Shown here: positions 1 through 55,700 of the stretch, piece after piece
How positions within the stretch are numbered: the stretch's first letter is position 1
How the letters are laid out: each line of letters starts with the position of its first letter
IMG/VR virus record: IMGVR_UViG_3300029448_006778
Coordinates: 1 to 55,700 of that record
Strand: one strand, 5' to 3'
Length of the DNA: 55,700 bases
Source: a virus
Taxonomy: Duplodnaviria; Caudoviricetes
Notes under the pieces: model-generated
Seen by the model: the letters and a program-made list of their open reading frames with translations, nothing else
Database searches by the model: none
Told to the model about the DNA's origin: nothing
Translations under genes and position numbers: made by a program

Positions 1-279
1 TGTTAAAATTGTTAATCTTCTATTACCAGAAGCTTTATAAATATTCTTAAAAACCCTAAACATAGATTTAATCTTTTTGGGTTGTATCACTTTATCAAAA
101 TCAGAAAAATCAAGCTTATCACCTGGTTTAGATTTGTATATTGCATATTCACCAGTTGTTAATGTTTTTCTTTTTCCTTTATTAATTACATATATTTTTG
201 AATTTGATTTTACTAATGTATCATCAAAATCAAACACTCTTAATTTTTTTTCTAAAATTAAACTTTTCAATTTAATCAT
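1..279 (-). CDS. HAD-superfamily phosphatase with MIKL leader (3' end runs off the window; absent from the ORF track)
   Basis: Hand translation from the ATG at 279 (ATGA overlap with the upstream stop): MIKLKSLILEKKLRVFDFDDTLVKSNSK...GNRRLTILT. Open to base 1. Contains HAD motif I (DxDxT) and the start of motif II (hhhhT). Confidence 0.8.
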   Translation of the reverse strand, partial: MIKLKSLILEKKLRVFDFDDTLVKSNSKIYVINKGKRKTLTTGEYAIYKSKPGDKLDFSDFDKVIQPKKIKSMFRVFKNIYKASGNRRLTILT

Positions 280-692
280 CTTCTGTACAACCAACCACCA
301 TGTACATCGAATCTTGCATATGTTTTAGGTTCAAATATATTACCTCTTACACCCTTTGCTCTTCCATTGTATCCGGCAGGTTTATAAATGTCACCATTAC
401 TTTTATCTACAAAGAAATGTACACTCATACCTTTTTTTGGTTCGTTTGCACGAACATTAACTATTCTATCAAACTTTGGGCCTTTTTTCAAATGTGCTGG
501 ATGTTCCCAACTACCCATTTTGTGTGTAGATGGAAATGATTTTTTATGTTGTTTCTCTGCAGATTTCTTCATAAAATCTAACATCTTTTTCATAGCTCTT
601 TCATATCCAGCAATTGCTTCGTTTTTTGCAGTAATCTCTTTTGCAATATCTTTTGCAATATCTTCACCTAATAGTTCTTTTAGTTTAATCAT
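276..692 (-). CDS. Hypothetical phage protein with MIKL leader
   Basis: Starts MIKLKELLGE. The C-terminal SVHFFVDKSNGDIYKPAG...GGWLYR resembles, from recall, a conserved small protein of T4-like marine phages. Coupled to both neighbours. Confidence 0.7.
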   Translation of the reverse strand: MIKLKELLGEDIAKDIAKEITAKNEAIAGYERAMKKMLDFMKKSAEKQHKKSFPSTHKMGSWEHPAHLKKGPKFDRIVNVRANEPKKGMSVHFFVDKSNGDIYKPAGYNGRAKGVRGNIFEPKTYARFDVHGGWLYRR

Positions 693-1081
693 TAGATTTT
701 ATCCATTAATCTTTTAATCTGTTTTAACATTTTTGCAGTACCTTGGGCATTTTGAAATACACCATAATCTTGTCCAATCTTTACTAATTCGTCAAACTGG
801 TCTCGTAAATCATACTTCATTTGTCTCCAAGTCCTACTATCAATTTTTTTTGCAGGAAGTACTTTTATATTACTTTCTACCAATGTAGGTTTTTCATCTT
901 CATCAAAAGTTTCTTCTTTGAATGCAAAAGCATTACCTGTAAAAACTTTACCAACTTCCATACCTTGTGGTAAATTTATATCAAATGCAGATTCATTTAA
1001 TTGTTCTGTAGAACAACAATCTCCACCACATTCACATGCATGTTTTGTTTCTTCTTTTATTAAATTTTTTAATTTTATCAT
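692..1081 (-). CDS. Hypothetical protein with MIKL leader (probable internal head protein)
   Basis: Start moved from 1105 to the ATG at 1081 (MIKLKNLIKEE), just after the upstream stop at 1083-1085. Has a Cys cluster (CECGGDCC) and LNE/LVE linkers. Confidence 0.65.
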   Translation of the reverse strand: MIKLKNLIKEETKHACECGGDCCSTEQLNESAFDINLPQGMEVGKVFTGNAFAFKEETFDEDEKPTLVESNIKVLPAKKIDSRTWRQMKYDLRDQFDELVKIGQDYGVFQNAQGTAKMLKQIKRLMDKI

Positions 1082-1082
1082 T

Positions 1083-2075
1083 TTACCAAATCCTTGCGAA
1101 AGCACCTGAAGTAATAGTATTGGACATCTTACCGATTTCTTTTCCTACTCTCTGTGCATTGAATCCCATATATTCATTATCAGGGAAATTTTTCTTATCT
1201 CTCATATCTCTTTCTAAATCCATACGATACGAATCTATTTTTTCATAAAACTTATTCATAGCAGTTGTGATAGAAGCTAATGCACTCATTACATCACCCT
1301 CATCTGTAGGGTCTAACTTTTTACCAGCCATTATTTTATCAGAAAATGCATTTGGTTTACCACCTACTAATCCAACAATTAGTTTATTAGCATAATCTTT
1401 TGTTTTCTTAATTACACTTTTTACTTTTGCTGGGTCATTGTAAATCTTCTTTAATGCAGCTTCATATCTTCTTTCATTTTCTTGTTTAAAATCTTTATCA
1501 GTTCTCCATGTCCAAGAACCATCTTTAACATCTGATCTTAATTTTCTTAATACATCAGCACCAATATAAGGTAATAACTCATCAGTTAGAATTTGATAGA
1601 ATTGAATTCCATCTATCTTTTTAATTGATTGTGGACTTTGATACCCATATTTGTTTAAACCAAAAGTTTTATAATTATCTGCACCCCATTTTGTTGGGTT
1701 ACCAACTGAGATATCTTTAGCATAATACGATTTTGTCCACCAAATTGTCTTACCATTATTTAATACACTTACAATAGTACCTTTATCTATCTCTTGATCA
1801 CTTTCCCAATATCTATTACCTTTTGCATAAAGAGTTACTTTCTTACTTGTCACTGCAATCGCAACACCTTTTCTTGGTAGTTTATTTAACTTGTTGATAT
1901 GTTTATCTTGTATCTCACTTGCCATAACACCTTGTTTTGCCATCCAAGTATATAAATCTCTATCTAATCCCCAATTTTGTTTTGCAGAAAATTTTCTTAA
2001 TATATTACTTTTAAATTTTTCTGTAATAAGGTGTGATACTTTTGATTCTTTTAGTATGTCTTTTAATTTTATCAT
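1083..2075 (-). CDS. Hypothetical basic protein with MIKL leader
   Basis: 330-aa ORF starting MIKLKDILKES...LITE; no recognisable catalytic motif. Confidence 0.7.
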   Translation of the reverse strand: MIKLKDILKESKVSHLITEKFKSNILRKFSAKQNWGLDRDLYTWMAKQGVMASEIQDKHINKLNKLPRKGVAIAVTSKKVTLYAKGNRYWESDQEIDKGTIVSVLNNGKTIWWTKSYYAKDISVGNPTKWGADNYKTFGLNKYGYQSPQSIKKIDGIQFYQILTDELLPYIGADVLRKLRSDVKDGSWTWRTDKDFKQENERRYEAALKKIYNDPAKVKSVIKKTKDYANKLIVGLVGGKPNAFSDKIMAGKKLDPTDEGDVMSALASITTAMNKFYEKIDSYRMDLERDMRDKKNFPDNEYMGFNAQRVGKEIGKMSNTITSGAFARIW

Positions 2076-2668
2076 TATCTTAAACTCACATTTTTACCGA
2101 ACTTCTTCCACATATTCCCAATTACTATGTAGAGTTTCTTTTCGTTTAGTTTATTCATCTTTTCTTTTATTGGGTCACTGGCCTTATCATATAGTTGTGT
2201 GAATAATCCAGCACTTAAACTATCTAATGTTCTACCACCGAGTTTTCCATAACCATTTTTTTGTATATCAAAAATCTTTTGAACACCCTTTGATTTGGTA
2301 ACTTCTTCTTGAGTTAAGGCCTGATTTTTAAGATAATCGTTTTCATCTTTATTTGATTCTTTTAAATCTCTATCTTCTGGACCAGTTCCACCAGGTGATT
2401 TGAGTTTCCTACCTGTGACTGAATGTGTATAACCACAAGTTTCTAACTCTAATCGAATCATCTCTCTAAGTTTCTTTAACATTTCTTTTTTCACTTTATT
2501 AGGTAATCCCTTGTGTTTTGTTGATGCATATTTCTCAGTATCTTTCTTACTCATAGATTTTGCAGCATCTTTAACTGATTTACTTACTTTACTTGTTGGT
2601 ACTTCACCTTTTTTATAAGCATGAACCAAACCCATAAATCTCTGTTGAGCTTTGGACTTGGAAGGCAT
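2075..2668 (-). CDS. Modular basic protein with a DUF3008-like N-terminus
   Basis: MPSKSKAQQRFMGLVHA...YASTKHKGLPNKV resembles DUF3008-type proteins; further short modules follow LELE and LKE. Confidence 0.6.
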   Translation of the reverse strand: MPSKSKAQQRFMGLVHAYKKGEVPTSKVSKSVKDAAKSMSKKDTEKYASTKHKGLPNKVKKEMLKKLREMIRLELETCGYTHSVTGRKLKSPGGTGPEDRDLKESNKDENDYLKNQALTQEEVTKSKGVQKIFDIQKNGYGKLGGRTLDSLSAGLFTQLYDKASDPIKEKMNKLNEKKLYIVIGNMWKKFGKNVSLR

Positions 2669-2669
2669 A

Positions 2670-3287
2670 TTACTCTCCTCGTATAATTTTATTAATTATA
2701 TCTTCTGCTTTACAAAATTGTCCACAAGTTCTCGATTGTCCTCTTTCGACATTCTCGTTTACTGGATATAGAAATGCTCCATGTGTTGATGGATTCGATA
2801 CAAAATCAAATGCAATCAATTCAAAGTCATTTCCAACTTTTTGTGCAGGTTCATCATCTGGACCTTCTGATACGGTTTCAACTGAACCCATACCACGAGA
2901 ACTAATACCTAACTTGATACCATTCTTGAATAATTCTCTTAAAATATTTCCACTTGGTGTTGTTAGGATTTCTACCGTTCCTAATAAGTTATCACCCTCA
3001 AAGTGCATTTCTGTAATATTATGAGATACATTTTGTAAATTTACTACTGAACTATCTGGATGATCTAATTCACCAAGTGCTCTTTTTTGTTTAATAAAAT
3101 TACTATTATATTTTTTTGACTCACGAACCAAAATATCTCTTGGATATACTCTTCCATTTTGATTTTTTGCTTCTGCTCTTTGTAATACACCTTTAACAAC
3201 TAACTTTCCGTTGTTTTCTTTGATTGACTCATTTACTTGAGTTGCTGATATATCAAATGGTATATAATCTACAATTAAATCCCTCAT
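2670..3287 (-). CDS. Prohead core protease (T4 gp21-like)
   Basis: Motifs GVLQRAEAKNQNGRVYP, ALGELDHP, GISSRGMGS and FDFVSNPS; lies downstream of the portal gene. Confidence 0.93.
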   Translation of the reverse strand: MRDLIVDYIPFDISATQVNESIKENNGKLVVKGVLQRAEAKNQNGRVYPRDILVRESKKYNSNFIKQKRALGELDHPDSSVVNLQNVSHNITEMHFEGDNLLGTVEILTTPSGNILRELFKNGIKLGISSRGMGSVETVSEGPDDEPAQKVGNDFELIAFDFVSNPSTHGAFLYPVNENVERGQSRTCGQFCKAEDIINKIIRGE

Positions 3288-3288
3288 C

Positions 3289-3759
3289 TTATTTCATCCT
3301 TTTAATCATTCCTACAACTTCTCTCATAAATTTAGTTACATTATCTTTGTAGGATTTTTTTATATCTTTTGCTAATTTCTTATTTTCTGTTCTTGGGTCT
3401 CGTAGAAAACCTTGTTCTACTTTTAACATTCTTTCTCTAAACTTACCCTCAATCTTAATTAACATTTGTAATTCTTTTTTAGTAATTCTAATATCATCTG
3501 GACTTTCTGTTACTGATATGGATTCATTTTCTCTTTTTTTCTTTTCATCTCTATCCATTTTATCATTTGCATCTTGTGCAGCTTTACTCATTTTATTATC
3601 GATGTCTTTTGCTCCACCTGGTTTTGCAGGTCTACCACTACCTTTACCACCCTCTTTATTTAACTTATGTTTTTTCATAGTATCTTCAAGAGTAGGTAAC
3701 GGATCACCGAAACTTCTATTCAATATGTCAATAGATTCTTTTAAATATTTATCGTTCAT
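3289..3759 (-). CDS. Hypothetical head-cluster protein
   Basis: 156 aa, charged, with LKE/VTE linkers; between portal and protease. Confidence 0.65.
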   Translation of the reverse strand: MNDKYLKESIDILNRSFGDPLPTLEDTMKKHKLNKEGGKGSGRPAKPGGAKDIDNKMSKAAQDANDKMDRDEKKKRENESISVTESPDDIRITKKELQMLIKIEGKFRERMLKVEQGFLRDPRTENKKLAKDIKKSYKDNVTKFMREVVGMIKRMK

Positions 3760-4400
3760 TGTAATTTCCCTACTTTGTTAGCTAACTTAACTAATCTTTC
3801 TGAAATTTTACTCATTGCCTTATGTGTGTTCTTCCAATATGAGTTTGAATCAACACTTAACTCGTTCTTCAATTTAACATTCATATCAATAAGTTTACTT
3901 AATCCATTTAATGAATCCCTTACTTCTCTCATTGAACGACCAATCTTTTGTTTTGGGGATAATGTTTCGTCATTTCTCCAATCGTGATAACGACCTTCGT
4001 TTACTTTTTCAAAACCAAATACATCTGGTTTTTTATGTCCTTTTTTCTTTTTCTTAGAGAATGCCATTGGTGTATCATAATGTCCAGTACCTGTTCCATC
4101 AATTCCTGCAGATGCAGTAGTGTTTGATTCTTCAAGTTCTTTGATTTCTTGTTGAACTAATGTTTTTATAATACTTTTTACTGATTCTGTTTTTTTATCA
4201 ATCTGTTTACCAAATGCAGGTTGAACTCTTGATACATCTTTAACTGCCTTCAAACCTTTTTTTAACATTTTACCTACAAGTGTTTTTGCTTGACTAGCAG
4301 ATTGTGCATTTACTATAGTATTTGCAAGTCCATGTTTTTCACCCAAGTCAAACTTAACTGAAAACATTGCCTCGTTGATTTTATTTTTTACTTGTGACAT
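3756..4400 (-). CDS. Hypothetical head-cluster protein (modular)
   Basis: 214 aa; modules separated by INE, LEE and VNE; C-terminal helical region ending ISERLVKLANKVGKLQ. Confidence 0.65.
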   Translation of the reverse strand: MSQVKNKINEAMFSVKFDLGEKHGLANTIVNAQSASQAKTLVGKMLKKGLKAVKDVSRVQPAFGKQIDKKTESVKSIIKTLVQQEIKELEESNTTASAGIDGTGTGHYDTPMAFSKKKKKGHKKPDVFGFEKVNEGRYHDWRNDETLSPKQKIGRSMREVRDSLNGLSKLIDMNVKLKNELSVDSNSYWKNTHKAMSKISERLVKLANKVGKLQ

Positions 4401-5253
4401 TTTTCAATTCCTTAACTAATTCGTAATATCTCATTAAACTTACGACATTTTTATCTTTTACCACACTACTATTAGAAATAGTATCAGTATGATTGATTGC
4501 CTCACTTAGTTTAATCTTAGTGATTTTATCATCTACTTTTGGTAAATAAGTTTTTAATGTCTTTTTAATTTTAATAACCTCATTATCAACAAATTCCTTT
4601 AATGAATTAGTATTAGATATATTATTGATATATTCTTTCAATAAATTCTTTTGATTTTCATTTAGGGATTTGTATTTGGAATTGAACTTATCAACTAACA
4701 ATTGATATGTCAAAAGTCGTAAATCTTTATCTTCAGTACCATAACTTTCTAATACTTTGGATTTTGTATCTTTACTATTTTTATTGTTAGTTATATGTTC
4801 GACAATGGTAATTGTACTATCAGTAGTTTCTATAGGACTAAAAGTTTCTTTACCTGTTTCTGTAGAAAATACTTTAAATATTGATGCCAACATTTTAAAA
4901 TTTGGAATTCTTGTATTAAAGAACTCTTTTACATCATAATTTTCTTTAATTGTTTTAATTAAATTAAATTTTTCGCTATTTAGTCTACGATTAGATAAAT
5001 TCCTGCGAGTTTTTATTACTGCTTCAAGTAATTTCTCTCCATGAGAATTATCACCGTATTTCTTTTCTAATAAAATTTTATAAAGTTCGTATTCTTTTCC
5101 CAATTGTGTTGTTTTATTGAAAAATTCTTTAAAAATTTTAACTGCAGGTGTATCTTTTGTGTCATTTAAGACATCAACCGTTATCTGACGAGATAAAAGT
5201 TCATAAAGAATACCTGTATTCTTTATTTTATTGTGTTTTACTAAACGAGACAT
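4381..5253 (-). CDS. Hypothetical helical protein immediately downstream of portal (possible prohead core component)
   Basis: 290-aa ORF with a GGAG SD; function inferred from position only. Confidence 0.65.
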   Translation of the reverse strand: MSRLVKHNKIKNTGILYELLSRQITVDVLNDTKDTPAVKIFKEFFNKTTQLGKEYELYKILLEKKYGDNSHGEKLLEAVIKTRRNLSNRRLNSEKFNLIKTIKENYDVKEFFNTRIPNFKMLASIFKVFSTETGKETFSPIETTDSTITIVEHITNNKNSKDTKSKVLESYGTEDKDLRLLTYQLLVDKFNSKYKSLNENQKNLLKEYINNISNTNSLKEFVDNEVIKIKKTLKTYLPKVDDKITKIKLSEAINHTDTISNSSVVKDKNVVSLMRYYELVKELKNVTSKK

Positions 5254-5282
5254 ATCAGCTCCATGTTTTCTATTTGACTACT

Positions 5283-5291
5283 AATAAATAT
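5283..5291 (-). promoter_or_regulatory. Putative phage late-promoter motif (ATATTTATT)
   Basis: In the 70-bp gap after portal; the same motif recurs in five other intergenic gaps. Confidence 0.45.
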
Positions 5292-5323
5292 AAAACTATT
5301 AAGAAATGTGTATTTTATAGACA

Positions 5324-7171
5324 CTATTTTTTTCCTTTGTAATCATTATATTCTTGTTCAACTTCATCTATTTTCTTCTCTTCAGATAAAATTTCTTGTG
5401 ATTTTTTACCCATTGTCTTTTTCAATGCATCATAGTGAGCAAGTGCTAATGGTGATTTGGTATATTGATTCTTTTTATCTTGTTTTCCTAAAGGATCTCT
5501 ACCTCTTGCACCACTATCTTTACTATACTTGTTCATTTCCTTGGGTCTACCTGCACCCTCGTGTCCACCCTCAGGTGAACCACCTTGTTCATCTACATCA
5601 CTCCAAACTGAACCTGCAACTGAATCATCATTGTCGTCATCCGATGATGTCATATCACTTGGTGTTCCAACTGATTCTCCAGATGCTTGTGGATCATTGC
5701 CTTCATTTTCGATTTGTTCGTATCTAAATTTATTTTTCTGGTCTTGAACAATTTGTTTTTCAATTTCTTTCTTCTCATCATCTGAAAAATTAAACACATT
5801 GTTATAAACCCATTCACTTGGTAGTAATTTCTCACCAATCATATCACGAGCTAATGAAACTTTCTGTCCCCATAGTTCAATCTTTTCTTGGTCATACATT
5901 GTAGATGGATTAGTTAATTCTAATTCGAAATTCACCAACTCTGCATCTGTATACCCTTGTGAATATAAGTGAACAACTGCAATCTTTGTTAACTCTGATA
6001 TAATAATTCTCTGTATTCTTTCTATGGTTCTAGCAAATCTTACATCTTCTGCTGCGAGTGTTGCTTTACTTCCCATGTTTTCATCAAATCCTAAGAATGC
6101 CTTTGGTACTCTTAGTGATGCCAATAGTTTATTCTTTAAATATTCAATGTCATCAGTTGAATCATAATCTAATCCACCCAACTCTGATATTTCAGTTCCA
6201 CTATCTCCACCTCGAACTGGCATAAAGAAGTCTTCTGTTAGGTTCTGTATATTATATTTTAAATTATAATCTCCAGTATTCTCATCAAGGAATGGTGTTT
6301 TCTTCATCTTGTTGATGATTCTTTGCATATAATTATCGACTTCATTTGGTGGTATATTACCAATGTCAATCTTGTAAACTCTCTTCGATGGTGCTCTCAT
6401 AATTCTGTGAATCAACATCGCATCTTCCATAAGAGTTAATTGTTTCCAAGTCTTTCTTGCACTTTCCATCATTGATTTACCATAAGGTAAAAAGTTACTA
6501 TCACTTGCCAATCTGAAGTGTGCTACTTGAAAGTTTTCAAATTCAATATTATTACCTTTTTGTTTTGCTCCAAGGTAAGGATGTGCACCCTCAATACTTT
6601 CTAAATAGAATTTAGTATAGTATGGATTAATTGGATCTTCACCCTCTGCTCTTACGACTTCATAAGGTGACAATGGTATAACATTAGTAATACCATACTT
6701 CTCATTTACATCTAAGTATAGATAAAAATCTCCATACTTACACATATTACGAACCCAAGGCCATAGGTTGAACTCAATGTTCATAATATCATAAAATAAA
6801 TTATGTAATATTTCTTTAATGTTTTCGTTATCTGATTTAATCTCAACCACATTACCATATTCTGATTTCATTGTTGATTCATCTGAATAGATATCCAATG
6901 CACTCGATATGATAGAGTCACTATCCATCGTTTCATAGTCTTTAAATAACCCCAATCGTGCAGCCATCACTTGGTGAACTGACGAATAGCCTGTCCCCAC
7001 TAAGTCTAAATTTGAATGTAGTTTAGAATATCTATCTACAAGATGACTCTTCATTTGATGTTGTACTTGATCTGTATCAGCAATTTTTAATTTCCTACCA
7101 CCAACATTTCTTACAATAACATTTGTTGAAAATAGTCGTTGTAATCGACCAAATAATGATTTATCTGCCAT
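5324..7171 (-). CDS. Portal protein (T4 gp20-like)
   Basis: Motifs LMEDAMLIHRIMRAPSKRVYKIDIGN, EDFFMPVRGGDSGTEI, DIEYLKNKL and EDVRFARTIERIQ; directly follows terminase. Confidence 0.95.
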   Translation of the reverse strand: MADKSLFGRLQRLFSTNVIVRNVGGRKLKIADTDQVQHQMKSHLVDRYSKLHSNLDLVGTGYSSVHQVMAARLGLFKDYETMDSDSIISSALDIYSDESTMKSEYGNVVEIKSDNENIKEILHNLFYDIMNIEFNLWPWVRNMCKYGDFYLYLDVNEKYGITNVIPLSPYEVVRAEGEDPINPYYTKFYLESIEGAHPYLGAKQKGNNIEFENFQVAHFRLASDSNFLPYGKSMMESARKTWKQLTLMEDAMLIHRIMRAPSKRVYKIDIGNIPPNEVDNYMQRIINKMKKTPFLDENTGDYNLKYNIQNLTEDFFMPVRGGDSGTEISELGGLDYDSTDDIEYLKNKLLASLRVPKAFLGFDENMGSKATLAAEDVRFARTIERIQRIIISELTKIAVVHLYSQGYTDAELVNFELELTNPSTMYDQEKIELWGQKVSLARDMIGEKLLPSEWVYNNVFNFSDDEKKEIEKQIVQDQKNKFRYEQIENEGNDPQASGESVGTPSDMTSSDDDNDDSVAGSVWSDVDEQGGSPEGGHEGAGRPKEMNKYSKDSGARGRDPLGKQDKKNQYTKSPLALAHYDALKKTMGKKSQEILSEEKKIDEVEQEYNDYKGKK

Positions 7172-7183
7172 GTTTTACCTCAC

Positions 7184-8767
7184 TTACAAGAGCCACTCTA
7201 ATGACTCTTTTTCTTTGTTTTTTCCAGTTTCCCACTCCCAACTATCGTTTTTATTCACATCATCGTTAGTGTACAAACCCTCATTATCCATCATTTTGGA
7301 TAATGTCTTTTTTGTTAATTCAATTCCCTCGGTTCGTAGTCTTAATGCAGTATCACGAACCCATAAACCAATAGCAAAAGACATAACTAAATCATCGTTA
7401 TATCCTCTCATTGCTTCGGCTCTATTATTAATATAAACGAATGTTAATAATTCATCTATTAATCTACTTGAGTGAACCACTACTGATTCATCTCTAAAAT
7501 ATTCTTCAAGTTTTGCAATAATTAATGGACGGGTTTTCATTGTAGTTGTAAATCCTGCCACCATATTTCTTTCTTGAGCTCTATATCGATTACCCATCTG
7601 ATGTTGTGTATCAATATATTTTAAATCTTTACTTGTATAAAATAGATTAGGATAATCCCTATCTATTACTTGTTGGATTGTTGCCCAACCAATGTTGTTG
7701 TTTTCTATAATTAGTAAGGCATCGTTATATTCTGTTGCTATACTTACTAACATATTTCCAAAATCTTTGGTATTTATTCTACCTTTGTATTCTGCGACTT
7801 GTTCTATAGTTTCAATGTCAATAACATGGAATGCTGAATAATCTCCACCATCTCCTCTACCCACATCTGCACATACTACATAATTATTTTGATAGTTTGG
7901 TGGTTCCCAAATCCAACAATTACTATCAATACCTCTTCTTTCAAGTGGTTCCTTAACTGATGTTTCTCTACACTTTTCTAATAATACTGCATCAATTACT
8001 GAAGTACCAGAAGTTAAGAAGTCACAATCACATTCTTGTGCTGCACTTCCTGGCCCAAGTAGTGTATCTTGTTCATCTCTCCATTCTTGTTTCCTATCTG
8101 GATGAACCGTCCAATGTAACTTGATTGGATTAAACAAACCAACAGCATCTTCGGCCTCTACCCAAGTTTTGTGGAACCAATTACCAACTCCATTAGGTGT
8201 TGACAATGCAATACATTGTCCACCAGTAGTTAGTGTTTGTTGTGCTGCAGTCCATATATCATCAATCTTATCAATGAATGCTGCCTCATCCAATATCAAT
8301 AATGATAATGCCTCTGAACGAGCTGCTTCTGGACCTGATGCAACTGCCTTAACTTGTGAACCATTTTTATATCGTAAGTTCAGTTTGTTATCCTCAACAC
8401 ATCTTTGTTTCAACCAACTCGGTAGATTAGCATGCATAACACGAATTTTTGTTACCAAATTTTTTGCCACATCTTGTTTGGTTGCAATTACCAAAATGTT
8501 TTTATCTTGATGAAAAGTCATCATCCATAAAGAATACCCTGCAGTTAATGTTGATAACCCTAACTGACGAGCTTTCAAAATAACATTCATTCGATGTTCT
8601 TGAAATTCATCAACAACTTTATCTTGAAAGTCAAATAAGTCAAATGGTATCTTACCTCGTATTGGATGTTGTATAACACAATACTTTTTCATAAAATATG
8701 CTGGACTTTGTGCACACTTTATGTATTCTGACTTAATTACTTCTTTTAATTGTTTTGGTTGTCCCAT
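7184..8767 (-). CDS. terL: Terminase large subunit (T4 gp17-like)
   Basis: Adenine-binding region LFDFQ, Walker A variant KARQLGLST, Walker B LLILDEAAF, coupling motif LSTPNG, and nuclease motifs CADVGRG and NDDLVMS. Confidence 0.96.
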   Translation of the reverse strand: MGQPKQLKEVIKSEYIKCAQSPAYFMKKYCVIQHPIRGKIPFDLFDFQDKVVDEFQEHRMNVILKARQLGLSTLTAGYSLWMMTFHQDKNILVIATKQDVAKNLVTKIRVMHANLPSWLKQRCVEDNKLNLRYKNGSQVKAVASGPEAARSEALSLLILDEAAFIDKIDDIWTAAQQTLTTGGQCIALSTPNGVGNWFHKTWVEAEDAVGLFNPIKLHWTVHPDRKQEWRDEQDTLLGPGSAAQECDCDFLTSGTSVIDAVLLEKCRETSVKEPLERRGIDSNCWIWEPPNYQNNYVVCADVGRGDGGDYSAFHVIDIETIEQVAEYKGRINTKDFGNMLVSIATEYNDALLIIENNNIGWATIQQVIDRDYPNLFYTSKDLKYIDTQHQMGNRYRAQERNMVAGFTTTMKTRPLIIAKLEEYFRDESVVVHSSRLIDELLTFVYINNRAEAMRGYNDDLVMSFAIGLWVRDTALRLRTEGIELTKKTLSKMMDNEGLYTNDDVNKNDSWEWETGKNKEKESLEWLL

Positions 8768-9150
8768 TAGTTTGTTATTTGTCCTGCAAGATTAACTGAA
8801 ATTGCTGTAGCACCTACACCATAAACAAACCATAACCATTTATTTTCATGCCACTTAGGTTTAACAAGTTTAACCTTATCTTTATAAAGTTCATTTGTTT
8901 CCTTTAGTAATAAAATCTGAAGTTCTCGTTTTTCTATTATTAAAGAATCCATAAATGCATTCTCTTCTAATTTAAATACGACACTTTCTAAATCAGATAT
9001 TGCAATGGTGGATAGACTATCGGCCTTTTCAAACCCTTTTAGTCTATTTGCCCACTCAATTACATCTGTTTTAGGTAGAGTTATGGTTTCTTCTTCAGTT
9101 TGACCAAGAAGAACACTAAACAAAAATACTATGTATATTAAATATCTCAT
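8767..9150 (-). CDS. Exported/membrane protein with signal peptide, coiled coil and C-terminal hydrophobic segment (possible lysis accessory)
   Basis: MRYLIYIVFLFSVLLG is signal-like; the C-terminus is WLWFVYGVGATAISVNLAG. Confidence 0.55.
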   Translation of the reverse strand: MRYLIYIVFLFSVLLGQTEEETITLPKTDVIEWANRLKGFEKADSLSTIAISDLESVVFKLEENAFMDSLIIEKRELQILLLKETNELYKDKVKLVKPKWHENKWLWFVYGVGATAISVNLAGQITN

Positions 9151-9153
9151 ATA

Positions 9154-9162
9154 TATAAGTAT
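9154..9162 (-). promoter_or_regulatory. Putative late-promoter motif variant (ATACTTATA), 3 nt upstream of an ATG
   Basis: In a 15-bp gap; one mismatch to the ATATTTATA motif; no SD before the ATG at 9150. Confidence 0.3.
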
Positions 9163-9165
9163 ATA

Positions 9166-9453
9166 CTACTTACTAAATTTCTTCAAATATTTTAATGCTT
9201 CATCAACATCTTGTACATCTGATGCTTCTTTTGCCTTAATTATTTGTTTTTTAGTATTAGTTACCTTTCGTTTAAGATTACCAACTTCTTTTTTGTTGAC
9301 TTTCTTCTTCTTCTCAAGTTTAACTACTTCTTCTTCAAGTTTAGTTACTTCTTCACTCTTCTTCTCTATTGCTTTATCTAACTTTTTGATTTCTTCTTTT
9401 TTCTTTCCACCAAAAAATAGATTTGTTATGAATCCGATTATCTTCCCAATCAT
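9166..9453 (-). CDS. Small Lys-rich coiled-coil protein with hydrophobic N-terminus
   Basis: MIGKIIGFITNLFFGG followed by a heptad-like K/E region; GGAGG SD. Confidence 0.65.
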   Translation of the reverse strand: MIGKIIGFITNLFFGGKKKEEIKKLDKAIEKKSEEVTKLEEEVVKLEKKKKVNKKEVGNLKRKVTNTKKQIIKAKEASDVQDVDEALKYLKKFSK

Positions 9454-9725
9454 TATTCATCCTCCTTGTTAGGTTTACTTATTCCTGCGTCATCTAAAAG
9501 TTCATCAAGTGAAAATGTATTAAACTTTTCTTTGTGTCGTACATCTTCATATTCTAAACTCATAAGTTTTCTCACTACCCTCGTGTAAAGATTTACTAAT
9601 GAATTAGTTTCTTTACCACCAACTTTATTATTATAATCTATAGCAATCTCACCTAATCGTGAAGTTAATGCCATTAAATCAAGTACTATTGATTCAGGTA
9701 ATATTAAGTTTTTTGGCTTCTTCAT
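9453..9725 (-). CDS. Hypothetical protein
   Basis: 90-aa ORF filling the gap, coupled to its neighbours. Confidence 0.6.
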   Translation of the reverse strand: MKKPKNLILPESIVLDLMALTSRLGEIAIDYNNKVGGKETNSLVNLYTRVVRKLMSLEYEDVRHKEKFNTFSLDELLDDAGISKPNKEDE

Positions 9726-10260
9726 CTATTTCATTCTCTATTTTAGTTATGTAATCACGAGCTTCTTTTACTACATGAGAAAATTCGGTTTTACCCATTT
9801 CCCACTTTTCTCTTTCAAGTTCAACATCTTGAACCCCAACTGAATTGAGCCATTCAACTTTTCCATCCGAGTCTTCAAACTCGTCAATACTTTGTTTTAA
9901 ATCATTTAAATATGATTTTTTATTTTCTAATTCTATATTCTTTGCATAGTCTTCAAACTTACCCTCTAAACGAAGTCTGTTTTCAAACTCAATTTGACAA
10001 TCAAAACAATGTCCTTTAGTTCTCCAAAACTTTGTATCAAGTTTTTTCTTCATTGTTTTTTTACATTTAGGACAAAACCAAGGCATTCTAACATCTTTCA
10101 TAATGTCTGTCATTTTTCCTTGACGAGTTTCTCCACCTTTATCTACTGGACCCTTACCCTCGTATCCTACTTGAACATAATCTTTTTCATGTTCTTTACC
10201 ACTCATTAAATCCTTGAGTGCCTTATTCTGTCTTTCCATGTCTTTACTATAATTTGCCAT
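9694..10260 (-). CDS. Hypothetical protein with a C4 zinc finger
   Basis: WFCPKC...GHCFDC; AGGAG SD. Confidence 0.7.
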   Translation of the reverse strand: MANYSKDMERQNKALKDLMSGKEHEKDYVQVGYEGKGPVDKGGETRQGKMTDIMKDVRMPWFCPKCKKTMKKKLDTKFWRTKGHCFDCQIEFENRLRLEGKFEDYAKNIELENKKSYLNDLKQSIDEFEDSDGKVEWLNSVGVQDVELEREKWEMGKTEFSHVVKEARDYITKIENEIDEEAKKLNIT

Positions 10261-10268
10261 TGTAACTC

Positions 10269-13200
10269 CTATCCAAACTTTAAACTACCAAGAATTTGAT
10301 TGATTGGTGCAAATGCTCCTGTGAATTTATAAATGTTTCCTTTATACTTAAACACTATACCCTCACTTGGAACGATTGCCTTTACTCCACCAATCTTCTG
10401 TAGTTTTTCTATTTGTATTTTTAACTTTTTCAATTTTTCTATTTTATCTGGTTTTTTCAAATCTTTTAGTGCATTTAATAATTCTTTCTTTAACTTCTGT
10501 ACTGATTTATCAGGGGACACTGCAATGTATCCTTGTATATTTTTCAGTATCTCTGCACCCACTTGGAAGAATAATATTTCAAATGGTTTAATATTTTGTT
10601 TAAATATCTTACTATGATCTTGTTTATCTGTGGATGTTATCCAATCTAAAAATTTAGGATTATCTTTAAAATCTCTTTTAATCTCTGGTATTTTATATCC
10701 CTTATCAAAGTATGCCCATCGTTTAACTAACTTTGCAAATTGACTTGGTTTTAATTTAACTTTATATTGTTTTGATGCATTAAAGATATACTCTCTCCAA
10801 AATGATTCGTGATACATACCCAAAGTATCTTTATCAGATAATGCATATTGTTTTTGTAACTTATTTAATTGTCCTAAAAATTTATTTCTTAACTTACCAA
10901 AGTCTTGATGTTTTGGTACACTTAAAAAATTTGGTTTACCAATCTTAAACATTTTTTGTATGTGATTATTTGTTTGTTTAATCATACCTGCCAACATACG
11001 AGCACTATCTTTTGGTTGTCCAATAGGTCTACCACTCTCATCATACTCTAATGTTCCATGAAATATTATTTCTGCAACATCGTAATCTATTACATTTGCA
11101 GTTGCTGGATACATAACCTCTAAATTCATCCATTTCTTACCATTACCGAATACTTTATCTTTTTGTTTATCATTTAAACTACCTATAGATTTCTCTAAGT
11201 CTTTCATCGCACCTACAAAAGCTTTTTCTATATTACCCCTACCACTAAACATAGATTTTATTCCATTCGTGGTTGGAGCAGTTTTACCAAAATTCTTTAA
11301 ATGTCCTTTGTTACGAGCTGCTCTTAACTTACCATCTATCCAACTTACCATTAGATTTTGTCCATCGAGTTTTTCTGTAACCCCATCTTCTCTATCTAAC
11401 TTTCCACCTATACCATTAATAATTATCTGTTTCAAATCTGAAAACATCAAATTATTATCATCAAATGGATGTGCCATATGTCCGTATGCTCCACCCTCTA
11501 TTAATAAGTCAACTTCTTGTAAAAAACTTTCTTTAATGTCTTCTATAGAATCACTTTTAGAGGCATCACCTGGTGCTAAGTCAAGGTTTATTACTCTTTG
11601 AGTATTCTGGTCACCTGTTTGAACTCCAGGTAAAGCTGGTGCTTCAACTGGTACACCTGTTACATTCTTTTCATCAGGAGTTAATCCTAACCATTTAACT
11701 ATTTTAAAATCTATATTAGAAGTTACTTTCTCAATCCATTGTTTATATGCAATTATTGGATCTTGACTTGGGAATCTCTCACCATATGGGCCTGCACCTC
11801 TTCTACCAAATGCTACGGTTGGAACTTTGTCCATTCTCGTAGTATAATCTAATCCAGGATCATTTGCGTTCTTACCTAAAATATAATGTACTAACTCCCA
11901 TCCAAGTCCTCTTTGTGATTCACTATTATATAAAGTTTCAATCCATTTTTTAGATTGTTTTTTGTAATCACTAAATCCATCATAGAATGTTGGTGGGCCA
12001 TCATCTGTTGGAAAGTTTGTAGATGGTGATGATTCTTTTAATATTTCACTTATATCATTATGTATAATAAAATTATCAAATGTTTCAAATAGTTTTTTAA
12101 ATTTATTTGTCATCATATTATAAACACCCTTATCAAAGTATCCGAATGCCTGTTTAAATAATTTAGGTCTATCCTCTTTCTTTACTTTTGGACTACCTAA
12201 TAAGTTTCTCATTACGGTTCCACTTACATCTTGTCCACCAACTTTAATTGATTGGTGTGGTGCAACCATATAGTATCCATGTTCTTCATGTCCTTTTAGG
12301 TTGTTTTTATTTTTATTGTAATCTTGAAAGTATGATAATTTACCACTTTTATTCTTACCACCTTTTAGTCTTCCTGCATCTTTCTTACCGAAGATATAAA
12401 CTACTGCAGTAGTTTCTGGATCAAACTTTTTAAGTAAACTCTTTGCAACCAATGGTATTTTTTCTTTTATAATTTTATTTTTAGGTACACCCATTTTCAC
12501 CATATGTCTAACTTTTTCTGAATAGTTCATTGGATGTTTTGGTGGTTTCTTTATATCTGAAGTAGTGATATATGCGTCATCAACTTTAGATTGTAACCAC
12601 TTAAATGTTTTTAAATGATGTGGGCCAAATGGTTGATATCTACCACCAAATATACCGATTACTTTTTTAATCTTTTTTTCTTGTTCTTTTAGTTTATTAC
12701 TTTTTTTCCATTGAGCATAATTCTTATCAGATATTTTTTTACCATCTTCATTTACTTTTTTACTTGTATCGGTTTTCATAAATGGGCCTCTACGAAGTGT
12801 TCTAAATTTTACTGGTACTTCTTGTCCAAATAATTTTTTTGGTGCTAATATTCTTAAAGTAACCATTTCAGTTTTGTTATCTATTTTTTTTGTTTCAAAA
12901 TCTATTTCTTTGTATTTTCTACCTTTGTGAGTAAGATTAAATCCTGTAATGTTTTTGTGAACCTTTCTACCTGATACTGCTTGTTTTGCTCTTTCATTAA
13001 ATTTTTTATATCCACTACCATAAGGAACTGATGTATTTCCTTTTCTCTTCATCTTCTCAACACCCTTTCTACTTGGTGATGGAATTGCCATTTCATTAAT
13101 GATACCACCTCGTTTATTATACCAAGTTCTAAATTTTGCTGGTGTTCCTACGGTTACACTTCCTTTTGCAATCTTTTCGGCTGCTTTTCTAATATTTGGA

Positions 13201-15431
13201 TAATCATTTCTACTTAATAAAAATACATCTTGAACATGAATTTGATTAACAAGTATTTCGTTCCACCCGTGTTGTGATGGTTTATCTTTTTGACTTAATA
13301 TGTGTCGTTTGATTTGTGGTTTGTATTTATTAATAATTTTATAACCCATATCAATATATTTTTTAATCCATTTTCTTTTCAATGGGCCCATTATTTTTTT
13401 CATTTCTTTTTCTTTACCTCTATAACCACCTTGATAATCGCCCCAATAATCATTTTCTTTTTCCCACTTCTCTTCTGCTTTTCTGTATATTCTATCCCAA
13501 CTTCTTCTATCCATTTTTTTGCTTTCAATGGCTGATTTTAATTCATTATACATTTTACCACCAGCAACTTTACCTGCCAAATCTTGAACTGGAATCCATC
13601 TACGACCTGTATTATCTGGCATTGATTGCATATCTCTTGTACTTGCAACTAATAAAGTTCCCTCTATTTGATAAATGATACCACCACCTGATTGTATACC
13701 TTTTCCTTTTGCAAGTTTCTCACCTTTGTCTACTCTGGTAAATGTAGATAGTGTTCCTTTTTTTCCAACAATTCTTTGAACTTGTTTTATATCACTTTCA
13801 TATTCTGCATTACCGACATGAAATACACTTACTTTTTCTTTACCCAATATACTTTGTATTTTTTTAGTAGACAATGGAACATAATTAGCATACCAACGAC
13901 CGAATGTTGCGTCAAATGTTGATGTTCTATGAACCGAATGAAATTTTGGTTCTTTATCATCATCTTCTGTTAGTTCGTTCTTCTTTTTCTTTTTGGATGT
14001 ATCAGGGTTGTAATATTGATGTTCCCCATCTTTTTGATTTGCAGGTGTTGGTGATTGGTTTCTAAGATAGTTAGGTTTGTTTAACATTTCTAAAAACTTT
14101 TTCTTTTCTAAGTCTTTTATTTTATCACCAATTGCCTTTCCTTTTAATCCAACTATATCACTACCCTTTACACTTAACTTAAATGTTGCAAGTTTTCTAA
14201 AATCTTTACCAATCATTCCACCCCACACAACGATTTGTCTTGGTGTTAATGTAGTTTTCTCTTGTGCCTTTTTAACCATATAAATATTTTCTGGTTTGAA
14301 GTTAGTTAAATAAACTAAGAACTGAATGTTGTTACTTTCTTTTGCACTATACTTTAGTGAGTTTAATTGTTTACCTAACTTACTTACATCATTCTTTCTT
14401 AAAATCATTGCAAGAAATAAAATATAATCCTTGACATTTGGATAAGGTTTTCGTATATTTAGTTGTGGTAATATTTGTTTTGTAAATCCAAACTTATCAC
14501 ATGCTTCCATAAATAATTTAGGATTTTTACCCTTTTCTATACCCTTTACAAATTCTTCTCTAATTCTTTCTCTACTTACACCCTTTAAACTTGGATTATC
14601 TAATAATGCCTTTTCAGTATCTTTATCCATCTTACCACCGATAACTGCTTGAAATCTCAATGCTCTTAATTTTCTTAACGGGTCTTCGTCAAATCTTCGT
14701 TTTGGATTACCAACCGTTCTTACTAATTTATTTTTTAAATCTTTTAATCCACCTGTTATATCAACTATCTCATCTCTACCAATATCATAAAATAATGCAT
14801 TGATAGTTAAATCTCTTCGTTTAACATCACCTTGTATATCAGAAAAATCTACTGCATCAGGTCTTCTACCCTTACCAATATCTTTTCTGAATGTAGCAAT
14901 CTCATGTCCACCCACAACCACAACACCAAATTGTTTACCAACTTCATATGTTTTGAATCCACCACTCTTTGCAATCTTCAATACTTCTTCTGGTTTTGCA
15001 TCAGTTGCCAAATCAAAATCTTTTGGTGATTTACCAAGGATTGCATCACGAACTGCTCCACCTACAATGTATAATTGTTTTTTGTTTTTCTTGAATAATT
15101 TATACAACCCTTTAATATCACCAGGAACTTTTACTTGAACTTTCTTTCCCTCGGTAAACTTATCTGCTCCTCTCATGTCTGGATCAGGTGCAACTGAATC
15201 TTTACCTGGTTTCTTGTTTGGTAACAATTTTCTATCTGATTTTATTATTCGGAACTTTAATGCCGTTCTATTATTAATAAGTAAATCACCCTTTTCATTA
15301 TAACCAATAGTCTTAACTTTAGTTTTTTTATTCTTAAAACGGCCTGTTAAGATAGTGTCCCCAATTTCTACGGGGATTTCTATATCTTCTATTAAAGGTT
15401 TTGTTAACCATTCTGTTAGTCTGTTTTTCAT
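10269..15431 (-). CDS. 1720-aa multi-enzyme (poly)protein: CCA-adding/poly(A) polymerase domain, possible ART-like domain, HIGH-type nucleotidyltransferase and ligase-like KxDG domain
   Basis: CCA motifs VGGAVRD, KDFDLAT, EIATFR, DVKRRDLTINAL, EDPLRKLRALRF and SRERIREE (~14090-15150). GGRYQPFGPHH...VSGTVMR (~12030-12680). GGAYGHMAHPFD...TEKLDGQN...SEGIVF (~10269-11495). Confidence 0.85.
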   Translation of the reverse strand: MKNRLTEWLTKPLIEDIEIPVEIGDTILTGRFKNKKTKVKTIGYNEKGDLLINNRTALKFRIIKSDRKLLPNKKPGKDSVAPDPDMRGADKFTEGKKVQVKVPGDIKGLYKLFKKNKKQLYIVGGAVRDAILGKSPKDFDLATDAKPEEVLKIAKSGGFKTYEVGKQFGVVVVGGHEIATFRKDIGKGRRPDAVDFSDIQGDVKRRDLTINALFYDIGRDEIVDITGGLKDLKNKLVRTVGNPKRRFDEDPLRKLRALRFQAVIGGKMDKDTEKALLDNPSLKGVSRERIREEFVKGIEKGKNPKLFMEACDKFGFTKQILPQLNIRKPYPNVKDYILFLAMILRKNDVSKLGKQLNSLKYSAKESNNIQFLVYLTNFKPENIYMVKKAQEKTTLTPRQIVVWGGMIGKDFRKLATFKLSVKGSDIVGLKGKAIGDKIKDLEKKKFLEMLNKPNYLRNQSPTPANQKDGEHQYYNPDTSKKKKKNELTEDDDKEPKFHSVHRTSTFDATFGRWYANYVPLSTKKIQSILGKEKVSVFHVGNAEYESDIKQVQRIVGKKGTLSTFTRVDKGEKLAKGKGIQSGGGIIYQIEGTLLVASTRDMQSMPDNTGRRWIPVQDLAGKVAGGKMYNELKSAIESKKMDRRSWDRIYRKAEEKWEKENDYWGDYQGGYRGKEKEMKKIMGPLKRKWIKKYIDMGYKIINKYKPQIKRHILSQKDKPSQHGWNEILVNQIHVQDVFLLSRNDYPNIRKAAEKIAKGSVTVGTPAKFRTWYNKRGGIINEMAIPSPSRKGVEKMKRKGNTSVPYGSGYKKFNERAKQAVSGRKVHKNITGFNLTHKGRKYKEIDFETKKIDNKTEMVTLRILAPKKLFGQEVPVKFRTLRRGPFMKTDTSKKVNEDGKKISDKNYAQWKKSNKLKEQEKKIKKVIGIFGGRYQPFGPHHLKTFKWLQSKVDDAYITTSDIKKPPKHPMNYSEKVRHMVKMGVPKNKIIKEKIPLVAKSLLKKFDPETTAVVYIFGKKDAGRLKGGKNKSGKLSYFQDYNKNKNNLKGHEEHGYYMVAPHQSIKVGGQDVSGTVMRNLLGSPKVKKEDRPKLFKQAFGYFDKGVYNMMTNKFKKLFETFDNFIIHNDISEILKESSPSTNFPTDDGPPTFYDGFSDYKKQSKKWIETLYNSESQRGLGWELVHYILGKNANDPGLDYTTRMDKVPTVAFGRRGAGPYGERFPSQDPIIAYKQWIEKVTSNIDFKIVKWLGLTPDEKNVTGVPVEAPALPGVQTGDQNTQRVINLDLAPGDASKSDSIEDIKESFLQEVDLLIEGGAYGHMAHPFDDNNLMFSDLKQIIINGIGGKLDREDGVTEKLDGQNLMVSWIDGKLRAARNKGHLKNFGKTAPTTNGIKSMFSGRGNIEKAFVGAMKDLEKSIGSLNDKQKDKVFGNGKKWMNLEVMYPATANVIDYDVAEIIFHGTLEYDESGRPIGQPKDSARMLAGMIKQTNNHIQKMFKIGKPNFLSVPKHQDFGKLRNKFLGQLNKLQKQYALSDKDTLGMYHESFWREYIFNASKQYKVKLKPSQFAKLVKRWAYFDKGYKIPEIKRDFKDNPKFLDWITSTDKQDHSKIFKQNIKPFEILFFQVGAEILKNIQGYIAVSPDKSVQKLKKELLNALKDLKKPDKIEKLKKLKIQIEKLQKIGGVKAIVPSEGIVFKYKGNIYKFTGAFAPINQILGSLKFG

Positions 15432-15435
15432 TTAT

Positions 15436-16650
15436 CTACCATTTACGACAAGACCAGTAACGAGCTTTATGTCTTGGGCCTGGACTATCACAATTGTGTC
15501 TTGCTCTAAATGCTTTACGAGCTTTAGGATTAGACTTTCTAATTCTCATAGTACCACCCTTAGCATCCCCACCTTGTCCAAAATTAACTTTAACCGTGTT
15601 ACCTTTAGGGTTTTTAACATACACCTTAAATTTCTTTGTATCACCTTGCATTGGTTTACCAAGTTTTACTTTTCTTCCTTGATATTCTGCCTCATTGATA
15701 TCTTCATTGTTAAAATCAAATGTATATCCACCAAACTCACCTGTATTAGATTCGTAATAGAGTTCGTTTTCACCTAACCAAACATTAGTCTGAACACCCT
15801 CTTTCTTTACACAATTAGGATATGTTTTACCGAACATTTTCTTCATACCTTTTTTCTCATATCCTTTCCAACACTTCTCATCAAGACTCCAAACTTTGAA
15901 TTCTTTAACATCTTTTTCTTTTTCTTTTGTAATTCCATCTATTCTTTTAGATAAGTTTTCTTTCTTTTTCTTCTTCTTACCCTTTTCTTCATATCCACTT
16001 GCAAATGCTGCCTTTCTTTGAGCATCACTAGCAAATCCCTCTTTTTTGGATTTGTTACCCCAATTCTTTGCACCAACTTTTCTACATTTTACCAATGCAC
16101 CACTTGCGTAAGCAGATGGCCAGACATCATAACGAGATTTTACTTTATGATAACATGCATCCTTTTCACCAGCAGCTTCATCAAATTGAGCTTCTGTGAG
16201 TTTCTTTCCTACTAATTCTTCTAAATTCATTATGTTTTCCGCTTTCGTTTTTACTCTAATTGGTTTTTTACCACCACCTCTTATTGATGATGTTCCACCA
16301 CGATTTGCTTTATTTTGTGCACTTCGTTTTCTACGAGTAGCACTTTCCTTATCTTTCTTACTCATACTACGAGCTTTACTTGCAGGAACACATTTTGCAT
16401 ATGCTCTCTTTTTACCACTTGTCCCACAAGCTGGATGTTTACCACTTTTATCTTTCTTACCGATATTCACCCATTTATCACTAAACCATTTTTTTAAATT
16501 TTCATCAACAATATTTCCACAATTAACACAAGTATTTTCATGTGCCAATAATTCTAACATATCGTTCTTAACCATCATCTTTTCTTTTGATGATAACCTA
16601 TCTTTCTTTTTTCCGATTTCTCTCGGTTCGTCTATGTGAAATGTTGCCAT
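15436..16650 (-). CDS. Modular basic, Cys-containing protein (probable internal head polyprotein; DUF6321-like C-terminus)
   Basis: Modules LKKWFSDKWV...KCVP, KDACYHKVKSRYDVWPSAYASGALVKCRK, CWKGY...PNCVK and AEYQGRKVKL...RARHNC...YWSCRKW, each preceded by an xxE linker. Confidence 0.7.
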   Translation of the reverse strand: MATFHIDEPREIGKKKDRLSSKEKMMVKNDMLELLAHENTCVNCGNIVDENLKKWFSDKWVNIGKKDKSGKHPACGTSGKKRAYAKCVPASKARSMSKKDKESATRRKRSAQNKANRGGTSSIRGGGKKPIRVKTKAENIMNLEELVGKKLTEAQFDEAAGEKDACYHKVKSRYDVWPSAYASGALVKCRKVGAKNWGNKSKKEGFASDAQRKAAFASGYEEKGKKKKKKENLSKRIDGITKEKEKDVKEFKVWSLDEKCWKGYEKKGMKKMFGKTYPNCVKKEGVQTNVWLGENELYYESNTGEFGGYTFDFNNEDINEAEYQGRKVKLGKPMQGDTKKFKVYVKNPKGNTVKVNFGQGGDAKGGTMRIRKSNPKARKAFRARHNCDSPGPRHKARYWSCRKW

Positions 16651-16653
16651 AAT

Positions 16654-16971
16654 TTATCTCGGTGGTTTGGATTCCCAAGGGCCCCAATGTCCTAATTTTA
16701 CCATTTGTGTTGCTGCTTCTTTACCTGTATATTTATAAACTGGATATCCCTTTACTGGTATTCCACCTAACTTATAATACTTCTTTTTTGGTAATGCCAA
16801 TTTCTTTCCATTGGAAAAATCCATTACCATACTTCCTTTTTCTATCCAACAATGACCATAAGGTTTCCTATCACTTGCCAACAACGCAACTCCGTGACAC
16901 AACTTAAATTGTTTATCACCCATTTTTTCAATGATAAAATTACCATTGGCCTGATAACAATCTCCAGCCAT
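16654..16971 (-). CDS. Small protein with a transglutaminase/papain-like Cys-His-Asp pattern
   Basis: Start moved to the ATG at 16971 (overlaps the endolysin stop); GDCY...GHCWIE...VMDFSN. Confidence 0.55.
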   Translation of the reverse strand: MAGDCYQANGNFIIEKMGDKQFKLCHGVALLASDRKPYGHCWIEKGSMVMDFSNGKKLALPKKKYYKLGGIPVKGYPVYKYTGKEAATQMVKLGHWGPWESKPPR

Positions 16972-17453
16972 TATACTGACAATGTTCTCTTGAACCAACC
17001 AAATAAAAATCGTTCTTGTTCAGGTTTTTTATTAACTAAATCGTAATAGTGTTTTAATCTATAACAACGAACTCTATGATCTGATGGTTTATATGTATCA
17101 ACTGCACTTTTAGTACCTGGCCCAAATCCACCATCAACTGCCAAGTCAGCACCTTTTGCATTACATGCTCTTTGTAAAACTCTTACTGCAGTTCCTCTAC
17201 CTTGATTCACACACATATCAAAAAAGATATGTTTTAAATTTTCTGGTAAGTCATCTACTTTATTTCTATCCCAATAATCTCTTTTGTAAATTTCTTTAGC
17301 ACCATCTTTTGTAAGGTTCTTGATATCTACATCAGGATAAAATCTACCTGCAATACCAAAATTAGTTTCTCCACCCAAGTCTTTTGGGTCGTGTACATAT
17401 CCGCCTTCATGTTCAAGTGTTATTTCTATAATTTCATCAAATGTAGTTAACAT
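16971..17453 (-). CDS. Endolysin, glycoside hydrolase family 108 with C-terminal PG-binding segment
   Basis: LEHEGGYVHDPKDLGGETNFGI, FDMCVNQG, LAVDGGFGPGT, FLFGWFKR. Start moved to 17453 (AGGAG SD). Confidence 0.9.
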   Translation of the reverse strand: MLTTFDEIIEITLEHEGGYVHDPKDLGGETNFGIAGRFYPDVDIKNLTKDGAKEIYKRDYWDRNKVDDLPENLKHIFFDMCVNQGRGTAVRVLQRACNAKGADLAVDGGFGPGTKSAVDTYKPSDHRVRCYRLKHYYDLVNKKPEQERFLFGWFKRTLSV

Positions 17454-17454
17454 C

Positions 17455-18198
17455 TTATTTTCTCCTATTAAGTAGTTTTTGTTTACGAACCCACATCTTT
17501 CCGATTTTGTTTTTGATGGGTTTGTTAACAAACTTTCTAACAACTTTAGTAACCAATGGAACAAATTTTGCCTCCGCTTCTTCTTCGGATAAATGTTTTG
17601 AATTATCAATTATCACGAAATTATTTTTGAATAAGTTTTGAAAAGAACCAAGATTTTTTTGTACATCTTTCCAACTTTTCTCTAATAACTCTGGTGGTAA
17701 GATTCTATCTCTTTCTTGATTTCTTTTTTGTGCAACTTCTAATGAAGTATTTACCATACACATATAAGTATCGTATCCATCATCTTCTAACATTTTTTTC
17801 ATAGTTTGGATTTTACCGAAATCGTGTCCTGTACCATCTATTATCATACCCAACTTACCTTGTTGGTATAATTTCATTCTTTGTTTGGTAAGTGATTTTG
17901 AAAAAGTTCTTAACCCACTATAATCTGATTGTGATGGGTCTGTTAAATTTTTAAATACCTCATCTGGCATTTTATCTAAATCTGTACCGAATCCAAATTT
18001 CTTTAACAAAAATTTTAATTCTTTATCAGAGTTTACCATCTTCATACCACTCATCGATATATTAAATTTATCTGGTATACCAAATAGATTTTTTGCAACA
18101 TAAGTTTTACCACTACCAGGACCACCTGCAAGAAATACGGCTTTGAATATACCTTTATCTTGTATACCCTCGTGTATTAAGTCCATTAATTTGATCAT
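17455..18198 (-). CDS. P-loop kinase (polynucleotide-kinase/zeta-toxin-like) with MIKL leader
   Basis: MIKLMDLIHE leader, Walker A AGGPGSGKT, VNSD, IIDGTG, and lid motif KRNQERDR. Confidence 0.8.
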   Translation of the reverse strand: MIKLMDLIHEGIQDKGIFKAVFLAGGPGSGKTYVAKNLFGIPDKFNISMSGMKMVNSDKELKFLLKKFGFGTDLDKMPDEVFKNLTDPSQSDYSGLRTFSKSLTKQRMKLYQQGKLGMIIDGTGHDFGKIQTMKKMLEDDGYDTYMCMVNTSLEVAQKRNQERDRILPPELLEKSWKDVQKNLGSFQNLFKNNFVIIDNSKHLSEEEAEAKFVPLVTKVVRKFVNKPIKNKIGKMWVRKQKLLNRRK

Positions 18199-18234
18199 AG
18201 TCTTTTCCTGTAAATTTTGAATAATTTGTACAAC

Positions 18235-18243
18235 TATAAATAT
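18235..18243 (-). promoter_or_regulatory. Putative late-promoter motif (ATATTTATA)
   Basis: In the 54-bp gap separating the glycan island from the kinase/endolysin/head block. Confidence 0.5.
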
Positions 18244-18252
18244 AAAAGAATA

Positions 18253-18930
18253 CTAAATTATGTGTTTTTTATAAATGTCAAGTTTACTTAAATCCCAATA
18301 ATCCTTATATGATCCAGTCTTTATATTGGTATTGTTTTCTTTAATTAGTTCATCAAACAATAATATACCATCTGCTGCATGTTCTGGTGGCATATACATA
18401 TTATATCCCAACATTGTAGGTGTATCGTCTTTATACCAAACACCACTTGATAAGTTTCTACCAGAATATCTAATAGTTCTTAACCAATCATATGCATCTT
18501 TATCATTTAGTAATACAACACCACCCTTTGTCATCTTTAATGGTTTATTGTAGTGAAAGGACATACACATATATGAGTCTTCGATGTACATATCTTTTTT
18601 AAGATAATGTGCACAATCATATAAATTGTATGGTTTTATTTGATAATAACCATTCCATTCTACATCTTTAAATTTAATTGAATGATTACTTTGAATTGAT
18701 AATGATGGTAGTGAAATAAATGTTTGTTTTGGTAATTCTACATAAGAACTTTGTTTAAGATATTTTAAACATAAAAATAATGCATCAGTACAATTATCAA
18801 GTACTACTGCATATTTAGAACCACAATATGTAGATAACTTCTCTTCAAATAAATCTACAATCTCTTGAGGATCATCAAACTCATAACCACTATCTTTTAA
18901 TAATTTAAATTCTTTTCTTTCTACTCTCAT
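18253..18930 (-). CDS. DegT/DnrJ/EryC1/StrS PLP-dependent sugar aminotransferase (short form)
   Basis: FEEKLSTYCGSKYAVVLDNCTDAL, YDCAH, SFHYNKPL (PLP lysine), GGVVL, GYNMYM. Start moved from 19068 to 18930. Confidence 0.85.
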   Translation of the reverse strand: MRVERKEFKLLKDSGYEFDDPQEIVDLFEEKLSTYCGSKYAVVLDNCTDALFLCLKYLKQSSYVELPKQTFISLPSLSIQSNHSIKFKDVEWNGYYQIKPYNLYDCAHYLKKDMYIEDSYMCMSFHYNKPLKMTKGGVVLLNDKDAYDWLRTIRYSGRNLSSGVWYKDDTPTMLGYNMYMPPEHAADGILLFDELIKENNTNIKTGSYKDYWDLSKLDIYKKHII

Positions 18931-20851
18931 TAATAACCTTTGTTTCATATGCTCTATTTCTTCGTCCCCACCAAATGTTTGTTTGAGCCCAATCTTTAAC
19001 ATCACCATCATAATTTTCTGATTGGAACTCGTAAGTATGTCCACCATTTTTGATAGGTTTAGAATCATATATAACTTCTTTTAAATTATAATTAAATGAT
19101 AACTTCTTTGGATAGTTTTCAAAAGGATCTTTAACTATAGCTTGTTGGAACTTAACAATATCCTGTATCAACATTACATCTACATTAGAAAAAGTTTTTA
19201 TTAAAAAATCTTGAATTTCACTATAAACTTTATCTTTATTCATCATAGTTTTTATTGCAGTAGATTCTTCAAAGTCCCAATAATAATTACCTGTAACCTC
19301 TTCTACTTTTCTACCCCAAAGTTCTTCTTTCTTTAATATCTTAGTTAATATACTTCTTATATCTTTTAGTTCACTACCAAGAAATGTATTTGGATTATCG
19401 CTCATATGTTTATATAAAGCATCATAAAATTCTTTATACTGAATATTGTCTGTAACTTTTAAAGTTCTACTTATATGTTGTGTAAATCCTAAGAAATGAC
19501 AATACATGAACATCCATCTCCACATAGAAGCCTCAATATACTCATCTCTGTTCATTGTTTTACTACCAACTACCATATATTCCTTTTCATCTTTTAACAT
19601 ATCAGGGTAGTCGTGATGAAAGAATGCAGGTGTAGTTTCTACGACATCAATTTCATATTCTTTAATATAACTTGGTTCAAAAAATGGTGTATTCGGTAAT
19701 GCAGTCATTGGATACACACCAACATAATCGTGGAATTCCATATCTAATATCTGATAAATACCATCCTTAAAAGTATCAATTGTTTCTAATGGTAGTCCAA
19801 GAATTAATTCAACATAACTTACCAATTCCTTATCTTTATATAAATCAAAGAATTCCTTTAATTTACCATTATCAACATTTTTTCTTCTCACTGCCTTTAA
19901 TACTTCAGGATTCATAGATTGTAATGCAATCGTAATTCCTTTCATCATACCTGCCTCTGTAAGTCTATGTGCATACTCAATAACTTTGTCTGCCTTTGCC
20001 TTTGCCCAATCTACACGAATGTTATCAGGAAAACCAGTTTCTTCTTTTAACTTTGTCATGTACTTAACTTGATCAAGATGTTCTTTAAACAATCCATAAT
20101 TAGAATCTGCATTGTAGAAAAATAATACTTTATTTTTTGATAACCAATCTAACTCTTTAAATATCTTATCATTAGTTTGTTTTGCAATCTTTTGAAAGTA
20201 TTTATCACCGATTTCACAAAATGTACATTGATAAGGACATCCACGAACACTTTCGATTGTTCCCTCAAAATCATACTTGTGATCTTTAATCTTAACTAAA
20301 CTATCAAATAATCCATCTAAATATGGACTTGGCATTGCATCAATATCTTTAATTCTAATTCTCGGTGGTGTTGATATCAAATCACCAAGTGGTGGATTGA
20401 TAGTAATTCCCTCAACTTTAGTCCAATCTTTATCTTTAAGGTATCGTAGTAAAATATCTTCGAATGTTAACTCACCCTCACCATGAACTAATATATCAAT
20501 ACCTGGATTATCTTTACAAAATTGTTTACATCTATCACCTTTAGGTGTTCCTTGTCCACCAAATACAACTACACATTGTGGATTTATTTCTTTTACTTTT
20601 CTTATGATTGAAGTGTTTTGTACTGAATTCCATACAAAATTAGAAACACCAATGATATGAGAATCTTTTATTTGTTCAACAATTTCTTCCTCATCCTTTC
20701 TATAATACATCCAATCTTCCATCTCTAATGAAAAATTTTCTACAATAGTTGGATTTAGGCGACAATGTCCCCATATCAAACCAGTTGAGTATGGTAACTT
20801 AACTTGATTTGCTGTTATATCTGATAATTCTAAAAAACTTATTTTATACAT
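18905..20851 (-). CDS. B12-binding-domain radical SAM protein
   Basis: N-terminal GVSNFVWN...VVFGG...HGEGE, then PSPYL, RGCPYQCTFC (CxxxCxxC), ALQSMN and ELILGLPLET. Confidence 0.9.
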   Translation of the reverse strand: MYKISFLELSDITANQVKLPYSTGLIWGHCRLNPTIVENFSLEMEDWMYYRKDEEEIVEQIKDSHIIGVSNFVWNSVQNTSIIRKVKEINPQCVVVFGGQGTPKGDRCKQFCKDNPGIDILVHGEGELTFEDILLRYLKDKDWTKVEGITINPPLGDLISTPPRIRIKDIDAMPSPYLDGLFDSLVKIKDHKYDFEGTIESVRGCPYQCTFCEIGDKYFQKIAKQTNDKIFKELDWLSKNKVLFFYNADSNYGLFKEHLDQVKYMTKLKEETGFPDNIRVDWAKAKADKVIEYAHRLTEAGMMKGITIALQSMNPEVLKAVRRKNVDNGKLKEFFDLYKDKELVSYVELILGLPLETIDTFKDGIYQILDMEFHDYVGVYPMTALPNTPFFEPSYIKEYEIDVVETTPAFFHHDYPDMLKDEKEYMVVGSKTMNRDEYIEASMWRWMFMYCHFLGFTQHISRTLKVTDNIQYKEFYDALYKHMSDNPNTFLGSELKDIRSILTKILKKEELWGRKVEEVTGNYYWDFEESTAIKTMMNKDKVYSEIQDFLIKTFSNVDVMLIQDIVKFQQAIVKDPFENYPKKLSFNYNLKEVIYDSKPIKNGGHTYEFQSENYDGDVKDWAQTNIWWGRRNRAYETKVINESRKKRI

Positions 20852-22239
20852 TTTTCTATATTCTCGAATAGTTTTTTAAATTGTTCATCTCTTGATTTTC
20901 CTAAATCCATGAAGTGGTTTTTATTATGTATTAAAATTTCTTTCATATCTGAATACCACTTTTTCCATTCATTTGTTGTCATTTTTTCTAATCTTAAAAC
21001 CTCATTTACTATTGCTTTATATCTTTTTTTATTGTCTCTGATTTTATCATAAGACTCATCAATATAAGGTTCAAAAGTTTTAAATCCTAATTTTTTAAGT
21101 TCACTCATTGTTCCTGGTCTACCAAACATAATAAATGGATGATAATTACCTACACATTTCCATGTTTTTTCTGTTATGTAGTCTGTATCTACAAAGAAAT
21201 TTGACTCAGTAACTATACTATAATAAGTATCGCAAAATGGTTTTTTAGTATCATAACGAAACCCATGTACATGAGATAAGTCATGGTGGTCAATCATATT
21301 CTTTTTTCGTTTTACCACTTCTTCAATATGTGGTTTTAATTCTTTCTCATAATGTTCTAATGAATCATAAATCTGTAAAAATTCATTCCAAAATGAATCT
21401 ATTCTTTTTGGAAACTTAAAGTCGTTTCTCAAAGAAAATTGAAAACTTACTAAATTTTTATCTAATAATTTGTATTTTAAAAATTCAGAAACTAACATTG
21501 CTCGATGTGGATGCATTCTTCTATTAAAAGATAAAAAATTATGTTTTCTTTTTTTACCAAGACTTTCTAAAAATTCTTCCTCTGATACTGAACCCAATCT
21601 ACCTTGTGTTCTTTTTTCCTCAAAATTTTCTACACCAATATTATACTCATATCCCTTTTCATATAAAAAATAATGATAATTTAATGTAGATATTCTATCA
21701 CTTGTAATTTTATTATTTCTACAAAATTTATTATATTGTCGTGTTATACCATAATTACCACTTGTAACAAGTATAACTTTATTTGGATTCAATTTATTTG
21801 CATTACATATAATGTGTAACCTTTCAAAGAATTCATTAGTTACTAATCCCTCGTGAACCATCGTTATTAAAATTGCACCCTTTGATGATTTTAATTTACT
21901 CATAGTCGTTTGTGGTATACCTCTTGTAAAATCCCAATTATAATATAATGATTTTTTTGAAAGACTCATACCAAAACTATTTTTAAAATCACCAAATATT
22001 TCGACAGGATATATCCACTTGTCTGAAGATTTAAGTTCAGATGTATTAATTACTAACTCTTCAAAGTAGTTTCTAAAACTTGAATTATATACATGCCAAC
22101 CTACACCAAACTTCTTCCTAACTAACGCTTCAGTATCGTCATAATGTCCACCTCGTTCTGATAGGATATAACTTAACACATCAGGGTGTAATGCATTTGG
22201 TATTAAATATGGATTGTTGTGATCAAATACTATTTTCAT
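20839..22239 (-). CDS. GT10 (fucosyltransferase)-like protein, paralog family A
   Basis: FLSFNRR, YSIVTES...DYITEK, HPFIMFG...LKKLGFKTF..IDESYD. Confidence 0.6.
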   Translation of the reverse strand: MKIVFDHNNPYLIPNALHPDVLSYILSERGGHYDDTEALVRKKFGVGWHVYNSSFRNYFEELVINTSELKSSDKWIYPVEIFGDFKNSFGMSLSKKSLYYNWDFTRGIPQTTMSKLKSSKGAILITMVHEGLVTNEFFERLHIICNANKLNPNKVILVTSGNYGITRQYNKFCRNNKITSDRISTLNYHYFLYEKGYEYNIGVENFEEKRTQGRLGSVSEEEFLESLGKKRKHNFLSFNRRMHPHRAMLVSEFLKYKLLDKNLVSFQFSLRNDFKFPKRIDSFWNEFLQIYDSLEHYEKELKPHIEEVVKRKKNMIDHHDLSHVHGFRYDTKKPFCDTYYSIVTESNFFVDTDYITEKTWKCVGNYHPFIMFGRPGTMSELKKLGFKTFEPYIDESYDKIRDNKKRYKAIVNEVLRLEKMTTNEWKKWYSDMKEILIHNKNHFMDLGKSRDEQFKKLFENIEKCIK

Positions 22240-23063
22240 ATTAATTCTATTACTCGTTTTTTCAAAACATTATTAAAGTACACTTGATGTCCATCCCACT
22301 TAACATGCAAATTATCATCCCACATAGGTAACTTTGTTTCTTCTGCATATTCTACAAGACCATCATAGTCATTGTGATGAACAAATTTTTCTTTATCAAT
22401 TAAGTCCCACAAATGATGTGTTTCCGAATATGGTTTATGTAAAAATTCTCCATCCTTATTAGTAAATATGTTCTTCATAGTATGAAAAATGTATTTAATT
22501 TTATTTATTTTTAAAAACCATTGTAAACTCAATATTGACTCGTATGTATTTATTATTGAGTACTCGTCTGTATAAAAGTTTTCATAGTATGTATTCATCC
22601 ATTCTGCATACTCTTTATATGTATATCCATCTTTTGATGGAAACCCACCACTTCGTAAGTAACCCCAATCTCTATTCTGTGAATTATAACTAATGTTGAA
22701 TCCCTCGTCAAGTCTTAATGGTTCAGTAGTTCCTAAATTTTTAGTTAGTTCAGGCCATTTATATGTTTCATTTTTAGATGCAAATAAATCTCTACGAATA
22801 GGATCACTCCACATAACTACAACCAATATATCTTCTGGATTTTGTTGTGGTTTATCAAGTACATATTTTAATCTTTTAATAACTCTCTTTGATATCAAAC
22901 TATTACCAGAAGCAGGTTCTCCTGTATGGTAACTCCAAGTAAAATCTTGAGACTCTTCTAATGCGTTTGTCCATGTTTTTTCAGATTCTTTCATTATAGG
23001 TAAATCTGCTCTTTTAGAAAAACTACACCCACCTGTAATTAATGTTTTATATTTATTTTGCAT
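22236..23063 (-). CDS. SGNH-like hydrolase/acyltransferase, paralog family B
   Basis: ITGGCSFS, ASGN, VVMWS, C-terminal DNLH. Start moved to 23063 (GGAG SD). Confidence 0.6.
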   Translation of the reverse strand: MQNKYKTLITGGCSFSKRADLPIMKESEKTWTNALEESQDFTWSYHTGEPASGNSLISKRVIKRLKYVLDKPQQNPEDILVVVMWSDPIRRDLFASKNETYKWPELTKNLGTTEPLRLDEGFNISYNSQNRDWGYLRSGGFPSKDGYTYKEYAEWMNTYYENFYTDEYSIINTYESILSLQWFLKINKIKYIFHTMKNIFTNKDGEFLHKPYSETHHLWDLIDKEKFVHHNDYDGLVEYAEETKLPMWDDNLHVKWDGHQVYFNNVLKKRVIELI

Positions 23064-24363
23064 TATAGTAATCTCCATATTCTACTAATATTGTTGATTT
23101 ATCAGTACTATATGCTTTCATAAATTCTTGAAAGATATCTTCGGTGTTTTCAAGAACAACTACATTAACTTCATGTAACATACTCTTTAACTCTTTAATA
23201 TAGTTTTGTGTATGTTGTACTCCACCATTTAATGGTTCAAGAGAACCTATTGCAGTTCTTATTATAACTCTTGGTTTCATAATACCATTACTCATACTTT
23301 GTATTTTATCTAAATGATTTACTAATGAATCCATACCTCTTAATAAAAAATCCATTCGTGGAAAACAACTAATTGGTGTATAACCATTTAATGCCATTCC
23401 GATACTCATTCCCATTTGAACCTCTTCAAATACTGGTAGTTCTAATCTTTTGTTATCATCTACATCCTCTAAAGTACCAAAAATAGAATTACCACTATAT
23501 TTAACTGATTGTCCCATAAAGATAGTATCATCTTTATCACTCAACCATTTCATTGCTCGGTTTAATTCGTTTTTATATTTCACGATTCTATTCCCCTGTT
23601 TAGTTCCTACTACTTGAAGTTTCATTGCCATATCATGGAAACCAAATGCAGTTTTTTTTCTATGTTCCATTACTGAAATTGTATGGTTACCCAAAGAAAA
23701 TTTACTTGCAATATTTGGTGGTGCAAATTTCAAGTCATATTTTTTTAAATATTCATAATTTCTATGAATTAGTAAGTCTTCGTTTTCCTTTGCAACATCA
23801 CCCGAATCCTTATTATAATAAAATATATTACCTATTTTATTTCTTGTGTTTGTGAAGTAATCTGATGTTGCCTCACAAAACTTTTTTGATCTTATTGTCA
23901 ATCCTCCATTGAAGTGTCCTATATCATCTATAATTTCTGATGTATTTTTTTGATGTCCATCAGAGATAGTATAAACAAAATCATACTCAAGAAACTCTTT
24001 TGTCCACTTTTCAATATTAGTTATTTGACAATCCCATTGGATTAATAGACAATGTTTTGCTTCAAAAAACTTATGTAAATATTTTAATACAAATTCTCCA
24101 TAATCTTCATAATCTAAAACACCATCTAAGTGTATCCAATTTTCTTTTGATGTCGGTGGTGATTTTGGTGACACAATTGCAAAACTACGAAATGGTAATT
24201 TTTTAAATTCATTTAAAACATCAACACTTTTCTCAAGTCTTACATCTGTTGCATCATCACCACACCCATCAACTAAACGAACATCAACATCATATTTGTA
24301 ATCTTCGTTTACATAAACATGATTCATTTGTGGAATAAAGTTATCGTCCCAAAAATTACTCAT
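23053..24363 (-). CDS. Fusion of a DUF5672-like GT-A-type domain and a TPP-dependent E1-beta/transketolase pyrimidine-binding domain
   Basis: N-part: CLLIQWD, FNGGLTIRSK, NED, FAP...SKFS, FGFH. C-part: FMGQSV, ELPVFEEVQMGMSIGMALNG, GVQHTQ, ILVEY. Confidence 0.75.
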   Translation of the reverse strand: MSNFWDDNFIPQMNHVYVNEDYKYDVDVRLVDGCGDDATDVRLEKSVDVLNEFKKLPFRSFAIVSPKSPPTSKENWIHLDGVLDYEDYGEFVLKYLHKFFEAKHCLLIQWDCQITNIEKWTKEFLEYDFVYTISDGHQKNTSEIIDDIGHFNGGLTIRSKKFCEATSDYFTNTRNKIGNIFYYNKDSGDVAKENEDLLIHRNYEYLKKYDLKFAPPNIASKFSLGNHTISVMEHRKKTAFGFHDMAMKLQVVGTKQGNRIVKYKNELNRAMKWLSDKDDTIFMGQSVKYSGNSIFGTLEDVDDNKRLELPVFEEVQMGMSIGMALNGYTPISCFPRMDFLLRGMDSLVNHLDKIQSMSNGIMKPRVIIRTAIGSLEPLNGGVQHTQNYIKELKSMLHEVNVVVLENTEDIFQEFMKAYSTDKSTILVEYGDYYNAK

Positions 24364-25096
24364 ATAGATTTATTCTTTCCCTTTTCATTTGACCACCTGG
24401 ATTGAAGTGTGCATCTTGTCTAAGATAACTACCAAGTGCAGCTCTTCTCCATTTAGTCTTGGAATCATTAGTCTCTGAACCATGAATTACATGGGAATGT
24501 AAAAATATAACATCACCTGAATTCATTGGTAGATATACTTTTTCATATCTATCAGTCCAAACACCATCAACCCATTCTCCTGGTATATGACAAGGTTTAC
24601 CTCGTTCATTTCTCCAATCATCTGGATTTGTTAATAGTCTATCCTCATCAATATTGATTGGTAAACAACTTTCAACTTGTGATTCTGGATAAACATATAG
24701 ACATCCATTCTCATAATTACTATCATCAATTGCACATGATGCATTTATAATATCACCTCTGTTTGCATGTGAGTAAAAAATGTTTTGATGTACATCTCTA
24801 CCCAACTCACCTGGTGGTTTATAATACATCCAAGTTTGTAATCCATCTACTCTACCACCTATTAAAGTTTCAAGTATTTCCAATGTTCGTGGATGTCTCC
24901 ACAACTTATCAAATAACTCTGAATCTTTATGTGTATATGCATATGGTCTTGTATTATCATCTTCATCTGAAGTTTTTCGTAATTCAATTAACCTATTACT
25001 TTCTTCTCTATACTCGTCCATAACCTCTTTGGGAAATATATTTTCTGTATAATATCCCTTTTCATTATAAAAGTCGAGTATTTCCTTATTTGTCAT
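24356..25096 (-). CDS. Phytanoyl-CoA dioxygenase (PhyH)-family Fe(II)/2OG oxygenase
   Basis: YYKPPG...HQN, AIDDSNYENGCLYVYPES, GDVIFLHSHVIHGSETN...RRA. Confidence 0.85.
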   Translation of the reverse strand: MTNKEILDFYNEKGYYTENIFPKEVMDEYREESNRLIELRKTSDEDDNTRPYAYTHKDSELFDKLWRHPRTLEILETLIGGRVDGLQTWMYYKPPGELGRDVHQNIFYSHANRGDIINASCAIDDSNYENGCLYVYPESQVESCLPINIDEDRLLTNPDDWRNERGKPCHIPGEWVDGVWTDRYEKVYLPMNSGDVIFLHSHVIHGSETNDSKTKWRRAALGSYLRQDAHFNPGGQMKRERINLYE

Positions 25097-26036
25097 CTCT
25101 AAACTCCTGTTCGTACCATTCCATAGTTTTCCTTAAACCCTGAATTAGAGTATGTTTCGCCTCCCATTGGTACTTAGTTTTCATCTTATCAGAACTTATC
25201 TTTCTGATTGGTATCATAGATGGTTTTCCACTAATATATTCTATTGGTGCATTATAATCTGCAATGGCCATACAAGTAGTTAGTATTGTATTGATATTGA
25301 AACTTTTATTTGAACCAATATTTACTACTTCATATTTCTCTTTACATTCTTCCATTACGGTAACTAACCCATCTACAAAATCTTCTATATAAATTATATC
25401 TCTAACTTCTTCTCCATCACCCCATACTTCAATTGGATTGTGTTTATCCATTACTTTTTTTATTGTTGCAGGTGTAACATGACACTTATCAAAATCATAC
25501 TTATCGTGTGGCCCAAAACAATTACCTGGTCTAATTACTAAACAATCCATATTTGGTGATAATTGATTTGCATATAAATCACACAACACTTCACCATATC
25601 GTTTCATCCAACCAACTGCATGGTAAACTGGATATGGTTCTTCAAATATATTCCAAGTCTCATCAACCAATTTATCATCACTTGGTGGATATACGGTTGA
25701 ACTACTGATAAATACATACTTCTTCACTTCATTAAAATATGCAGCTTCAATTAATTGTGTATTTACTATGACATTAGGTGTAACATGAACCAAAGGTGAT
25801 TTCACGGTATCAACTGCATTTGAAGTATTTGCAGAACAATTAACTACAATATCCATACCCTTTGTAATTTCTTTACAAAAATCCATATCTCGTAAATCAC
25901 CATAAGTGTATTCCACACCCTTTACTCTTTTATTATTTTTATGTATTGTACCATAAACTTCATACCCATCATCTAATAATCTTTGTACAAGATTATATCC
26001 TATTAGTCCTGATGTACCTGTTACTAAAATTTTCAT
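25086..26036 (-). CDS. NAD-dependent epimerase/reductase (GDP-L-fucose synthase-like extended SDR)
   Basis: ILVTGTSGLIG, FISSSTVYP, RPGNCFGPHD, VWGDGEEVRDIIY. Start moved to 26036 (ATGA overlap). Confidence 0.85.
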   Translation of the reverse strand: MKILVTGTSGLIGYNLVQRLLDDGYEVYGTIHKNNKRVKGVEYTYGDLRDMDFCKEITKGMDIVVNCSANTSNAVDTVKSPLVHVTPNVIVNTQLIEAAYFNEVKKYVFISSSTVYPPSDDKLVDETWNIFEEPYPVYHAVGWMKRYGEVLCDLYANQLSPNMDCLVIRPGNCFGPHDKYDFDKCHVTPATIKKVMDKHNPIEVWGDGEEVRDIIYIEDFVDGLVTVMEECKEKYEVVNIGSNKSFNINTILTTCMAIADYNAPIEYISGKPSMIPIRKISSDKMKTKYQWEAKHTLIQGLRKTMEWYEQEFRDDK

Positions 26037-26860
26037 ACTATTGCTCTCCCTTTCATTTTTTCCCAATCTTTATTTTTTCTTACTTTGTTATTTACTTTTA
26101 AAACTGAATCTAATAACTCGGTATCAAATTCACTAACAATCGCAGAAACATCTTTTGGTAAACAATGTCCACCAAATCCTAAATCACCATCAGGACCTGG
26201 TACAGCCCAATGTGATTTACCTAATCTTTCATCGTATGTTGCATACTCCACAACTTTATCATAATCAATACCCACTTCATCGGATACCATCTTCATTTCA
26301 TTTGCAAACGATACCTTGGTTCCCAAGTAACAATTGATAAAATATTTAACCATTTCAGCAGTCTTACTACCTGTCTTGACTATTGTTGCATGTGGGAATA
26401 CTTTTGAATATATTTGTCTTAGTTTGTTAGTACCTTGTCTAACACCACCCAATATAATTCTTTTTTGATTTTTAAAATCCTCAATAAAGTTTGCTTCTGT
26501 CAAAAACTCTGGATTGAATATAACATTCACACCTTTATACTTCTTATGTAATCTGTCTGTAGTTCCTAATGATATTGTTGATTTAATTACTACAATTGGT
26601 TTAGAGATATTACTCAAGTCAACCCTATCGTCTATATCCTTAACCACACTCTCAACTATATCTGTATGACAACTACCATCCTTATTCATTGGTGTAGGAA
26701 CACACACAAATATAACTTTACAAGTTTCAACCAACTCAGTTAAATCACAAGTGCTCTTATCTTCATCATACTTATCGTATGTCTCTATATTGTAATGTGG
26801 TTCAAATCCAATTTTAATTGCACTACCCACATATCCTTGTCCTATAATTCCTATATTCAT
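26033..26860 (-). CDS. UDP-glucose/GDP-mannose 6-dehydrogenase family (lacks the C-terminal domain)
   Basis: IGIIGQGYVG, FVCVPTP, IKST, FNPEFL, AEMVKY, GFGGHCLPKD. Confidence 0.9.
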   Translation of the reverse strand: MNIGIIGQGYVGSAIKIGFEPHYNIETYDKYDEDKSTCDLTELVETCKVIFVCVPTPMNKDGSCHTDIVESVVKDIDDRVDLSNISKPIVVIKSTISLGTTDRLHKKYKGVNVIFNPEFLTEANFIEDFKNQKRIILGGVRQGTNKLRQIYSKVFPHATIVKTGSKTAEMVKYFINCYLGTKVSFANEMKMVSDEVGIDYDKVVEYATYDERLGKSHWAVPGPDGDLGFGGHCLPKDVSAIVSEFDTELLDSVLKVNNKVRKNKDWEKMKGRAIV

Positions 26861-26861
26861 T

Positions 26862-28247
26862 TTAAAATCCCTCTTTCCCTTGTTCAGGTGGTATTATCTC
26901 TTGACTTATTTCTTTATATACTATTGGTGTTTTATTTAAAACAATATCTAATATAACATTTCTATTATGTATAAATTTTTCTTCCATACTATTGTAAATT
27001 TTATGTAGTTCTTCCTTATCCATTTTCATTACTCTATCAACTTCATCTAAAACCATTTTAAGTCTTTTAACTGGATGTGGTTCATCATCATAACTTTCAT
27101 CAAATAGTTCAGGAAAAGTTTGAAATCCCATTTCTCTTAGTTTTTTCAAACTATATTTTGCATTCACTATTACAAATGGATGATAACACCAAAGTGCATT
27201 TAAAGTTTTTTCTGTTAGGAATATTGTTTCATGTTGATGTAAATCCCAAGTGTTGTATTCAAGTTCATAGTTTGTTTCAGTCACAACACTAAAATATGAA
27301 TCTTTATAAAATTCATAATTAGGACTATATCGACCTTCAAATGATTGAGAATTATCAAATGTTTCCCAATCAATTCTAATTGGAATATTTTTTAAAAATG
27401 TATCATAATAATCTAAAGTATCGAGTTGTGTTAATATTTTTTTAAAATCTTGAAACTCTTCTTTACCCATAGTTTCATCTTTTAAATCATCATTAAAACT
27501 AATTAATCCCTCTTTTTGATATTGTTTTTTTAATAAATGTAATGTTACCAAAATTCTATGTTTCATTGGATTTGCAATTAATGATAATATTTTATTGTTT
27601 CTAATTTCTTTATTCATTTTTAATTGTAATCCATCTGTATCATATAATCTATTATACTCACCAGCCATACTTGATATCCAACCATCCTTATTAATAAAAT
27701 CATTTACACCAAAATATACGAAAGGTAAATAGATATTATCATATATGTTCAGAAGTGGTTTTTTAGTATCATATATCCATTGATTGAAATCTTCTTTATC
27801 AATTATATAATTATCTTCCATTGTAGATCTTGGTAGTAACTCATCTTCCGCTCTCATATTTCTCCACACATCATGTGAATCTAATACATTTAGTGTAGTT
27901 GCATATATGTAGATTTGATCTGGACGAATACCATATAATGAACAAAATTTATAAATAAACTTCCATCTCATTCCCATATCACTACCCTCACCAAAACCAT
28001 CAATTACTATTTTAAAATTAGTATTTGCATTAGATATTAATTTTCTCATATTTTCAACAATATCTTTATTTAAAAAATGTCCATCCAAATCAAAAAGAAA
28101 AAGAGTAAATATATCCCAACCTTTCTCATCAAACATATCATCATAACCATCTTCTATATAATATGTCTTCACTTGAAAATTAGGATCACCTTGATAAAAT
28201 ATCCTAAATAAATTACTACTATGGCCATTGAATCTTATAACATTCAT
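26862..28247 (-). CDS. GT10-like protein, paralog family A
   Basis: YFSVVTET...FLTEK...HPFVI...LREMGFQTF...DESYD. Confidence 0.6.
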   Translation of the reverse strand: MNVIRFNGHSSNLFRIFYQGDPNFQVKTYYIEDGYDDMFDEKGWDIFTLFLFDLDGHFLNKDIVENMRKLISNANTNFKIVIDGFGEGSDMGMRWKFIYKFCSLYGIRPDQIYIYATTLNVLDSHDVWRNMRAEDELLPRSTMEDNYIIDKEDFNQWIYDTKKPLLNIYDNIYLPFVYFGVNDFINKDGWISSMAGEYNRLYDTDGLQLKMNKEIRNNKILSLIANPMKHRILVTLHLLKKQYQKEGLISFNDDLKDETMGKEEFQDFKKILTQLDTLDYYDTFLKNIPIRIDWETFDNSQSFEGRYSPNYEFYKDSYFSVVTETNYELEYNTWDLHQHETIFLTEKTLNALWCYHPFVIVNAKYSLKKLREMGFQTFPELFDESYDDEPHPVKRLKMVLDEVDRVMKMDKEELHKIYNSMEEKFIHNRNVILDIVLNKTPIVYKEISQEIIPPEQGKEGF

Positions 28248-29380
28248 ATACTCATTACCTTTTTAAGTTTTTTTAAAACTCTATCACTTTCAACTCTATT
28301 ATCAAAAAAGTGATTTAAATTATGTAATCTAATTTCATTTGTCTTCATTACTTCGGTATGAAACTCATCATCTGACATCTCATTAAATCTTTTAATTTCC
28401 ATAAGTACATGATTTAGTCGGTTTTGCCATTTTGGTTTTGTATCATATGACTCATCAATAATATTTGAATATGTTTTATATCCCATATCTTTTAATCGTT
28501 GTAACGAACCTTGATTTCCCAATAATATAAAAGGTAATCCAAAGTAAAGAGGTCTTAGAGTTTTTTCTGTTAAGAATAAATGATTATCAACATTTGCTTC
28601 ACTCTCCGATACAATATCTATAGAATGTTGTTGATACAATGGTAATAAGTTTTCTTTATGTGGTGTTAACCACTTCATATCCGCAAATGCATGTTTTATG
28701 TTCATATTTAAATGTTGATCTTTATCCATATTATTCATAGTTACTCTCGTATCCTCAAGTATTGGTCCTACTTCTTTTTCATATAATTCCTCTACACTTT
28801 TATAGTTCATATTTTTAAAATTATAAACATCTAAAGGTTTACCATATTCTAATTCTGAATGATTGATATATTTATCTAATTTGTGTTTCTTTATAGATTT
28901 TAAAAATAATTGTCTGTGTTCCTTTAACCTACCATTCATATTTAAAAATCTATATGGTTTTTTATCATTAAGTGTTTTAGTTATTGTATCCAATACTTTG
29001 TCTTTATATTTTGGACTAAAATTCTCTTTTATCGCAACTTCCATAAAATATGCACTAACAATGTTTATCTTATTATCAATTGAATTAATTTTACAATATC
29101 TATCATATTCTGTTTCTAATGAGTCATCACCCATAACCAATATAATTTTATCAGTAGGTAATGAAAATTTTGTAATCCATTTATATAAGTCTTCAAATAT
29201 ATGAAAGTCTGAAACTTCATGTTCGTGTGCAACTACTAAATAATCATATTCAGTAATAAGTTTCCCATTACAATCTTTTAACTTATCTCCATATATTCTT
29301 TCTATATTAATAATAGAAATATTACTATCATATCCTCGTGGATATAAATTATGAAAATAGTTTCCTAACATATAGTTCAT
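28244..29380 (-). CDS. GT10-like protein, paralog family A
   Basis: FLNMNGR..EHR, IDIVSES...FLTEK.LRP...PFILLG...GYKTY...DESYD. Confidence 0.6.
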   Translation of the reverse strand: MNYMLGNYFHNLYPRGYDSNISIINIERIYGDKLKDCNGKLITEYDYLVVAHEHEVSDFHIFEDLYKWITKFSLPTDKIILVMGDDSLETEYDRYCKINSIDNKINIVSAYFMEVAIKENFSPKYKDKVLDTITKTLNDKKPYRFLNMNGRLKEHRQLFLKSIKKHKLDKYINHSELEYGKPLDVYNFKNMNYKSVEELYEKEVGPILEDTRVTMNNMDKDQHLNMNIKHAFADMKWLTPHKENLLPLYQQHSIDIVSESEANVDNHLFLTEKTLRPLYFGLPFILLGNQGSLQRLKDMGYKTYSNIIDESYDTKPKWQNRLNHVLMEIKRFNEMSDDEFHTEVMKTNEIRLHNLNHFFDNRVESDRVLKKLKKVMSI

Positions 29381-29381
29381 A

Positions 29382-30422
29382 TTAGTTACTCGACTCCAAT
29401 TCTGTTAATAATTCTTTTAGTCTATCTATCTGTTCCCATGATAAATCTTTTGCAACCGTCCAATTGTGTTTTAGTCTCTGTTGTATTTCTTTACTATAGT
29501 ACCAATTATGTAATTCGGTTAATGTATATTTTCCACTTATTCTTTTAATATTTTCACATACTTTTGAATATCTCATTTTGTCGTTTTGAATATCATCATA
29601 TGATTCATCAAATATATCAAAAAAAGTTTGAAATCCAAATGACTTTAATACTTTTAAAAAACCTGGTGAACCCAACACGATAAAAGGTTGAAATGCAAGA
29701 ATAGGTTTAAATATTTTTTCATCAAGAAAATCTGTAGTTGCCTGTGCATCTCCATTTGGTAAAGTTACAATATTGATATATGAATCAAAATGTAATGGAT
29801 AATTTATTAATGTAGGATCCATAATAGAGTTTCTTCCCCATTTTTCATCACCATCTAAAAAAATAGGATTATCATCTTTAGTATACGAATAATGTGTCTT
29901 ATTTAAAAGATTAGTTTTTTTAAGAAAACTATACAAATAATCTCTATGTTTCTTTTTTTCTCTATTTAATGATATAAAATATTTTGTTCTTCTAAACTTC
30001 TGTCCTGATTCAAATAGTTCAAGTGTATTACTTGTTGGATTTTTTTCTACCATATGTGTTAACAAATAATTAAAAGTATCGGTATTATTTTTAACACCAA
30101 ACTTTGGAATACTTTTTACCACATCTGGACTTAAAATATAAACTGGATTATTATGATTTAATTCAACTCTTGTACCACCCCAATTACTTGCAGAATCATC
30201 TATTAAAACAACAACTGGTATATGAATATCTTTGAGTACTTTTTTTATAAAATTACCATCGTGATAATCTTTAGTAAATTTCTCACCATTCATAACAAGT
30301 ATATCACCAGTTTCATATTCAAATTCTAAATCTACTACTTCTTTAAATTCTTTATCAATCCACTTTAATATAGTTTTACATAACTTTGGAAAGTTATTTC
30401 CATTATCTAATATATAAATCAT
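29382..30422 (-). CDS. GT10-like protein, paralog family A
   Basis: FISLNR...HR, YINIVT...FLDEKIFKP...PFIVLG...GFQTF...DESYD. Confidence 0.6.
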   Translation of the reverse strand: MIYILDNGNNFPKLCKTILKWIDKEFKEVVDLEFEYETGDILVMNGEKFTKDYHDGNFIKKVLKDIHIPVVVLIDDSASNWGGTRVELNHNNPVYILSPDVVKSIPKFGVKNNTDTFNYLLTHMVEKNPTSNTLELFESGQKFRRTKYFISLNREKKKHRDYLYSFLKKTNLLNKTHYSYTKDDNPIFLDGDEKWGRNSIMDPTLINYPLHFDSYINIVTLPNGDAQATTDFLDEKIFKPILAFQPFIVLGSPGFLKVLKSFGFQTFFDIFDESYDDIQNDKMRYSKVCENIKRISGKYTLTELHNWYYSKEIQQRLKHNWTVAKDLSWEQIDRLKELLTELESSN

Positions 30423-31333
30423 TTTTGTAATTCCTCGTAATATTCTATTGTTTCTGTTAATCCCATTTGTAATGTATATTCTCTTTCAAACCCATAGGAT
30501 TTCATTCTATCTGTGTTCATTTGTCTTCTCATATCACCATTTGGTTTTGTTAAATCATACTCTATCTCTGTTCCAAAGTATGTACCAATCACACTTGCAA
30601 TATCTGATATTCTAACTTCTTCACCACTACCAAGATTCACAACATCATTCACTCTATTCTGAACCATATGTATCATTCCACGAGCTACATCTTTTGAATA
30701 TATGAAATCTCGTATTGGTGTTCCATCACCCCAAACATTTAATACTTTATTATGATAACCCTTTTTAATCATTGATGCAATCACGGTAGATTCATCACCA
30801 AAATTATCAAAAGGGCCGTATATGTTTGCTGGTCTAACAATGGATATATTTTTATAATTATTTGTAATACTAACAGCTTCACAACTTAACTCTCCCATTC
30901 GTTTTATGTATGCAGGAATCTTATCGTTCTCACTTGGAACTCTATCCCACACATCATCTTCATTATAAAATTCACTTGGTGGATAAACCCCAACTGAACT
31001 TGTGTAAAGAAACCAATCAGGTTTCCATTTACCAACTGCACGAATCACATTCGTATCAAATTGTAACATTGGTAAGTAATCTTCTGGTCTTTCCTTTACT
31101 CTCAAAGGTGAACCCTTAATACCTGCCAAGTGATATATGTGATCATAATCTGCAATAATACTTGTGTTACTACTATGAGTCATATCTAATCCATAATACT
31201 TTGCGTTACTTGGTAAATCTTGTGGTATGTTGAAATCTTTATCAACTACACCAACCTTATCATAAATTTTAGAACACAACTCTACAAGTTGTCTTCCTAC
31301 CATTCCTCTCCCACCGATTATAAGTGCTTTCAT
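30419..31333 (-). CDS. NAD-dependent epimerase/dehydratase (GDP-fucose synthase-like SDR)
   Basis: IIGGRGMVG, YTSSVGVYP, RPANIYGPFDNF, VWGDGTPIRDFIY; paralog of 25086-26036. Confidence 0.85.
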   Translation of the reverse strand: MKALIIGGRGMVGRQLVELCSKIYDKVGVVDKDFNIPQDLPSNAKYYGLDMTHSSNTSIIADYDHIYHLAGIKGSPLRVKERPEDYLPMLQFDTNVIRAVGKWKPDWFLYTSSVGVYPPSEFYNEDDVWDRVPSENDKIPAYIKRMGELSCEAVSITNNYKNISIVRPANIYGPFDNFGDESTVIASMIKKGYHNKVLNVWGDGTPIRDFIYSKDVARGMIHMVQNRVNDVVNLGSGEEVRISDIASVIGTYFGTEIEYDLTKPNGDMRRQMNTDRMKSYGFEREYTLQMGLTETIEYYEELQK

Positions 31334-32046
31334 TTTATCTCCTTTAGTAGATATTCAAACCATTCTTTATTTCCTTTATCATTTGGATGGCCATCGTTTT
31401 TTGCATAATAGGAAATATCTTTGTTTTTCAACTCTAAATCTATATAATGTCCACCACAAAAATCTTCCCAAGATATATCAACAAGTGAATCATAAACATT
31501 AAGATATTTTGGAAAGTATTTTGTTGTTAACTCTTTTAACTTACCGATTGAATTAAACATTATATTATCTATATTATTATTTTCAAAAATATTCTGTAAA
31601 GAGATAATAAAGTGATTTGTTTTTTGAACATATTCCTCTTCAGAGAATAAATTTTTAAAGTAAAACTTCCAATGATTATATTCTCGTGTTGGCCATGATT
31701 CAGGTTTGTTATCAACTAATATACTCATAATATCTATTTTTTCATATTCTCTTTCTGGTCTGTTTAACAATGTTTGTGGATGTTTAAATTCAAATCTTGT
31801 TGATTCTGTCCAACCGATAAGAAAAAGTGTATCGTTTAATTTATCTGTATTCTCGTGTATCCAATCAATTGTTTTTCTAAAAATCATTTGATTAGAACCA
31901 CCACCCTCTGATAAATTAATATCTTCTGCACCAAAGTGTTTTGCGAATAATGTGGATACTCTATTCTCTTTATTAGTTGTACCATATCCCTCAGCCCAAC
32001 TACAACCACAAGTAACTATGTATTTGTACTTTAATATTTTGGCCAT
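31330..32046 (-). CDS. SGNH-like protein, paralog family B
   Basis: VTCGCSWAEG, NLSEGGGSN, IGWTE..RFE, DGHPN. Confidence 0.65.
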   Translation of the reverse strand: MAKILKYKYIVTCGCSWAEGYGTTNKENRVSTLFAKHFGAEDINLSEGGGSNQMIFRKTIDWIHENTDKLNDTLFLIGWTESTRFEFKHPQTLLNRPEREYEKIDIMSILVDNKPESWPTREYNHWKFYFKNLFSEEEYVQKTNHFIISLQNIFENNNIDNIMFNSIGKLKELTTKYFPKYLNVYDSLVDISWEDFCGGHYIDLELKNKDISYYAKNDGHPNDKGNKEWFEYLLKEIK

Positions 32047-32732
32047 ACCTTTTCCTTAATTTTTGATTTTTCTTCAATAATATCAAATAAATAATTACTC
32101 CACTTTTTATGATTTACTTTATTAGGATGGCCGTCAATCTTTGAAATATATTCTGTATGTTCAAATGGTGTAGTTGAGTGATTACCACCACAAAATTCTT
32201 CCCAACTCATATCTACAAATCTATCAAAGATATTTTGTGTGGTTTGTAATAATCCTGATGTAGTATCGAATAGTAAATAATTAACATCTTGTTTTTGTAA
32301 AAATGATTCAAATAATATAATATCTCTAATAAATTTTTCTCTCATCAGTTCTTCACTAAAAAAATGTTCTACATAATATTTCCAATGTTTTGCATAATCT
32401 ACTCCATGTTCTTTTACCTGATTATCAAATGATTGTTTATGTGTAAAACTTGTTGGATGTCCTTTATGAAATACTTGATTTATATCATCCCATATATCCC
32501 ATCTATAATATCCTGAAAATCCAATAACAAAATAATGATTTTTGATATTACGATGGTTCAAAATATAATCCATCGTAGTTCTCATAACCCAATCATTTGA
32601 TGCACCACCTTGACAAACATTTTTTTCTGAACATTCCATTAATTTAGATAAGTGATAACTGAATCGTTCATTCTTTTCAACTCCCATTCCCTGTAACCAA
32701 CTTGCTCCATTTACATACAAAGTATTATACAT
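32031..32732 (-). CDS. SGNH-like protein, paralog family B
   Basis: YVNGASW, GGASN, DGHPN. Shares VD(M/I)SWE(E/D)FCGG with the adjacent gene, suggesting a tandem duplication. Confidence 0.65.
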   Translation of the reverse strand: MYNTLYVNGASWLQGMGVEKNERFSYHLSKLMECSEKNVCQGGASNDWVMRTTMDYILNHRNIKNHYFVIGFSGYYRWDIWDDINQVFHKGHPTSFTHKQSFDNQVKEHGVDYAKHWKYYVEHFFSEELMREKFIRDIILFESFLQKQDVNYLLFDTTSGLLQTTQNIFDRFVDMSWEEFCGGNHSTTPFEHTEYISKIDGHPNKVNHKKWSNYLFDIIEEKSKIKEKVWPKY

Positions 32733-33375
32733 CTTTAATTACCCTATAAAGTTTTCTAAAAAACATATTATTTGATTTTCTACCAGGATGTGTTTTGTTA
32801 TTACCATAGTCTTCATATTCTAACTTGATATTATTATCTAAATGTTGTGAGTCTTCAATTGATAACAACACACTTGGTATATCTTTTAATAAAATTTTTG
32901 TTGACTCAATATAATTTTCACTTATACTTTTTAATTTTTCTTCACCAATTAATTTAATAAGTTTTTCCCATTTTGAACTCCATGGGCCACCTGGTTCATC
33001 TATAAAATCAAAACGATGGTGGTATGTAAAGTAAACAACTACACATTTTACATTTTTTATATTTGGTAATTCTCTCTTTAAAGTGTTATAAATGTATTCA
33101 TTTGAACACGAACCTTGAGATAAATTAATTAAATTACAATTCATTTTTTCTGATAATCTATGCGACCAAGTATCCTCTATATTTAGTCCTAATCCAAAAG
33201 TGAAACTATCTCCAACCACAACTAAGTTATCATCATACCATTTACCTGAACCATCATATCTATATCCACTTTCATTAAAATGATAATCTGTTTTACTTGA
33301 TGTGTCACCTGCATAATAGTTACTATGGTTACTAATTAGATGTTTTCTATTTCCTATATATTTTAAACTATCCAT
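32725..33375 (-). CDS. SGNH/GDSL-like protein, paralog family B
   Basis: FNESGYR, VVGDSFTFG, NLSQGSCSN, THPG. Confidence 0.65.
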   Translation of the reverse strand: MDSLKYIGNRKHLISNHSNYYAGDTSSKTDYHFNESGYRYDGSGKWYDDNLVVVGDSFTFGLGLNIEDTWSHRLSEKMNCNLINLSQGSCSNEYIYNTLKRELPNIKNVKCVVVYFTYHHRFDFIDEPGGPWSSKWEKLIKLIGEEKLKSISENYIESTKILLKDIPSVLLSIEDSQHLDNNIKLEYEDYGNNKTHPGRKSNNMFFRKLYRVIKDV

Positions 33376-34879
33376 TTACAATTCTTTTCAACTTAACAAA
33401 CATTTCACGATATACATTGTCATTAAAATGATTTATAAAATATTCATGGTTATGTATCATATCTTTTTTTGACTTATAAACTAATTTGTGTAATTCTGTT
33501 CTTGACATTGAACTTAATCTTTTAATATTCTCATATATTATATCAAGTCTATCTCTACCATCTTCAACTTCATCGTATGAATTATCAAAGATATTATCAA
33601 AGGTTTTGAATCCTAATTTTTTTAATGCTCTTATAGTTCCTGGTTCACTTATCGGTATAAATGGTGTACCGAGTGCAAGAGGTCTCCATATCTTTTCTGT
33701 AAATATTGGCCCACAAGATGGTTCATTATAGAAACCACCATCTTCTTTACCAAAATTTCCTGAATATGTTTCACAACATATATCAAAATAAACATTTAAA
33801 TATGATATTGGATTATAATACGGACCATATGTAGTATCATAATGTGTTAGTAATCTTGAACCTTTATCATTTTTTGCAGATTCACTTGAATGTGCAAGTG
33901 TCATAGGATCATCAATTCGTGAAGTTGTGTAATTTATATTATTTAAATCATCCAATTCAATTTCCATCATATCATGTGTTAATGGTAGTATTGGTTTTAA
34001 TGTTTTCATCCACTCATCAAATTCTTTTTTTGGAATAGAACCACACAATTCATATAAATTAAATGCTCTCGTTGAATGTGTTGCATTACCCATTGATGGA
34101 AAGTTTATTTTGTTGTCTTCTTGTATTTCTTGAAAAGAACAATATCCCTTTTTATATAATCCATCTCTTACCAAATTATACATTAGTAAAACTCTTGGTG
34201 TTCTTGGCATAAAATTATTGAACATAAAGTGTTTCGGTCTTAAAAAATATTCTTGATTTAAAATTAAATTACTCCAAATATTATCTTTTGATAATCCTTT
34301 AAAGGAATCATATGCATTTGAACAATGTGTAACAAATGGTATTGCATTAATTTTTTTACTATACTTTCCCCACAATTCATCAACAAGTACATCACCATCA
34401 CTATAAATTATACTTTCATGTGGTATTTGATTTTTGTCTAAGTATTCAATCGTATTTTTTATATTTGACTCTTCCATAATTCTACCCTCAGGAGAAGTAT
34501 CAAACCATATTTTTGCCCTACCACTTTTTATATTCTCAATATGATTACTTGTTAATCCCAATTCTAAAACAAACTTTATCTGATTGTATGGTCCGTGATT
34601 TGATGAATCTGGTTGATATTCAACATATATAAGATATGGTTCATTTTTGTCTAAGAAATCCTCAGTATGATGTATTTTGAATTTATCCTTACCACCATCA
34701 AAAAAATAAAACAAATGTGATAATCCACTACCATATTTATTTTCCTCATCTGAAACATATAATCTCTGTGTTCCCCAAAGTTTCCAATGAGATGTTTTGC
34801 TTCCTGCTTTCCTTGGTTCTTCTGAACCAACTTCATTTCTATCAATTTCACTATATTTAAATGCAATAATATCTAACAT
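33368..34879 (-). CDS. GT10-like protein, paralog family A
   Basis: YFDICCET...IFTEKIWRP...PFIP...LKKLGFKTF...DNSYD. Start moved to 34879 (AGGAG SD). Confidence 0.6.
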   Translation of the reverse strand: MLDIIAFKYSEIDRNEVGSEEPRKAGSKTSHWKLWGTQRLYVSDEENKYGSGLSHLFYFFDGGKDKFKIHHTEDFLDKNEPYLIYVEYQPDSSNHGPYNQIKFVLELGLTSNHIENIKSGRAKIWFDTSPEGRIMEESNIKNTIEYLDKNQIPHESIIYSDGDVLVDELWGKYSKKINAIPFVTHCSNAYDSFKGLSKDNIWSNLILNQEYFLRPKHFMFNNFMPRTPRVLLMYNLVRDGLYKKGYCSFQEIQEDNKINFPSMGNATHSTRAFNLYELCGSIPKKEFDEWMKTLKPILPLTHDMMEIELDDLNNINYTTSRIDDPMTLAHSSESAKNDKGSRLLTHYDTTYGPYYNPISYLNVYFDICCETYSGNFGKEDGGFYNEPSCGPIFTEKIWRPLALGTPFIPISEPGTIRALKKLGFKTFDNIFDNSYDEVEDGRDRLDIIYENIKRLSSMSRTELHKLVYKSKKDMIHNHEYFINHFNDNVYREMFVKLKRIVNG

Positions 34880-34887
34880 ACTAACTC

Positions 34888-35583
34888 CTAAAACATTACC
34901 CAATTACCAGTACCATGATGTGGATAATCACTTTTATATTTATAATAAAATACATCTTTAGGTACATCTTGTTTTTTACCCCAAGTTTTATCAACTGGTG
35001 TATTTGTAGAAAGGTTATTATCCTCAATTACAAACTCTAAAGGTAAATCATTGTTACGAGCATATTTATATACCTCGTGAAATATCCCACTTTCAAATGT
35101 CATATCACCAATAAAACACCATACTTTAGGTAATCTATTTTCACGATGTTTTTTATTATCTCTTTTTATAGATAAGGCAGTTCCCAATGCGATTGGTAAA
35201 GTTCCACCTACGATTGATGATGAATAAAATTTCCATTGTTTATCTATTGGATGTGTATCCTTATTTTCAGAATTAAAGTGATTAACACTCATACTCTTAC
35301 CATCCTTAATTTGTCTCATTACATTATCTCTATCTATACCATGTAATAATGCATGATAATGGTTTCTCCAACTACAAAAAACCCAATCCATTTCACTTAC
35401 ATATTGAAAAACCTCTATCAATTGTTCTTCATTATTTGATGCAAGATGGACTGGTGCAGTAATTTCACCATCATTATAAGAATCTGCGACTTCTGTTTCG
35501 AAGTCAATTAAATCTTGTTTAGTTAAAGTTATATCTCTAATAACTCCACCATCTAAAATGTGTTTTGGTATCTGTACACTCAT
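34888..35583 (-). CDS. TPP-dependent dehydrogenase E1-alpha-like subunit (short)
   Basis: APVHL, WRNHYHAL, SSIVGG, TPP motif GDMTFESG...EDNN, YPHHGTG. Confidence 0.85.
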   Translation of the reverse strand: MSVQIPKHILDGGVIRDITLTKQDLIDFETEVADSYNDGEITAPVHLASNNEEQLIEVFQYVSEMDWVFCSWRNHYHALLHGIDRDNVMRQIKDGKSMSVNHFNSENKDTHPIDKQWKFYSSSIVGGTLPIALGTALSIKRDNKKHRENRLPKVWCFIGDMTFESGIFHEVYKYARNNDLPLEFVIEDNNLSTNTPVDKTWGKKQDVPKDVFYYKYKSDYPHHGTGNWVMF

Positions 35584-36086
35584 TTGTCTCTCCCATATAC
35601 TATTGGATTATCTATTGGCCATTGTATTTTTAACATCGGATCATTCCACTTAACACTAATCTGTTCACTTGTATCAATATACTCATTTGGATAAGATTGT
35701 GTATAGTGAAATACACACTCATCAGTTAAACATAAGTGTCCATTAAGAAAACCTGGTGGAACTAATACACTCATATGATTTCTATCTGATATCAAATAAC
35801 TTTCCCAATTTAAATAATTTACACTATCTTCTCTATAATCAACGACAACTAAATATATTTCACCATACACACAAGTAATGTGTTTCCAAGTTTCGTTGTC
35901 TCCGTGTAAACCTCTTAGGACATTCTTTCTTGAACGAGTGAATTTAGATATTTTTTCTTTTGGTGTTTCATATGAGTTTTCCCAATATGTCCACATCTCA
36001 CCACGATAATCCATATGTGGTTTTGGTGCAAACATTGTTACTTCTGGTAAAACATCTGATTCTTTTTTATCGTATGGGAATGTCAT
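35580..36086 (-). CDS. rmlC: dTDP-4-dehydrorhamnose 3,5-epimerase family (cupin)
   Basis: DYRG, SRKNVLRGLHG, LVVVDYR, VPPGFLNGH, VKWNDP...WP. Confidence 0.85.
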   Translation of the reverse strand: MTFPYDKKESDVLPEVTMFAPKPHMDYRGEMWTYWENSYETPKEKISKFTRSRKNVLRGLHGDNETWKHITCVYGEIYLVVVDYREDSVNYLNWESYLISDRNHMSVLVPPGFLNGHLCLTDECVFHYTQSYPNEYIDTSEQISVKWNDPMLKIQWPIDNPIVYGRDK

Positions 36087-37045
36087 AATGATGTTCCATA
36101 ACTTAATGGAAATGCATTTCTATAATGTGAACTTTCTTGTGGAACTATAATTTGGTATGCCTGAATTAATTCTTGTACACCATCTTCAATACTATACTTT
36201 GGTTTCCAACCAGTAGATTCTATCTTTTTATTACTAACGACATAATCTCTTTTATCTGGATCTACAAAATAATCTGAATAAGTAATTGAAGTGTTAGGAA
36301 TATATTTTTGTATTCTTTCTACTAATTGTTTTTTATTGATGTTTGTGTCTGATAAACCAACATTGAATATTTGTCCTTTATGTTTATCATAGTTTTCAAT
36401 CATAAACTCAAATACTGATGCAACATCTTGTATGTGAATAAAGTTTCTAACAAAAGTTTTTTCAAATATTGTTATATACTTATCTGTCAATAACTTATAT
36501 ACAAATTCATTTACCAACAAATCCAATCTCATACGACTTGATACACCAAATACGGTTGCCAATCTAAATACAATACCATTACTAAATGATTTGATATAAT
36601 TTTCCGCATCACACTTGGTGTGTCCATAATGTGATACTGGTGTTAGTCTATCCTCTTCTGATACTTCCCCATCATTCCTACTACCATAACCACTATTAGT
36701 ATTTGGAAATAATAATTGTTGTTCTTTAGTAATATTATCTACTATGTCTTTAATGTGATGGTAATTTATTGAAGTTGCAAGTTGTTTATCATTTTCACAT
36801 GCAGGAAACCCTACAAGTGCTGCAAGTGGAATTATAACATCATGTTTTGTAACCTGTTCTATTAGTAATTTATAATCACGAACATCACCATAAATAAATT
36901 TGAAATTTGAATTTCCACATAAATCTATTAATGATGTTTGATTATACATCAAATTATCTATAATGGTTACACTATGATTTTGTAACAATTTTCTGGTGAT
37001 AACTGAACCTAAGTATCCAGCTCCACCTGTAATTAATATTCGCAT
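36083..37045 (-). CDS. NAD-dependent epimerase/dehydratase (extended SDR)
   Basis: ILITGGAGYLG, LAALVG, YGHTK (YxxxK), RLATVFG, DKRDY. Confidence 0.9.
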   Translation of the reverse strand: MRILITGGAGYLGSVITRKLLQNHSVTIIDNLMYNQTSLIDLCGNSNFKFIYGDVRDYKLLIEQVTKHDVIIPLAALVGFPACENDKQLATSINYHHIKDIVDNITKEQQLLFPNTNSGYGSRNDGEVSEEDRLTPVSHYGHTKCDAENYIKSFSNGIVFRLATVFGVSSRMRLDLLVNEFVYKLLTDKYITIFEKTFVRNFIHIQDVASVFEFMIENYDKHKGQIFNVGLSDTNINKKQLVERIQKYIPNTSITYSDYFVDPDKRDYVVSNKKIESTGWKPKYSIEDGVQELIQAYQIIVPQESSHYRNAFPLSYGTSL

Positions 37046-37071
37046 AAAAAAGCCTCCAAGTAATTAGAGGC
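37046..37071 (-). terminator. Intrinsic terminator hairpin that also contains the SD of the downstream gene
   Basis: Minus strand reads GCCTCTAA-TTAC-TTGGAGGC-TTTTTT-ATG: an 8-bp stem (one G-U) plus 6 U, with GGAGG in the 3' arm. Confidence 0.75.
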
Positions 37072-37170
37072 ATCTATATAGTAAAACTATTTAAATGCCA
37101 CCCTTATTTTATAGTCTACGATAGTGGGTTAGGACTTTCTCCGAAGAGTGTTAGCACTACCTGACTTATA
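37046..37170 (-). ncRNA. Candidate structured cis-regulatory leader RNA (riboswitch/attenuator-like)
   Basis: Longest non-coding gap in the window. Hand pairing: AGTC/GACT and GTAGTG/CACTAT stems enclose a CTC-TTCG-GAG hairpin, followed by a 14-position antiterminator-like hairpin overlapping the terminator. Confidence 0.55.
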
Positions 37171-37179
37171 TATAAATAG
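37171..37179 (-). promoter_or_regulatory. Putative late-promoter motif (CTATTTATA) immediately upstream of the structured leader
   Basis: Directly after the sulfotransferase stop; same core as the other intergenic motifs. Confidence 0.5.
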
Positions 37180-37965
37180 TTAGTAATCTGAAAAATCCTT
37201 AGAATATTTAAATGTTTGAAAATCTTCTGTGAATAAATCATATACAATTTTTTTTGATTTTTCAGTATAAAAATCTTTCCAAGATGGTAAATATTTTTCT
37301 GTTTCATTTTTGTTCATATCTAAACCAAGATTTTCAGTATCACCCCACATTGTACAAGAATCGTAACCACTTATCTTTCTTTCACTTTCAATTTCTAATA
37401 TTTTGTTCATAGTTGGATGTGTTTGTATCTCACTAATATCCACTCGTTCAAAATCTTCTATTGGAAAATTACTTAACTCGTTTACATATGAATGAGCATG
37501 TCCATCAACAATATTACCCTTTTTGAATTCTTCACAAAAATGTTGAAAACTTTTTTGCCATTCTTCTTTAGTCATATCCTCTAATGTGGTTTTTAATTCT
37601 ATCGGTTTATAATCTTTAAAATCATCTATTACTTCATACTGATAAACTTTTTTATTATTTTCTGTATGTTGTACACTTATTTTATATCCAAATGCCCATA
37701 CTGAAAGAAACCTTTCATATGGATTTCTTGTAATTATAACTTTATGTAAGTTTTTATATACTTCCTTATCCATTTGTAGATAAAACCAAGATGATCTTCT
37801 AAATGAAGTATGTGGTATTTGTATCCATTGTTCAGGATAACACCACATTAAACAAGTTGTTAGATATGTTGAGGCTACCTTTTGATTAACTATGATTATT
37901 GCACTTAATTCTGATATATTTGAATTTGAAAGAGGGCCACCTGTTGATACAATATTTATTGGCAT
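37180..37965 (-). CDS. Sulfotransferase family 2-like protein
   Basis: 5'-PSB-like QKVASTYL, 3'-PB-like TRNPYERFLS, C-terminal EDFQTFKY. Confidence 0.7.
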   Translation of the reverse strand: MPINIVSTGGPLSNSNISELSAIIIVNQKVASTYLTTCLMWCYPEQWIQIPHTSFRRSSWFYLQMDKEVYKNLHKVIITRNPYERFLSVWAFGYKISVQHTENNKKVYQYEVIDDFKDYKPIELKTTLEDMTKEEWQKSFQHFCEEFKKGNIVDGHAHSYVNELSNFPIEDFERVDISEIQTHPTMNKILEIESERKISGYDSCTMWGDTENLGLDMNKNETEKYLPSWKDFYTEKSKKIVYDLFTEDFQTFKYSKDFSDY

Positions 37966-37966
37966 A

Positions 37967-39421
37967 TTAGTAAACCTTTACTTTATATTTTTTACTGAAT
38001 TCGACACCATCTTGATGTGAATTAACTATTGGTTGTCCTTTTATATTTAGACTTGTATTCAATACCATTGGACAACCTGTCTTCTTATAGAACTCCTTGA
38101 TTAATTTATAGTAACCTGGATTATCTAATTTACTTACGGTTTGTACTCTTGATGTATTATCAACATGACATATTGCAGGATACCTTTCTGGATACTTACA
38201 AGGTGCAGTAAATTGCATAAATTGACTTTTCTTTACTGGCATATCAAATATTTCATGGGCATGTTCTTCAAGGACGGATGGGGCGAATGGACGAAACTTC
38301 TGTCGATGTTTTATTTCATTCACCCTATCCTTAATCCCATCTCCTCTTGGGTCTGCCAACAAACTTCTATTTCCTAAAGCTCGTGGGCCGAACTCTGCTC
38401 TACCATTAGCAACTCCTACTATCTTACCCTCTAATAATTCTTTTAAAACTTTATCAATTGGATACTCACCTTTAATATCATAACCAAGAAAACAATTATC
38501 AAAATTTAGGTGTTCACCTAATACATATGCAGCACATCCCAATGAACTTCCACCATCTCCTGGATTTGGTATAATCCACAATGATGGATATAACTCTTCT
38601 GCAACCATAGAATTTGCAACACAATTTAATGCAACTCCACCACCATAACACATATTATCTGTTTCAGGAACTAACTCCTTTGTTTTGAGAAAAATTTCGT
38701 ATATCTCATCTTCTATAAGTGACTGAACATTTGCTGCTATATTAAACTTCCAATCTTCACTATCATCGTCTGGATAATGTATTGAGTCCCAACTCAAACA
38801 CCCTCGATGTAAATTTGCACCCATTAATTCTTTTAACTCTGATTTGATATCACGATTAGGTTTACCATATGCAGCCATACCCATTAGTATGTATTCATCT
38901 TCTTGTGGTTTTAATCCAAGTCGTTGTGTCATTGCACTATAGAATAGTCCAAGTGATTTAGGATATTTTTTTGAATATCGTTTTTCAAAGTTACTACCAT
39001 TTGCATACCAAATAGTTAATGTTTCAAATTCACCAATTGCATCTATACATACAATTGCACTCTCATCATATGGTGATGTATAATAGGATGCAGCAGCATG
39101 AGATTGGTGATGACTTACATATTCATCTATCTTGATACCAAATTGTTCTAAATGTGCAGATGGAAGATTATTTTTTGCAAATGCTTCTGAATATTGTCCT
39201 GCATATATTTGTCGTAACTTCTTACACCATGGTCTTTCAAAATACACAACCTTGTCCCAACCACCATATTGTTTTACATCTTCTATCATTTCCTTATTAA
39301 GAAGACTATCATTCTTGATACCACTATATCGTTCTGCATGTCCTGCATACAAAATATCTTTACCATCAAGTAGAGTTATACATGCATCGTGATTTAATGC
39401 GTTAATTCCTAATATTCTCAT
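37967..39421 (-). CDS. O-carbamoyltransferase (NodU/CmcH family)
   Basis: ILGINALNHDA, ERYS, HHQSHAA, DAIGE, EYILMGMAAYG, GGVALNC, EFGPRALGNRSLLADP, FRPFAP, LNTSLN. Confidence 0.95.
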   Translation of the reverse strand: MRILGINALNHDACITLLDGKDILYAGHAERYSGIKNDSLLNKEMIEDVKQYGGWDKVVYFERPWCKKLRQIYAGQYSEAFAKNNLPSAHLEQFGIKIDEYVSHHQSHAAASYYTSPYDESAIVCIDAIGEFETLTIWYANGSNFEKRYSKKYPKSLGLFYSAMTQRLGLKPQEDEYILMGMAAYGKPNRDIKSELKELMGANLHRGCLSWDSIHYPDDDSEDWKFNIAANVQSLIEDEIYEIFLKTKELVPETDNMCYGGGVALNCVANSMVAEELYPSLWIIPNPGDGGSSLGCAAYVLGEHLNFDNCFLGYDIKGEYPIDKVLKELLEGKIVGVANGRAEFGPRALGNRSLLADPRGDGIKDRVNEIKHRQKFRPFAPSVLEEHAHEIFDMPVKKSQFMQFTAPCKYPERYPAICHVDNTSRVQTVSKLDNPGYYKLIKEFYKKTGCPMVLNTSLNIKGQPIVNSHQDGVEFSKKYKVKVY

Positions 39422-39522
39422 TTGTAGATAAACGGGTCTCGTTTTTTAATTTCTTTAAGCCTTTTCTTAAAAAGATACCATCTTTTAACTTTATTATAGT
39501 ACTTTTTTATTATTTTAATCAT
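39418..39522 (-). CDS. 34-aa basic peptide coupled to the carbamoyltransferase (not in the ORF track)
   Basis: Hand translation MIKIIKKYYNKVKRWYLFKKRLKEIKKRDPFIYK; ATGA overlaps at both ends fill the gap exactly. Confidence 0.75.
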   Translation of the reverse strand: MIKIIKKYYNKVKRWYLFKKRLKEIKKRDPFIYK

Positions 39523-40976
39523 ACAACTTCGTCCTTTTTTATCTTAGAACATTCTTCCCAAAATTGTTTTATTTCAGGGAAGACTCCTAAAATATTTGTT
39601 TTTCTCCTCTTATCATGTTCTGTAAAAAATTGATAAAAGTCATATCTATTTCTCTTTAAACTCTTCTCGTCAATATCTCCTTGACACCAATCATAAATTC
39701 TCTGTAGTTTTTCCATTTCCATATGTGAAAATACATCATCACCTTTTTCAGTAAAACCTTTTTCTTGAATAGAGTGCATTAAATTAACTTGAGATTGAAT
39801 ATTTTCTTGAAATACTTTTGGTAAAATTCTAACACTTTGATGTGATGGATGTCTTAAATAAGATATGTCTGCAACAACCGAATTCGATGTGTATCTATCT
39901 ACCGAATTATACTTCTCTTTTAATAAATAGAGTTGTTCAATAAATAAGTCAAAATTAAATACACTTAATGCATTATAAGTAACCATAAAAGTTAATGATG
40001 GTTTTGTTAATTTAGTTAAAGTCTTTTCACAATTTTTCCAAAATGCTCTATAGTTTAAACCATGTCTAATATACTCAGATTTTGTTCCCCAACCATCTAT
40101 ACTTGTAAATATTTGAAAATCTTTTACCAAATTTCTCTCAGTAATAATTTTTACCTTTTCTATAAATTTATCCATTAATTCATCAGGTGCACCCATATTA
40201 GTATTTACCGATAACACAAGGTTTTTATTTGGTTTATCTGTTTTAATAATATAATCTAATACTTTAAAAGTATCTTTTGATAATAGTGGTTCACCACCTG
40301 TGATTCTAAATGTATGTAAATCTTGGTACAAGTCTGGCCACCATTTCCAAAATGCTTCTACATATGGATTTTCTTCTTTTTGTGGGATAGGCATTAATTG
40401 TGAATGTTTTAGTCCACCCAATGAATTAAATTTTGTTGTTGTTGGATAACCACCCTTGTCTTTTATTTCATTCATCCATTGTGTTGAAATGTGTGGTGCA
40501 CAATAACTACATTTAAAATTACAAGCATTAGAAAAAACTACTTCTACATAGGTTGGATTTACATTCTCTCTCCAATCAATCAAATAATTTTTATTATCTT
40601 TTTTATGTTGAATTTTGTCCCAAAATGATTTTGCCCAAGGTTCATTACTCTTTAATATTCTATCACTAAAAACATCACTATTATCTTCTACATTCCAACA
40701 ATAATCACACTCACTTGGTCTAGCATCTGTTAACATTTCTTTACGAGCATGTTTCTTATACCAAGTATTGTGTAGTGCAGATGGATCCTTTTTAATTTCA
40801 TCCAATGGTATCTTATGTGTTCTTGGATGATGACAAGAGTGTGTATGTCCATTTTGTAAATGTATTGTAACTTGCATCCACTTTGCAACACACATACCAC
40901 AACCAACTGAATCTAATCTTCCCTTGGTTTTATTTAACTCATGTACATCTTTTTCTGCTTGTGTTTTCATTCCCAT
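39519..40976 (-). CDS. Radical SAM protein with an N-terminal twitch-like Fe-S domain
   Basis: CVAKW...HSCHHP...ECDYCW, CNFKCSYC, ITGGEPL, NTN. Confidence 0.88.
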   Translation of the reverse strand: MGMKTQAEKDVHELNKTKGRLDSVGCGMCVAKWMQVTIHLQNGHTHSCHHPRTHKIPLDEIKKDPSALHNTWYKKHARKEMLTDARPSECDYCWNVEDNSDVFSDRILKSNEPWAKSFWDKIQHKKDNKNYLIDWRENVNPTYVEVVFSNACNFKCSYCAPHISTQWMNEIKDKGGYPTTTKFNSLGGLKHSQLMPIPQKEENPYVEAFWKWWPDLYQDLHTFRITGGEPLLSKDTFKVLDYIIKTDKPNKNLVLSVNTNMGAPDELMDKFIEKVKIITERNLVKDFQIFTSIDGWGTKSEYIRHGLNYRAFWKNCEKTLTKLTKPSLTFMVTYNALSVFNFDLFIEQLYLLKEKYNSVDRYTSNSVVADISYLRHPSHQSVRILPKVFQENIQSQVNLMHSIQEKGFTEKGDDVFSHMEMEKLQRIYDWCQGDIDEKSLKRNRYDFYQFFTEHDKRRKTNILGVFPEIKQFWEECSKIKKDEVV

Positions 40977-42472
40977 TCTGGTATATTCTCATGTCTACAT
41001 ATAAAATTTATAAAATCATGTCGTCCAAGTTTGTCTACTGAATCAACTTCGTATTTTAAATCAGATACACCATCTTGTTTAGTGTCCCAAAGTCCATATT
41101 GTACTTCACTAAAAAATCGTTTCTCATTTCTACTTGTATCTTCTTGGAATACAAAACGATTATTTACAATTCCATTGATTGGATGTTTTAATGATTTAAA
41201 TCTACCATTTCTACGATGTGGTACAATTGTATGTTCTATATCATCAAGTTCTGTAAAATCCCAATCACATCCATGATTTACTCCATGATTTTCATTTCCA
41301 CTTAAATCATAAACAAAATTCTCATCTATTTTTTTGAAATCATAATATAATTTACAATCTTCAACTTCATTCAAATCAGTATAATCACTTTCGTATATTT
41401 TTTTTATTTCTTCTTTTGTTAAAACTCTATTCCACATTCCGAGTTGAGATACTTCTCCGTAAAAATAATTATTTGGTGAAACATCTGTTGGATTTTTTAC
41501 ACCAAGATAATATGGTAATCCACCATACCTCTTTGGTTTTCCACTCATCTTTAATGGTGACTCTACTCCATGTCCAAATCTTGCATCGGACTCTTCCCCA
41601 TTCATATAGAATCGTATTTCTTCTGTTTCTGAATCCATTGTGACTAATAAATGTGTCCAAGTATCAGGGTTTCTTTTCAACCACATATAGTTATGGTTAT
41701 TTTTATAATCATACATAGAAAAAGAATATGCACGAGAGTTATCATATGCAAATCCCATTTGATAACCAGGTCGTCCTAAAATATAATTGTGTACATATTT
41801 TCTATTTTTTAAGTCACCAATTAAATACATTGGTATATCAAAGTTATCAAAAGACTTTACTAAAATACTCCAAGTAAAACTATCTGTTGTTAGTTCTCTT
41901 AATGTAGGTGTTGGTGGAATTTCTATATAAGAGTCTATACCATCAAACGAAACTGAACCTACCTCTTTATTAGACTTCGATAATTTTTGTCTGTTAACGA
42001 ATCCCTCTTGTTCACATCTCCATAACAAATCATCATCTTCCATACCCCAATTCCAATAATCATTTGAATAACCATTGATTTGTTCATATTGTTCTTTTGT
42101 AAAAAGAACTGCACCACCAAAATATTGAATAGATGGTAACATATAATCAAACTGACTTATATGTACTGCAATATGTTTTGGATGTTCTTTAGGATAACTA
42201 TAATCACAAGTTTCATCTTCAGGTAACATATCTATATCGTGAAAACAAAAATAATCATATCCTTGTTTTACTGCTTCTGCAAATGCAATATTTTTTGCAG
42301 TTCCACGATTAAACCTAAGAATAGTATCAGGTTCAATTTGATTTGCAACAAATATTTTAAATTCTATATCAGGATGATACTTTTCCATAAAGTTTTCCAT
42401 ATGTGGAATAAATTCATCCAAATGTTCTTTTCTACGATAATGTGGAACACATATTGCTAATTTCTTACTCAT
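40967..42472 (-). CDS. GT7 beta-1,4-galactosyltransferase-like enzyme with inserted LamG/ConA domain
   Basis: VPHYRR, FNRG..KN, FHDIDMLP, YFGG, NGYSNDYWNWGMEDDDL, then SFDGIDSY...WTHL...YMNG, then RNGRFKSLKH...DGVSDL. Confidence 0.8.
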   Translation of the reverse strand: MSKKLAICVPHYRRKEHLDEFIPHMENFMEKYHPDIEFKIFVANQIEPDTILRFNRGTAKNIAFAEAVKQGYDYFCFHDIDMLPEDETCDYSYPKEHPKHIAVHISQFDYMLPSIQYFGGAVLFTKEQYEQINGYSNDYWNWGMEDDDLLWRCEQEGFVNRQKLSKSNKEVGSVSFDGIDSYIEIPPTPTLRELTTDSFTWSILVKSFDNFDIPMYLIGDLKNRKYVHNYILGRPGYQMGFAYDNSRAYSFSMYDYKNNHNYMWLKRNPDTWTHLLVTMDSETEEIRFYMNGEESDARFGHGVESPLKMSGKPKRYGGLPYYLGVKNPTDVSPNNYFYGEVSQLGMWNRVLTKEEIKKIYESDYTDLNEVEDCKLYYDFKKIDENFVYDLSGNENHGVNHGCDWDFTELDDIEHTIVPHRRNGRFKSLKHPINGIVNNRFVFQEDTSRNEKRFFSEVQYGLWDTKQDGVSDLKYEVDSVDKLGRHDFINFICRHENIPEWE

Positions 42473-43919
42473 TCGTAACACTCACTACTTTTATATTATT
42501 ATTATCTTCTTTATTGACTACTTTATAATCTAACGATGATAATCCATCTTTTGAATAATCTTCCAAGTCTGTTCTAACCAAATTAAAAAATCTTATTTGA
42601 TTTTCTCTTGATCTCCAATCTTTATATTTTGTTGATTGCCATCCATTACTTTCATGGTCAAGACAAATAAACTTACCATCTCGTCTTGTCGGTAAAGATT
42701 TCTTTTCACCTATTTGTAATTCTGATTTTCTTCTTATTGCACCATAGATTTCACCATTATGGTTATACTTTGAAGAGTCTTTAACTTTATTCTCTTGTAT
42801 GTTTTCAAAGTCATAACTTAATATTAAATCATCAACAAAAGAATATTCATTTTTTGGTTTAGTAACATCGTGTGGTACACCATCATTAAATAATTGTCTT
42901 ACTGCTCTTCTATCAGTAAATCTTTTCCACATACTAACTTGTGCAATTCTACCACTAAACCAATTATTATCTTTTGGTAATTTCGGACTTGCACATCCTA
43001 TGAATAATGAATCACTTTTTTTATTAATACTAAGATTACCAAAGTAATTTGATGGTGAGTTGTCTACTTCATTTCCATTTACATATAGTGATAATGTTTT
43101 TGATACTGAATCTACACTAAAAACCACATGACTCCATTGTTCTGACATCTTGTGACTAACTACCATTGCCTGTTCTGAATTTGTATTCCACACACCACCT
43201 TTATATTGTTGTGCACTTGTCCAACAAATACCAGAATGATAACCAGGTTTACACATTAAGTGAAACTCATCATAATCCTTTTGTCTATCTATTTCTAATT
43301 TATCGGATGGTTCTACCCACATTTCCATTGTGTAGGATCGTTCAAATGTTTTATTCATTATTGGTGATGAATCAACTTCTATATAATCTCCTGGTGAGAA
43401 ATACATTAAGTTAATAAATGGATTACTGAATTGTTTTGAAGAGACAAGTTCTTCATTCATAGGAACACCACTTTGTCTGCACCTATATAATAAGTCATCG
43501 TCTTCAAATCCCCAACCCCAATATTCATTTGAGAATCCATTAATTACTTCAAAGTGTTGAACTGGAAACATCGTTACCCCACCAAAGTATTCAGGATATG
43601 GTAATTTATACTTATTGTTCGACAACTTTGTTGCAAGATGAGTCGGTCTATCCACCCATGAATAGTCACATGATTCATCTTCTGGTAACATATCAACATC
43701 GTGAAATACTACATAATCACATTTTAATTGTTTAGATATATCAAATCCAATATTACATAACCAACCTCGATTAAAAGGTAAGTCATTTGCCTGTTCGACT
43801 ATTATGATTTCATAATCAACAATGTTCTGTGATTGTAATCTGTCTTCTATTGATGGTATAAACCGAGAAAGATGTTCTTCTCTGTCCCTATACGGAACTA
43901 CTATACCAAGTTTTGACAT
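42465..43919 (-). CDS. GT7 beta-1,4-galactosyltransferase-like enzyme with inserted LamG/ConA domain
   Basis: VPYRDREEHL, FNRGWLCNIGF, FHDVDMLP, YFGGV, NGFSNEYWGWGFEDDDL, LamG-type WSHVVF...LYVNG, then RDGKFICLDH...DGLSSL. Confidence 0.85.
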   Translation of the reverse strand: MSKLGIVVPYRDREEHLSRFIPSIEDRLQSQNIVDYEIIIVEQANDLPFNRGWLCNIGFDISKQLKCDYVVFHDVDMLPEDESCDYSWVDRPTHLATKLSNNKYKLPYPEYFGGVTMFPVQHFEVINGFSNEYWGWGFEDDDLLYRCRQSGVPMNEELVSSKQFSNPFINLMYFSPGDYIEVDSSPIMNKTFERSYTMEMWVEPSDKLEIDRQKDYDEFHLMCKPGYHSGICWTSAQQYKGGVWNTNSEQAMVVSHKMSEQWSHVVFSVDSVSKTLSLYVNGNEVDNSPSNYFGNLSINKKSDSLFIGCASPKLPKDNNWFSGRIAQVSMWKRFTDRRAVRQLFNDGVPHDVTKPKNEYSFVDDLILSYDFENIQENKVKDSSKYNHNGEIYGAIRRKSELQIGEKKSLPTRRDGKFICLDHESNGWQSTKYKDWRSRENQIRFFNLVRTDLEDYSKDGLSSLDYKVVNKEDNNNIKVVSVTNE

Positions 43920-44236
43920 TATTTTTTACCGAATATATTCTTTAATACTCCACCACTTTGTTCTTCTTGTGCTTGTGGTTGTGGTACTGGTTGTTGTACA
44001 TATTGAACTGGTTGTTGTGCAGGTTGTTGTGGTGTATTTTGTGGTGATTGATTCAATCCCATCTGATACATTTCCCATAACTTCCAATCAATTGCTTCTA
44101 ACTTCTCTTCGATACTTGTTAATGCACGAAGTAGTAATGCAAAGTTATCATTTGTACTCATTCCACTATCAAGAGCATCTCTTGCATCTTTGATATCTGA
44201 TTTTGTATCTGTTGTACTTGTTTTTTTAGTTGCCAT
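43919..44236 (-). CDS. Small protein with a coiled coil and Q/P-rich linker
   Basis: AGGAG SD; LTSIEEKLEAIDWKLWE followed by QQPAQQPVQYVQQPVPQPQ. Confidence 0.7.
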   Translation of the reverse strand: MATKKTSTTDTKSDIKDARDALDSGMSTNDNFALLLRALTSIEEKLEAIDWKLWEMYQMGLNQSPQNTPQQPAQQPVQYVQQPVPQPQAQEEQSGGVLKNIFGKK

Positions 44237-44250
44237 TTTTTAACTCCTTG

Positions 44251-45717
44251 TTATCCTTGAACTAATAATTTACAATGTCTATCCCAAAATGGTTCAGCCT
44301 TTAAAACTCTGTATCTACATTCTGTAAGATCATTTGTAATTTTTTTGTTTGTTAAATTTTGTAATAAAACCATATTCTTATTTGCAGTTTTACCTGTATA
44401 ATTTGTTTTGTCTAATTTTTCGAATTCATTTCCTATATAACCAAAGTTTCCTCTATCCCTTAAAGGTAAATATAACTCAGATTTCTCTTTAACTACATTT
44501 ATTTTTGGTATTACGAAATTTGTTAAAATCATGTTATTTCCATGTCCACTTTCGTCCCAAATTATTGATTTGTAACCAGAATTATAATTGTAATAACCTA
44601 TAGGTCTCTCTACAACATAATCTTCTTTACTCATTATATTGTTTTTATATAATTTATACAAAGAATTTTCATTCAATGTTATATCAAAAAAAGATAATTC
44701 ACCAATAGATATATCAGAAAAACATCTTGAAGTTTGTGTACTATTGGTTGCACACCCAACAAATATTGGTGTATTATATTGGTATTTTTTTAATGGTTTT
44801 TCTATAAAAGTAGAACCAACCAACGAACCATTTACATACATATTTGAAGTCTTGGTTTCTATCGAATAGTTCATAGACACAAAATACCAAACATCAGTTT
44901 GTACTGGATAATCACCTACTCTAATATATTCATCTTTAGCATTCCACAAATTACAAGAAATAAAAGTTTGTTTATCACCTCTCTGTTTCTTTGTGAATTT
45001 TATACCACTATGATAACCACTTCTACTAAATACATATGATTCTTTTTCTATTTCTTCGTCTAATTTTACCCAAACATTACAAGTAAAATTACCATTAAAC
45101 AATCTTTTCATGTCTTTAGTAACTGGATTAATAACACCATAGTTTCCATAATCTATCTTAATACCATTCATAACTCTTTCTTTTTTAATTTTCTTATCCA
45201 TAGGATATCCAAGTTTATTTAACTTATACAACATATGTAAATCTTCATATCCATCTCCCCAAAAGTTATTTGAAAACCCACCTACATTTTCAAATACTTC
45301 CTTACTGAACATCAATGCTCCATTATAAAAATAGTCATTCGGTAAGTTTTCTCCATCTGGTCTAAAATCAGGGTGAACACCAAAACTTATCTCGTCTATA
45401 GAATTAACCAAACACTTAGGTCTATCATCAAACTCATAGTTACAATATTCATTCAATGGAATAAAATCAGTTCTGTGAAAAACAATATAATCAAAATCGT
45501 AATTCGTTGATAATGATTTTATCAATGCCTCTCTACCATATACGAATCCTATATTAAATAATTTACCATAGTTTATAACTTTTTTATTTGACTTCAAATC
45601 AACTATCAGTATTTTAAATTCAATATCCTTACCTTTAAAAAACTCTTCCATATGTGCTACAAAATTTTCAGTATGTGTTTCTGAATAATCTGTAACTATT
45701 AGTAATTTATGTTTCAT
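44251..45717 (-). CDS. Degenerate GT7-LamG paralog
   Basis: Same architecture, but FHRTDFIP replaces FHDVD and WGDGYEDLHM replaces WGWGxEDDD. Confidence 0.7.
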   Translation of the reverse strand: MKHKLLIVTDYSETHTENFVAHMEEFFKGKDIEFKILIVDLKSNKKVINYGKLFNIGFVYGREALIKSLSTNYDFDYIVFHRTDFIPLNEYCNYEFDDRPKCLVNSIDEISFGVHPDFRPDGENLPNDYFYNGALMFSKEVFENVGGFSNNFWGDGYEDLHMLYKLNKLGYPMDKKIKKERVMNGIKIDYGNYGVINPVTKDMKRLFNGNFTCNVWVKLDEEIEKESYVFSRSGYHSGIKFTKKQRGDKQTFISCNLWNAKDEYIRVGDYPVQTDVWYFVSMNYSIETKTSNMYVNGSLVGSTFIEKPLKKYQYNTPIFVGCATNSTQTSRCFSDISIGELSFFDITLNENSLYKLYKNNIMSKEDYVVERPIGYYNYNSGYKSIIWDESGHGNNMILTNFVIPKINVVKEKSELYLPLRDRGNFGYIGNEFEKLDKTNYTGKTANKNMVLLQNLTNKKITNDLTECRYRVLKAEPFWDRHCKLLVQG

Positions 45718-46570
45718 ACTTATAACGATAGTTTATACATTTTTCTCTAATCAAATTCCATCTCGAATATGATTTTTTTGTTATATCTTCAAATAAAAAT
45801 TCATTGGTATTAATTTTTAAATTGTTATCCAATAAATAATCCCACATTCTTTTATATTCTTCGTGGTAAGAATAATCTGTTTTAGTCATAACGACTTGTC
45901 TTAGTCTTTCGTAACATTCATAATCCCATTTGAAGTGATGAACTTGTACAAAACAATCATCTACTGGATATCTATTTGGATGATTCCACCTATCACCATA
46001 AGTATCTTCCCCATCAAATACTGCATAGTGTTGTCCTGATGATATTTGTACATTTCCCTTACACAATACAATTTTATTTGGACATGCATTAGATATAGGT
46101 TCACGAAAGAATCCAGCTAATGGAAAAGTTTCCCATAAATCAGAATCTTTTGTTAATCTTGGAAATGTTCCACCACTACCTAATCTATCTAAAAATCCAC
46201 CTGTTACAAAATCATAATTTTTTATTTCACACTCTTGTATAATATCATCTATTGGTTTTGGATAAAATTGTAATTCATCATCATCTGCTACTATCCACCA
46301 ATCGTTAGGTTTTAACATTTTAGTTTCATTGTATAATTCTGTAACATGGTTCCAATCATATGGTGGATGTTCACTAACTTTATGTATTTTTAATTTATAG
46401 TTATCAAGTACTTCTTGTACTTGTTCTACCAATCTTGGATTGTTATTATTCTTATAAACAATAACATAAATATTATCTACTAAATCTATATAATGGTTTA
46501 ACATATGATATAACATAGTAGGATTGTGTCCACATACGGTAACTAAATTTTTGGTACTTTTACTGACCAA
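45707..46570 (-). CDS. GT-A fold glycosyltransferase (GT2/GT92-like)
   Basis: HMLNHY, WWIVADDDEL (DxD), GQH, VHHFKW. Confidence 0.7.
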   Translation of the reverse strand: MVSKSTKNLVTVCGHNPTMLYHMLNHYIDLVDNIYVIVYKNNNNPRLVEQVQEVLDNYKLKIHKVSEHPPYDWNHVTELYNETKMLKPNDWWIVADDDELQFYPKPIDDIIQECEIKNYDFVTGGFLDRLGSGGTFPRLTKDSDLWETFPLAGFFREPISNACPNKIVLCKGNVQISSGQHYAVFDGEDTYGDRWNHPNRYPVDDCFVQVHHFKWDYECYERLRQVVMTKTDYSYHEEYKRMWDYLLDNNLKINTNEFLFEDITKKSYSRWNLIREKCINYRYKYET

Positions 46571-48843
46571 CTTGCTCTCCTACAATTTTCCCAAAATTCT
46601 GCAAGTTCAGGAAATATTTCTAAGAAGTTTTTATCTCTTCTCTTATCATACTCATTAAAGAAATTAAAGAAATCTCCACGATTCTTCATCAACCAATCAA
46701 CATCATCCAATGGTGACTCCGCATAATCTATCAATCTTCTAAACTTCTCAATTTCAAAATCATAAAACCCACTATGTCCGTGTCCATAAATGTGTAAATA
46801 TTTATCTTCACGATATTGTTTCATCAGTTCTATATCTTCTTTCATCTTATCAATCCATTTTGTCGGTAAGATTCTTAGTGATTGATGTGATGGTTGTCGT
46901 AAATACGCAACATCCAATAATATTGCATAGTGTCTATATCTCTTTCCATTATAGTGTTTTTGTTTTAAATGAAAAACACCCTCAATTAATTTATGAAACT
47001 CTGGTGCACTTAATGCATTGTAAGTTGCCATAATAGTTACTGATGCCTTTGGAACTTCTGTTAAAAACTTATCAATGTTTGCCCAAAATCTATCAAACTC
47101 TAATCCATCACGAATGTATTCTGCCTGGTCACCCCAAGACTCTATACTCGTATAAACTGAATAATTCCAAACTAAATCATTTTCAGTAATCTCTTTTGAT
47201 TTTTCTATAAACTTTTCAAACAAATCTTGTGGTGGACAAAAATTTGAATTTATACTAATTTCTAATTCTGGATTTACATCAGGATTATCAATAATATAAT
47301 CCAACACTCTAAATGTATCTTTGTGTAGAATGGGTTCTCCACCAGTAATTCTTAATGTATGTAAATCTTCAAATAATTCTGGCCACCATTTCCAAAATGC
47401 TTGATTATATGGATTGAATTTTTTATATGGTATCGGCATCATATCTGCTCTCTTCAACCAATCTGTATTATTAAATAATCCACTTGTTGGATATGGGCCT
47501 TGTTTTGCTATCTCGGATTGCCATCTTGATGAACTTTTTACATCACAATAACTACATGCAAAGTTACATTGATTACTGAATGATATCTCAACATAAGGTG
47601 GATTGGTATCTTCTCTCCAATCCGAATCTCTAATCTTTCTAAAGTCTGGTAATGCCCAAGACTCAGCACTCTTCATATGTCTATCACTAAATGCATCTTT
47701 ATTTGCATCTTCAACTTTCCAACAATAATCACATTCCTTTGGTCTACCACCCTCTAACATCATCTTTCGTTGTAACTTTTTAAACTTTGTATTGTGTAAT
47801 GCAGATTTATTATTTTCTAATTCATCTAATGGTATTTTATGTGGTACTGGATGGTGACAACTATGAGTCATTCCATTCTGTAATAATAGTGATACTTGAT
47901 TCCATTTTGCCAAACAAAATCCTTTACCAACTTTATTTAATTCTCGTTTTAATATATTGATTTCTTTTAATCCATGTAGACTTTTTTCTTTAAAGATATC
48001 AATATCTACTTCTTGTTTCTGAGCCTCTTCATCTTTAATTTCAAATTGTTCTAAATGAACTCTCATTTTTAATTCTTCACTTGCCTTTTTTAATTTACCC
48101 TCGTTTTTCAATTTAGTAATTTCTGCTTCGATATATGGTGAAGAGTGTTTCAATAAATGATACTTATGTCTTTCAAAATTTTCATCAAGTCCACTACATA
48201 TTTCCATAAATAGAATGTGTTTCATAACATCAGATGCAGAAAGTTCAGAGCGTTCTCGTTTCATTCTTTCGATTTCATTCTTGGTTTCTTCTTTAAGTTC
48301 TGGCAGTAAAGCATCTAACCTCTTTCGAATTTCAGTTTTTGCATACTCTTCATCATTATCCATATTTGAATACCAATTATCTGTATCTTTATTTTCTTTA
48401 TTTAGAAGAATAACTCGTTGTTCTAATTCTTGAAATGGACTTAATATTTTATTTGATTTTTTTATAATTCTAATTTCATGTTCAACTTCTGGTGAAGTGT
48501 GTTTAATACATTGTGTAACTGCAACTCTATATTCAAGTTCTTGTGTAATATTAACAATCTTTGCACTATCTGGTACATGATTATAATATCTAAAAATCTC
48601 TTCATCAATATATTCGTTTACATACCTCTCACATTCACTTAACTTGATAAGATAATAACATTCTTTATCAAATTGTTTTTTGAAAAAATCTTTATCCTTT
48701 TTTACATATTCTTCCATTCGATTAGTAACCCACTCTGTTGAATGTTTTCTTCTAATTTCATAATCGAATTGTTTAGGTGGCCATTCATTTAAATGTTGGA
48801 ACTCTCTTATACCTTTATTTTCTATTTGAACAAAATTATTCAT
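46543..48843 (-). CDS. Twitch-domain radical SAM protein with a ~300-aa helical N-terminal extension
   Basis: CLAKW...HSCHHP...ECDYCW, CNFACSYC, ITGGEP; paralog of 39519-40976. Confidence 0.88.
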   Translation of the reverse strand: MNNFVQIENKGIREFQHLNEWPPKQFDYEIRRKHSTEWVTNRMEEYVKKDKDFFKKQFDKECYYLIKLSECERYVNEYIDEEIFRYYNHVPDSAKIVNITQELEYRVAVTQCIKHTSPEVEHEIRIIKKSNKILSPFQELEQRVILLNKENKDTDNWYSNMDNDEEYAKTEIRKRLDALLPELKEETKNEIERMKRERSELSASDVMKHILFMEICSGLDENFERHKYHLLKHSSPYIEAEITKLKNEGKLKKASEELKMRVHLEQFEIKDEEAQKQEVDIDIFKEKSLHGLKEINILKRELNKVGKGFCLAKWNQVSLLLQNGMTHSCHHPVPHKIPLDELENNKSALHNTKFKKLQRKMMLEGGRPKECDYCWKVEDANKDAFSDRHMKSAESWALPDFRKIRDSDWREDTNPPYVEISFSNQCNFACSYCDVKSSSRWQSEIAKQGPYPTSGLFNNTDWLKRADMMPIPYKKFNPYNQAFWKWWPELFEDLHTLRITGGEPILHKDTFRVLDYIIDNPDVNPELEISINSNFCPPQDLFEKFIEKSKEITENDLVWNYSVYTSIESWGDQAEYIRDGLEFDRFWANIDKFLTEVPKASVTIMATYNALSAPEFHKLIEGVFHLKQKHYNGKRYRHYAILLDVAYLRQPSHQSLRILPTKWIDKMKEDIELMKQYREDKYLHIYGHGHSGFYDFEIEKFRRLIDYAESPLDDVDWLMKNRGDFFNFFNEYDKRRDKNFLEIFPELAEFWENCRRASWSVKVPKI

Positions 48844-49550
48844 TTTTTCCTCTGTACCAATGTTGTACCTGTAGACATCGGTAATGCCGTTTTATCTTTG
48901 AAGTCAAAAAAGTTGAATACTTCCCACTTATCTTCTTCTGTTATTTTTTTAATTAACTTTGATGGTCCTGACATATCATCAAACTTCTCACCTTTTGGTA
49001 CTATTAAACTATTAAAATATTTTTCATCTGTGTCGTGTATTGATATGATTCCATTTTCTGATAACCTTTCACTATACAATTCAAAATCCAATTCTACTTG
49101 TTCATATGAATGTCCAGCATCAATATGTAAAAAATCAATTTCTATATTATTTCTTAAAAAGAAATTATAGTATGCATCATCAGTTAGTGCCTCTATAACT
49201 TTTGGTTGAAATGTTTCTACAAAATAACTCTCTTCGTCCCAATCTGGTTCTCCATTTACTCCATTTTTTGCATCAACAACAAATGTAGTTCCAAAATTCC
49301 CATCTATAAATACATCTAATTCTTTTAAATCCCAATGTGCAGCAGTCATCATTCGTGGAACAAATCCACCACCACTTCCTAAACAAACACAAGTTTTAGA
49401 TTTCATTAAATATGGTATCAAATAGAACAACAAACCACCACCTAAATAGATGTGTGTTGCACCATGTGATTCTTTGTATTTTACTGGTTTGTCTTTATCC
49501 CCATTATGTAATAATGAATCGTAAATCCAGCCTTGATTTAATAACCCCAT
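48840..49550 (-). CDS. Class I SAM-dependent methyltransferase (Methyltransf_24-like)
   Basis: VCLGSGGG, IDFLHIDAGHSYEQV..DF, GIISIHDT. Confidence 0.82.
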   Translation of the reverse strand: MGLLNQGWIYDSLLHNGDKDKPVKYKESHGATHIYLGGGLLFYLIPYLMKSKTCVCLGSGGGFVPRMMTAAHWDLKELDVFIDGNFGTTFVVDAKNGVNGEPDWDEESYFVETFQPKVIEALTDDAYYNFFLRNNIEIDFLHIDAGHSYEQVELDFELYSERLSENGIISIHDTDEKYFNSLIVPKGEKFDDMSGPSKLIKKITEEDKWEVFNFFDFKDKTALPMSTGTTLVQRKK

Positions 49551-49582
49551 AATAACCTCATTTTTCCTACTATTTCCTTATA

Positions 49583-49591
49583 TATAAATAT
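49583..49591 (-). promoter_or_regulatory. Putative late-promoter motif (ATATTTATA)
   Basis: In the 45-bp gap upstream of the methyltransferase, ahead of a GAGG SD. Confidence 0.5.
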
Positions 49592-49595
49592 AACC

Positions 49596-50252
49596 TTACC
49601 ACTTCAAACGATTATAAAATGTTGCAAGATGATCACTTATATAAAAATTATCTTCATTTTCAATATATGCATTTTGATAAAATCGATGGTCTGCAGGATA
49701 CAACTTCTTATTTAATCCTCTACTGACTTCCCAAGGTTTCCATTCTGAACTATGAAATACTACTTGTCCACTATCACAAGTTGATTCTTGTATTCCATCT
49801 TTATTAATTATTGGTTTAGAATATCTACTTTCTCTATCAAGTATTTTCATAAATTTAAAACCTGTATCATGTTTAAAAGTTATAAATTTTTCTGATTCAA
49901 TTGAATTATCTAAAACATCTAACAAATGTGTGTATAAATCAGTATGTATAATATTGTCATCATCACATAAATAAACCCAACCCTCTTTAACATTTTCCAT
50001 TAATGCATTTTTACATTGATTTCCCCAACAACCATCTTCGGTTTCGGTAAAAGAATCCATATAATTAAATAAATTAATATCTATATCTTCTTTTTTACAT
50101 ATCAATGTATCAATTGCAACATGCCATCTTATATCAAAATTTTTTCTAAAGTCTGGTAACATCATAAATGGATTATCAAATATACTTTCTTTTACTAAAT
50201 GTAAGTTGTGTGGATAAAGTCCACATGGTGTACCAATATTTAATATCATCAA
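49596..50252 (-). CDS. GT2-like glycosyltransferase
   Basis: IGTP, WGNQCKN, WVYLCDDDN (DxD), DSGQ, AD..F, FYN. Confidence 0.7.
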   Translation of the reverse strand: MMILNIGTPCGLYPHNLHLVKESIFDNPFMMLPDFRKNFDIRWHVAIDTLICKKEDIDINLFNYMDSFTETEDGCWGNQCKNALMENVKEGWVYLCDDDNIIHTDLYTHLLDVLDNSIESEKFITFKHDTGFKFMKILDRESRYSKPIINKDGIQESTCDSGQVVFHSSEWKPWEVSRGLNKKLYPADHRFYQNAYIENEDNFYISDHLATFYNRLKW

Positions 50253-51745
50253 TTACTACCTTTATTATGAACCAATATATTTTCTACAAAATAAACATCA
50301 CTTGGTTCTACATCAATGTTTACAACTTCTACTTCTTCCTTTACTTTAGTATTTTGTTCTACGACTAACTCATCAAAACTATTTGTTAAAAACTTATCAT
50401 CAACATCTATGTTACCTGCTCTTAACCATTCCCATTCATTCATTACACCAACATATCCTTTATTAACAAAAAGTTCATGTTCATCAGTAACATTTAGTTC
50501 ACTATATAATCCAGTTGATAAACTTCTTGCAATTATTTTATGATAATATGGTTTATAATCAAACCACATATGTTCTACATATGCAGTGTCGTTTGTGAAT
50601 CCATCATATGATGATGTTGTCCAACTTGACCATACTTTAAATCCTCTATCTTCATCTGGTAATGTTTTAATATTGAATGTACTAACTTTATCACCAACAT
50701 CTATATCTTCTATGTTTTTTTCTGTTCCATCTTCCATTAAAACTTTTGAACCTGGTAAGAAACATGCTACTGATTGTCCACCATAAGTATCTTGTATTTC
50801 AACCTCTTTAGTAATTGCAGTATTATATCTTGTTGCATGATCATTATATCCATCACTTTGTTTATCTTCATGAAACTTACCACTTATCTCTACGGTTTGA
50901 TCATCATATTCTAAACCTGCCCACTTTTTCAATGATATATGATCCATAAAAATATCACCACTACTACCAGTAAATTCTAATCGTAATTCAACACTCGTTG
51001 AACCACTTGTATAAAAATTATCTGTAAATAAATCCCAATTATTTGTATTGTTTGCTGCATTTCTACCAAATGTATGTGATGAAGTTTGTAATACTGCTTT
51101 AATATTTCTATCCCCTGCACTTGTATTATAAAATCTACCTTGAATTTCATATGTTGAATATGCACTTACTGATATCGTTTGTCGTAAACAACCAGTAGTA
51201 ATCTTTGCAGCAAAACTCGAACCACTTCCTGCCGGGTCAGCATTTGGTGTTCCACCACTATAAGTATGTTTATTTACTCCTGAACCATCTTTCGTCCAAG
51301 TACCTGGTTGTGTATCACTTGTCCAAGTTGCAAAATTACCATTACCCACAACACTACTTGCCATAACCGTTTTTAAATCAGAAATAGTTCCTGCAGTAAA
51401 TGTCCTACGAAATCCAGCATCTGTACTCAATGAGAATGCACTTGAGTTATTAGTTGTCCAAGTAAAATTATTTGCATTATTTGCAATCTTACTTGTAAAT
51501 AATGGCCCAGCATTAGAAAATGTTAAATCATAGTTTTCAGAAGTTTGTTCATCTACATTTGCATAACCACTTAAAGTACTACCAACATCACTAATTGAAA
51601 ATGCAGACATACTTATTTGTGAATTTGCAGCACCACTCCCACCAACACTTCCCAATGAAGTCTCGGTTGTATAATCAGAACGAGAAGATGTTACTGCTCT
51701 TCCTAATTTTCCTAATGATAAGTTTTGATTTGATGCTGTACTCAT
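50249..51745 (-). CDS. Probable virion protein with a carbohydrate-binding-like domain and C-terminal Hint domain
   Basis: Ser/Thr/Gly-rich N-part with NGNFATW...LRQTISV...FMDHISL. Hint domain CFLPGSKV...IEDIDVGD...TDEH...VVNIDVE...LVHN at 50264-50764. Confidence 0.75.
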   Translation of the reverse strand: MSTASNQNLSLGKLGRAVTSSRSDYTTETSLGSVGGSGAANSQISMSAFSISDVGSTLSGYANVDEQTSENYDLTFSNAGPLFTSKIANNANNFTWTTNNSSAFSLSTDAGFRRTFTAGTISDLKTVMASSVVGNGNFATWTSDTQPGTWTKDGSGVNKHTYSGGTPNADPAGSGSSFAAKITTGCLRQTISVSAYSTYEIQGRFYNTSAGDRNIKAVLQTSSHTFGRNAANNTNNWDLFTDNFYTSGSTSVELRLEFTGSSGDIFMDHISLKKWAGLEYDDQTVEISGKFHEDKQSDGYNDHATRYNTAITKEVEIQDTYGGQSVACFLPGSKVLMEDGTEKNIEDIDVGDKVSTFNIKTLPDEDRGFKVWSSWTTSSYDGFTNDTAYVEHMWFDYKPYYHKIIARSLSTGLYSELNVTDEHELFVNKGYVGVMNEWEWLRAGNIDVDDKFLTNSFDELVVEQNTKVKEEVEVVNIDVEPSDVYFVENILVHNKGSN

Positions 51746-51748
51746 ATT

Positions 51749-51757
51749 AATAAATAT
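51749..51757 (-). promoter_or_regulatory. Putative late-promoter motif (ATATTTATT), 3 nt upstream of an ATG
   Basis: Fills the 11-bp gap; no SD, so the mRNA may be leaderless. Confidence 0.4.
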
Positions 51758-52764
51758 TACTCGTTGTATATTCGTAGGTATTTTTCAACCCATTCTTCTG
51801 TATTATCATATCTTTTTAATTCATTTCGTAATAAAATAAGTAGATGATGTCTTTGTTCTTTGTTAAGTTTTTTTATTTCATTTACACACTTATCAAATTC
51901 TTCTTTAGTAGTTGCTCTAAATGGGTACTCAATGTCATCACACCAATTGTGTGGTAATATTGGTAATTTACCATAGTCAACTGCTTCAAAAATACTATAT
52001 CCAAAAGGTTCATTCAAATGTGCAGAATGACTTATACCCCAATCATCTCTTTCTAAGAAGTTTTTCAAGAATTGATATTTAAATTGAAATATTTTTGTAT
52101 CTTTAAATTCAATCTTGAGTTTCTTCTCCCACTCTCCAACATCAAAGATATCGGTAAACGCCATAGACTTGTGATTTAAAAGAAAGTGTGGTGCTTTCCT
52201 TGTTTCCATTCTGGCGGCAAATCCGATAGTGTCGTTCATCACGATATCTTTGTTTCGTTGAAATTCATAACAATTAGGTATATTAATTAAATCAAATTTT
52301 TTATGTAGTGGTGTATCTTCCACACCAATCCAAACTTTGTGTTTAGCCCATTTTAAGACTTCACTTTCCCATTCCTTTGAAGACGCAAAATGCATCAATC
52401 TTGGTAAGTCCAATACGAATCCGGCATGTAAACTCAAATCCAAACTCACATGAACAATGTTAGAATGAATTTTTTCACGATTTTCGGAAATTAATTTATG
52501 TGGTGTATAGTATCCATGTAAAATGTTAATACGCCGCGAATCATTGATGTATCGTTCAAACTCGATAGGATTGTCACTTTGCCATATGACTTCTACATCG
52601 GTATCGAACTTCACATCAAACTTTTCTGGTTTGGTTCTGTGAATTAATAATTTACTTGGATAAGTTAACTTGGGTGCAATTTCCTTTAACCACTTATTTA
52701 CCCAAACATCACTACCACCATATACAAGTGAACCACCACCTGTGCTGTAATATACATCAAACAT
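51757..52764 (-). CDS. GT-B fold glycosyltransferase (GT4-like)
   Basis: GGSDVWV, GFAAR...RK, EPFGYSIFEA (EX7E). Confidence 0.75.
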   Translation of the reverse strand: MFDVYYSTGGGSLVYGGSDVWVNKWLKEIAPKLTYPSKLLIHRTKPEKFDVKFDTDVEVIWQSDNPIEFERYINDSRRINILHGYYTPHKLISENREKIHSNIVHVSLDLSLHAGFVLDLPRLMHFASSKEWESEVLKWAKHKVWIGVEDTPLHKKFDLINIPNCYEFQRNKDIVMNDTIGFAARMETRKAPHFLLNHKSMAFTDIFDVGEWEKKLKIEFKDTKIFQFKYQFLKNFLERDDWGISHSAHLNEPFGYSIFEAVDYGKLPILPHNWCDDIEYPFRATTKEEFDKCVNEIKKLNKEQRHHLLILLRNELKRYDNTEEWVEKYLRIYNE

Positions 52765-52773
52765 TATAACTCC

Positions 52774-53823
52774 TTACTTATCGTGAACATTATGTGTCAT
52801 ATATCCTTGTGCAAAGAATACATCATAAGGTTCACAATTTAAATTTACAACTTCTACTTCTTCCTCAATTTTTTGTATAGTGACAATTTGTACTTCTGTT
52901 AAATCATCTCTTATTAAATAGTCATCATACTTAACTAACTCATCAGTTCTTTTATACTGATAAATATATCCACTACCCTCTTCACCTCTACTTATTGTAG
53001 ATTTCACTAACCACGGATGTTCTTCAGTAGTACTAATCACACTATTAATTCTATAATAACTCTCATAGTAATCAAAATACAAATGTTTAACACTACCACT
53101 TACAAGAGTCATATCTGATATATCATCATCACTCCATTCACCCCAAGTATCTGTGGAATCAAAATCTAATGGTATACTATCTTTTGAATATGCAACAATC
53201 GTATCTCCGACATCTACATCTTCTATATTTTTATAAAATGTATTTCCCCTATCATCTTTCAGGGTTATACTCGTCCCCAACAATAAACATCCACCACCAC
53301 CATAAATATCGTACACAGCACCGTAAAACTCATCGAAGTGTATTGGATGTGTTGCACTACCACTTATCGGTCCTGTAGTGTCCCAATCAAAATTTGGTTT
53401 ATTATCTGTCTCATCGTGTACAACGGAACCAAGTGTATCATGGATACCTGCAACTGATGAAAAGTCTTGATACAAATCGTGAATATCTGAGTTTGCAGAA
53501 TTGACTGCAACTCCTCTTTCATCATTGATATCCTTAATTGACATTGAAACATCTTGTCCTATTGTTGGTATTAATAAAGCACCACTTCCTGGTGTATTTA
53601 GTATTCCAATATTTGTACTACCACTTGAATAATTTGAACCATTATTTGTAATATTAACACTTGTGATTACACCACTTGAATTACTCGTACAAGTACCTGC
53701 AAAACTTTGTCCATGTTTTGATTTAGTTCTTACGGATAAAGTATAGGTTTGTGCATTACCAAATCCACCACCACCCTCTGAAATATTTATACTTTTTATC
53801 TTCCAACCAGCCTGAAGAGCCAT
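52774..53823 (-). CDS. Probable virion/tail protein with C-terminal Hint domain
   Basis: N-part GVITSVNITNNGSNY...GSGA (a phage structural repeat type). Hint domain CLLLGTSI...IEDVDVGD...TEEH...VVNLNCE...MTHN at 52789-53289. Confidence 0.75.
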   Translation of the reverse strand: MALQAGWKIKSINISEGGGGFGNAQTYTLSVRTKSKHGQSFAGTCTSNSSGVITSVNITNNGSNYSSGSTNIGILNTPGSGALLIPTIGQDVSMSIKDINDERGVAVNSANSDIHDLYQDFSSVAGIHDTLGSVVHDETDNKPNFDWDTTGPISGSATHPIHFDEFYGAVYDIYGGGGCLLLGTSITLKDDRGNTFYKNIEDVDVGDTIVAYSKDSIPLDFDSTDTWGEWSDDDISDMTLVSGSVKHLYFDYYESYYRINSVISTTEEHPWLVKSTISRGEEGSGYIYQYKRTDELVKYDDYLIRDDLTEVQIVTIQKIEEEVEVVNLNCEPYDVFFAQGYMTHNVHDK

Positions 53824-53824
53824 T

Positions 53825-54403
53825 TTATAACCTCTTTTTCAATTCTATTATATCACTCTTTAAATCTTTTATTTGTTTTTGTTGATCATTTATACCTTGA
53901 ACCAACAACGATACTACTCTATCATATCGTACTGCCTTAAATCCATCATCACGAGTAACCACCACTTCAGGTAACACTTCTTCTACTTCTTGTGCAATCA
54001 AACCTACATCGTGTCCTTTTTGTATATCGAGTTCATGTGCCTTTTCATTCCAATCAAACTCTACTCCTCGTAATTTACTCAATTTAAATAACGAATCTTC
54101 TATTGGACGAACATTATCTTTTAATCTTATATCAGAAGAATAGTATGCAGTAATATTTCCTGTTGCAAAAATGTTTCCACTTACATGCAATTCAGTAGAC
54201 GGACTAACTCCTATACCCAATCCAGTATTAGTTATGTTTATCTTTGTGGATGTGGCGTCATCATTTATACCAAGAGAATTAAATTTCTTTAAGTTAATAT
54301 TGTCGTATGTAGTATCACCTGTAAGTGCATCATATAAATTTGTTACATGAGTACTTGTAATACTCCCACCACTTGATATTCCTGATTTGTCTAAATTAGC
54401 CAT
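53825..54403 (-). CDS. Short tail-fibre-like protein with intramolecular chaperone (peptidase S74) domain
   Basis: GLGIGVSPSTELHVSG, then SDIRLKDN...GVEFDW...GLIAQEVEEVLPE...LLVQGI and a coiled coil. Confidence 0.88.
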   Translation of the reverse strand: MANLDKSGISSGGSITSTHVTNLYDALTGDTTYDNINLKKFNSLGINDDATSTKINITNTGLGIGVSPSTELHVSGNIFATGNITAYYSSDIRLKDNVRPIEDSLFKLSKLRGVEFDWNEKAHELDIQKGHDVGLIAQEVEEVLPEVVVTRDDGFKAVRYDRVVSLLVQGINDQQKQIKDLKSDIIELKKRL

Positions 54404-54414
54404 TTACATTTATC

Positions 54415-54945
54415 CTATACTTGAATCCAAAAGGATTTACCCCCACTTGCTCCACTACCTGGATTACCACCTGGGTCAGCACTTAATCCACCTGCAGATC
54501 CACCTGAACCTTTTGAACCACCACTCGTGGCAACATTACCATTGTATTCTGATGTCGTTATTATAACTACGGCTCCACCTGGACCACCGGCTCCTCCACC
54601 GCCTCCTCCAGAACCAGCACCACCTACACCACCACTATTGGAACCTTGACCACCTGAACCACCTGCAGCACCACCTACTCCAGTTACAGATCTTTTTGAT
54701 GATTCACCTTTTCCGCCATCATCACCATCTCCATTAGCAGTTGAACCACCAGTGGCACCACCACCACCGCCTCCTCCTCCACCACTTCCACCTGATGAGG
54801 TAAGTCTATCTGCGGTTGTTGCTTCATCCATAACATCTCTAAACATTTGTAATATATGTGGATCAATTACATCGATTCTTGTTGCTGCACTTGCAGTTGA
54901 ACCTGCAGCTCCTGTTCCACCTTGATTACCTAAAGTTACTGCCAT
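54415..54945 (-). CDS. Glycine-rich protein (tail/virion-associated)
   Basis: Poly-Gly tracts, GGAGGPGGAVVIIT; AGGAG SD. Confidence 0.7.
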   Translation of the reverse strand: MAVTLGNQGGTGAAGSTASAATRIDVIDPHILQMFRDVMDEATTADRLTSSGGSGGGGGGGGGATGGSTANGDGDDGGKGESSKRSVTGVGGAAGGSGGQGSNSGGVGGAGSGGGGGGAGGPGGAVVIITTSEYNGNVATSGGSKGSGGSAGGLSADPGGNPGSGASGGKSFWIQV

Positions 54946-54969
54946 TTTCTTTCTCCTATTTTAAATTTT

Positions 54970-55700
54970 TTATACACCATCACCACTACCACCGGCTCCA
55001 CCATTTCCACCTTGTGATTGTATACCACCAGTTGTTGAACCTGAATTTTGATTTATTGTTCTTGCAAAAATCAACACAATTCCACCAGTTCCACCAGCAC
55101 TGCCTCCAGTTCCACCATCAAGAGCCAAGTTGGTGTTTCCTCTTCCACCGACACCACCATTTGCTCCTGCTTGTAATGTACCACCATAACCACCTGATCC
55201 AGAAACACCTGGTGAACCACCTGCTGCTCCACCATTACCACCAGTAGATCCATTGTTATGTATAGTTCCACTATTAGTTAATGTTTTTTTGACAAATAAT
55301 CTATATCCATGTGTACATAATTTTACACCACTATCTATTTGTAAGTTATTACAATAAACATCATTAGTCATATGATATTCATCTGAACCTGTATATGCAA
55401 ATGCAACTGAATTAGATGAAGTTATCGCATTAGTTGCATTAAAAGTACTACTTACACTTTCTCTATTCATTGCAGATTTGTTTCCTGTTATATATGCACT
55501 TAGTCTTGTACTTCCTGTAAACTCACCATCAGTTCCTGCTCCAAACAATCTACTTCTTTCAATCAAATAATCGTCACTTGCAATGTTACCATCTTTTTGG
55601 AAAGTTATTTGTGATGAACCAGTCATAAATGTTGCCTGTCCATCTGGTAATAATGCATAACCACTACTACTGATTTCTAAATTATTTCCTGAACTACTGA
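54970..55700 (-). CDS. 3' part of a large glycine-rich tail/virion protein (5' end beyond the window)
   Basis: The frame stays open from the window end (SSSGNNLEISSSGYALLPDGQATF-MTGS...); FGAGTDG and GGTGGIVLIFA mark a Gly-rich domain. Confidence 0.75.
   Translation of the reverse strand, partial: SSSGNNLEISSSGYALLPDGQATFMTGSSQITFQKDGNIASDDYLIERSRLFGAGTDGEFTGSTRLSAYITGNKSAMNRESVSSTFNATNAITSSNSVAFAYTGSDEYHMTNDVYCNNLQIDSGVKLCTHGYRLFVKKTLTNSGTIHNNGSTGGNGGAAGGSPGVSGSGGYGGTLQAGANGGVGGRGNTNLALDGGTGGSAGGTGGIVLIFARTINQNSGSTTGGIQSQGGNGGAGGSGDGV

What the first reader, a model, noticed from the sequence alone, without database searches (positions are those of the whole stretch)
10269..15431. 1720-aa polyprotein joining three unrelated nucleotidyltransferase folds with Glu-ending linkers
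Seen: one ORF holds a class II Pol-beta CCA domain, a HIGH/HUP-type domain and a KxDG covalent-type domain, plus about five unknown modules. Domain borders coincide with hydrophobic-x-Glu tripeptides: PLIE|, KFTE| (~15150), ELTE| (~13965), IINE| (~13092), KFNE|, KVNE|, KLKE|, ILKE| (~12033) and LLIE| (~11496). Inference: it is a true polyprotein cut into separate enzymes by the prohead protease, with modules exchanged as cassettes between linkers.
Basis: partly seen in the sequence, partly recalled or inferred. Interest (0 to 1): 0.85.

Follow-up and report, generated by a model that had tools for sequence, protein, structure and literature searches.

The report
Phage polyprotein of RNA-repair-type enzymes
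A marine phage encodes one giant protein that strings several RNA- and nucleotide-handling enzymes together with short linkers that look exactly like the cutting sites of the phage's own head-maturation protease, so the enzymes are probably packed into the virus head, cut apart and delivered into the host.

Summary
The 1720-aa ORF (10269-15431, minus strand) is real and recurs in independent marine metagenomes. It holds a class II CCA-adding enzyme, an NMNAT-like HIGH nucleotidyltransferase, a C-terminal module with a KxDG motif (ligase-like, weakly supported) and about seven unannotated modules or spacers. Relatives (679 long homologues; 3077 cluster representatives of the core) shuffle, delete and insert modules at these junctions. 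In 102 of 102 distinct contexts the residue before six module types is Glu, never Asp, usually with a hydrophobic residue at P3. That is the L/I-x-E rule of T4 gp21. The window encodes a gp21-family (Peptidase_S77) protease. Four other window proteins start with a ten-residue leader like the cleaved T4 gp24 propeptide. One is a kinase that sits inside the polyprotein in relatives. Cleavage, packaging and injection are inferred, not shown. The LLIE|GGAYGHM junction may be part of the ligase module itself. Best reading (about 0.6): a capsid-targeted, protease-processed, cassette-shuffled polyprotein. I found no description of it in six full-text literature searches.

The parts
15387..15431 (-). 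aa 1-15, N-terminal leader MKNRLTEWLTKPLIE, ending in L-I-E
   Evidence: Conserved at the N-terminus of most long homologues and of more distant ones, where it is followed directly by different first modules. A roughly 100-aa module is inserted right after it in P0106 and similar proteins. AF2: helix 2-10, then pLDDT<50 at 9-18.
15150..15386 (-). aa 16-94, small beta domain (folded 19-63) plus linker ending KFTE94
   Evidence: AF2 strands at 26-52 with pLDDT about 75; residues 64-96 are below 50. No Pfam hit. Always the first module in this clade.
14088..15149 (-). aa 95-448, class II CCA-adding enzyme / poly(A) polymerase family, ending KFLE448
   Evidence: The commonest breakpoint in homologues is at q447-448.
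13965..14087 (-). aa 449-489, mini-module MLNKPNYL..., ending ELTE489
   Evidence: Occurs in other contexts, preceded by Glu in 6 of 6 distinct contexts. pLDDT<50 at 455-505.
13092..13964 (-). aa 490-780, unknown folded module M3, ending IINE780
   Evidence: AF2 pLDDT mostly 60-90, alpha/beta. Present or absent as a unit in homologues. No Pfam or PDB hit. The ESM atlas gives only unnamed viral clusters, with weak DarT/PARP and Arr leads at 0.88.
12993..13091 (-). aa 781-813, mini-module ...PSPSRKG...GSGYKKFNE
   Evidence: Moves independently in homologues. pLDDT<50 at 781-816.
12747..12992 (-). aa 814-895, small beta module M4b, ending KVNE895
   Evidence: AF2 strands at 827-875. Preceded by Glu in 17 of 17 distinct contexts.
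12684..12746 (-). aa 896-916, 21-aa spacer ending KLKE916
   Evidence: pLDDT<50. A relative's contig skips 12679->12747 (short side, so weak).
12033..12683 (-). aa 917-1133, HIGH-superfamily nucleotidyltransferase, NMNAT-like, ending ILKE1133
   Evidence: AF2 pLDDT 70-90 for 918-1124, then below 50.
11496..12032 (-). aa 1134-1312, conserved but low-confidence module M6, ending LLIE1312
   Evidence: Mostly pLDDT<50. Deleted in P0093. A separate 250-aa ORF in L079 and L082. Inserts of 335-470 aa follow it in P0040, P0057, P0060, P0100, P0110 and P0120.
10272..11495 (-). aa 1313-1720, ligase-like module starting GGAYGHMAHPFDD, with EKLDGQN (Lys1354)
   Evidence: Invariant K, D, G, R, E, G, K constellation in 50 sequences. 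Stand-alone forms of 417-424 aa exist. Weak viral RNA-ligase fold hits. ESM clusters carrying DUF6267 in 24% of members.
2670..3287 (-). prohead (head-maturation) serine protease, T4 gp21 family
   Evidence: Pfam Peptidase_S77 8.8e-26, 91 bits against a cut-off of 27. phrog_207 9e-52. BLASTP against T4 gp21: 30% identity over 171 aa, E 2e-21.
17455..18198 (-). P-loop kinase (AAA_33 / Zeta_toxin) with leader MIKLMDLIHE|G
   Evidence: One search gives the family and the leader. The same kinase module lies inside homologous polyproteins, preceded by Glu in 21 of 21 contexts.
276..2075 (-). three further ORFs (1083-2075, 692-1081, 276-692) starting MIKLK[DNE][IL][LI]xE
   Evidence: Compare the T4 gp24 N-terminus MAKINELLRE, whose first 10 residues are removed by the prohead protease (PMC9958956, passages).

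Best explanation
The gene encodes a precursor polyprotein of a T4-like ('far-T4') marine phage. A short N-terminal leader directs it into the assembling prohead. There the phage's gp21-type serine protease cuts after Glu in hydrophobic-x-Glu junctions. This frees a CCA-adding enzyme, an NMNAT-like adenylyltransferase, a ligase-like enzyme, several unknown domains and small basic peptides. The freed enzymes stay in the head and enter the host with the DNA. They would then be available before any phage protein can be made, to mend tRNA/RNA ends or restore nucleotide cofactors attacked by host defences. Because every module carries the same junction signal, modules can be added, lost or swapped, and they can also exist as separate leader-bearing genes. 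Shown: the ORF; the domain identities (two firm, one weak); disordered junctions; module shuffling at those junctions; invariant Glu at junctions; the protease family; and T4-like leaders. Inferred: cleavage, packaging, injection and the biological role.
For: (1) The junction rule. The residue before the first conserved residue of the module is Glu in 21/21 kinase, 40/40 'RKKGQHR', 5/5 Cys-start, 13/13 HD, 17/17 M4b and 6/6 PNYL distinct contexts. It is never Asp. P3 is V/I/L/M/F in 21/21, 33/40, 5/5, 13/13, 17/17 and 2/6. Upstream partners differ. HSP ends fall on Glu in 21% of 1369 contexts, against a 5.7% background.
(2) The protease is Peptidase_S77, homologous to T4 gp21. gp21 cuts after L/I-x-E, and Asp at the P1 position of the capsid-targeting sequence blocks processing (PMC9026906, passages).
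(3) Leaders. Four window ORFs start MIKL[KM]xLLxE, like T4 gp24's MAKINELLRE. In related loci, 42 of 868 ORFs start this way, against 0.85 expected from the internal-Met rate.
(4) The same kinase module is stand-alone with a leader in this window and embedded after x-x-E in relatives.
(5) Eight of nine sites lie in pLDDT<50 linkers. Phi-x-E is 3.6-fold enriched there, and its density in the folded parts (0.78 per 100 aa) is below the window average of 2.28.
(6) Synteny of polyprotein, TerL, portal and protease: TerL is found in 78 of 80 loci, and the protease in 16 of 17 loci with enough flank.
(7) This is not an assembly artefact: 14 runs from 6 studies hold at least 83% of the words, and exact contigs bridge 9 of 10 junctions.
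Against: No proteomic or biochemical datum shows cleavage or virion association.
The polyprotein's own leader (MxxLTEWLxKPLxE, 15 aa) differs from the MIKLK decapeptide, so its targeting role is assumed.
At the ligase junction, L-L-x-E is conserved even in stand-alone and leaderless proteins, and P1 is Met, Cys or Ala in 49 of 199 contexts. That site may be structural.
KFLE448 sits at the end of a helix with pLDDT about 90.
BLAST-column conservation of the junction Glu (0.30-1.00) is not uniformly above that of other Glu residues (median 0.58).
Ten phi-x-E sites lie inside folded domains.
Some family members have no leader at all.
The enzymatic roles of the HIGH and ligase-like modules are not established. 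The canonical HxGH reads GPHH in this clade.
A 195-kDa cargo is large, although T4 packages large fusions (PMC9026906, passages).
Confidence: 0.6

Rival explanations
1. It is a stable multidomain ('polyvalent') enzyme that works as one polypeptide, like Trl1 or Pnkp/Hen1 repair machines. At most the N-terminal leader is removed. The Glu-ending junctions would be a linker style or a trace of how cassettes recombine.
For: HIGH, M6 and the ligase-like module stay collinear in most relatives, and a 639-aa fused form exists in the cultured phage Mel-JY01. L-L-x-E before GGAYGHM is conserved in stand-alone ligase-like proteins. Polyvalent phage proteins are an established class (PMC5512222, abstract and passages). 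No cleavage data exist.
Against: A linker style does not explain Glu in 102 of 102 contexts with no Asp, together with a hydrophobic P3 and a variable P2. It does not explain the match to the specificity of the protease encoded 7 kb away. It also does not explain why modules such as the kinase occur as separate genes carrying a removable-type leader that ends in the same tripeptide. A three-base Glu codon gives no useful homology for recombination.
Confidence: 0.22
2. It is a true polyprotein, but it is processed outside the capsid or by another Glu-specific protease (host, or an unrecognised embedded one). The products act in the infected cell only and are not injected.
For: Several modules have no known fold and could hide a peptidase. 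Polyvalent proteins often carry their own peptidase (PMC5512222, passages). Some homologues lack a leader.
Against: No peptidase family was detected in the query or in eight homologues scanned. The only Glu-specific protease evident in the locus is the S77 enzyme. The gene sits next to the packaging and head genes in 78 of 80 loci. T4-type leaders are abundant in the clade.
Confidence: 0.1
3. The long ORF is an assembly chimera or a fusion created by sequencing errors in neighbouring genes.
For: Metagenomic contig. Logan contigs break near several junctions, for example at 11460-11496 in all four runs laid.
Against: Collinear homologues of 1569-1850 aa at 75-82% identity occur on other contigs. 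The stretch is held at 83-90% of words in 14 runs from 6 studies, 2014-2024. Contigs with 0-1 differences bridge 9 of 10 junctions. IMG/VR locus L004 is 100% identical over the ligase module.
Confidence: 0.02

Closest known systems
T4 capsid-targeted, gp21-processed head cargo (internal proteins IPI-III, Alt, gp24 propeptide)
   Same: The protease family is the same (S77). The cleavage rule is the same, hydrophobic-x-Glu. N-terminal leaders of 10-20 residues end in that motif; the window's MIKLKDILKE resembles T4 gp24's MAKINELLRE. Cargo proteins are diverse, fast-evolving and counter-defensive, and only the leader is conserved (PMC9026906, PMC3012670 and PMC5694885, passages).
   Different: T4 cargo proteins are single proteins that lose a terminal propeptide. 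Here up to about eleven pieces, including whole enzymes, would be released from one precursor. The cargo is RNA/nucleotide enzymes, not restriction inhibitors or an ADP-ribosyltransferase. The polyprotein's leader is a different, 15-residue sequence.
Polyvalent proteins of phages and conjugative elements (Iyer, Burroughs, Anand, de Souza, Aravind 2017, PMC5512222)
   Same: Very large proteins that combine biochemically unrelated domains. They are proposed to travel with the DNA into the host and to be released by proteolysis, with highly variable domain combinations.
   Different: In the passages read, release is attributed to embedded peptidases (for example MPTase). RNA ligases were stated not to associate with the 2H domains of polyvalent proteins, and the term CCA does not occur. 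Here no embedded peptidase was found, and the junctions carry the signature of the separate prohead protease.
Multiply cleaved head and ejection proteins of giant phages (phiKZ gp175, SPN3US gp245; S80 proteases)
   Same: Prohead protease homologues cut after Glu at a three-residue motif, often at several sites per protein. Long propeptides are thought to target cargo (PMC5694885 and PMC9026906, passages).
   Different: The motif there is S/A/G-x-E, and the extra cuts mainly trim propeptides. Concatenated, independently shuffled enzymes are not described in the passages read.
Phage RNA-repair sets (T4 Pnkp + Rnl1/Rnl2; CCA-adding enzymes of jumbo phages, PMC7824862)
   Same: The family's repertoire is a CCA-adding enzyme, P-loop kinase, HD phosphohydrolase and ligase-like module. 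This matches the heal-and-seal logic described for phages.
   Different: Known sets are separate cytoplasmic proteins made after infection. Here they are fused. The ligase-like module is not detectably a member of Rnl1 or Rnl2 by sequence profile. It is obligatorily paired with an NMNAT-like domain.

Membership tests
Class II CCA-adding enzyme / poly(A) polymerase (Pfam PF01743 + PF12627) | Pol-beta head domain scoring above the Pfam gathering cut-off | tested here: met
   106.6 bits against a cut-off of 23, E 1.4e-30, aa 120-238.
Class II CCA-adding enzyme / poly(A) polymerase (Pfam PF01743 + PF12627) | Neck/body RNA-binding region and overall head-neck-body-tail fold | tested here: met
   PF12627 at 25.7 bits against a cut-off of 22. 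Foldseek hits to solved CCA-adding enzymes, E 2.7e-14 to 1e-12, TMt 0.56-0.63 over about 380-440 columns.
Class II CCA-adding enzyme / poly(A) polymerase (Pfam PF01743 + PF12627) | CCA rather than A-only or poly(A) specificity | not testable with these tools
   NCBIfam equivalog models all score below their cut-offs (for example PRK13299 at 170 bits against 290). An activity assay is needed.
HIGH-superfamily nucleotidyltransferase, NMNAT/PPAT-like (PF01467) | Pfam model at or above the gathering cut-off | tested here: inconclusive
   20.9 bits for the whole protein and 21.5 bits for the segment, against a cut-off of 21.
HIGH-superfamily nucleotidyltransferase, NMNAT/PPAT-like (PF01467) | Rossmann-like fold similar to solved NMNAT/NadD/PPAT | tested here: met
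   Foldseek 2r5w 6e-4, 1m8k TMt 0.60. A 50-sequence profile hits NMNAT 1f9a at 2.4e-4 and PPATs at 1.5e-3.
HIGH-superfamily nucleotidyltransferase, NMNAT/PPAT-like (PF01467) | Canonical (H/T)xGH motif after strand 1 and SxTxxR motif (motif names recalled, not from a call) | tested here: inconclusive
   The query reads GGRYQPFGPHH where distant relatives read GRFQPFHKGH. SGTVMR is present, with S, G and R invariant.
Covalent (lysine) nucleotidyltransferases: ATP-dependent RNA/DNA ligases | Motif I KxDG with invariant Lys | tested here: met
   EKLDGQN. K, D and G are invariant in 50 of 50 aligned sequences.
Covalent (lysine) nucleotidyltransferases: ATP-dependent RNA/DNA ligases | Significant profile match to a ligase family | tested here: not met
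   PF09414 E 0.011, 16.3 bits against a cut-off of 27, motif I only. No ligase among the PDB profile hits. hhalign against T4 Rnl2 E 0.11, probability 0.5%.
Covalent (lysine) nucleotidyltransferases: ATP-dependent RNA/DNA ligases | Nucleotidyltransferase fold with motifs III, IV and V | tested here: inconclusive
   Invariant E (MNLEV), G (SEGIVF) and K (YKFTG) stand in the right order, but about 250 aa separate IIIa from IV; assigning them to motifs is my inference. Foldseek gives viral 'RNA ligase' rows at E 1.5e-3 (probability 0.69) and weaker.
T4-type capsid-targeted substrates of the gp21 prohead protease | The genome encodes an S77 (gp21-family) protease | tested here: met
   Found in 16 of 17 related loci with enough flank.
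T4-type capsid-targeted substrates of the gp21 prohead protease | L/I-x-E motif at the processing sites, Glu obligatory | tested here: met
   By sequence only: (102 of 102 Glu). The exception is the ligase junction, with 150 of 199 Glu.
T4-type capsid-targeted substrates of the gp21 prohead protease | Short N-terminal targeting propeptide ending in the motif | tested here: inconclusive
   A conserved 15-aa leader ending L-I-E is present. It differs from the MIKLK decapeptide that resembles T4 gp24.
T4-type capsid-targeted substrates of the gp21 prohead protease | Demonstrated cleavage and presence in virions | not testable with these tools
   No proteomic data for this clade were found.
Polyvalent proteins (Iyer et al. 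2017) | Several unrelated effector or enzyme domains in one phage polypeptide, with variable combinations | tested here: met
Polyvalent proteins (Iyer et al. 2017) | Embedded peptidase or the hallmark domains of that study | tested here: not met
   No peptidase family in the query or in eight homologues scanned.

The most novel reading that the evidence does not exclude
Tailed phages of a large marine clade build combinatorial 'first-aid kits'. Whole enzymes for tRNA/RNA repair and nucleotide metabolism are concatenated in one gene, each bounded by the recognition site of the T4-type prohead protease. They are targeted into the prohead by a leader, cut apart there and injected with the genome. 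This would be the first protease-processed enzyme polyprotein system in dsDNA phages. Its junction code makes any module plug-and-play between a polyprotein and a stand-alone leader-tagged gene.
Probability: 0.5. Interest if true: 0.85.

Novelty: new variant of a known kind. Interest (0 to 1): 0.75.

Why it matters
If true, it extends the T4 capsid-targeting and gp21-processing paradigm from trimming propeptides to releasing whole enzymes from a polyprotein. That strategy is otherwise typical of RNA viruses.

It would also explain how phages could overcome defences that shut down translation, such as tRNA cleavage, CCA-end removal or NAD depletion. Repair enzymes that arrive ready-made do not depend on the machinery under attack.

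The family is large (3077 cluster representatives at 50% identity) yet almost absent from cultured phages: 2 of 50,697 records carry the HIGH module. A common marine phage trait would therefore have gone unnoticed.

The junction code gives exact, testable predictions of mature N-termini. It also offers a natural toolkit for packaging foreign proteins into capsids.

Finally, it defines several conserved modules of unknown function: M3, M4b, M6, the GGAYGHMxHPFDD ligase-like module, and the Cys-start module.

Tried and rejected
Chimeric assembly was rejected.

Megablast of the gene against 50,697 phage records found no match.

Identity of the unknown modules. Pfam at E up to 5 on six segments gave nothing for aa 1-105, 490-780, 781-916 and 1134-1312. 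PHROGs and NCBIfam found only the CCA part, plus a weak NMNAT hit. Foldseek of the N-terminal half against the PDB returned only CCA enzymes. ESM atlas leads for M3 (DarT/PARP, Arr at 0.88) are below the tool's own reliability line and I do not use them.

Ligase membership. A profile of 4 and a profile of 50 sequences against PDB sequences gave no ligase. The eS6 ribosomal hits are low-complexity Lys-rich matches and I disregard them. hhalign against T4 Rnl2 was not significant.

I suspected that the module starting Glu|Cys-[IV]-A..KKFGD..GKNRDRNY (P0036, P0040, P0099, P0118, P0135) is an N-terminal-nucleophile hydrolase that needs exact cleavage. That idea rests on recalled motifs only. Pfam and PDB give no support, so it stays an untested lead.

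I wanted to test whether leaderless relatives sit in phages without an S77 protease. The 80 loci returned were all close relatives, and the tool that fetches contigs for a given protein is closed, so the test was not done. Within the protein set, leaderless members mostly still have Glu before GGAxGHM. That argues this one junction is partly structural.

A 'cytidylyltransferase' found by mass spectrometry in virions of cyanophage S-CREM2 (PMC10665884, passages) looked like direct support. However, tblastn of the HIGH module finds no match to that phage, so it is not used as evidence.

The joints and loose ends that coincide with junctions come from relatives, at 90% likeness and with short sides. 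They are only a hint of module polymorphism. The part 13031-13548 has no listed piece.

BLAST-column conservation of the junction Glu did not single the sites out. I attribute this to indels in the linkers, but it counts against the reading. Complex prediction was not used, because an enzyme-substrate pair is not worth a job by the tool's own advice. Supplementary files of papers were not consulted; the S-CREM2 and SPN3US proteomic tables might bear on virion enzymes.
Full report
THE OBJECT. The window is a 55.7-kb contig. It is all that is held of its genome. GC is about 30% and nearly all genes lie on the minus strand. ORF 10269-15431 (-) encodes 1720 aa. It lies between an endolysin/kinase region and the packaging and head genes. 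A 188-aa zinc-ribbon-like protein follows at 9694-10260, then the large terminase at 7184-8767, the portal at 5324-7171 and a head-maturation protease at 2670-3287. The nearest cultured terminases are 54-55% identical. They belong to Flavobacterium phage vB_FspM_immuto (160 kb) and Microcystis phage Mel-JY01 (190 kb), followed by T4-like cyanophages at about 30%. The contig is therefore probably part of a larger, distantly T4-like myovirus.

IS THE ORF REAL? The stretch is held at 83-90% of sampled words in 14 runs from 6 studies of marine or seawater metagenomes, 2014-2024. Contigs from four runs in four studies cover all 30 bins. Pieces with 0-1 differences bridge 9 of the 10 junctions discussed below, for example 11442-12795, 13932-15487 and 12707-13031. 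No listed piece covers 13031-13548. Collinear homologues of 1569-1850 aa at 75-82% identity over the core occur on other contigs. An IMG/VR contig is 100% identical over the last module. An assembly chimera is excluded for practical purposes.

DOMAINS.
- aa 95-448 is a class II CCA-adding / poly(A) polymerase family enzyme (Pfam 1.4e-30; PHROG 1.2e-58; PDB 1miv 3.9e-30; Foldseek 2.7e-14 over the whole head-to-tail fold).
- aa 917-1133 is a HIGH-superfamily nucleotidyltransferase. Pfam is borderline at 20.9-21.5 bits against a cut-off of 21. Foldseek gives NMN/NaMN adenylyltransferases (2r5w 6e-4), and a 50-sequence profile hits archaeal NMNAT 1f9a at 2.4e-4. In this clade the canonical HxGH reads GPHH, whereas distant relatives read HKGH.
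- aa 1313-1720 starts with the family's most conserved motif, GGAYGHMAHPFDD, and contains EKLDGQN. Across 50 sequences the invariant residues include the Lys-Asp-Gly of that motif, an Arg, a Glu (MNLEV), a Gly (SEGIVF) and a Lys (YKFTG). By my reading this is the order of ligase motifs I, Ia, III, IV and V. Membership is not established: Pfam RNA_ligase E 0.011, no ligase in two PDB profile searches, hhalign against T4 Rnl2 E 0.11, and only weak fold hits to viral RNA ligases (best 1.5e-3, probability 0.69). The ESM atlas places it with viral clusters of which 24% of members carry DUF6267.
- The rest has no family: a small beta domain (aa 19-63), a 41-aa piece (449-489), a well-folded 290-aa module M3 (490-780), a 33-aa piece (781-813), a small beta module M4b (814-895), a 21-aa spacer (896-916), and a conserved but low-confidence module M6 (1134-1312).

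The third fold is supported only at motif level.

THE JUNCTIONS IN THIS PROTEIN. All nine tripeptides are at the stated places. Two AlphaFold2 models built with family alignments have mean pLDDT 69 (aa 1-916) and 63 (aa 896-1720). Their segments below pLDDT 50 include 9-18, 64-96, 455-505, 781-816 and 877-917, followed by 1125-1153 and most of 1163-1320. Eight of the nine sites are inside such segments, and IINE780 is the last residue before one. The protein has 22 [LIVMF]-x-E sites in all. Twelve lie in the 25% low-confidence residues (3.6-fold, Fisher p 0.0046). The folded parts carry 0.78 sites per 100 aa, against 2.28 averaged over 52 window ORFs, although this protein is also poorer in Glu. 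It sits at the end of the last CCA helix at high confidence.

THE JUNCTIONS IN RELATIVES. A word-indexed search returned 679 proteins of 946-3010 aa. An exhaustive search with the core returned 3077 cluster representatives, 808 of them below 1e-30. A BLAST map of the best 120 shows that homology breaks at q~64-98, 447-489, 780-783, 813-818, 891-895, 913-918, ~1151 and 1285-1313. Modules are dropped, re-ordered or replaced. HD domains and P-loop kinases (AAA_33 / Zeta_toxin) appear. Inserts of 335-470 aa sit exactly between M6 and the ligase-like module in six proteins. A roughly 100-aa module is inserted directly after the 15-residue leader in P0106 and relatives.

Anchoring on the first conserved residue of a module, the preceding residue is Glu in 21/21 (kinase), 40/40 (RKKGQHR module), 5/5 (Cys-start module), 13/13 (HD), 17/17 (M4b) and 6/6 (PNYL) distinct contexts. 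That is 102 of 102, with no Asp. P3 is V/I/L/M/F in 21, 33, 5, 13, 17 and 2 of these, while P2 and the upstream module vary. For CCA modules the Glu stands three residues before my anchor in 23 of 32 contexts. An unbiased all-against-all BLAST shows Glu as the last aligned residue in 21% of 1369 distinct HSP ends, against a 5.7% background.

Results against. Simple BLAST columns give Glu conservation of 0.30-1.00 at the ten sites, against a median of 0.58 for other Glu. Linker indels such as FLE versus FLGE shift the columns, but the measure does not help the case. Before the ligase-like module P1 is Glu in 150, Met in 32, Cys in 15 and Ala in 2 of 199 contexts, while P3 and P4 are almost always Leu or Ile. 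This holds even in stand-alone proteins that begin MRNIGPYLIE|GGAAGHM or MTELLTE|GGAAGHL. That junction may therefore belong to the module's own structure, or the few residues before it may act as a leader. The data do not decide.

THE PROTEASE AND THE LEADERS. ORF 2670-3287 is a Peptidase_S77 protein (8.8e-26, 91 bits against a cut-off of 27; phrog_207 9e-52). It is 30% identical to T4 gp21 over 171 residues (E 2e-21), including the GELDHP and SSRGMGS stretches. According to passages of PMC9026906, gp21 cuts after Glu in L/I-x-E. The T4 capsid-targeting sequence is the first 10 residues of IPIII, with residues 4 and 7 serving targeting and residues 8 and 10 serving processing, and Asp at position 10 blocks processing. 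PMC9958956 (passages) states that gp24 loses its first 10 residues; these read MAKINELLRE.

Four window ORFs begin MIKLKDILKE, MIKLKNLIKE, MIKLKELLGE and MIKLMDLIHE. The last is a P-loop kinase (AAA_33 1.8e-9) whose mature-looking start G-[IV]-x-D-x-G-I-F-K-A-V-F-L-A-G-G is the same as that of the kinase module embedded after x-x-E in homologous polyproteins. Stand-alone kinases in related loci carry the same leader. In 80 related IMG/VR loci, 42 of 868 ORFs of at least 80 aa start with this decapeptide pattern. All 42 are on the coding strand and they are on many unrelated proteins. The rate at internal Met positions (6 of 6125) predicts 0.85.

The polyprotein's own N-terminus (M-x-x-L-T-E-W-L-x-K-P-L-x-E) is a second, longer leader type. 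It is conserved even when the first module differs: HIGH, kinase, RKKGQHR or a ParB-like module. Some distant relatives have no leader at all. Synteny is conserved. TerL lies downstream in 78 of 80 loci. The S77 protease is found in 16 of the 17 loci that extend far enough beyond the portal, and L009 lacks a hit.

MECHANISM. The precursor is taken into the prohead and cut by the S77 protease at hydrophobic-x-Glu junctions. The predicted products are about 15, 79, 354, 41, 291, 33, 82, 21, 217, 179 and 408 residues long. The enzymes then stay in the head to be delivered with the DNA.

The module repertoire across the family is a CCA-adding enzyme, HD phosphohydrolase, P-loop kinase, ligase-like module and NMNAT-like adenylyltransferase. 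It fits healing and sealing of broken tRNA/RNA and rebuilding of 3' CCA ends, as described for separate phage enzymes in PMC7824862 (passages). The NMNAT-like domain could equally point to NAD restoration. Pre-made enzymes make sense against defences that disable translation. This functional part is inference. The window has no tRNA genes.

COMPARISON WITH WHAT IS KNOWN. The closest mechanism is T4's capsid-targeting sequence and gp21 processing of internal proteins, Alt and gp24. The closest concept is the polyvalent proteins of Iyer et al. 2017. Giant-phage head proteins cut at several S/A/G-x-E sites are a further parallel.

New here would be (a) release of several whole enzymes from one precursor by the prohead protease, (b) a junction code that lets modules move between polyprotein and stand-alone leader-tagged genes, and (c) RNA/nucleotide enzymes as head cargo.

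Six full-text searches found no description of this family. Their terms covered prohead protease, polyprotein and capsid targeting; RNA ligase, CCA-adding and tRNA repair; DUF6267; capsid targeting sequence, RNA ligase and ejection protein; cytidylyltransferase and virion proteome; and the two related phage names. The library does not hold most subscription journals, and Burroughs & Aravind 2016 could not be read. Only 2 of 50,697 phage records carry the HIGH module.

VERDICT. I put about 0.6 on the full polyprotein-in-capsid model and 0.22 on an uncleaved multidomain enzyme. I put 0.1 on processing without packaging and 0.02 on an artefact.

Noticed in passing
window 276-2075 and 17455-18198; loci L004-L083: A decapeptide leader MIKLKxLLxE, like T4 gp24's cleaved MAKINELLRE, starts 4 window ORFs and 42 of 868 ORFs in related loci (0.85 expected). 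It sits on many unrelated, mostly small, unannotated proteins. This is a candidate catalogue of capsid cargo for this phage clade.
   Followed up: partly
window 18253-55626: A long run of sugar and small-molecule enzymes: three radical-SAM proteins (18905-20851 with a B12-binding domain, 39519-40976, 46543-48843), two GT7-type glycosyltransferases fused to LamG/pentraxin-like domains (40967-42481, 44251-45717), a carbamoyltransferase (37967-39421) and DUF5672 with a transketolase-like region (23053-24363). This is unusual ballast for a phage and may serve surface or DNA modification.
   Followed up: no
window 50249-51745: Weak Hint / homing-endonuclease-Hint matches (E 5e-6 and 2.6e-5, both below the Pfam cut-offs) at aa 324-358 of a 498-aa ORF. 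This is a possible intein remnant.
   Followed up: no
window 10269-15431, folded parts: Hydrophobic-x-Glu tripeptides are scarce inside the folded modules (0.78 per 100 aa) compared with the window average (2.28 per 100 aa). That is what selection against cryptic protease sites in packaged proteins would give. The protein's lower Glu content explains part of the difference.
   Followed up: partly
P0036, P0040, P0099, P0118, P0135 (homologues, not in the window): A module of roughly 280-300 aa always begins with Cys directly after the junction Glu (…VDE|CIA.AKKFGD…GKNRDRNY). In P0135 only a 7-residue leader (MKKHIEE) precedes the Cys. This is reminiscent of N-terminal-nucleophile hydrolases, which need an exposed N-terminal Cys, but there is no Pfam or PDB support.
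   Followed up: partly
L079 12586-13335, L082 12764-13516: In these relatives module M6 is a separate 250-aa gene. Its first 28 residues correspond to the last helix of the HIGH module and end in ILNE, the counterpart of ILKE1133. The same junction therefore serves as a leader end when the gene is split.
   Followed up: partly
window 11460-11496: Logan contigs of all four runs laid break here, and five contigs of run X3 run on into unlike sequence exactly at 11496, the Glu codon of LLIE1312. This fits co-existing variants that differ upstream of the ligase-like module.
   Followed up: partly
window 11496-12032 (aa 1134-1312): Module M6 is well conserved in sequence, with two similar stretches (…GLGWELVHYILG… and …IDFKIVKWLG…). 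AlphaFold nevertheless predicts it with pLDDT mostly below 50. It may fold only on a partner.
   Followed up: no
window 16971-17609 and 17455-18198: The endolysin ORF as listed (TTG start) overlaps the kinase ORF by 155 bases. The PHROG match starts at aa 33, so the true start is probably further downstream.
   Followed up: no
window 2075-2668: The ORF just downstream of the protease, in the scaffold position of T4 gene 22, starts with a DUF3008 domain (1.5e-10). It carries four hydrophobic-x-Glu sites.
   Followed up: no
L002 5560-8307 (LR756508, 484-kb uncultured phage): A 915-aa relative has a leader (MKLGSFSKKLTINLIEE), a module with a DGHHRW motif (ParB-like by recall; weak ParBc_2 hit at E 0.047 in P0158), then HIGH, M6 and a ligase-like module. 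This module lacks the GGAYGHM start (STSHLRHPFED). A zinc-ribbon gene follows, as in the window.
   Followed up: no

Follow-up and report, generated by a model that had tools for sequence, protein, structure and literature searches.

Within the sugar-gene cluster of a marine myophage contig, whose genes lie on one strand, a stretch of 134 bases (37046-37179, minus strand) forms the longest non-coding gap of the contig, and the question is what such a spacer does at this position. To our knowledge, the large glycan-modification clusters of marine phages are poorly understood, and we know of nothing on how their expression is timed or dosed. A preliminary description had presented the spacer as the sensing leader of the nucleotide-sugar operon. 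The reading that we tentatively prefer, with a probability of about 0.4, is that it is a promoter-proximal cis-acting attenuator located between two units of the glycan gene cluster. Below, "the window" refers to the whole stretch of 55.7 kb that was analyzed. No tRNA or tmRNA was detected in it, and a blastn search with 2.2 kb of its sequence returned no match among cultured phages.

Gene context and the promoter-like motif

The first gene downstream of the spacer (36083-37045, minus strand) encodes an NAD-dependent epimerase/dehydratase of 320 amino acids (Pfam PF01370, E = 2.4e-28), with a start at MRILITGGAG that matches 64 relatives. The ATG at 37074 was rejected as a start; it is in frame in four of the five haplotypes of the spacer, with nine additional codons, but out of frame in the window. 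The last gene upstream (37180-37965, minus strand) is a sulfotransferase-like ORF of 261 amino acids (PF03567, E = 1.4e-7). The epimerase gene opens a presumed transcription unit (18253-37045, minus strand) of 19 ORFs and 18.8 kb, in which every gap is shorter than 20 nt, and the next gap with a promoter motif is found at 18199-18252. A copy of the promoter-like motif with two mismatches is present inside this unit, at 30407-30420, and may be an internal promoter, in which case less of the downstream unit would be gated. The earlier figure of about 19 kb of sugar genes behind the leader is therefore accurate as to length and continuity, with the reservation of this possible internal promoter.

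Genes for glycosyltransferases, radical-SAM enzymes, a carbamoyltransferase, and a sulfotransferase are found on the same strand upstream of the spacer, where a unit of 12.4 kb (49550 down to 37180, minus strand) is headed by a second copy of the motif. Since sugar genes flank the spacer on both sides, it separates two transcription units of one cluster and is not the head of that cluster, so that its description as the start of "the" nucleotide-sugar operon had to be given up. The resulting three-unit architecture is identical in the related contigs G002 and G005.

The promoter-like motif, TATTTATATATAAG (37165-37178, minus strand), starts 2 nt past the stop codon of the upstream ORF. There are two exact copies of this 14-mer in the window, the other being at 49577-49590 (minus strand), and both are located in intergenic gaps on the coding strand. 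Its TATTTAT core is present in 19 of the 27 internal gaps of three related contigs (the window, G002, and G005), at a density of 6.5 per kb in gaps compared to 0.36 per kb elsewhere, which corresponds to an 18-fold enrichment. The recurrence of the motif in gaps is thus not due to chance, and TATTTAT is most likely the promoter of the phage. The motif does not match the sigma-70 consensus, and a scan for this consensus yielded 88 sites when 106.5 were expected, so that a promoter of the sigma-70 type is without support.

In ordinary gaps, the motif lies only about 20 to 30 nt upstream of the ATG. In the spacer, it is followed by 95 nt, a hairpin with a U6 tract, and then the ATG. The G002 gap at 69385-69500, which contains a canonical terminator, has the terminator first and the promoter after it, and the order promoter-then-terminator of the spacer is therefore exceptional. 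This is the layout of an attenuator, i.e., a promoter upstream, a terminator before an ORF, and one leader, with transcription predicted to start at the motif. The same position, exactly between two units that each have a promoter motif, would also suit a passive junction without any switch. There, a partial terminator would close the 12-kb unit that lies upstream and keep the two units at a constant ratio, transcription would be primed anew by the promoter, and the 5' stem and hairpin 2 (see below) would do no more than stabilize or process the message. However, such a junction does not explain why the promoter stands upstream of the terminator, in the opposite order to that of the G002 gap, and we consider it a rather unlikely alternative.

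Hairpins preceding the epimerase gene

All stems, motifs, and coordinates named in the preliminary description are present on the minus strand. Hairpin 2 (37069-37099, minus strand) has an AU-rich stem of 13 to 15 pairs (13 of 14 positions are paired as originally read) and is a candidate antiterminator or anti-sequestor. Its folding energy is -12.0 to -13.7 kcal/mol, with a z-score of -3.82 (2 of 200 shuffled sequences fold equally well). The hairpin that follows (37052-37071, minus strand) reads GCCTCTAA-TTAC-TTGGAGGC in the DNA and GCCUCUAA-UUAC-UUGGAGGC in the RNA; it consists of 8 pairs, 4 of them G-C, and a loop of 4 bases, and folds at -9.9 to -11.1 kcal/mol (z = -3.33, 0 of 200 shuffles). 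Next comes a U6 tract (37046-37051, minus strand), which ends 0 nt before the epimerase ATG (37045-37043). An intrinsic (Rho-independent) terminator was predicted from a compact G+C-rich stem, a loop of 3 to 8 nt, and at least five U residues directly after the stem, all of which this hairpin shows, and no other compact GC-rich hairpin with a U-tract was found in a coding-strand gap of the 55.7-kb window. The fold of the whole 146 nt, by comparison with shuffled sequences, is no better than chance (z = -1.02, 32/200).

The SD of the epimerase gene, GGAGG (37057-37053), is part of the 3' arm of the terminator hairpin, and the six U residues that follow serve as terminator tail and as the spacing between SD and AUG alike; this double use ties the element to the epimerase gene. 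SD-like motifs precede 29 of 56 ORFs, so masking the SD should matter. We also note, as a point that counts against an attenuator, that translation alone could be the reason why the hairpin and its U6 tract are maintained.

Hairpin 2 and the terminator hairpin compete for the bases GCC. The strict overlap is 3 nt, and with a GG/CU extension added by RNAfold, hairpin 2 takes GCCUCU, which corresponds to 6 of the 8 bases of the terminator 5' arm. Full hairpin 2 together with a short stem has an energy of -14.8 kcal/mol, and trimmed hairpin 2 with the full terminator one of -14.6 kcal/mol; the alternative folds are within 0.2 kcal/mol and hence isoenergetic. The GG/CU extension is weak, and trimmed hairpin 2 is able to coexist with the full terminator. 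The equilibrium probability of the terminator closing pair varied from 0.02 to 0.36, depending on the 5' end assumed. The antiterminator/terminator competition initially proposed is thus borne out by the shared GCC and by the equal energies, whereas the coexistence of the two stems means that one does not have to exclude the other.

If the spacer is an attenuator, the phage promoter TATTTATATATAAG would start a leader RNA of about 110 to 120 nt that could adopt two folds. In one of them, GCC(UCU) would be taken by hairpin 2 in its full or extended form, the polymerase would read on, and the GGAGG of the SD would be mostly free. In the other, hairpin 2 would lose its base, the 8-pair hairpin with its U6 tract would form, transcription would stop, and the SD of the epimerase gene would be hidden from ribosomes. 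Transcripts arriving from the upstream unit would encounter the same terminator hairpin. Isoenergetic folds also make a fixed partial read-through the default prediction, as would be expected of a passive junction.

A promoter motif with a canonical terminator 95 nt further on is, in addition, a complete transcription unit, and the spacer could be a free-standing small-RNA gene, the product of which, an RNA of about 115 nt, would act in trans on host or phage messages. Its 5' block, invariant and mostly unpaired, would serve as the seed or bind a protein, the two hairpins would be no more than scaffolds, and the epimerase gene would be expressed by leak-through. The only ORF inside the spacer is a 13-codon GTG frame, and the unit looks inserted because 59 of the 64 epimerase relatives have no leader at all. 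But a free-standing gene does not account for a terminator that also supplies, with its 3' arm and U-tract, the SD and spacing of the next gene. Furthermore, ten-mer complementarity to phage messages was found 10 times in the window compared to 16.7 ± 7.5 times for shuffled leaders, and there was no target site common to three phage contigs, in a comparison that covered the messages of the phage. Contigs from four RNA runs contain parts of both flanking genes at an identity of at least 99%, but none of them covers 37046-37179; as assembled contigs, they do not show where a transcript begins or stops, and some of them may stem from carried-over DNA. Taken together, a trans-acting small RNA appears rather unlikely, to the same degree as the passive junction, and both are serious rivals of the attenuator.

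Conservation and the 5' domain

The element was found once per contig, in 14 records that represent five haplotypes. The order of promoter, leader, hairpin 2, and SD-containing terminator, as first described, is real and was kept in 14 of 14 records. Pairwise comparisons of the leader revealed 1 to 7 differences at 132 to 133 sites and none at the 54 sites of a 5' block: alignment columns 12 to 65, which extend from the promoter motif through the first five bases of the 3' strand of stem P2, are identical in all five haplotypes. Between the window and each relative, 30 to 35 of the 85 to 86 four-fold silent sites of the epimerase gene differ, and silent sites next door differ at 30 to 41% between the main lineages. 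The leader thus changes about 10 times more slowly than the silent sites of the epimerase gene, and the conservation of the 60-nt segment 37181-37122 is at the 99.9th percentile of 20 kb.

Further downstream, no haplotype has lost hairpin 2, although it contains a 3-nt insertion, a 1-nt indel, and two A-to-G substitutions that gave G-U pairs; the indels preserve or lengthen the stem. In the terminator hairpin, the haplotypes differ in the loop and in the pair that closes it and nowhere else. The U6 tract is invariant in the five haplotypes. A passive junction leaves 54 consecutive invariant bases unexplained next to silent sites that differ so widely. An unstructured 5' part free of variation, followed by 3' hairpins that tolerate indels but hold their shape, is typical of trans-acting small RNAs, and the spacer fits this pattern.

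The distribution of the element is narrow. A covariance model detected one copy per contig in six of six contigs and none elsewhere in 65 sources. Searches of viral_contigs for diverged homologues, based on the exact core, anchors, variable-gap patterns, and the terminator part, returned the same five contigs only, apart from one additional variable-gap match (L110) that was dismissed as a chance hit in a GC-rich coding region. A sulfotransferase profile retrieved the same five contigs from viral_contigs and seven more from metagenome_contigs, all with known haplotypes. An exact 22-mer matched one contig of genome_contigs, which is filed in a Gammaproteobacteria MAG and has the same phage gene order. 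The sulfotransferase-like ORF evolves fast, with 37 to 47% identity to its syntenic copies, and this ORF and the leader were invariably found together. In the searches made, the element therefore did not occur beyond a single narrow clade and a single gene context.

The 5' domain (37113-37166, minus strand) contains stems P1 (AGUC/GACU; AGTC at 37166-37163 and GACT at 37116-37113) and P2 (GGUAGUG/CACUAYY), which enclose a 26-nt loop. P2 is formed by GTAGTG (37160-37155) and CACTAT (37126-37121) and reaches seven pairs as GGTAGTG/CACTATC. Inside the loop there is a CUC-UUCG-GAG mini-hairpin (CTCTTCGGAG, 37148-37139), flanked by two copies of CTAAC (37154-37150 and 37132-37128). The domain is followed by the A-rich linker UAUAAAAUAA and GGGU (37100-37112, minus strand), with a single U/C difference among haplotypes. 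This GGGU (GGGT, 37103-37100) abuts the base of hairpin 2; it could lengthen that hairpin or pair with the ACCC of the loop region (37129-37126).

The preliminary description had assigned a ligand-sensing role to this domain, and this role found no support. The fold of the 5' domain is no better than that of shuffled sequences (z = -0.41 or +1.13, depending on the cut chosen), and a comparison of homologous leaders, which had been proposed as a check, gave strong conservation over the 14 records but covariation in none of 33 pairs, a count with little power as there are only five haplotypes. No homologue was found outside the narrow clade. The four one-sided stem changes observed all keep pairing through G-U. 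Between haplotypes, P2 changes only from UC to CU, opposite GG, and both pairs are kept by wobble. As G-U pairing is valid only in the RNA of this strand, the stem changes are compatible with pairing only on the transcribed strand. The lack of a sensor fold and of covariation also agrees with a passive junction.

A metabolite-binding riboswitch would be a special case of the attenuator in which an H-type pseudoknot of ACCC and GGGU forms and a ligand, for which a nucleotide sugar, NAD, or PAPS are candidates, biases hairpin 2 against the terminator. Riboswitch classes are usually widespread, however, and the spacer is limited to one clade and one gene context; nor is there a structured domain backed by covariation in the five haplotypes. 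The topology, in which a stem with its loop is followed by an A-rich tail and by a 3' segment complementary to that loop, may recall small pseudoknot aptamers such as preQ1-I, GGGU is placed directly at the base of hairpin 2, and the invariant loop bases are compatible with a binding pocket. In the sections of PMC2864571 consulted here, the candidate riboswitch motifs wcaG and manA are reported from cyanophages and marine metagenomes.

The Rfam 15 covariance models, those of the preQ1 class included, gave no match at the gathering threshold over the whole window. At E values up to 10, only four matches were obtained for 36900-37400 (PK1-TEV, Yfr10, sau-19, and Histone3), at chance level with 11.5 to 21.1 bits as compared with thresholds of 34 to 80; wcaG, manA, epsC, nadA, and the SAM classes were absent even from this list for the leader region. 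Inspection by eye had initially matched the leader to no known riboswitch class, which agrees with these data, and its novelty is thus not removed. Considering these results, we regard a metabolite-binding riboswitch as quite unlikely. Likenesses to boxA (CACUCUU), ops (GGTAG), nadA-like loops, and the hammerhead core (GAAAGUC) were set aside, as they extend over only 5 to 7 bases. A screen of IMG/VR for structured RNAs has been published (Fremin et al. 2023, PMC10690425); the main text of that article makes no mention of an epimerase or sulfotransferase, and its candidate lists are in the supplements.

The invariance of the primary sequence, the single copy per contig, and the short direct repeats of the spacer (AAGTC twice and CTAAC twice) would be in accordance with a site that acts as DNA, such as an operator, a replication or recombination site, or the target of a homing enzyme, in which the RNA folds would be incidental. 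A DNA site is nevertheless very unlikely, given that the stem changes are G-U compatible on the transcribed strand only and that the element opens with a promoter motif and closes with a gene's SD and ATG. Still less probable is an attenuator in which the position of a ribosome on a leader peptide picks the fold. The 13-codon frame from GTG at 37157 to TAG at 37116 is open in all five haplotypes, and the variable bases alter only its last codon, from S to L. However, an open frame of this length is unremarkable, its start is a GTG with an AGG just 2 nt upstream, it contains no run of any single codon, and its 12 codons show no synonymous change, compared to the 30 to 41% silent-site difference next door.

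For the attenuator itself, the invariant, weakly structured 5' domain would be the part that is recognized, more probably by a phage or host macromolecule than by a metabolite. One may think of an RNA-binding protein or of a factor that modifies the polymerase, in a manner akin to lambda N or Q. Points against the attenuator are the chance-level folds of the 5' domain and of the whole leader, the lack of covariation, the absence of any leader from 59 of the 64 epimerase relatives, and the finding that no contig of the RNA libraries crosses the spacer. It is conceivable, though unlikely, that the 5' domain represents a novel recognition RNA on which passage through the terminator depends, either as a new small pseudoknot aptamer for a metabolite or cofactor of the sugar pathway or as a new put/nut-like element that renders the polymerase resistant to terminators. 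If so, an 18.8-kb glycan operon would be gated by a device of an undescribed class.

Relation to known systems and significance

In the late control of lambdoid phages, the promoter pR' gives rise to a short 6S leader RNA that ends at the terminator tR', which is passed with the help of the antiterminator Q; N/nut and the put sites of HK022 are further antitermination systems of such phages. The spacer resembles this arrangement in that a phage promoter is followed about 100 to 200 nt on by an intrinsic terminator with a very long one-strand operon behind it, and in that the sequence-critical part is at or just after the promoter. In contrast to it, there is no sequence likeness, the terminator of the spacer also contains the SD of the first gene, and the contigs, which are fragments, yielded no gene of the Q, N, or NusG-like type. 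The NusG-like domain PF02357 was detected in none of five contigs, estimated to be 6 to 41% complete, with positive controls.

Riboswitch and attenuator expression platforms make use of competing antiterminator and terminator stems. As in these, the hairpins of the spacer share bases, a U-tract follows the terminator, and the SD would be sequestered in the off state; in the spacer, however, the overlap is short (3 to 6 nt), there is no evident anti-antiterminator, and the aptamer is only putative. The PeSL cassettes of T4-type phages consist of a promoter and a stem-loop and are present in multiple copies. They share with the spacer a conserved promoter with a stem-loop between divergent genes in a plastic myophage region, but the leader was single-copy in every contig searched, and only its 14-nt promoter motif recurs.

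The EAR element is thought to control terminator read-through by antitermination and acts on distal terminators. Both EAR and the spacer are conserved RNAs located between two genes of a polysaccharide cluster, whereas in the spacer the terminator follows the leader immediately, and Rfam gave no match. The motif, also named epsC and belonging to the eps operons of Bacillales, is described in PMC2864571. According to the corresponding passages of Weinberg et al. 2010 (PMC2864571), wcaG RNAs (RF01761) typically stand upstream of exopolysaccharide genes or of genes induced by high light and regulate these, and manA RNAs are located in the 5' UTRs of genes for mannose/fructose metabolism and nucleotide synthesis as well as of other genes. 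Like these candidate cis-regulatory RNAs of marine phages and metagenomes (as characterized in the same passages), the spacer belongs to a marine phage; unlike them, it is restricted to one clade and has no covariation, and neither model matched it at an E value of 10.

The element is a compact 134-nt candidate for a control point between the two halves of the cluster, with clear mutational targets. If it switches, a phage-specific regulatory RNA would join a short list and would provide a handle on the timing of phage sugar synthesis. If it does not, the data still document the promoter motif and the operon structure of an uncultured myophage clade.

A non-coding spacer inside a glycan gene cluster

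The window, a 55.7-kb IMG/VR virus record, has a G+C content of about 30%, carries all its long open reading frames (ORFs) on the minus strand, and encodes a portal protein and a large terminase, the latter sharing 55% and 54% identity with those of Flavobacterium myophage 'immuto' and Microcystis phage Mel-JY01, respectively. The DNA and RNA runs holding this stretch are labeled marine or seawater, and the phage clade is one of uncultured marine myophages. Only six gaps of at least 20 nt were present, the longest being the spacer at 37046-37179 (134 nt), which lies between a sulfotransferase-like ORF upstream (37180-37965, minus strand) and an NAD-dependent epimerase/dehydratase ORF downstream (36083-37045, minus strand). 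Both flanks carry sugar/glycan genes. Upstream are three GT7/Laminin_G_3 paralogues, a GT2-like ORF, two radical-SAM proteins, a methyltransferase, a carbamoyltransferase, and the sulfotransferase, and the downstream genes include the epimerase, an RmlC-like epimerase, TPP-enzyme pieces, more SDR epimerases, a UDP-glucose-dehydrogenase-like ORF, and a PhyH dioxygenase.

The three paralogues are arranged in tandem (40967-45717, minus strand), measure about 485-505 amino acids, share 22-34% identity among themselves, and each consist of a GT7 galactosyltransferase-like N terminus fused to a Laminin_G_3/concanavalin-like domain. Elsewhere on the minus strand, residues 118-399 of a 1720-amino-acid ORF (10269-15431) match phage tRNA nucleotidyltransferase families, and the ORFs at 50249-51745 and 52774-53823 share a C-terminal match to a single 'virion structural protein' PHROG, the former also containing a weak Hint/intein-like stretch (residues 324-358) under the Pfam cut-off. 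The 97-nt gap 39422-39518, retained in the related contigs G002 and G005, is filled by a 34-codon ORF, MIKIIKKYYNKVKRWYLFKKRLKEIKKRDPFIYK (39418-39522, minus strand), whose ATG and stop codon overlap, respectively, the stop codon of a radical-SAM ORF and the start ATG of the carbamoyltransferase ORF; its short product could serve the radical-SAM enzyme as a partner or as a substrate. At a relative's locus, L035, a peptide with the C-terminal sequence ...KRDPFIYNH sits ahead of the epimerase.

Among 64 viral-contig loci encoding an epimerase relative, the spacer was found in five (L005, L006, L007, L008, and L055). Inspection of upstream sequences together with a covariance model showed it to be absent from the other 59, in which the epimerase adjoins or overlaps the preceding gene. 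A sulfotransferase profile search retrieved the same five viral contigs; it also matched seven metagenome contigs, each carrying the spacer. An exact 22-mer gave one further match, L109 (NZZP01000015.1, 14.6 kb), which has the same gene order and the L007 leader haplotype; its filing in a Gammaproteobacteria MAG is a weak host hint or a binning artefact. In total, there were five haplotypes in 14 records, some of which may represent one phage sampled twice. Over 10 kb on either side, gene order was kept, with protein identities of 37-98%. The covariance model detected a single copy per contig and no other match in five whole records, which rules out a multi-copy cassette.

The whole window gave no gathering-level match to Rfam 15. 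At E values up to 10, the segment 36900-37400 produced four chance-level matches, and the wcaG, manA, epsC, nadA, and SAM classes were absent; the preliminary description had by eye matched the leader to no known riboswitch class. Neither tRNA nor tmRNA was found, and blastn gave no match in cultured phages. Structured RNAs in IMG/VR have been surveyed (PMC10690425). The spacer is a genuine single-copy regulatory element under strong constraint, and its RNA family is not in Rfam.

Probable promoter motif and putative transcription units

The spacer starts with TATTTATATATAAG, located 2 nt past the upstream stop codon. The only other exact copy of this 14-mer in the window (49577-49590) is likewise in a coding-strand gap. 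The earlier view of this motif as promoter-like was borne out by its recurrence: TATTTAT was present in 19 of the 27 internal gaps of the window, G002, and G005, at a coding-strand density of 6.5 per kb versus 0.36 per kb elsewhere (Fisher p 6e-17), these gaps having been called by a simple ORF filter and not all being independent, since the contigs are syntenic. For TTATATTTAT, there were 10 gap matches versus 1 elsewhere in the three contigs. Window gaps with TTATATTTAT/TATTTAT include 5254-5323, 18199-18252, and 49551-49595, and the pattern recurs in G002 and G005 gaps. Judged by this distribution, TTATATTTAT/TATTTAT is probably the promoter of the phage clade. It does not match the sigma-70 consensus and differs from the T4 late promoter, TATAAATA.

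The upstream unit extends over 12.4 kb from the motif at 49577-49590 down to the sulfotransferase. The downstream unit comprises 19 ORFs over 18.8 kb from the ATG at 37045, without a gap of at least 20 nt, and ends at the next motif-bearing gap (18199-18252); a motif copy with two mismatches (30407-30420) may be an internal promoter. This three-unit layout is common to the window, G002, and G005. Since the upstream unit has its own motif, the spacer is a junction inside the cluster, and the leader proposed to control the nucleotide-sugar operon does not stand at the cluster's head.

The distance from motif to ATG in ordinary gaps is about 20-30 nt. Canonical terminators with an A-tract, GC-stem, and T-tract immediately precede the promoter motif in G002 69385-69500 and G005 1-414, indicating that intrinsic terminators are in use in this clade, with the terminator placed, as is usual, before the promoter. 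In the spacer this order is reversed: the motif is followed by 95 nt, a hairpin with U6, and the ATG. Gaps of 200-360 nt (22653-22858, 24537-24746, and 31169-31427 in G005; 837-1051 and 66169-66528 in G002) may contain small ORFs or other non-coding RNAs.

Sequence constraint and RNA folds

At four-fold silent sites of the codon-aligned epimerase, the window differs from other lineages at 30-35 of 85-86 sites, and the other lineages differ among themselves at 5/105 to 36/98. Leaders differ pairwise at 1-7 of 132-133 sites, and alignment columns 12-65, extending from the promoter motif over most of stem P2, are identical in every pair (0/54). In a five-sequence 20-kb alignment with 46% invariant columns overall, invariance reaches 95% over the 60-nt stretch 37181-37122, which places it at the 99.9th percentile, equaled only by the very conserved ORF 30419-31333; the upstream sulfotransferase shows a protein identity of only 37-47%. 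In the 3' half of the leader, L007 and L055 differ by 1 position and the window differs from the others by 4-7; these differences follow the flanking phylogeny, making a recent sweep unlikely. A passive junction between units would leave both the 54 invariant bases and the reversed promoter-terminator order unexplained, and we consider it unlikely.

This conservation was not accompanied by covariation, as two-sided changes affected 0/33 pairs across the five haplotypes and 0/41 in the RNAalifold consensus. Four pairs were altered on one side, all kept via G-U, namely two in P2, where UC became CU opposite GG, and two in hairpin 2 (37069-37099), where an A facing U became G; the sole broken pair closes the terminator loop. 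In L008, a 3-nt insertion and a 1-nt indel lengthen hairpin 2 (segment energy from -14.8 to -17.0 kcal/mol). With five haplotypes, the G-U tolerance is no more than suggestive of a role as RNA from the spacer's coding strand; a site acting at the DNA level appears highly improbable. The faintest prospect is a leader peptide from the 13-codon GTG frame 37157-37116, which is open in all haplotypes and lacks a usable Shine-Dalgarno (SD) sequence, a codon run, or silent variation.

The stems, motifs, and coordinates of the preliminary description were all confirmed against the sequence, its GTAGTG/CACTAT stem being longer than described, with seven pairs (GGUAGUG/CACUAUC). Hairpin 2 (z -3.82; 2/200 shuffles equally good) and the terminator hairpin (37052-37071; z -3.33; 0/200) are predicted to fold better than shuffles. 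For the 5' domain (37113-37166), z was -0.41 with one cut and +1.13 with another, and the whole 146 nt gave z -1.02 (32/200). The 5' domain had been put forward as a sensor; nothing so far supports ligand sensing, and a ligand riboswitch, a special case of an attenuator, is decidedly doubtful.

The terminator scan detected an 8-pair hairpin followed by U6 (37046-37051), and a separate scan of the full window showed it to be the only gap-located compact G+C-rich hairpin with a U-tract on the coding strand. As proposed earlier, the GGAGG SD forms its 3' arm, and U6 is the SD-to-ATG spacer; the host evidently uses SD-like motifs, since these precede 29/56 ORFs. Contigs from RNA libraries reach both flanking genes, and none spans the spacer. 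A free-standing small RNA gene is about as probable as a passive junction.

A candidate attenuator

Hairpin 2 and the terminator have GCC in common. In RNAfold predictions, additional G-C and G-U pairs beyond a U/U mismatch extend hairpin 2, leaving up to 6/8 bases of the terminator 5' arm contested. Full hairpin 2 with a 5-pair remnant reached -14.8 kcal/mol, and trimmed hairpin 2 with the full terminator reached -14.6 kcal/mol. Over three assumed 5' ends and three 3' ends, closing-pair probabilities from the partition function were 0.02-0.36 for the terminator and 0.10-0.96 for hairpin 2. The overlap and near-equal energies fit the competition proposed between antiterminator and terminator; the predicted balance would suit a switch and equally a fixed partial terminator.

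The anatomy of the spacer fits a cis-acting promoter-proximal attenuator, our leading though tentative reading (probability about 0.4). Transcripts started at the motif, and those arriving from the upstream unit, would read on or stop at the spacer. In the read-through state, extended hairpin 2 would capture GCC(UCU); in the stop state, the hairpin and U6 would end transcription and also mask the epimerase SD. A search of five contigs, each a fragment, revealed no NusG-like gene. The invariant, weakly folded 5' domain would be the part being read, and the sequence-level constraint, promoter-adjacent position, and phage setting favor a macromolecular effector, which might be an RNA-binding or polymerase-modifying factor in the manner of lambda Q or N, over a metabolite.
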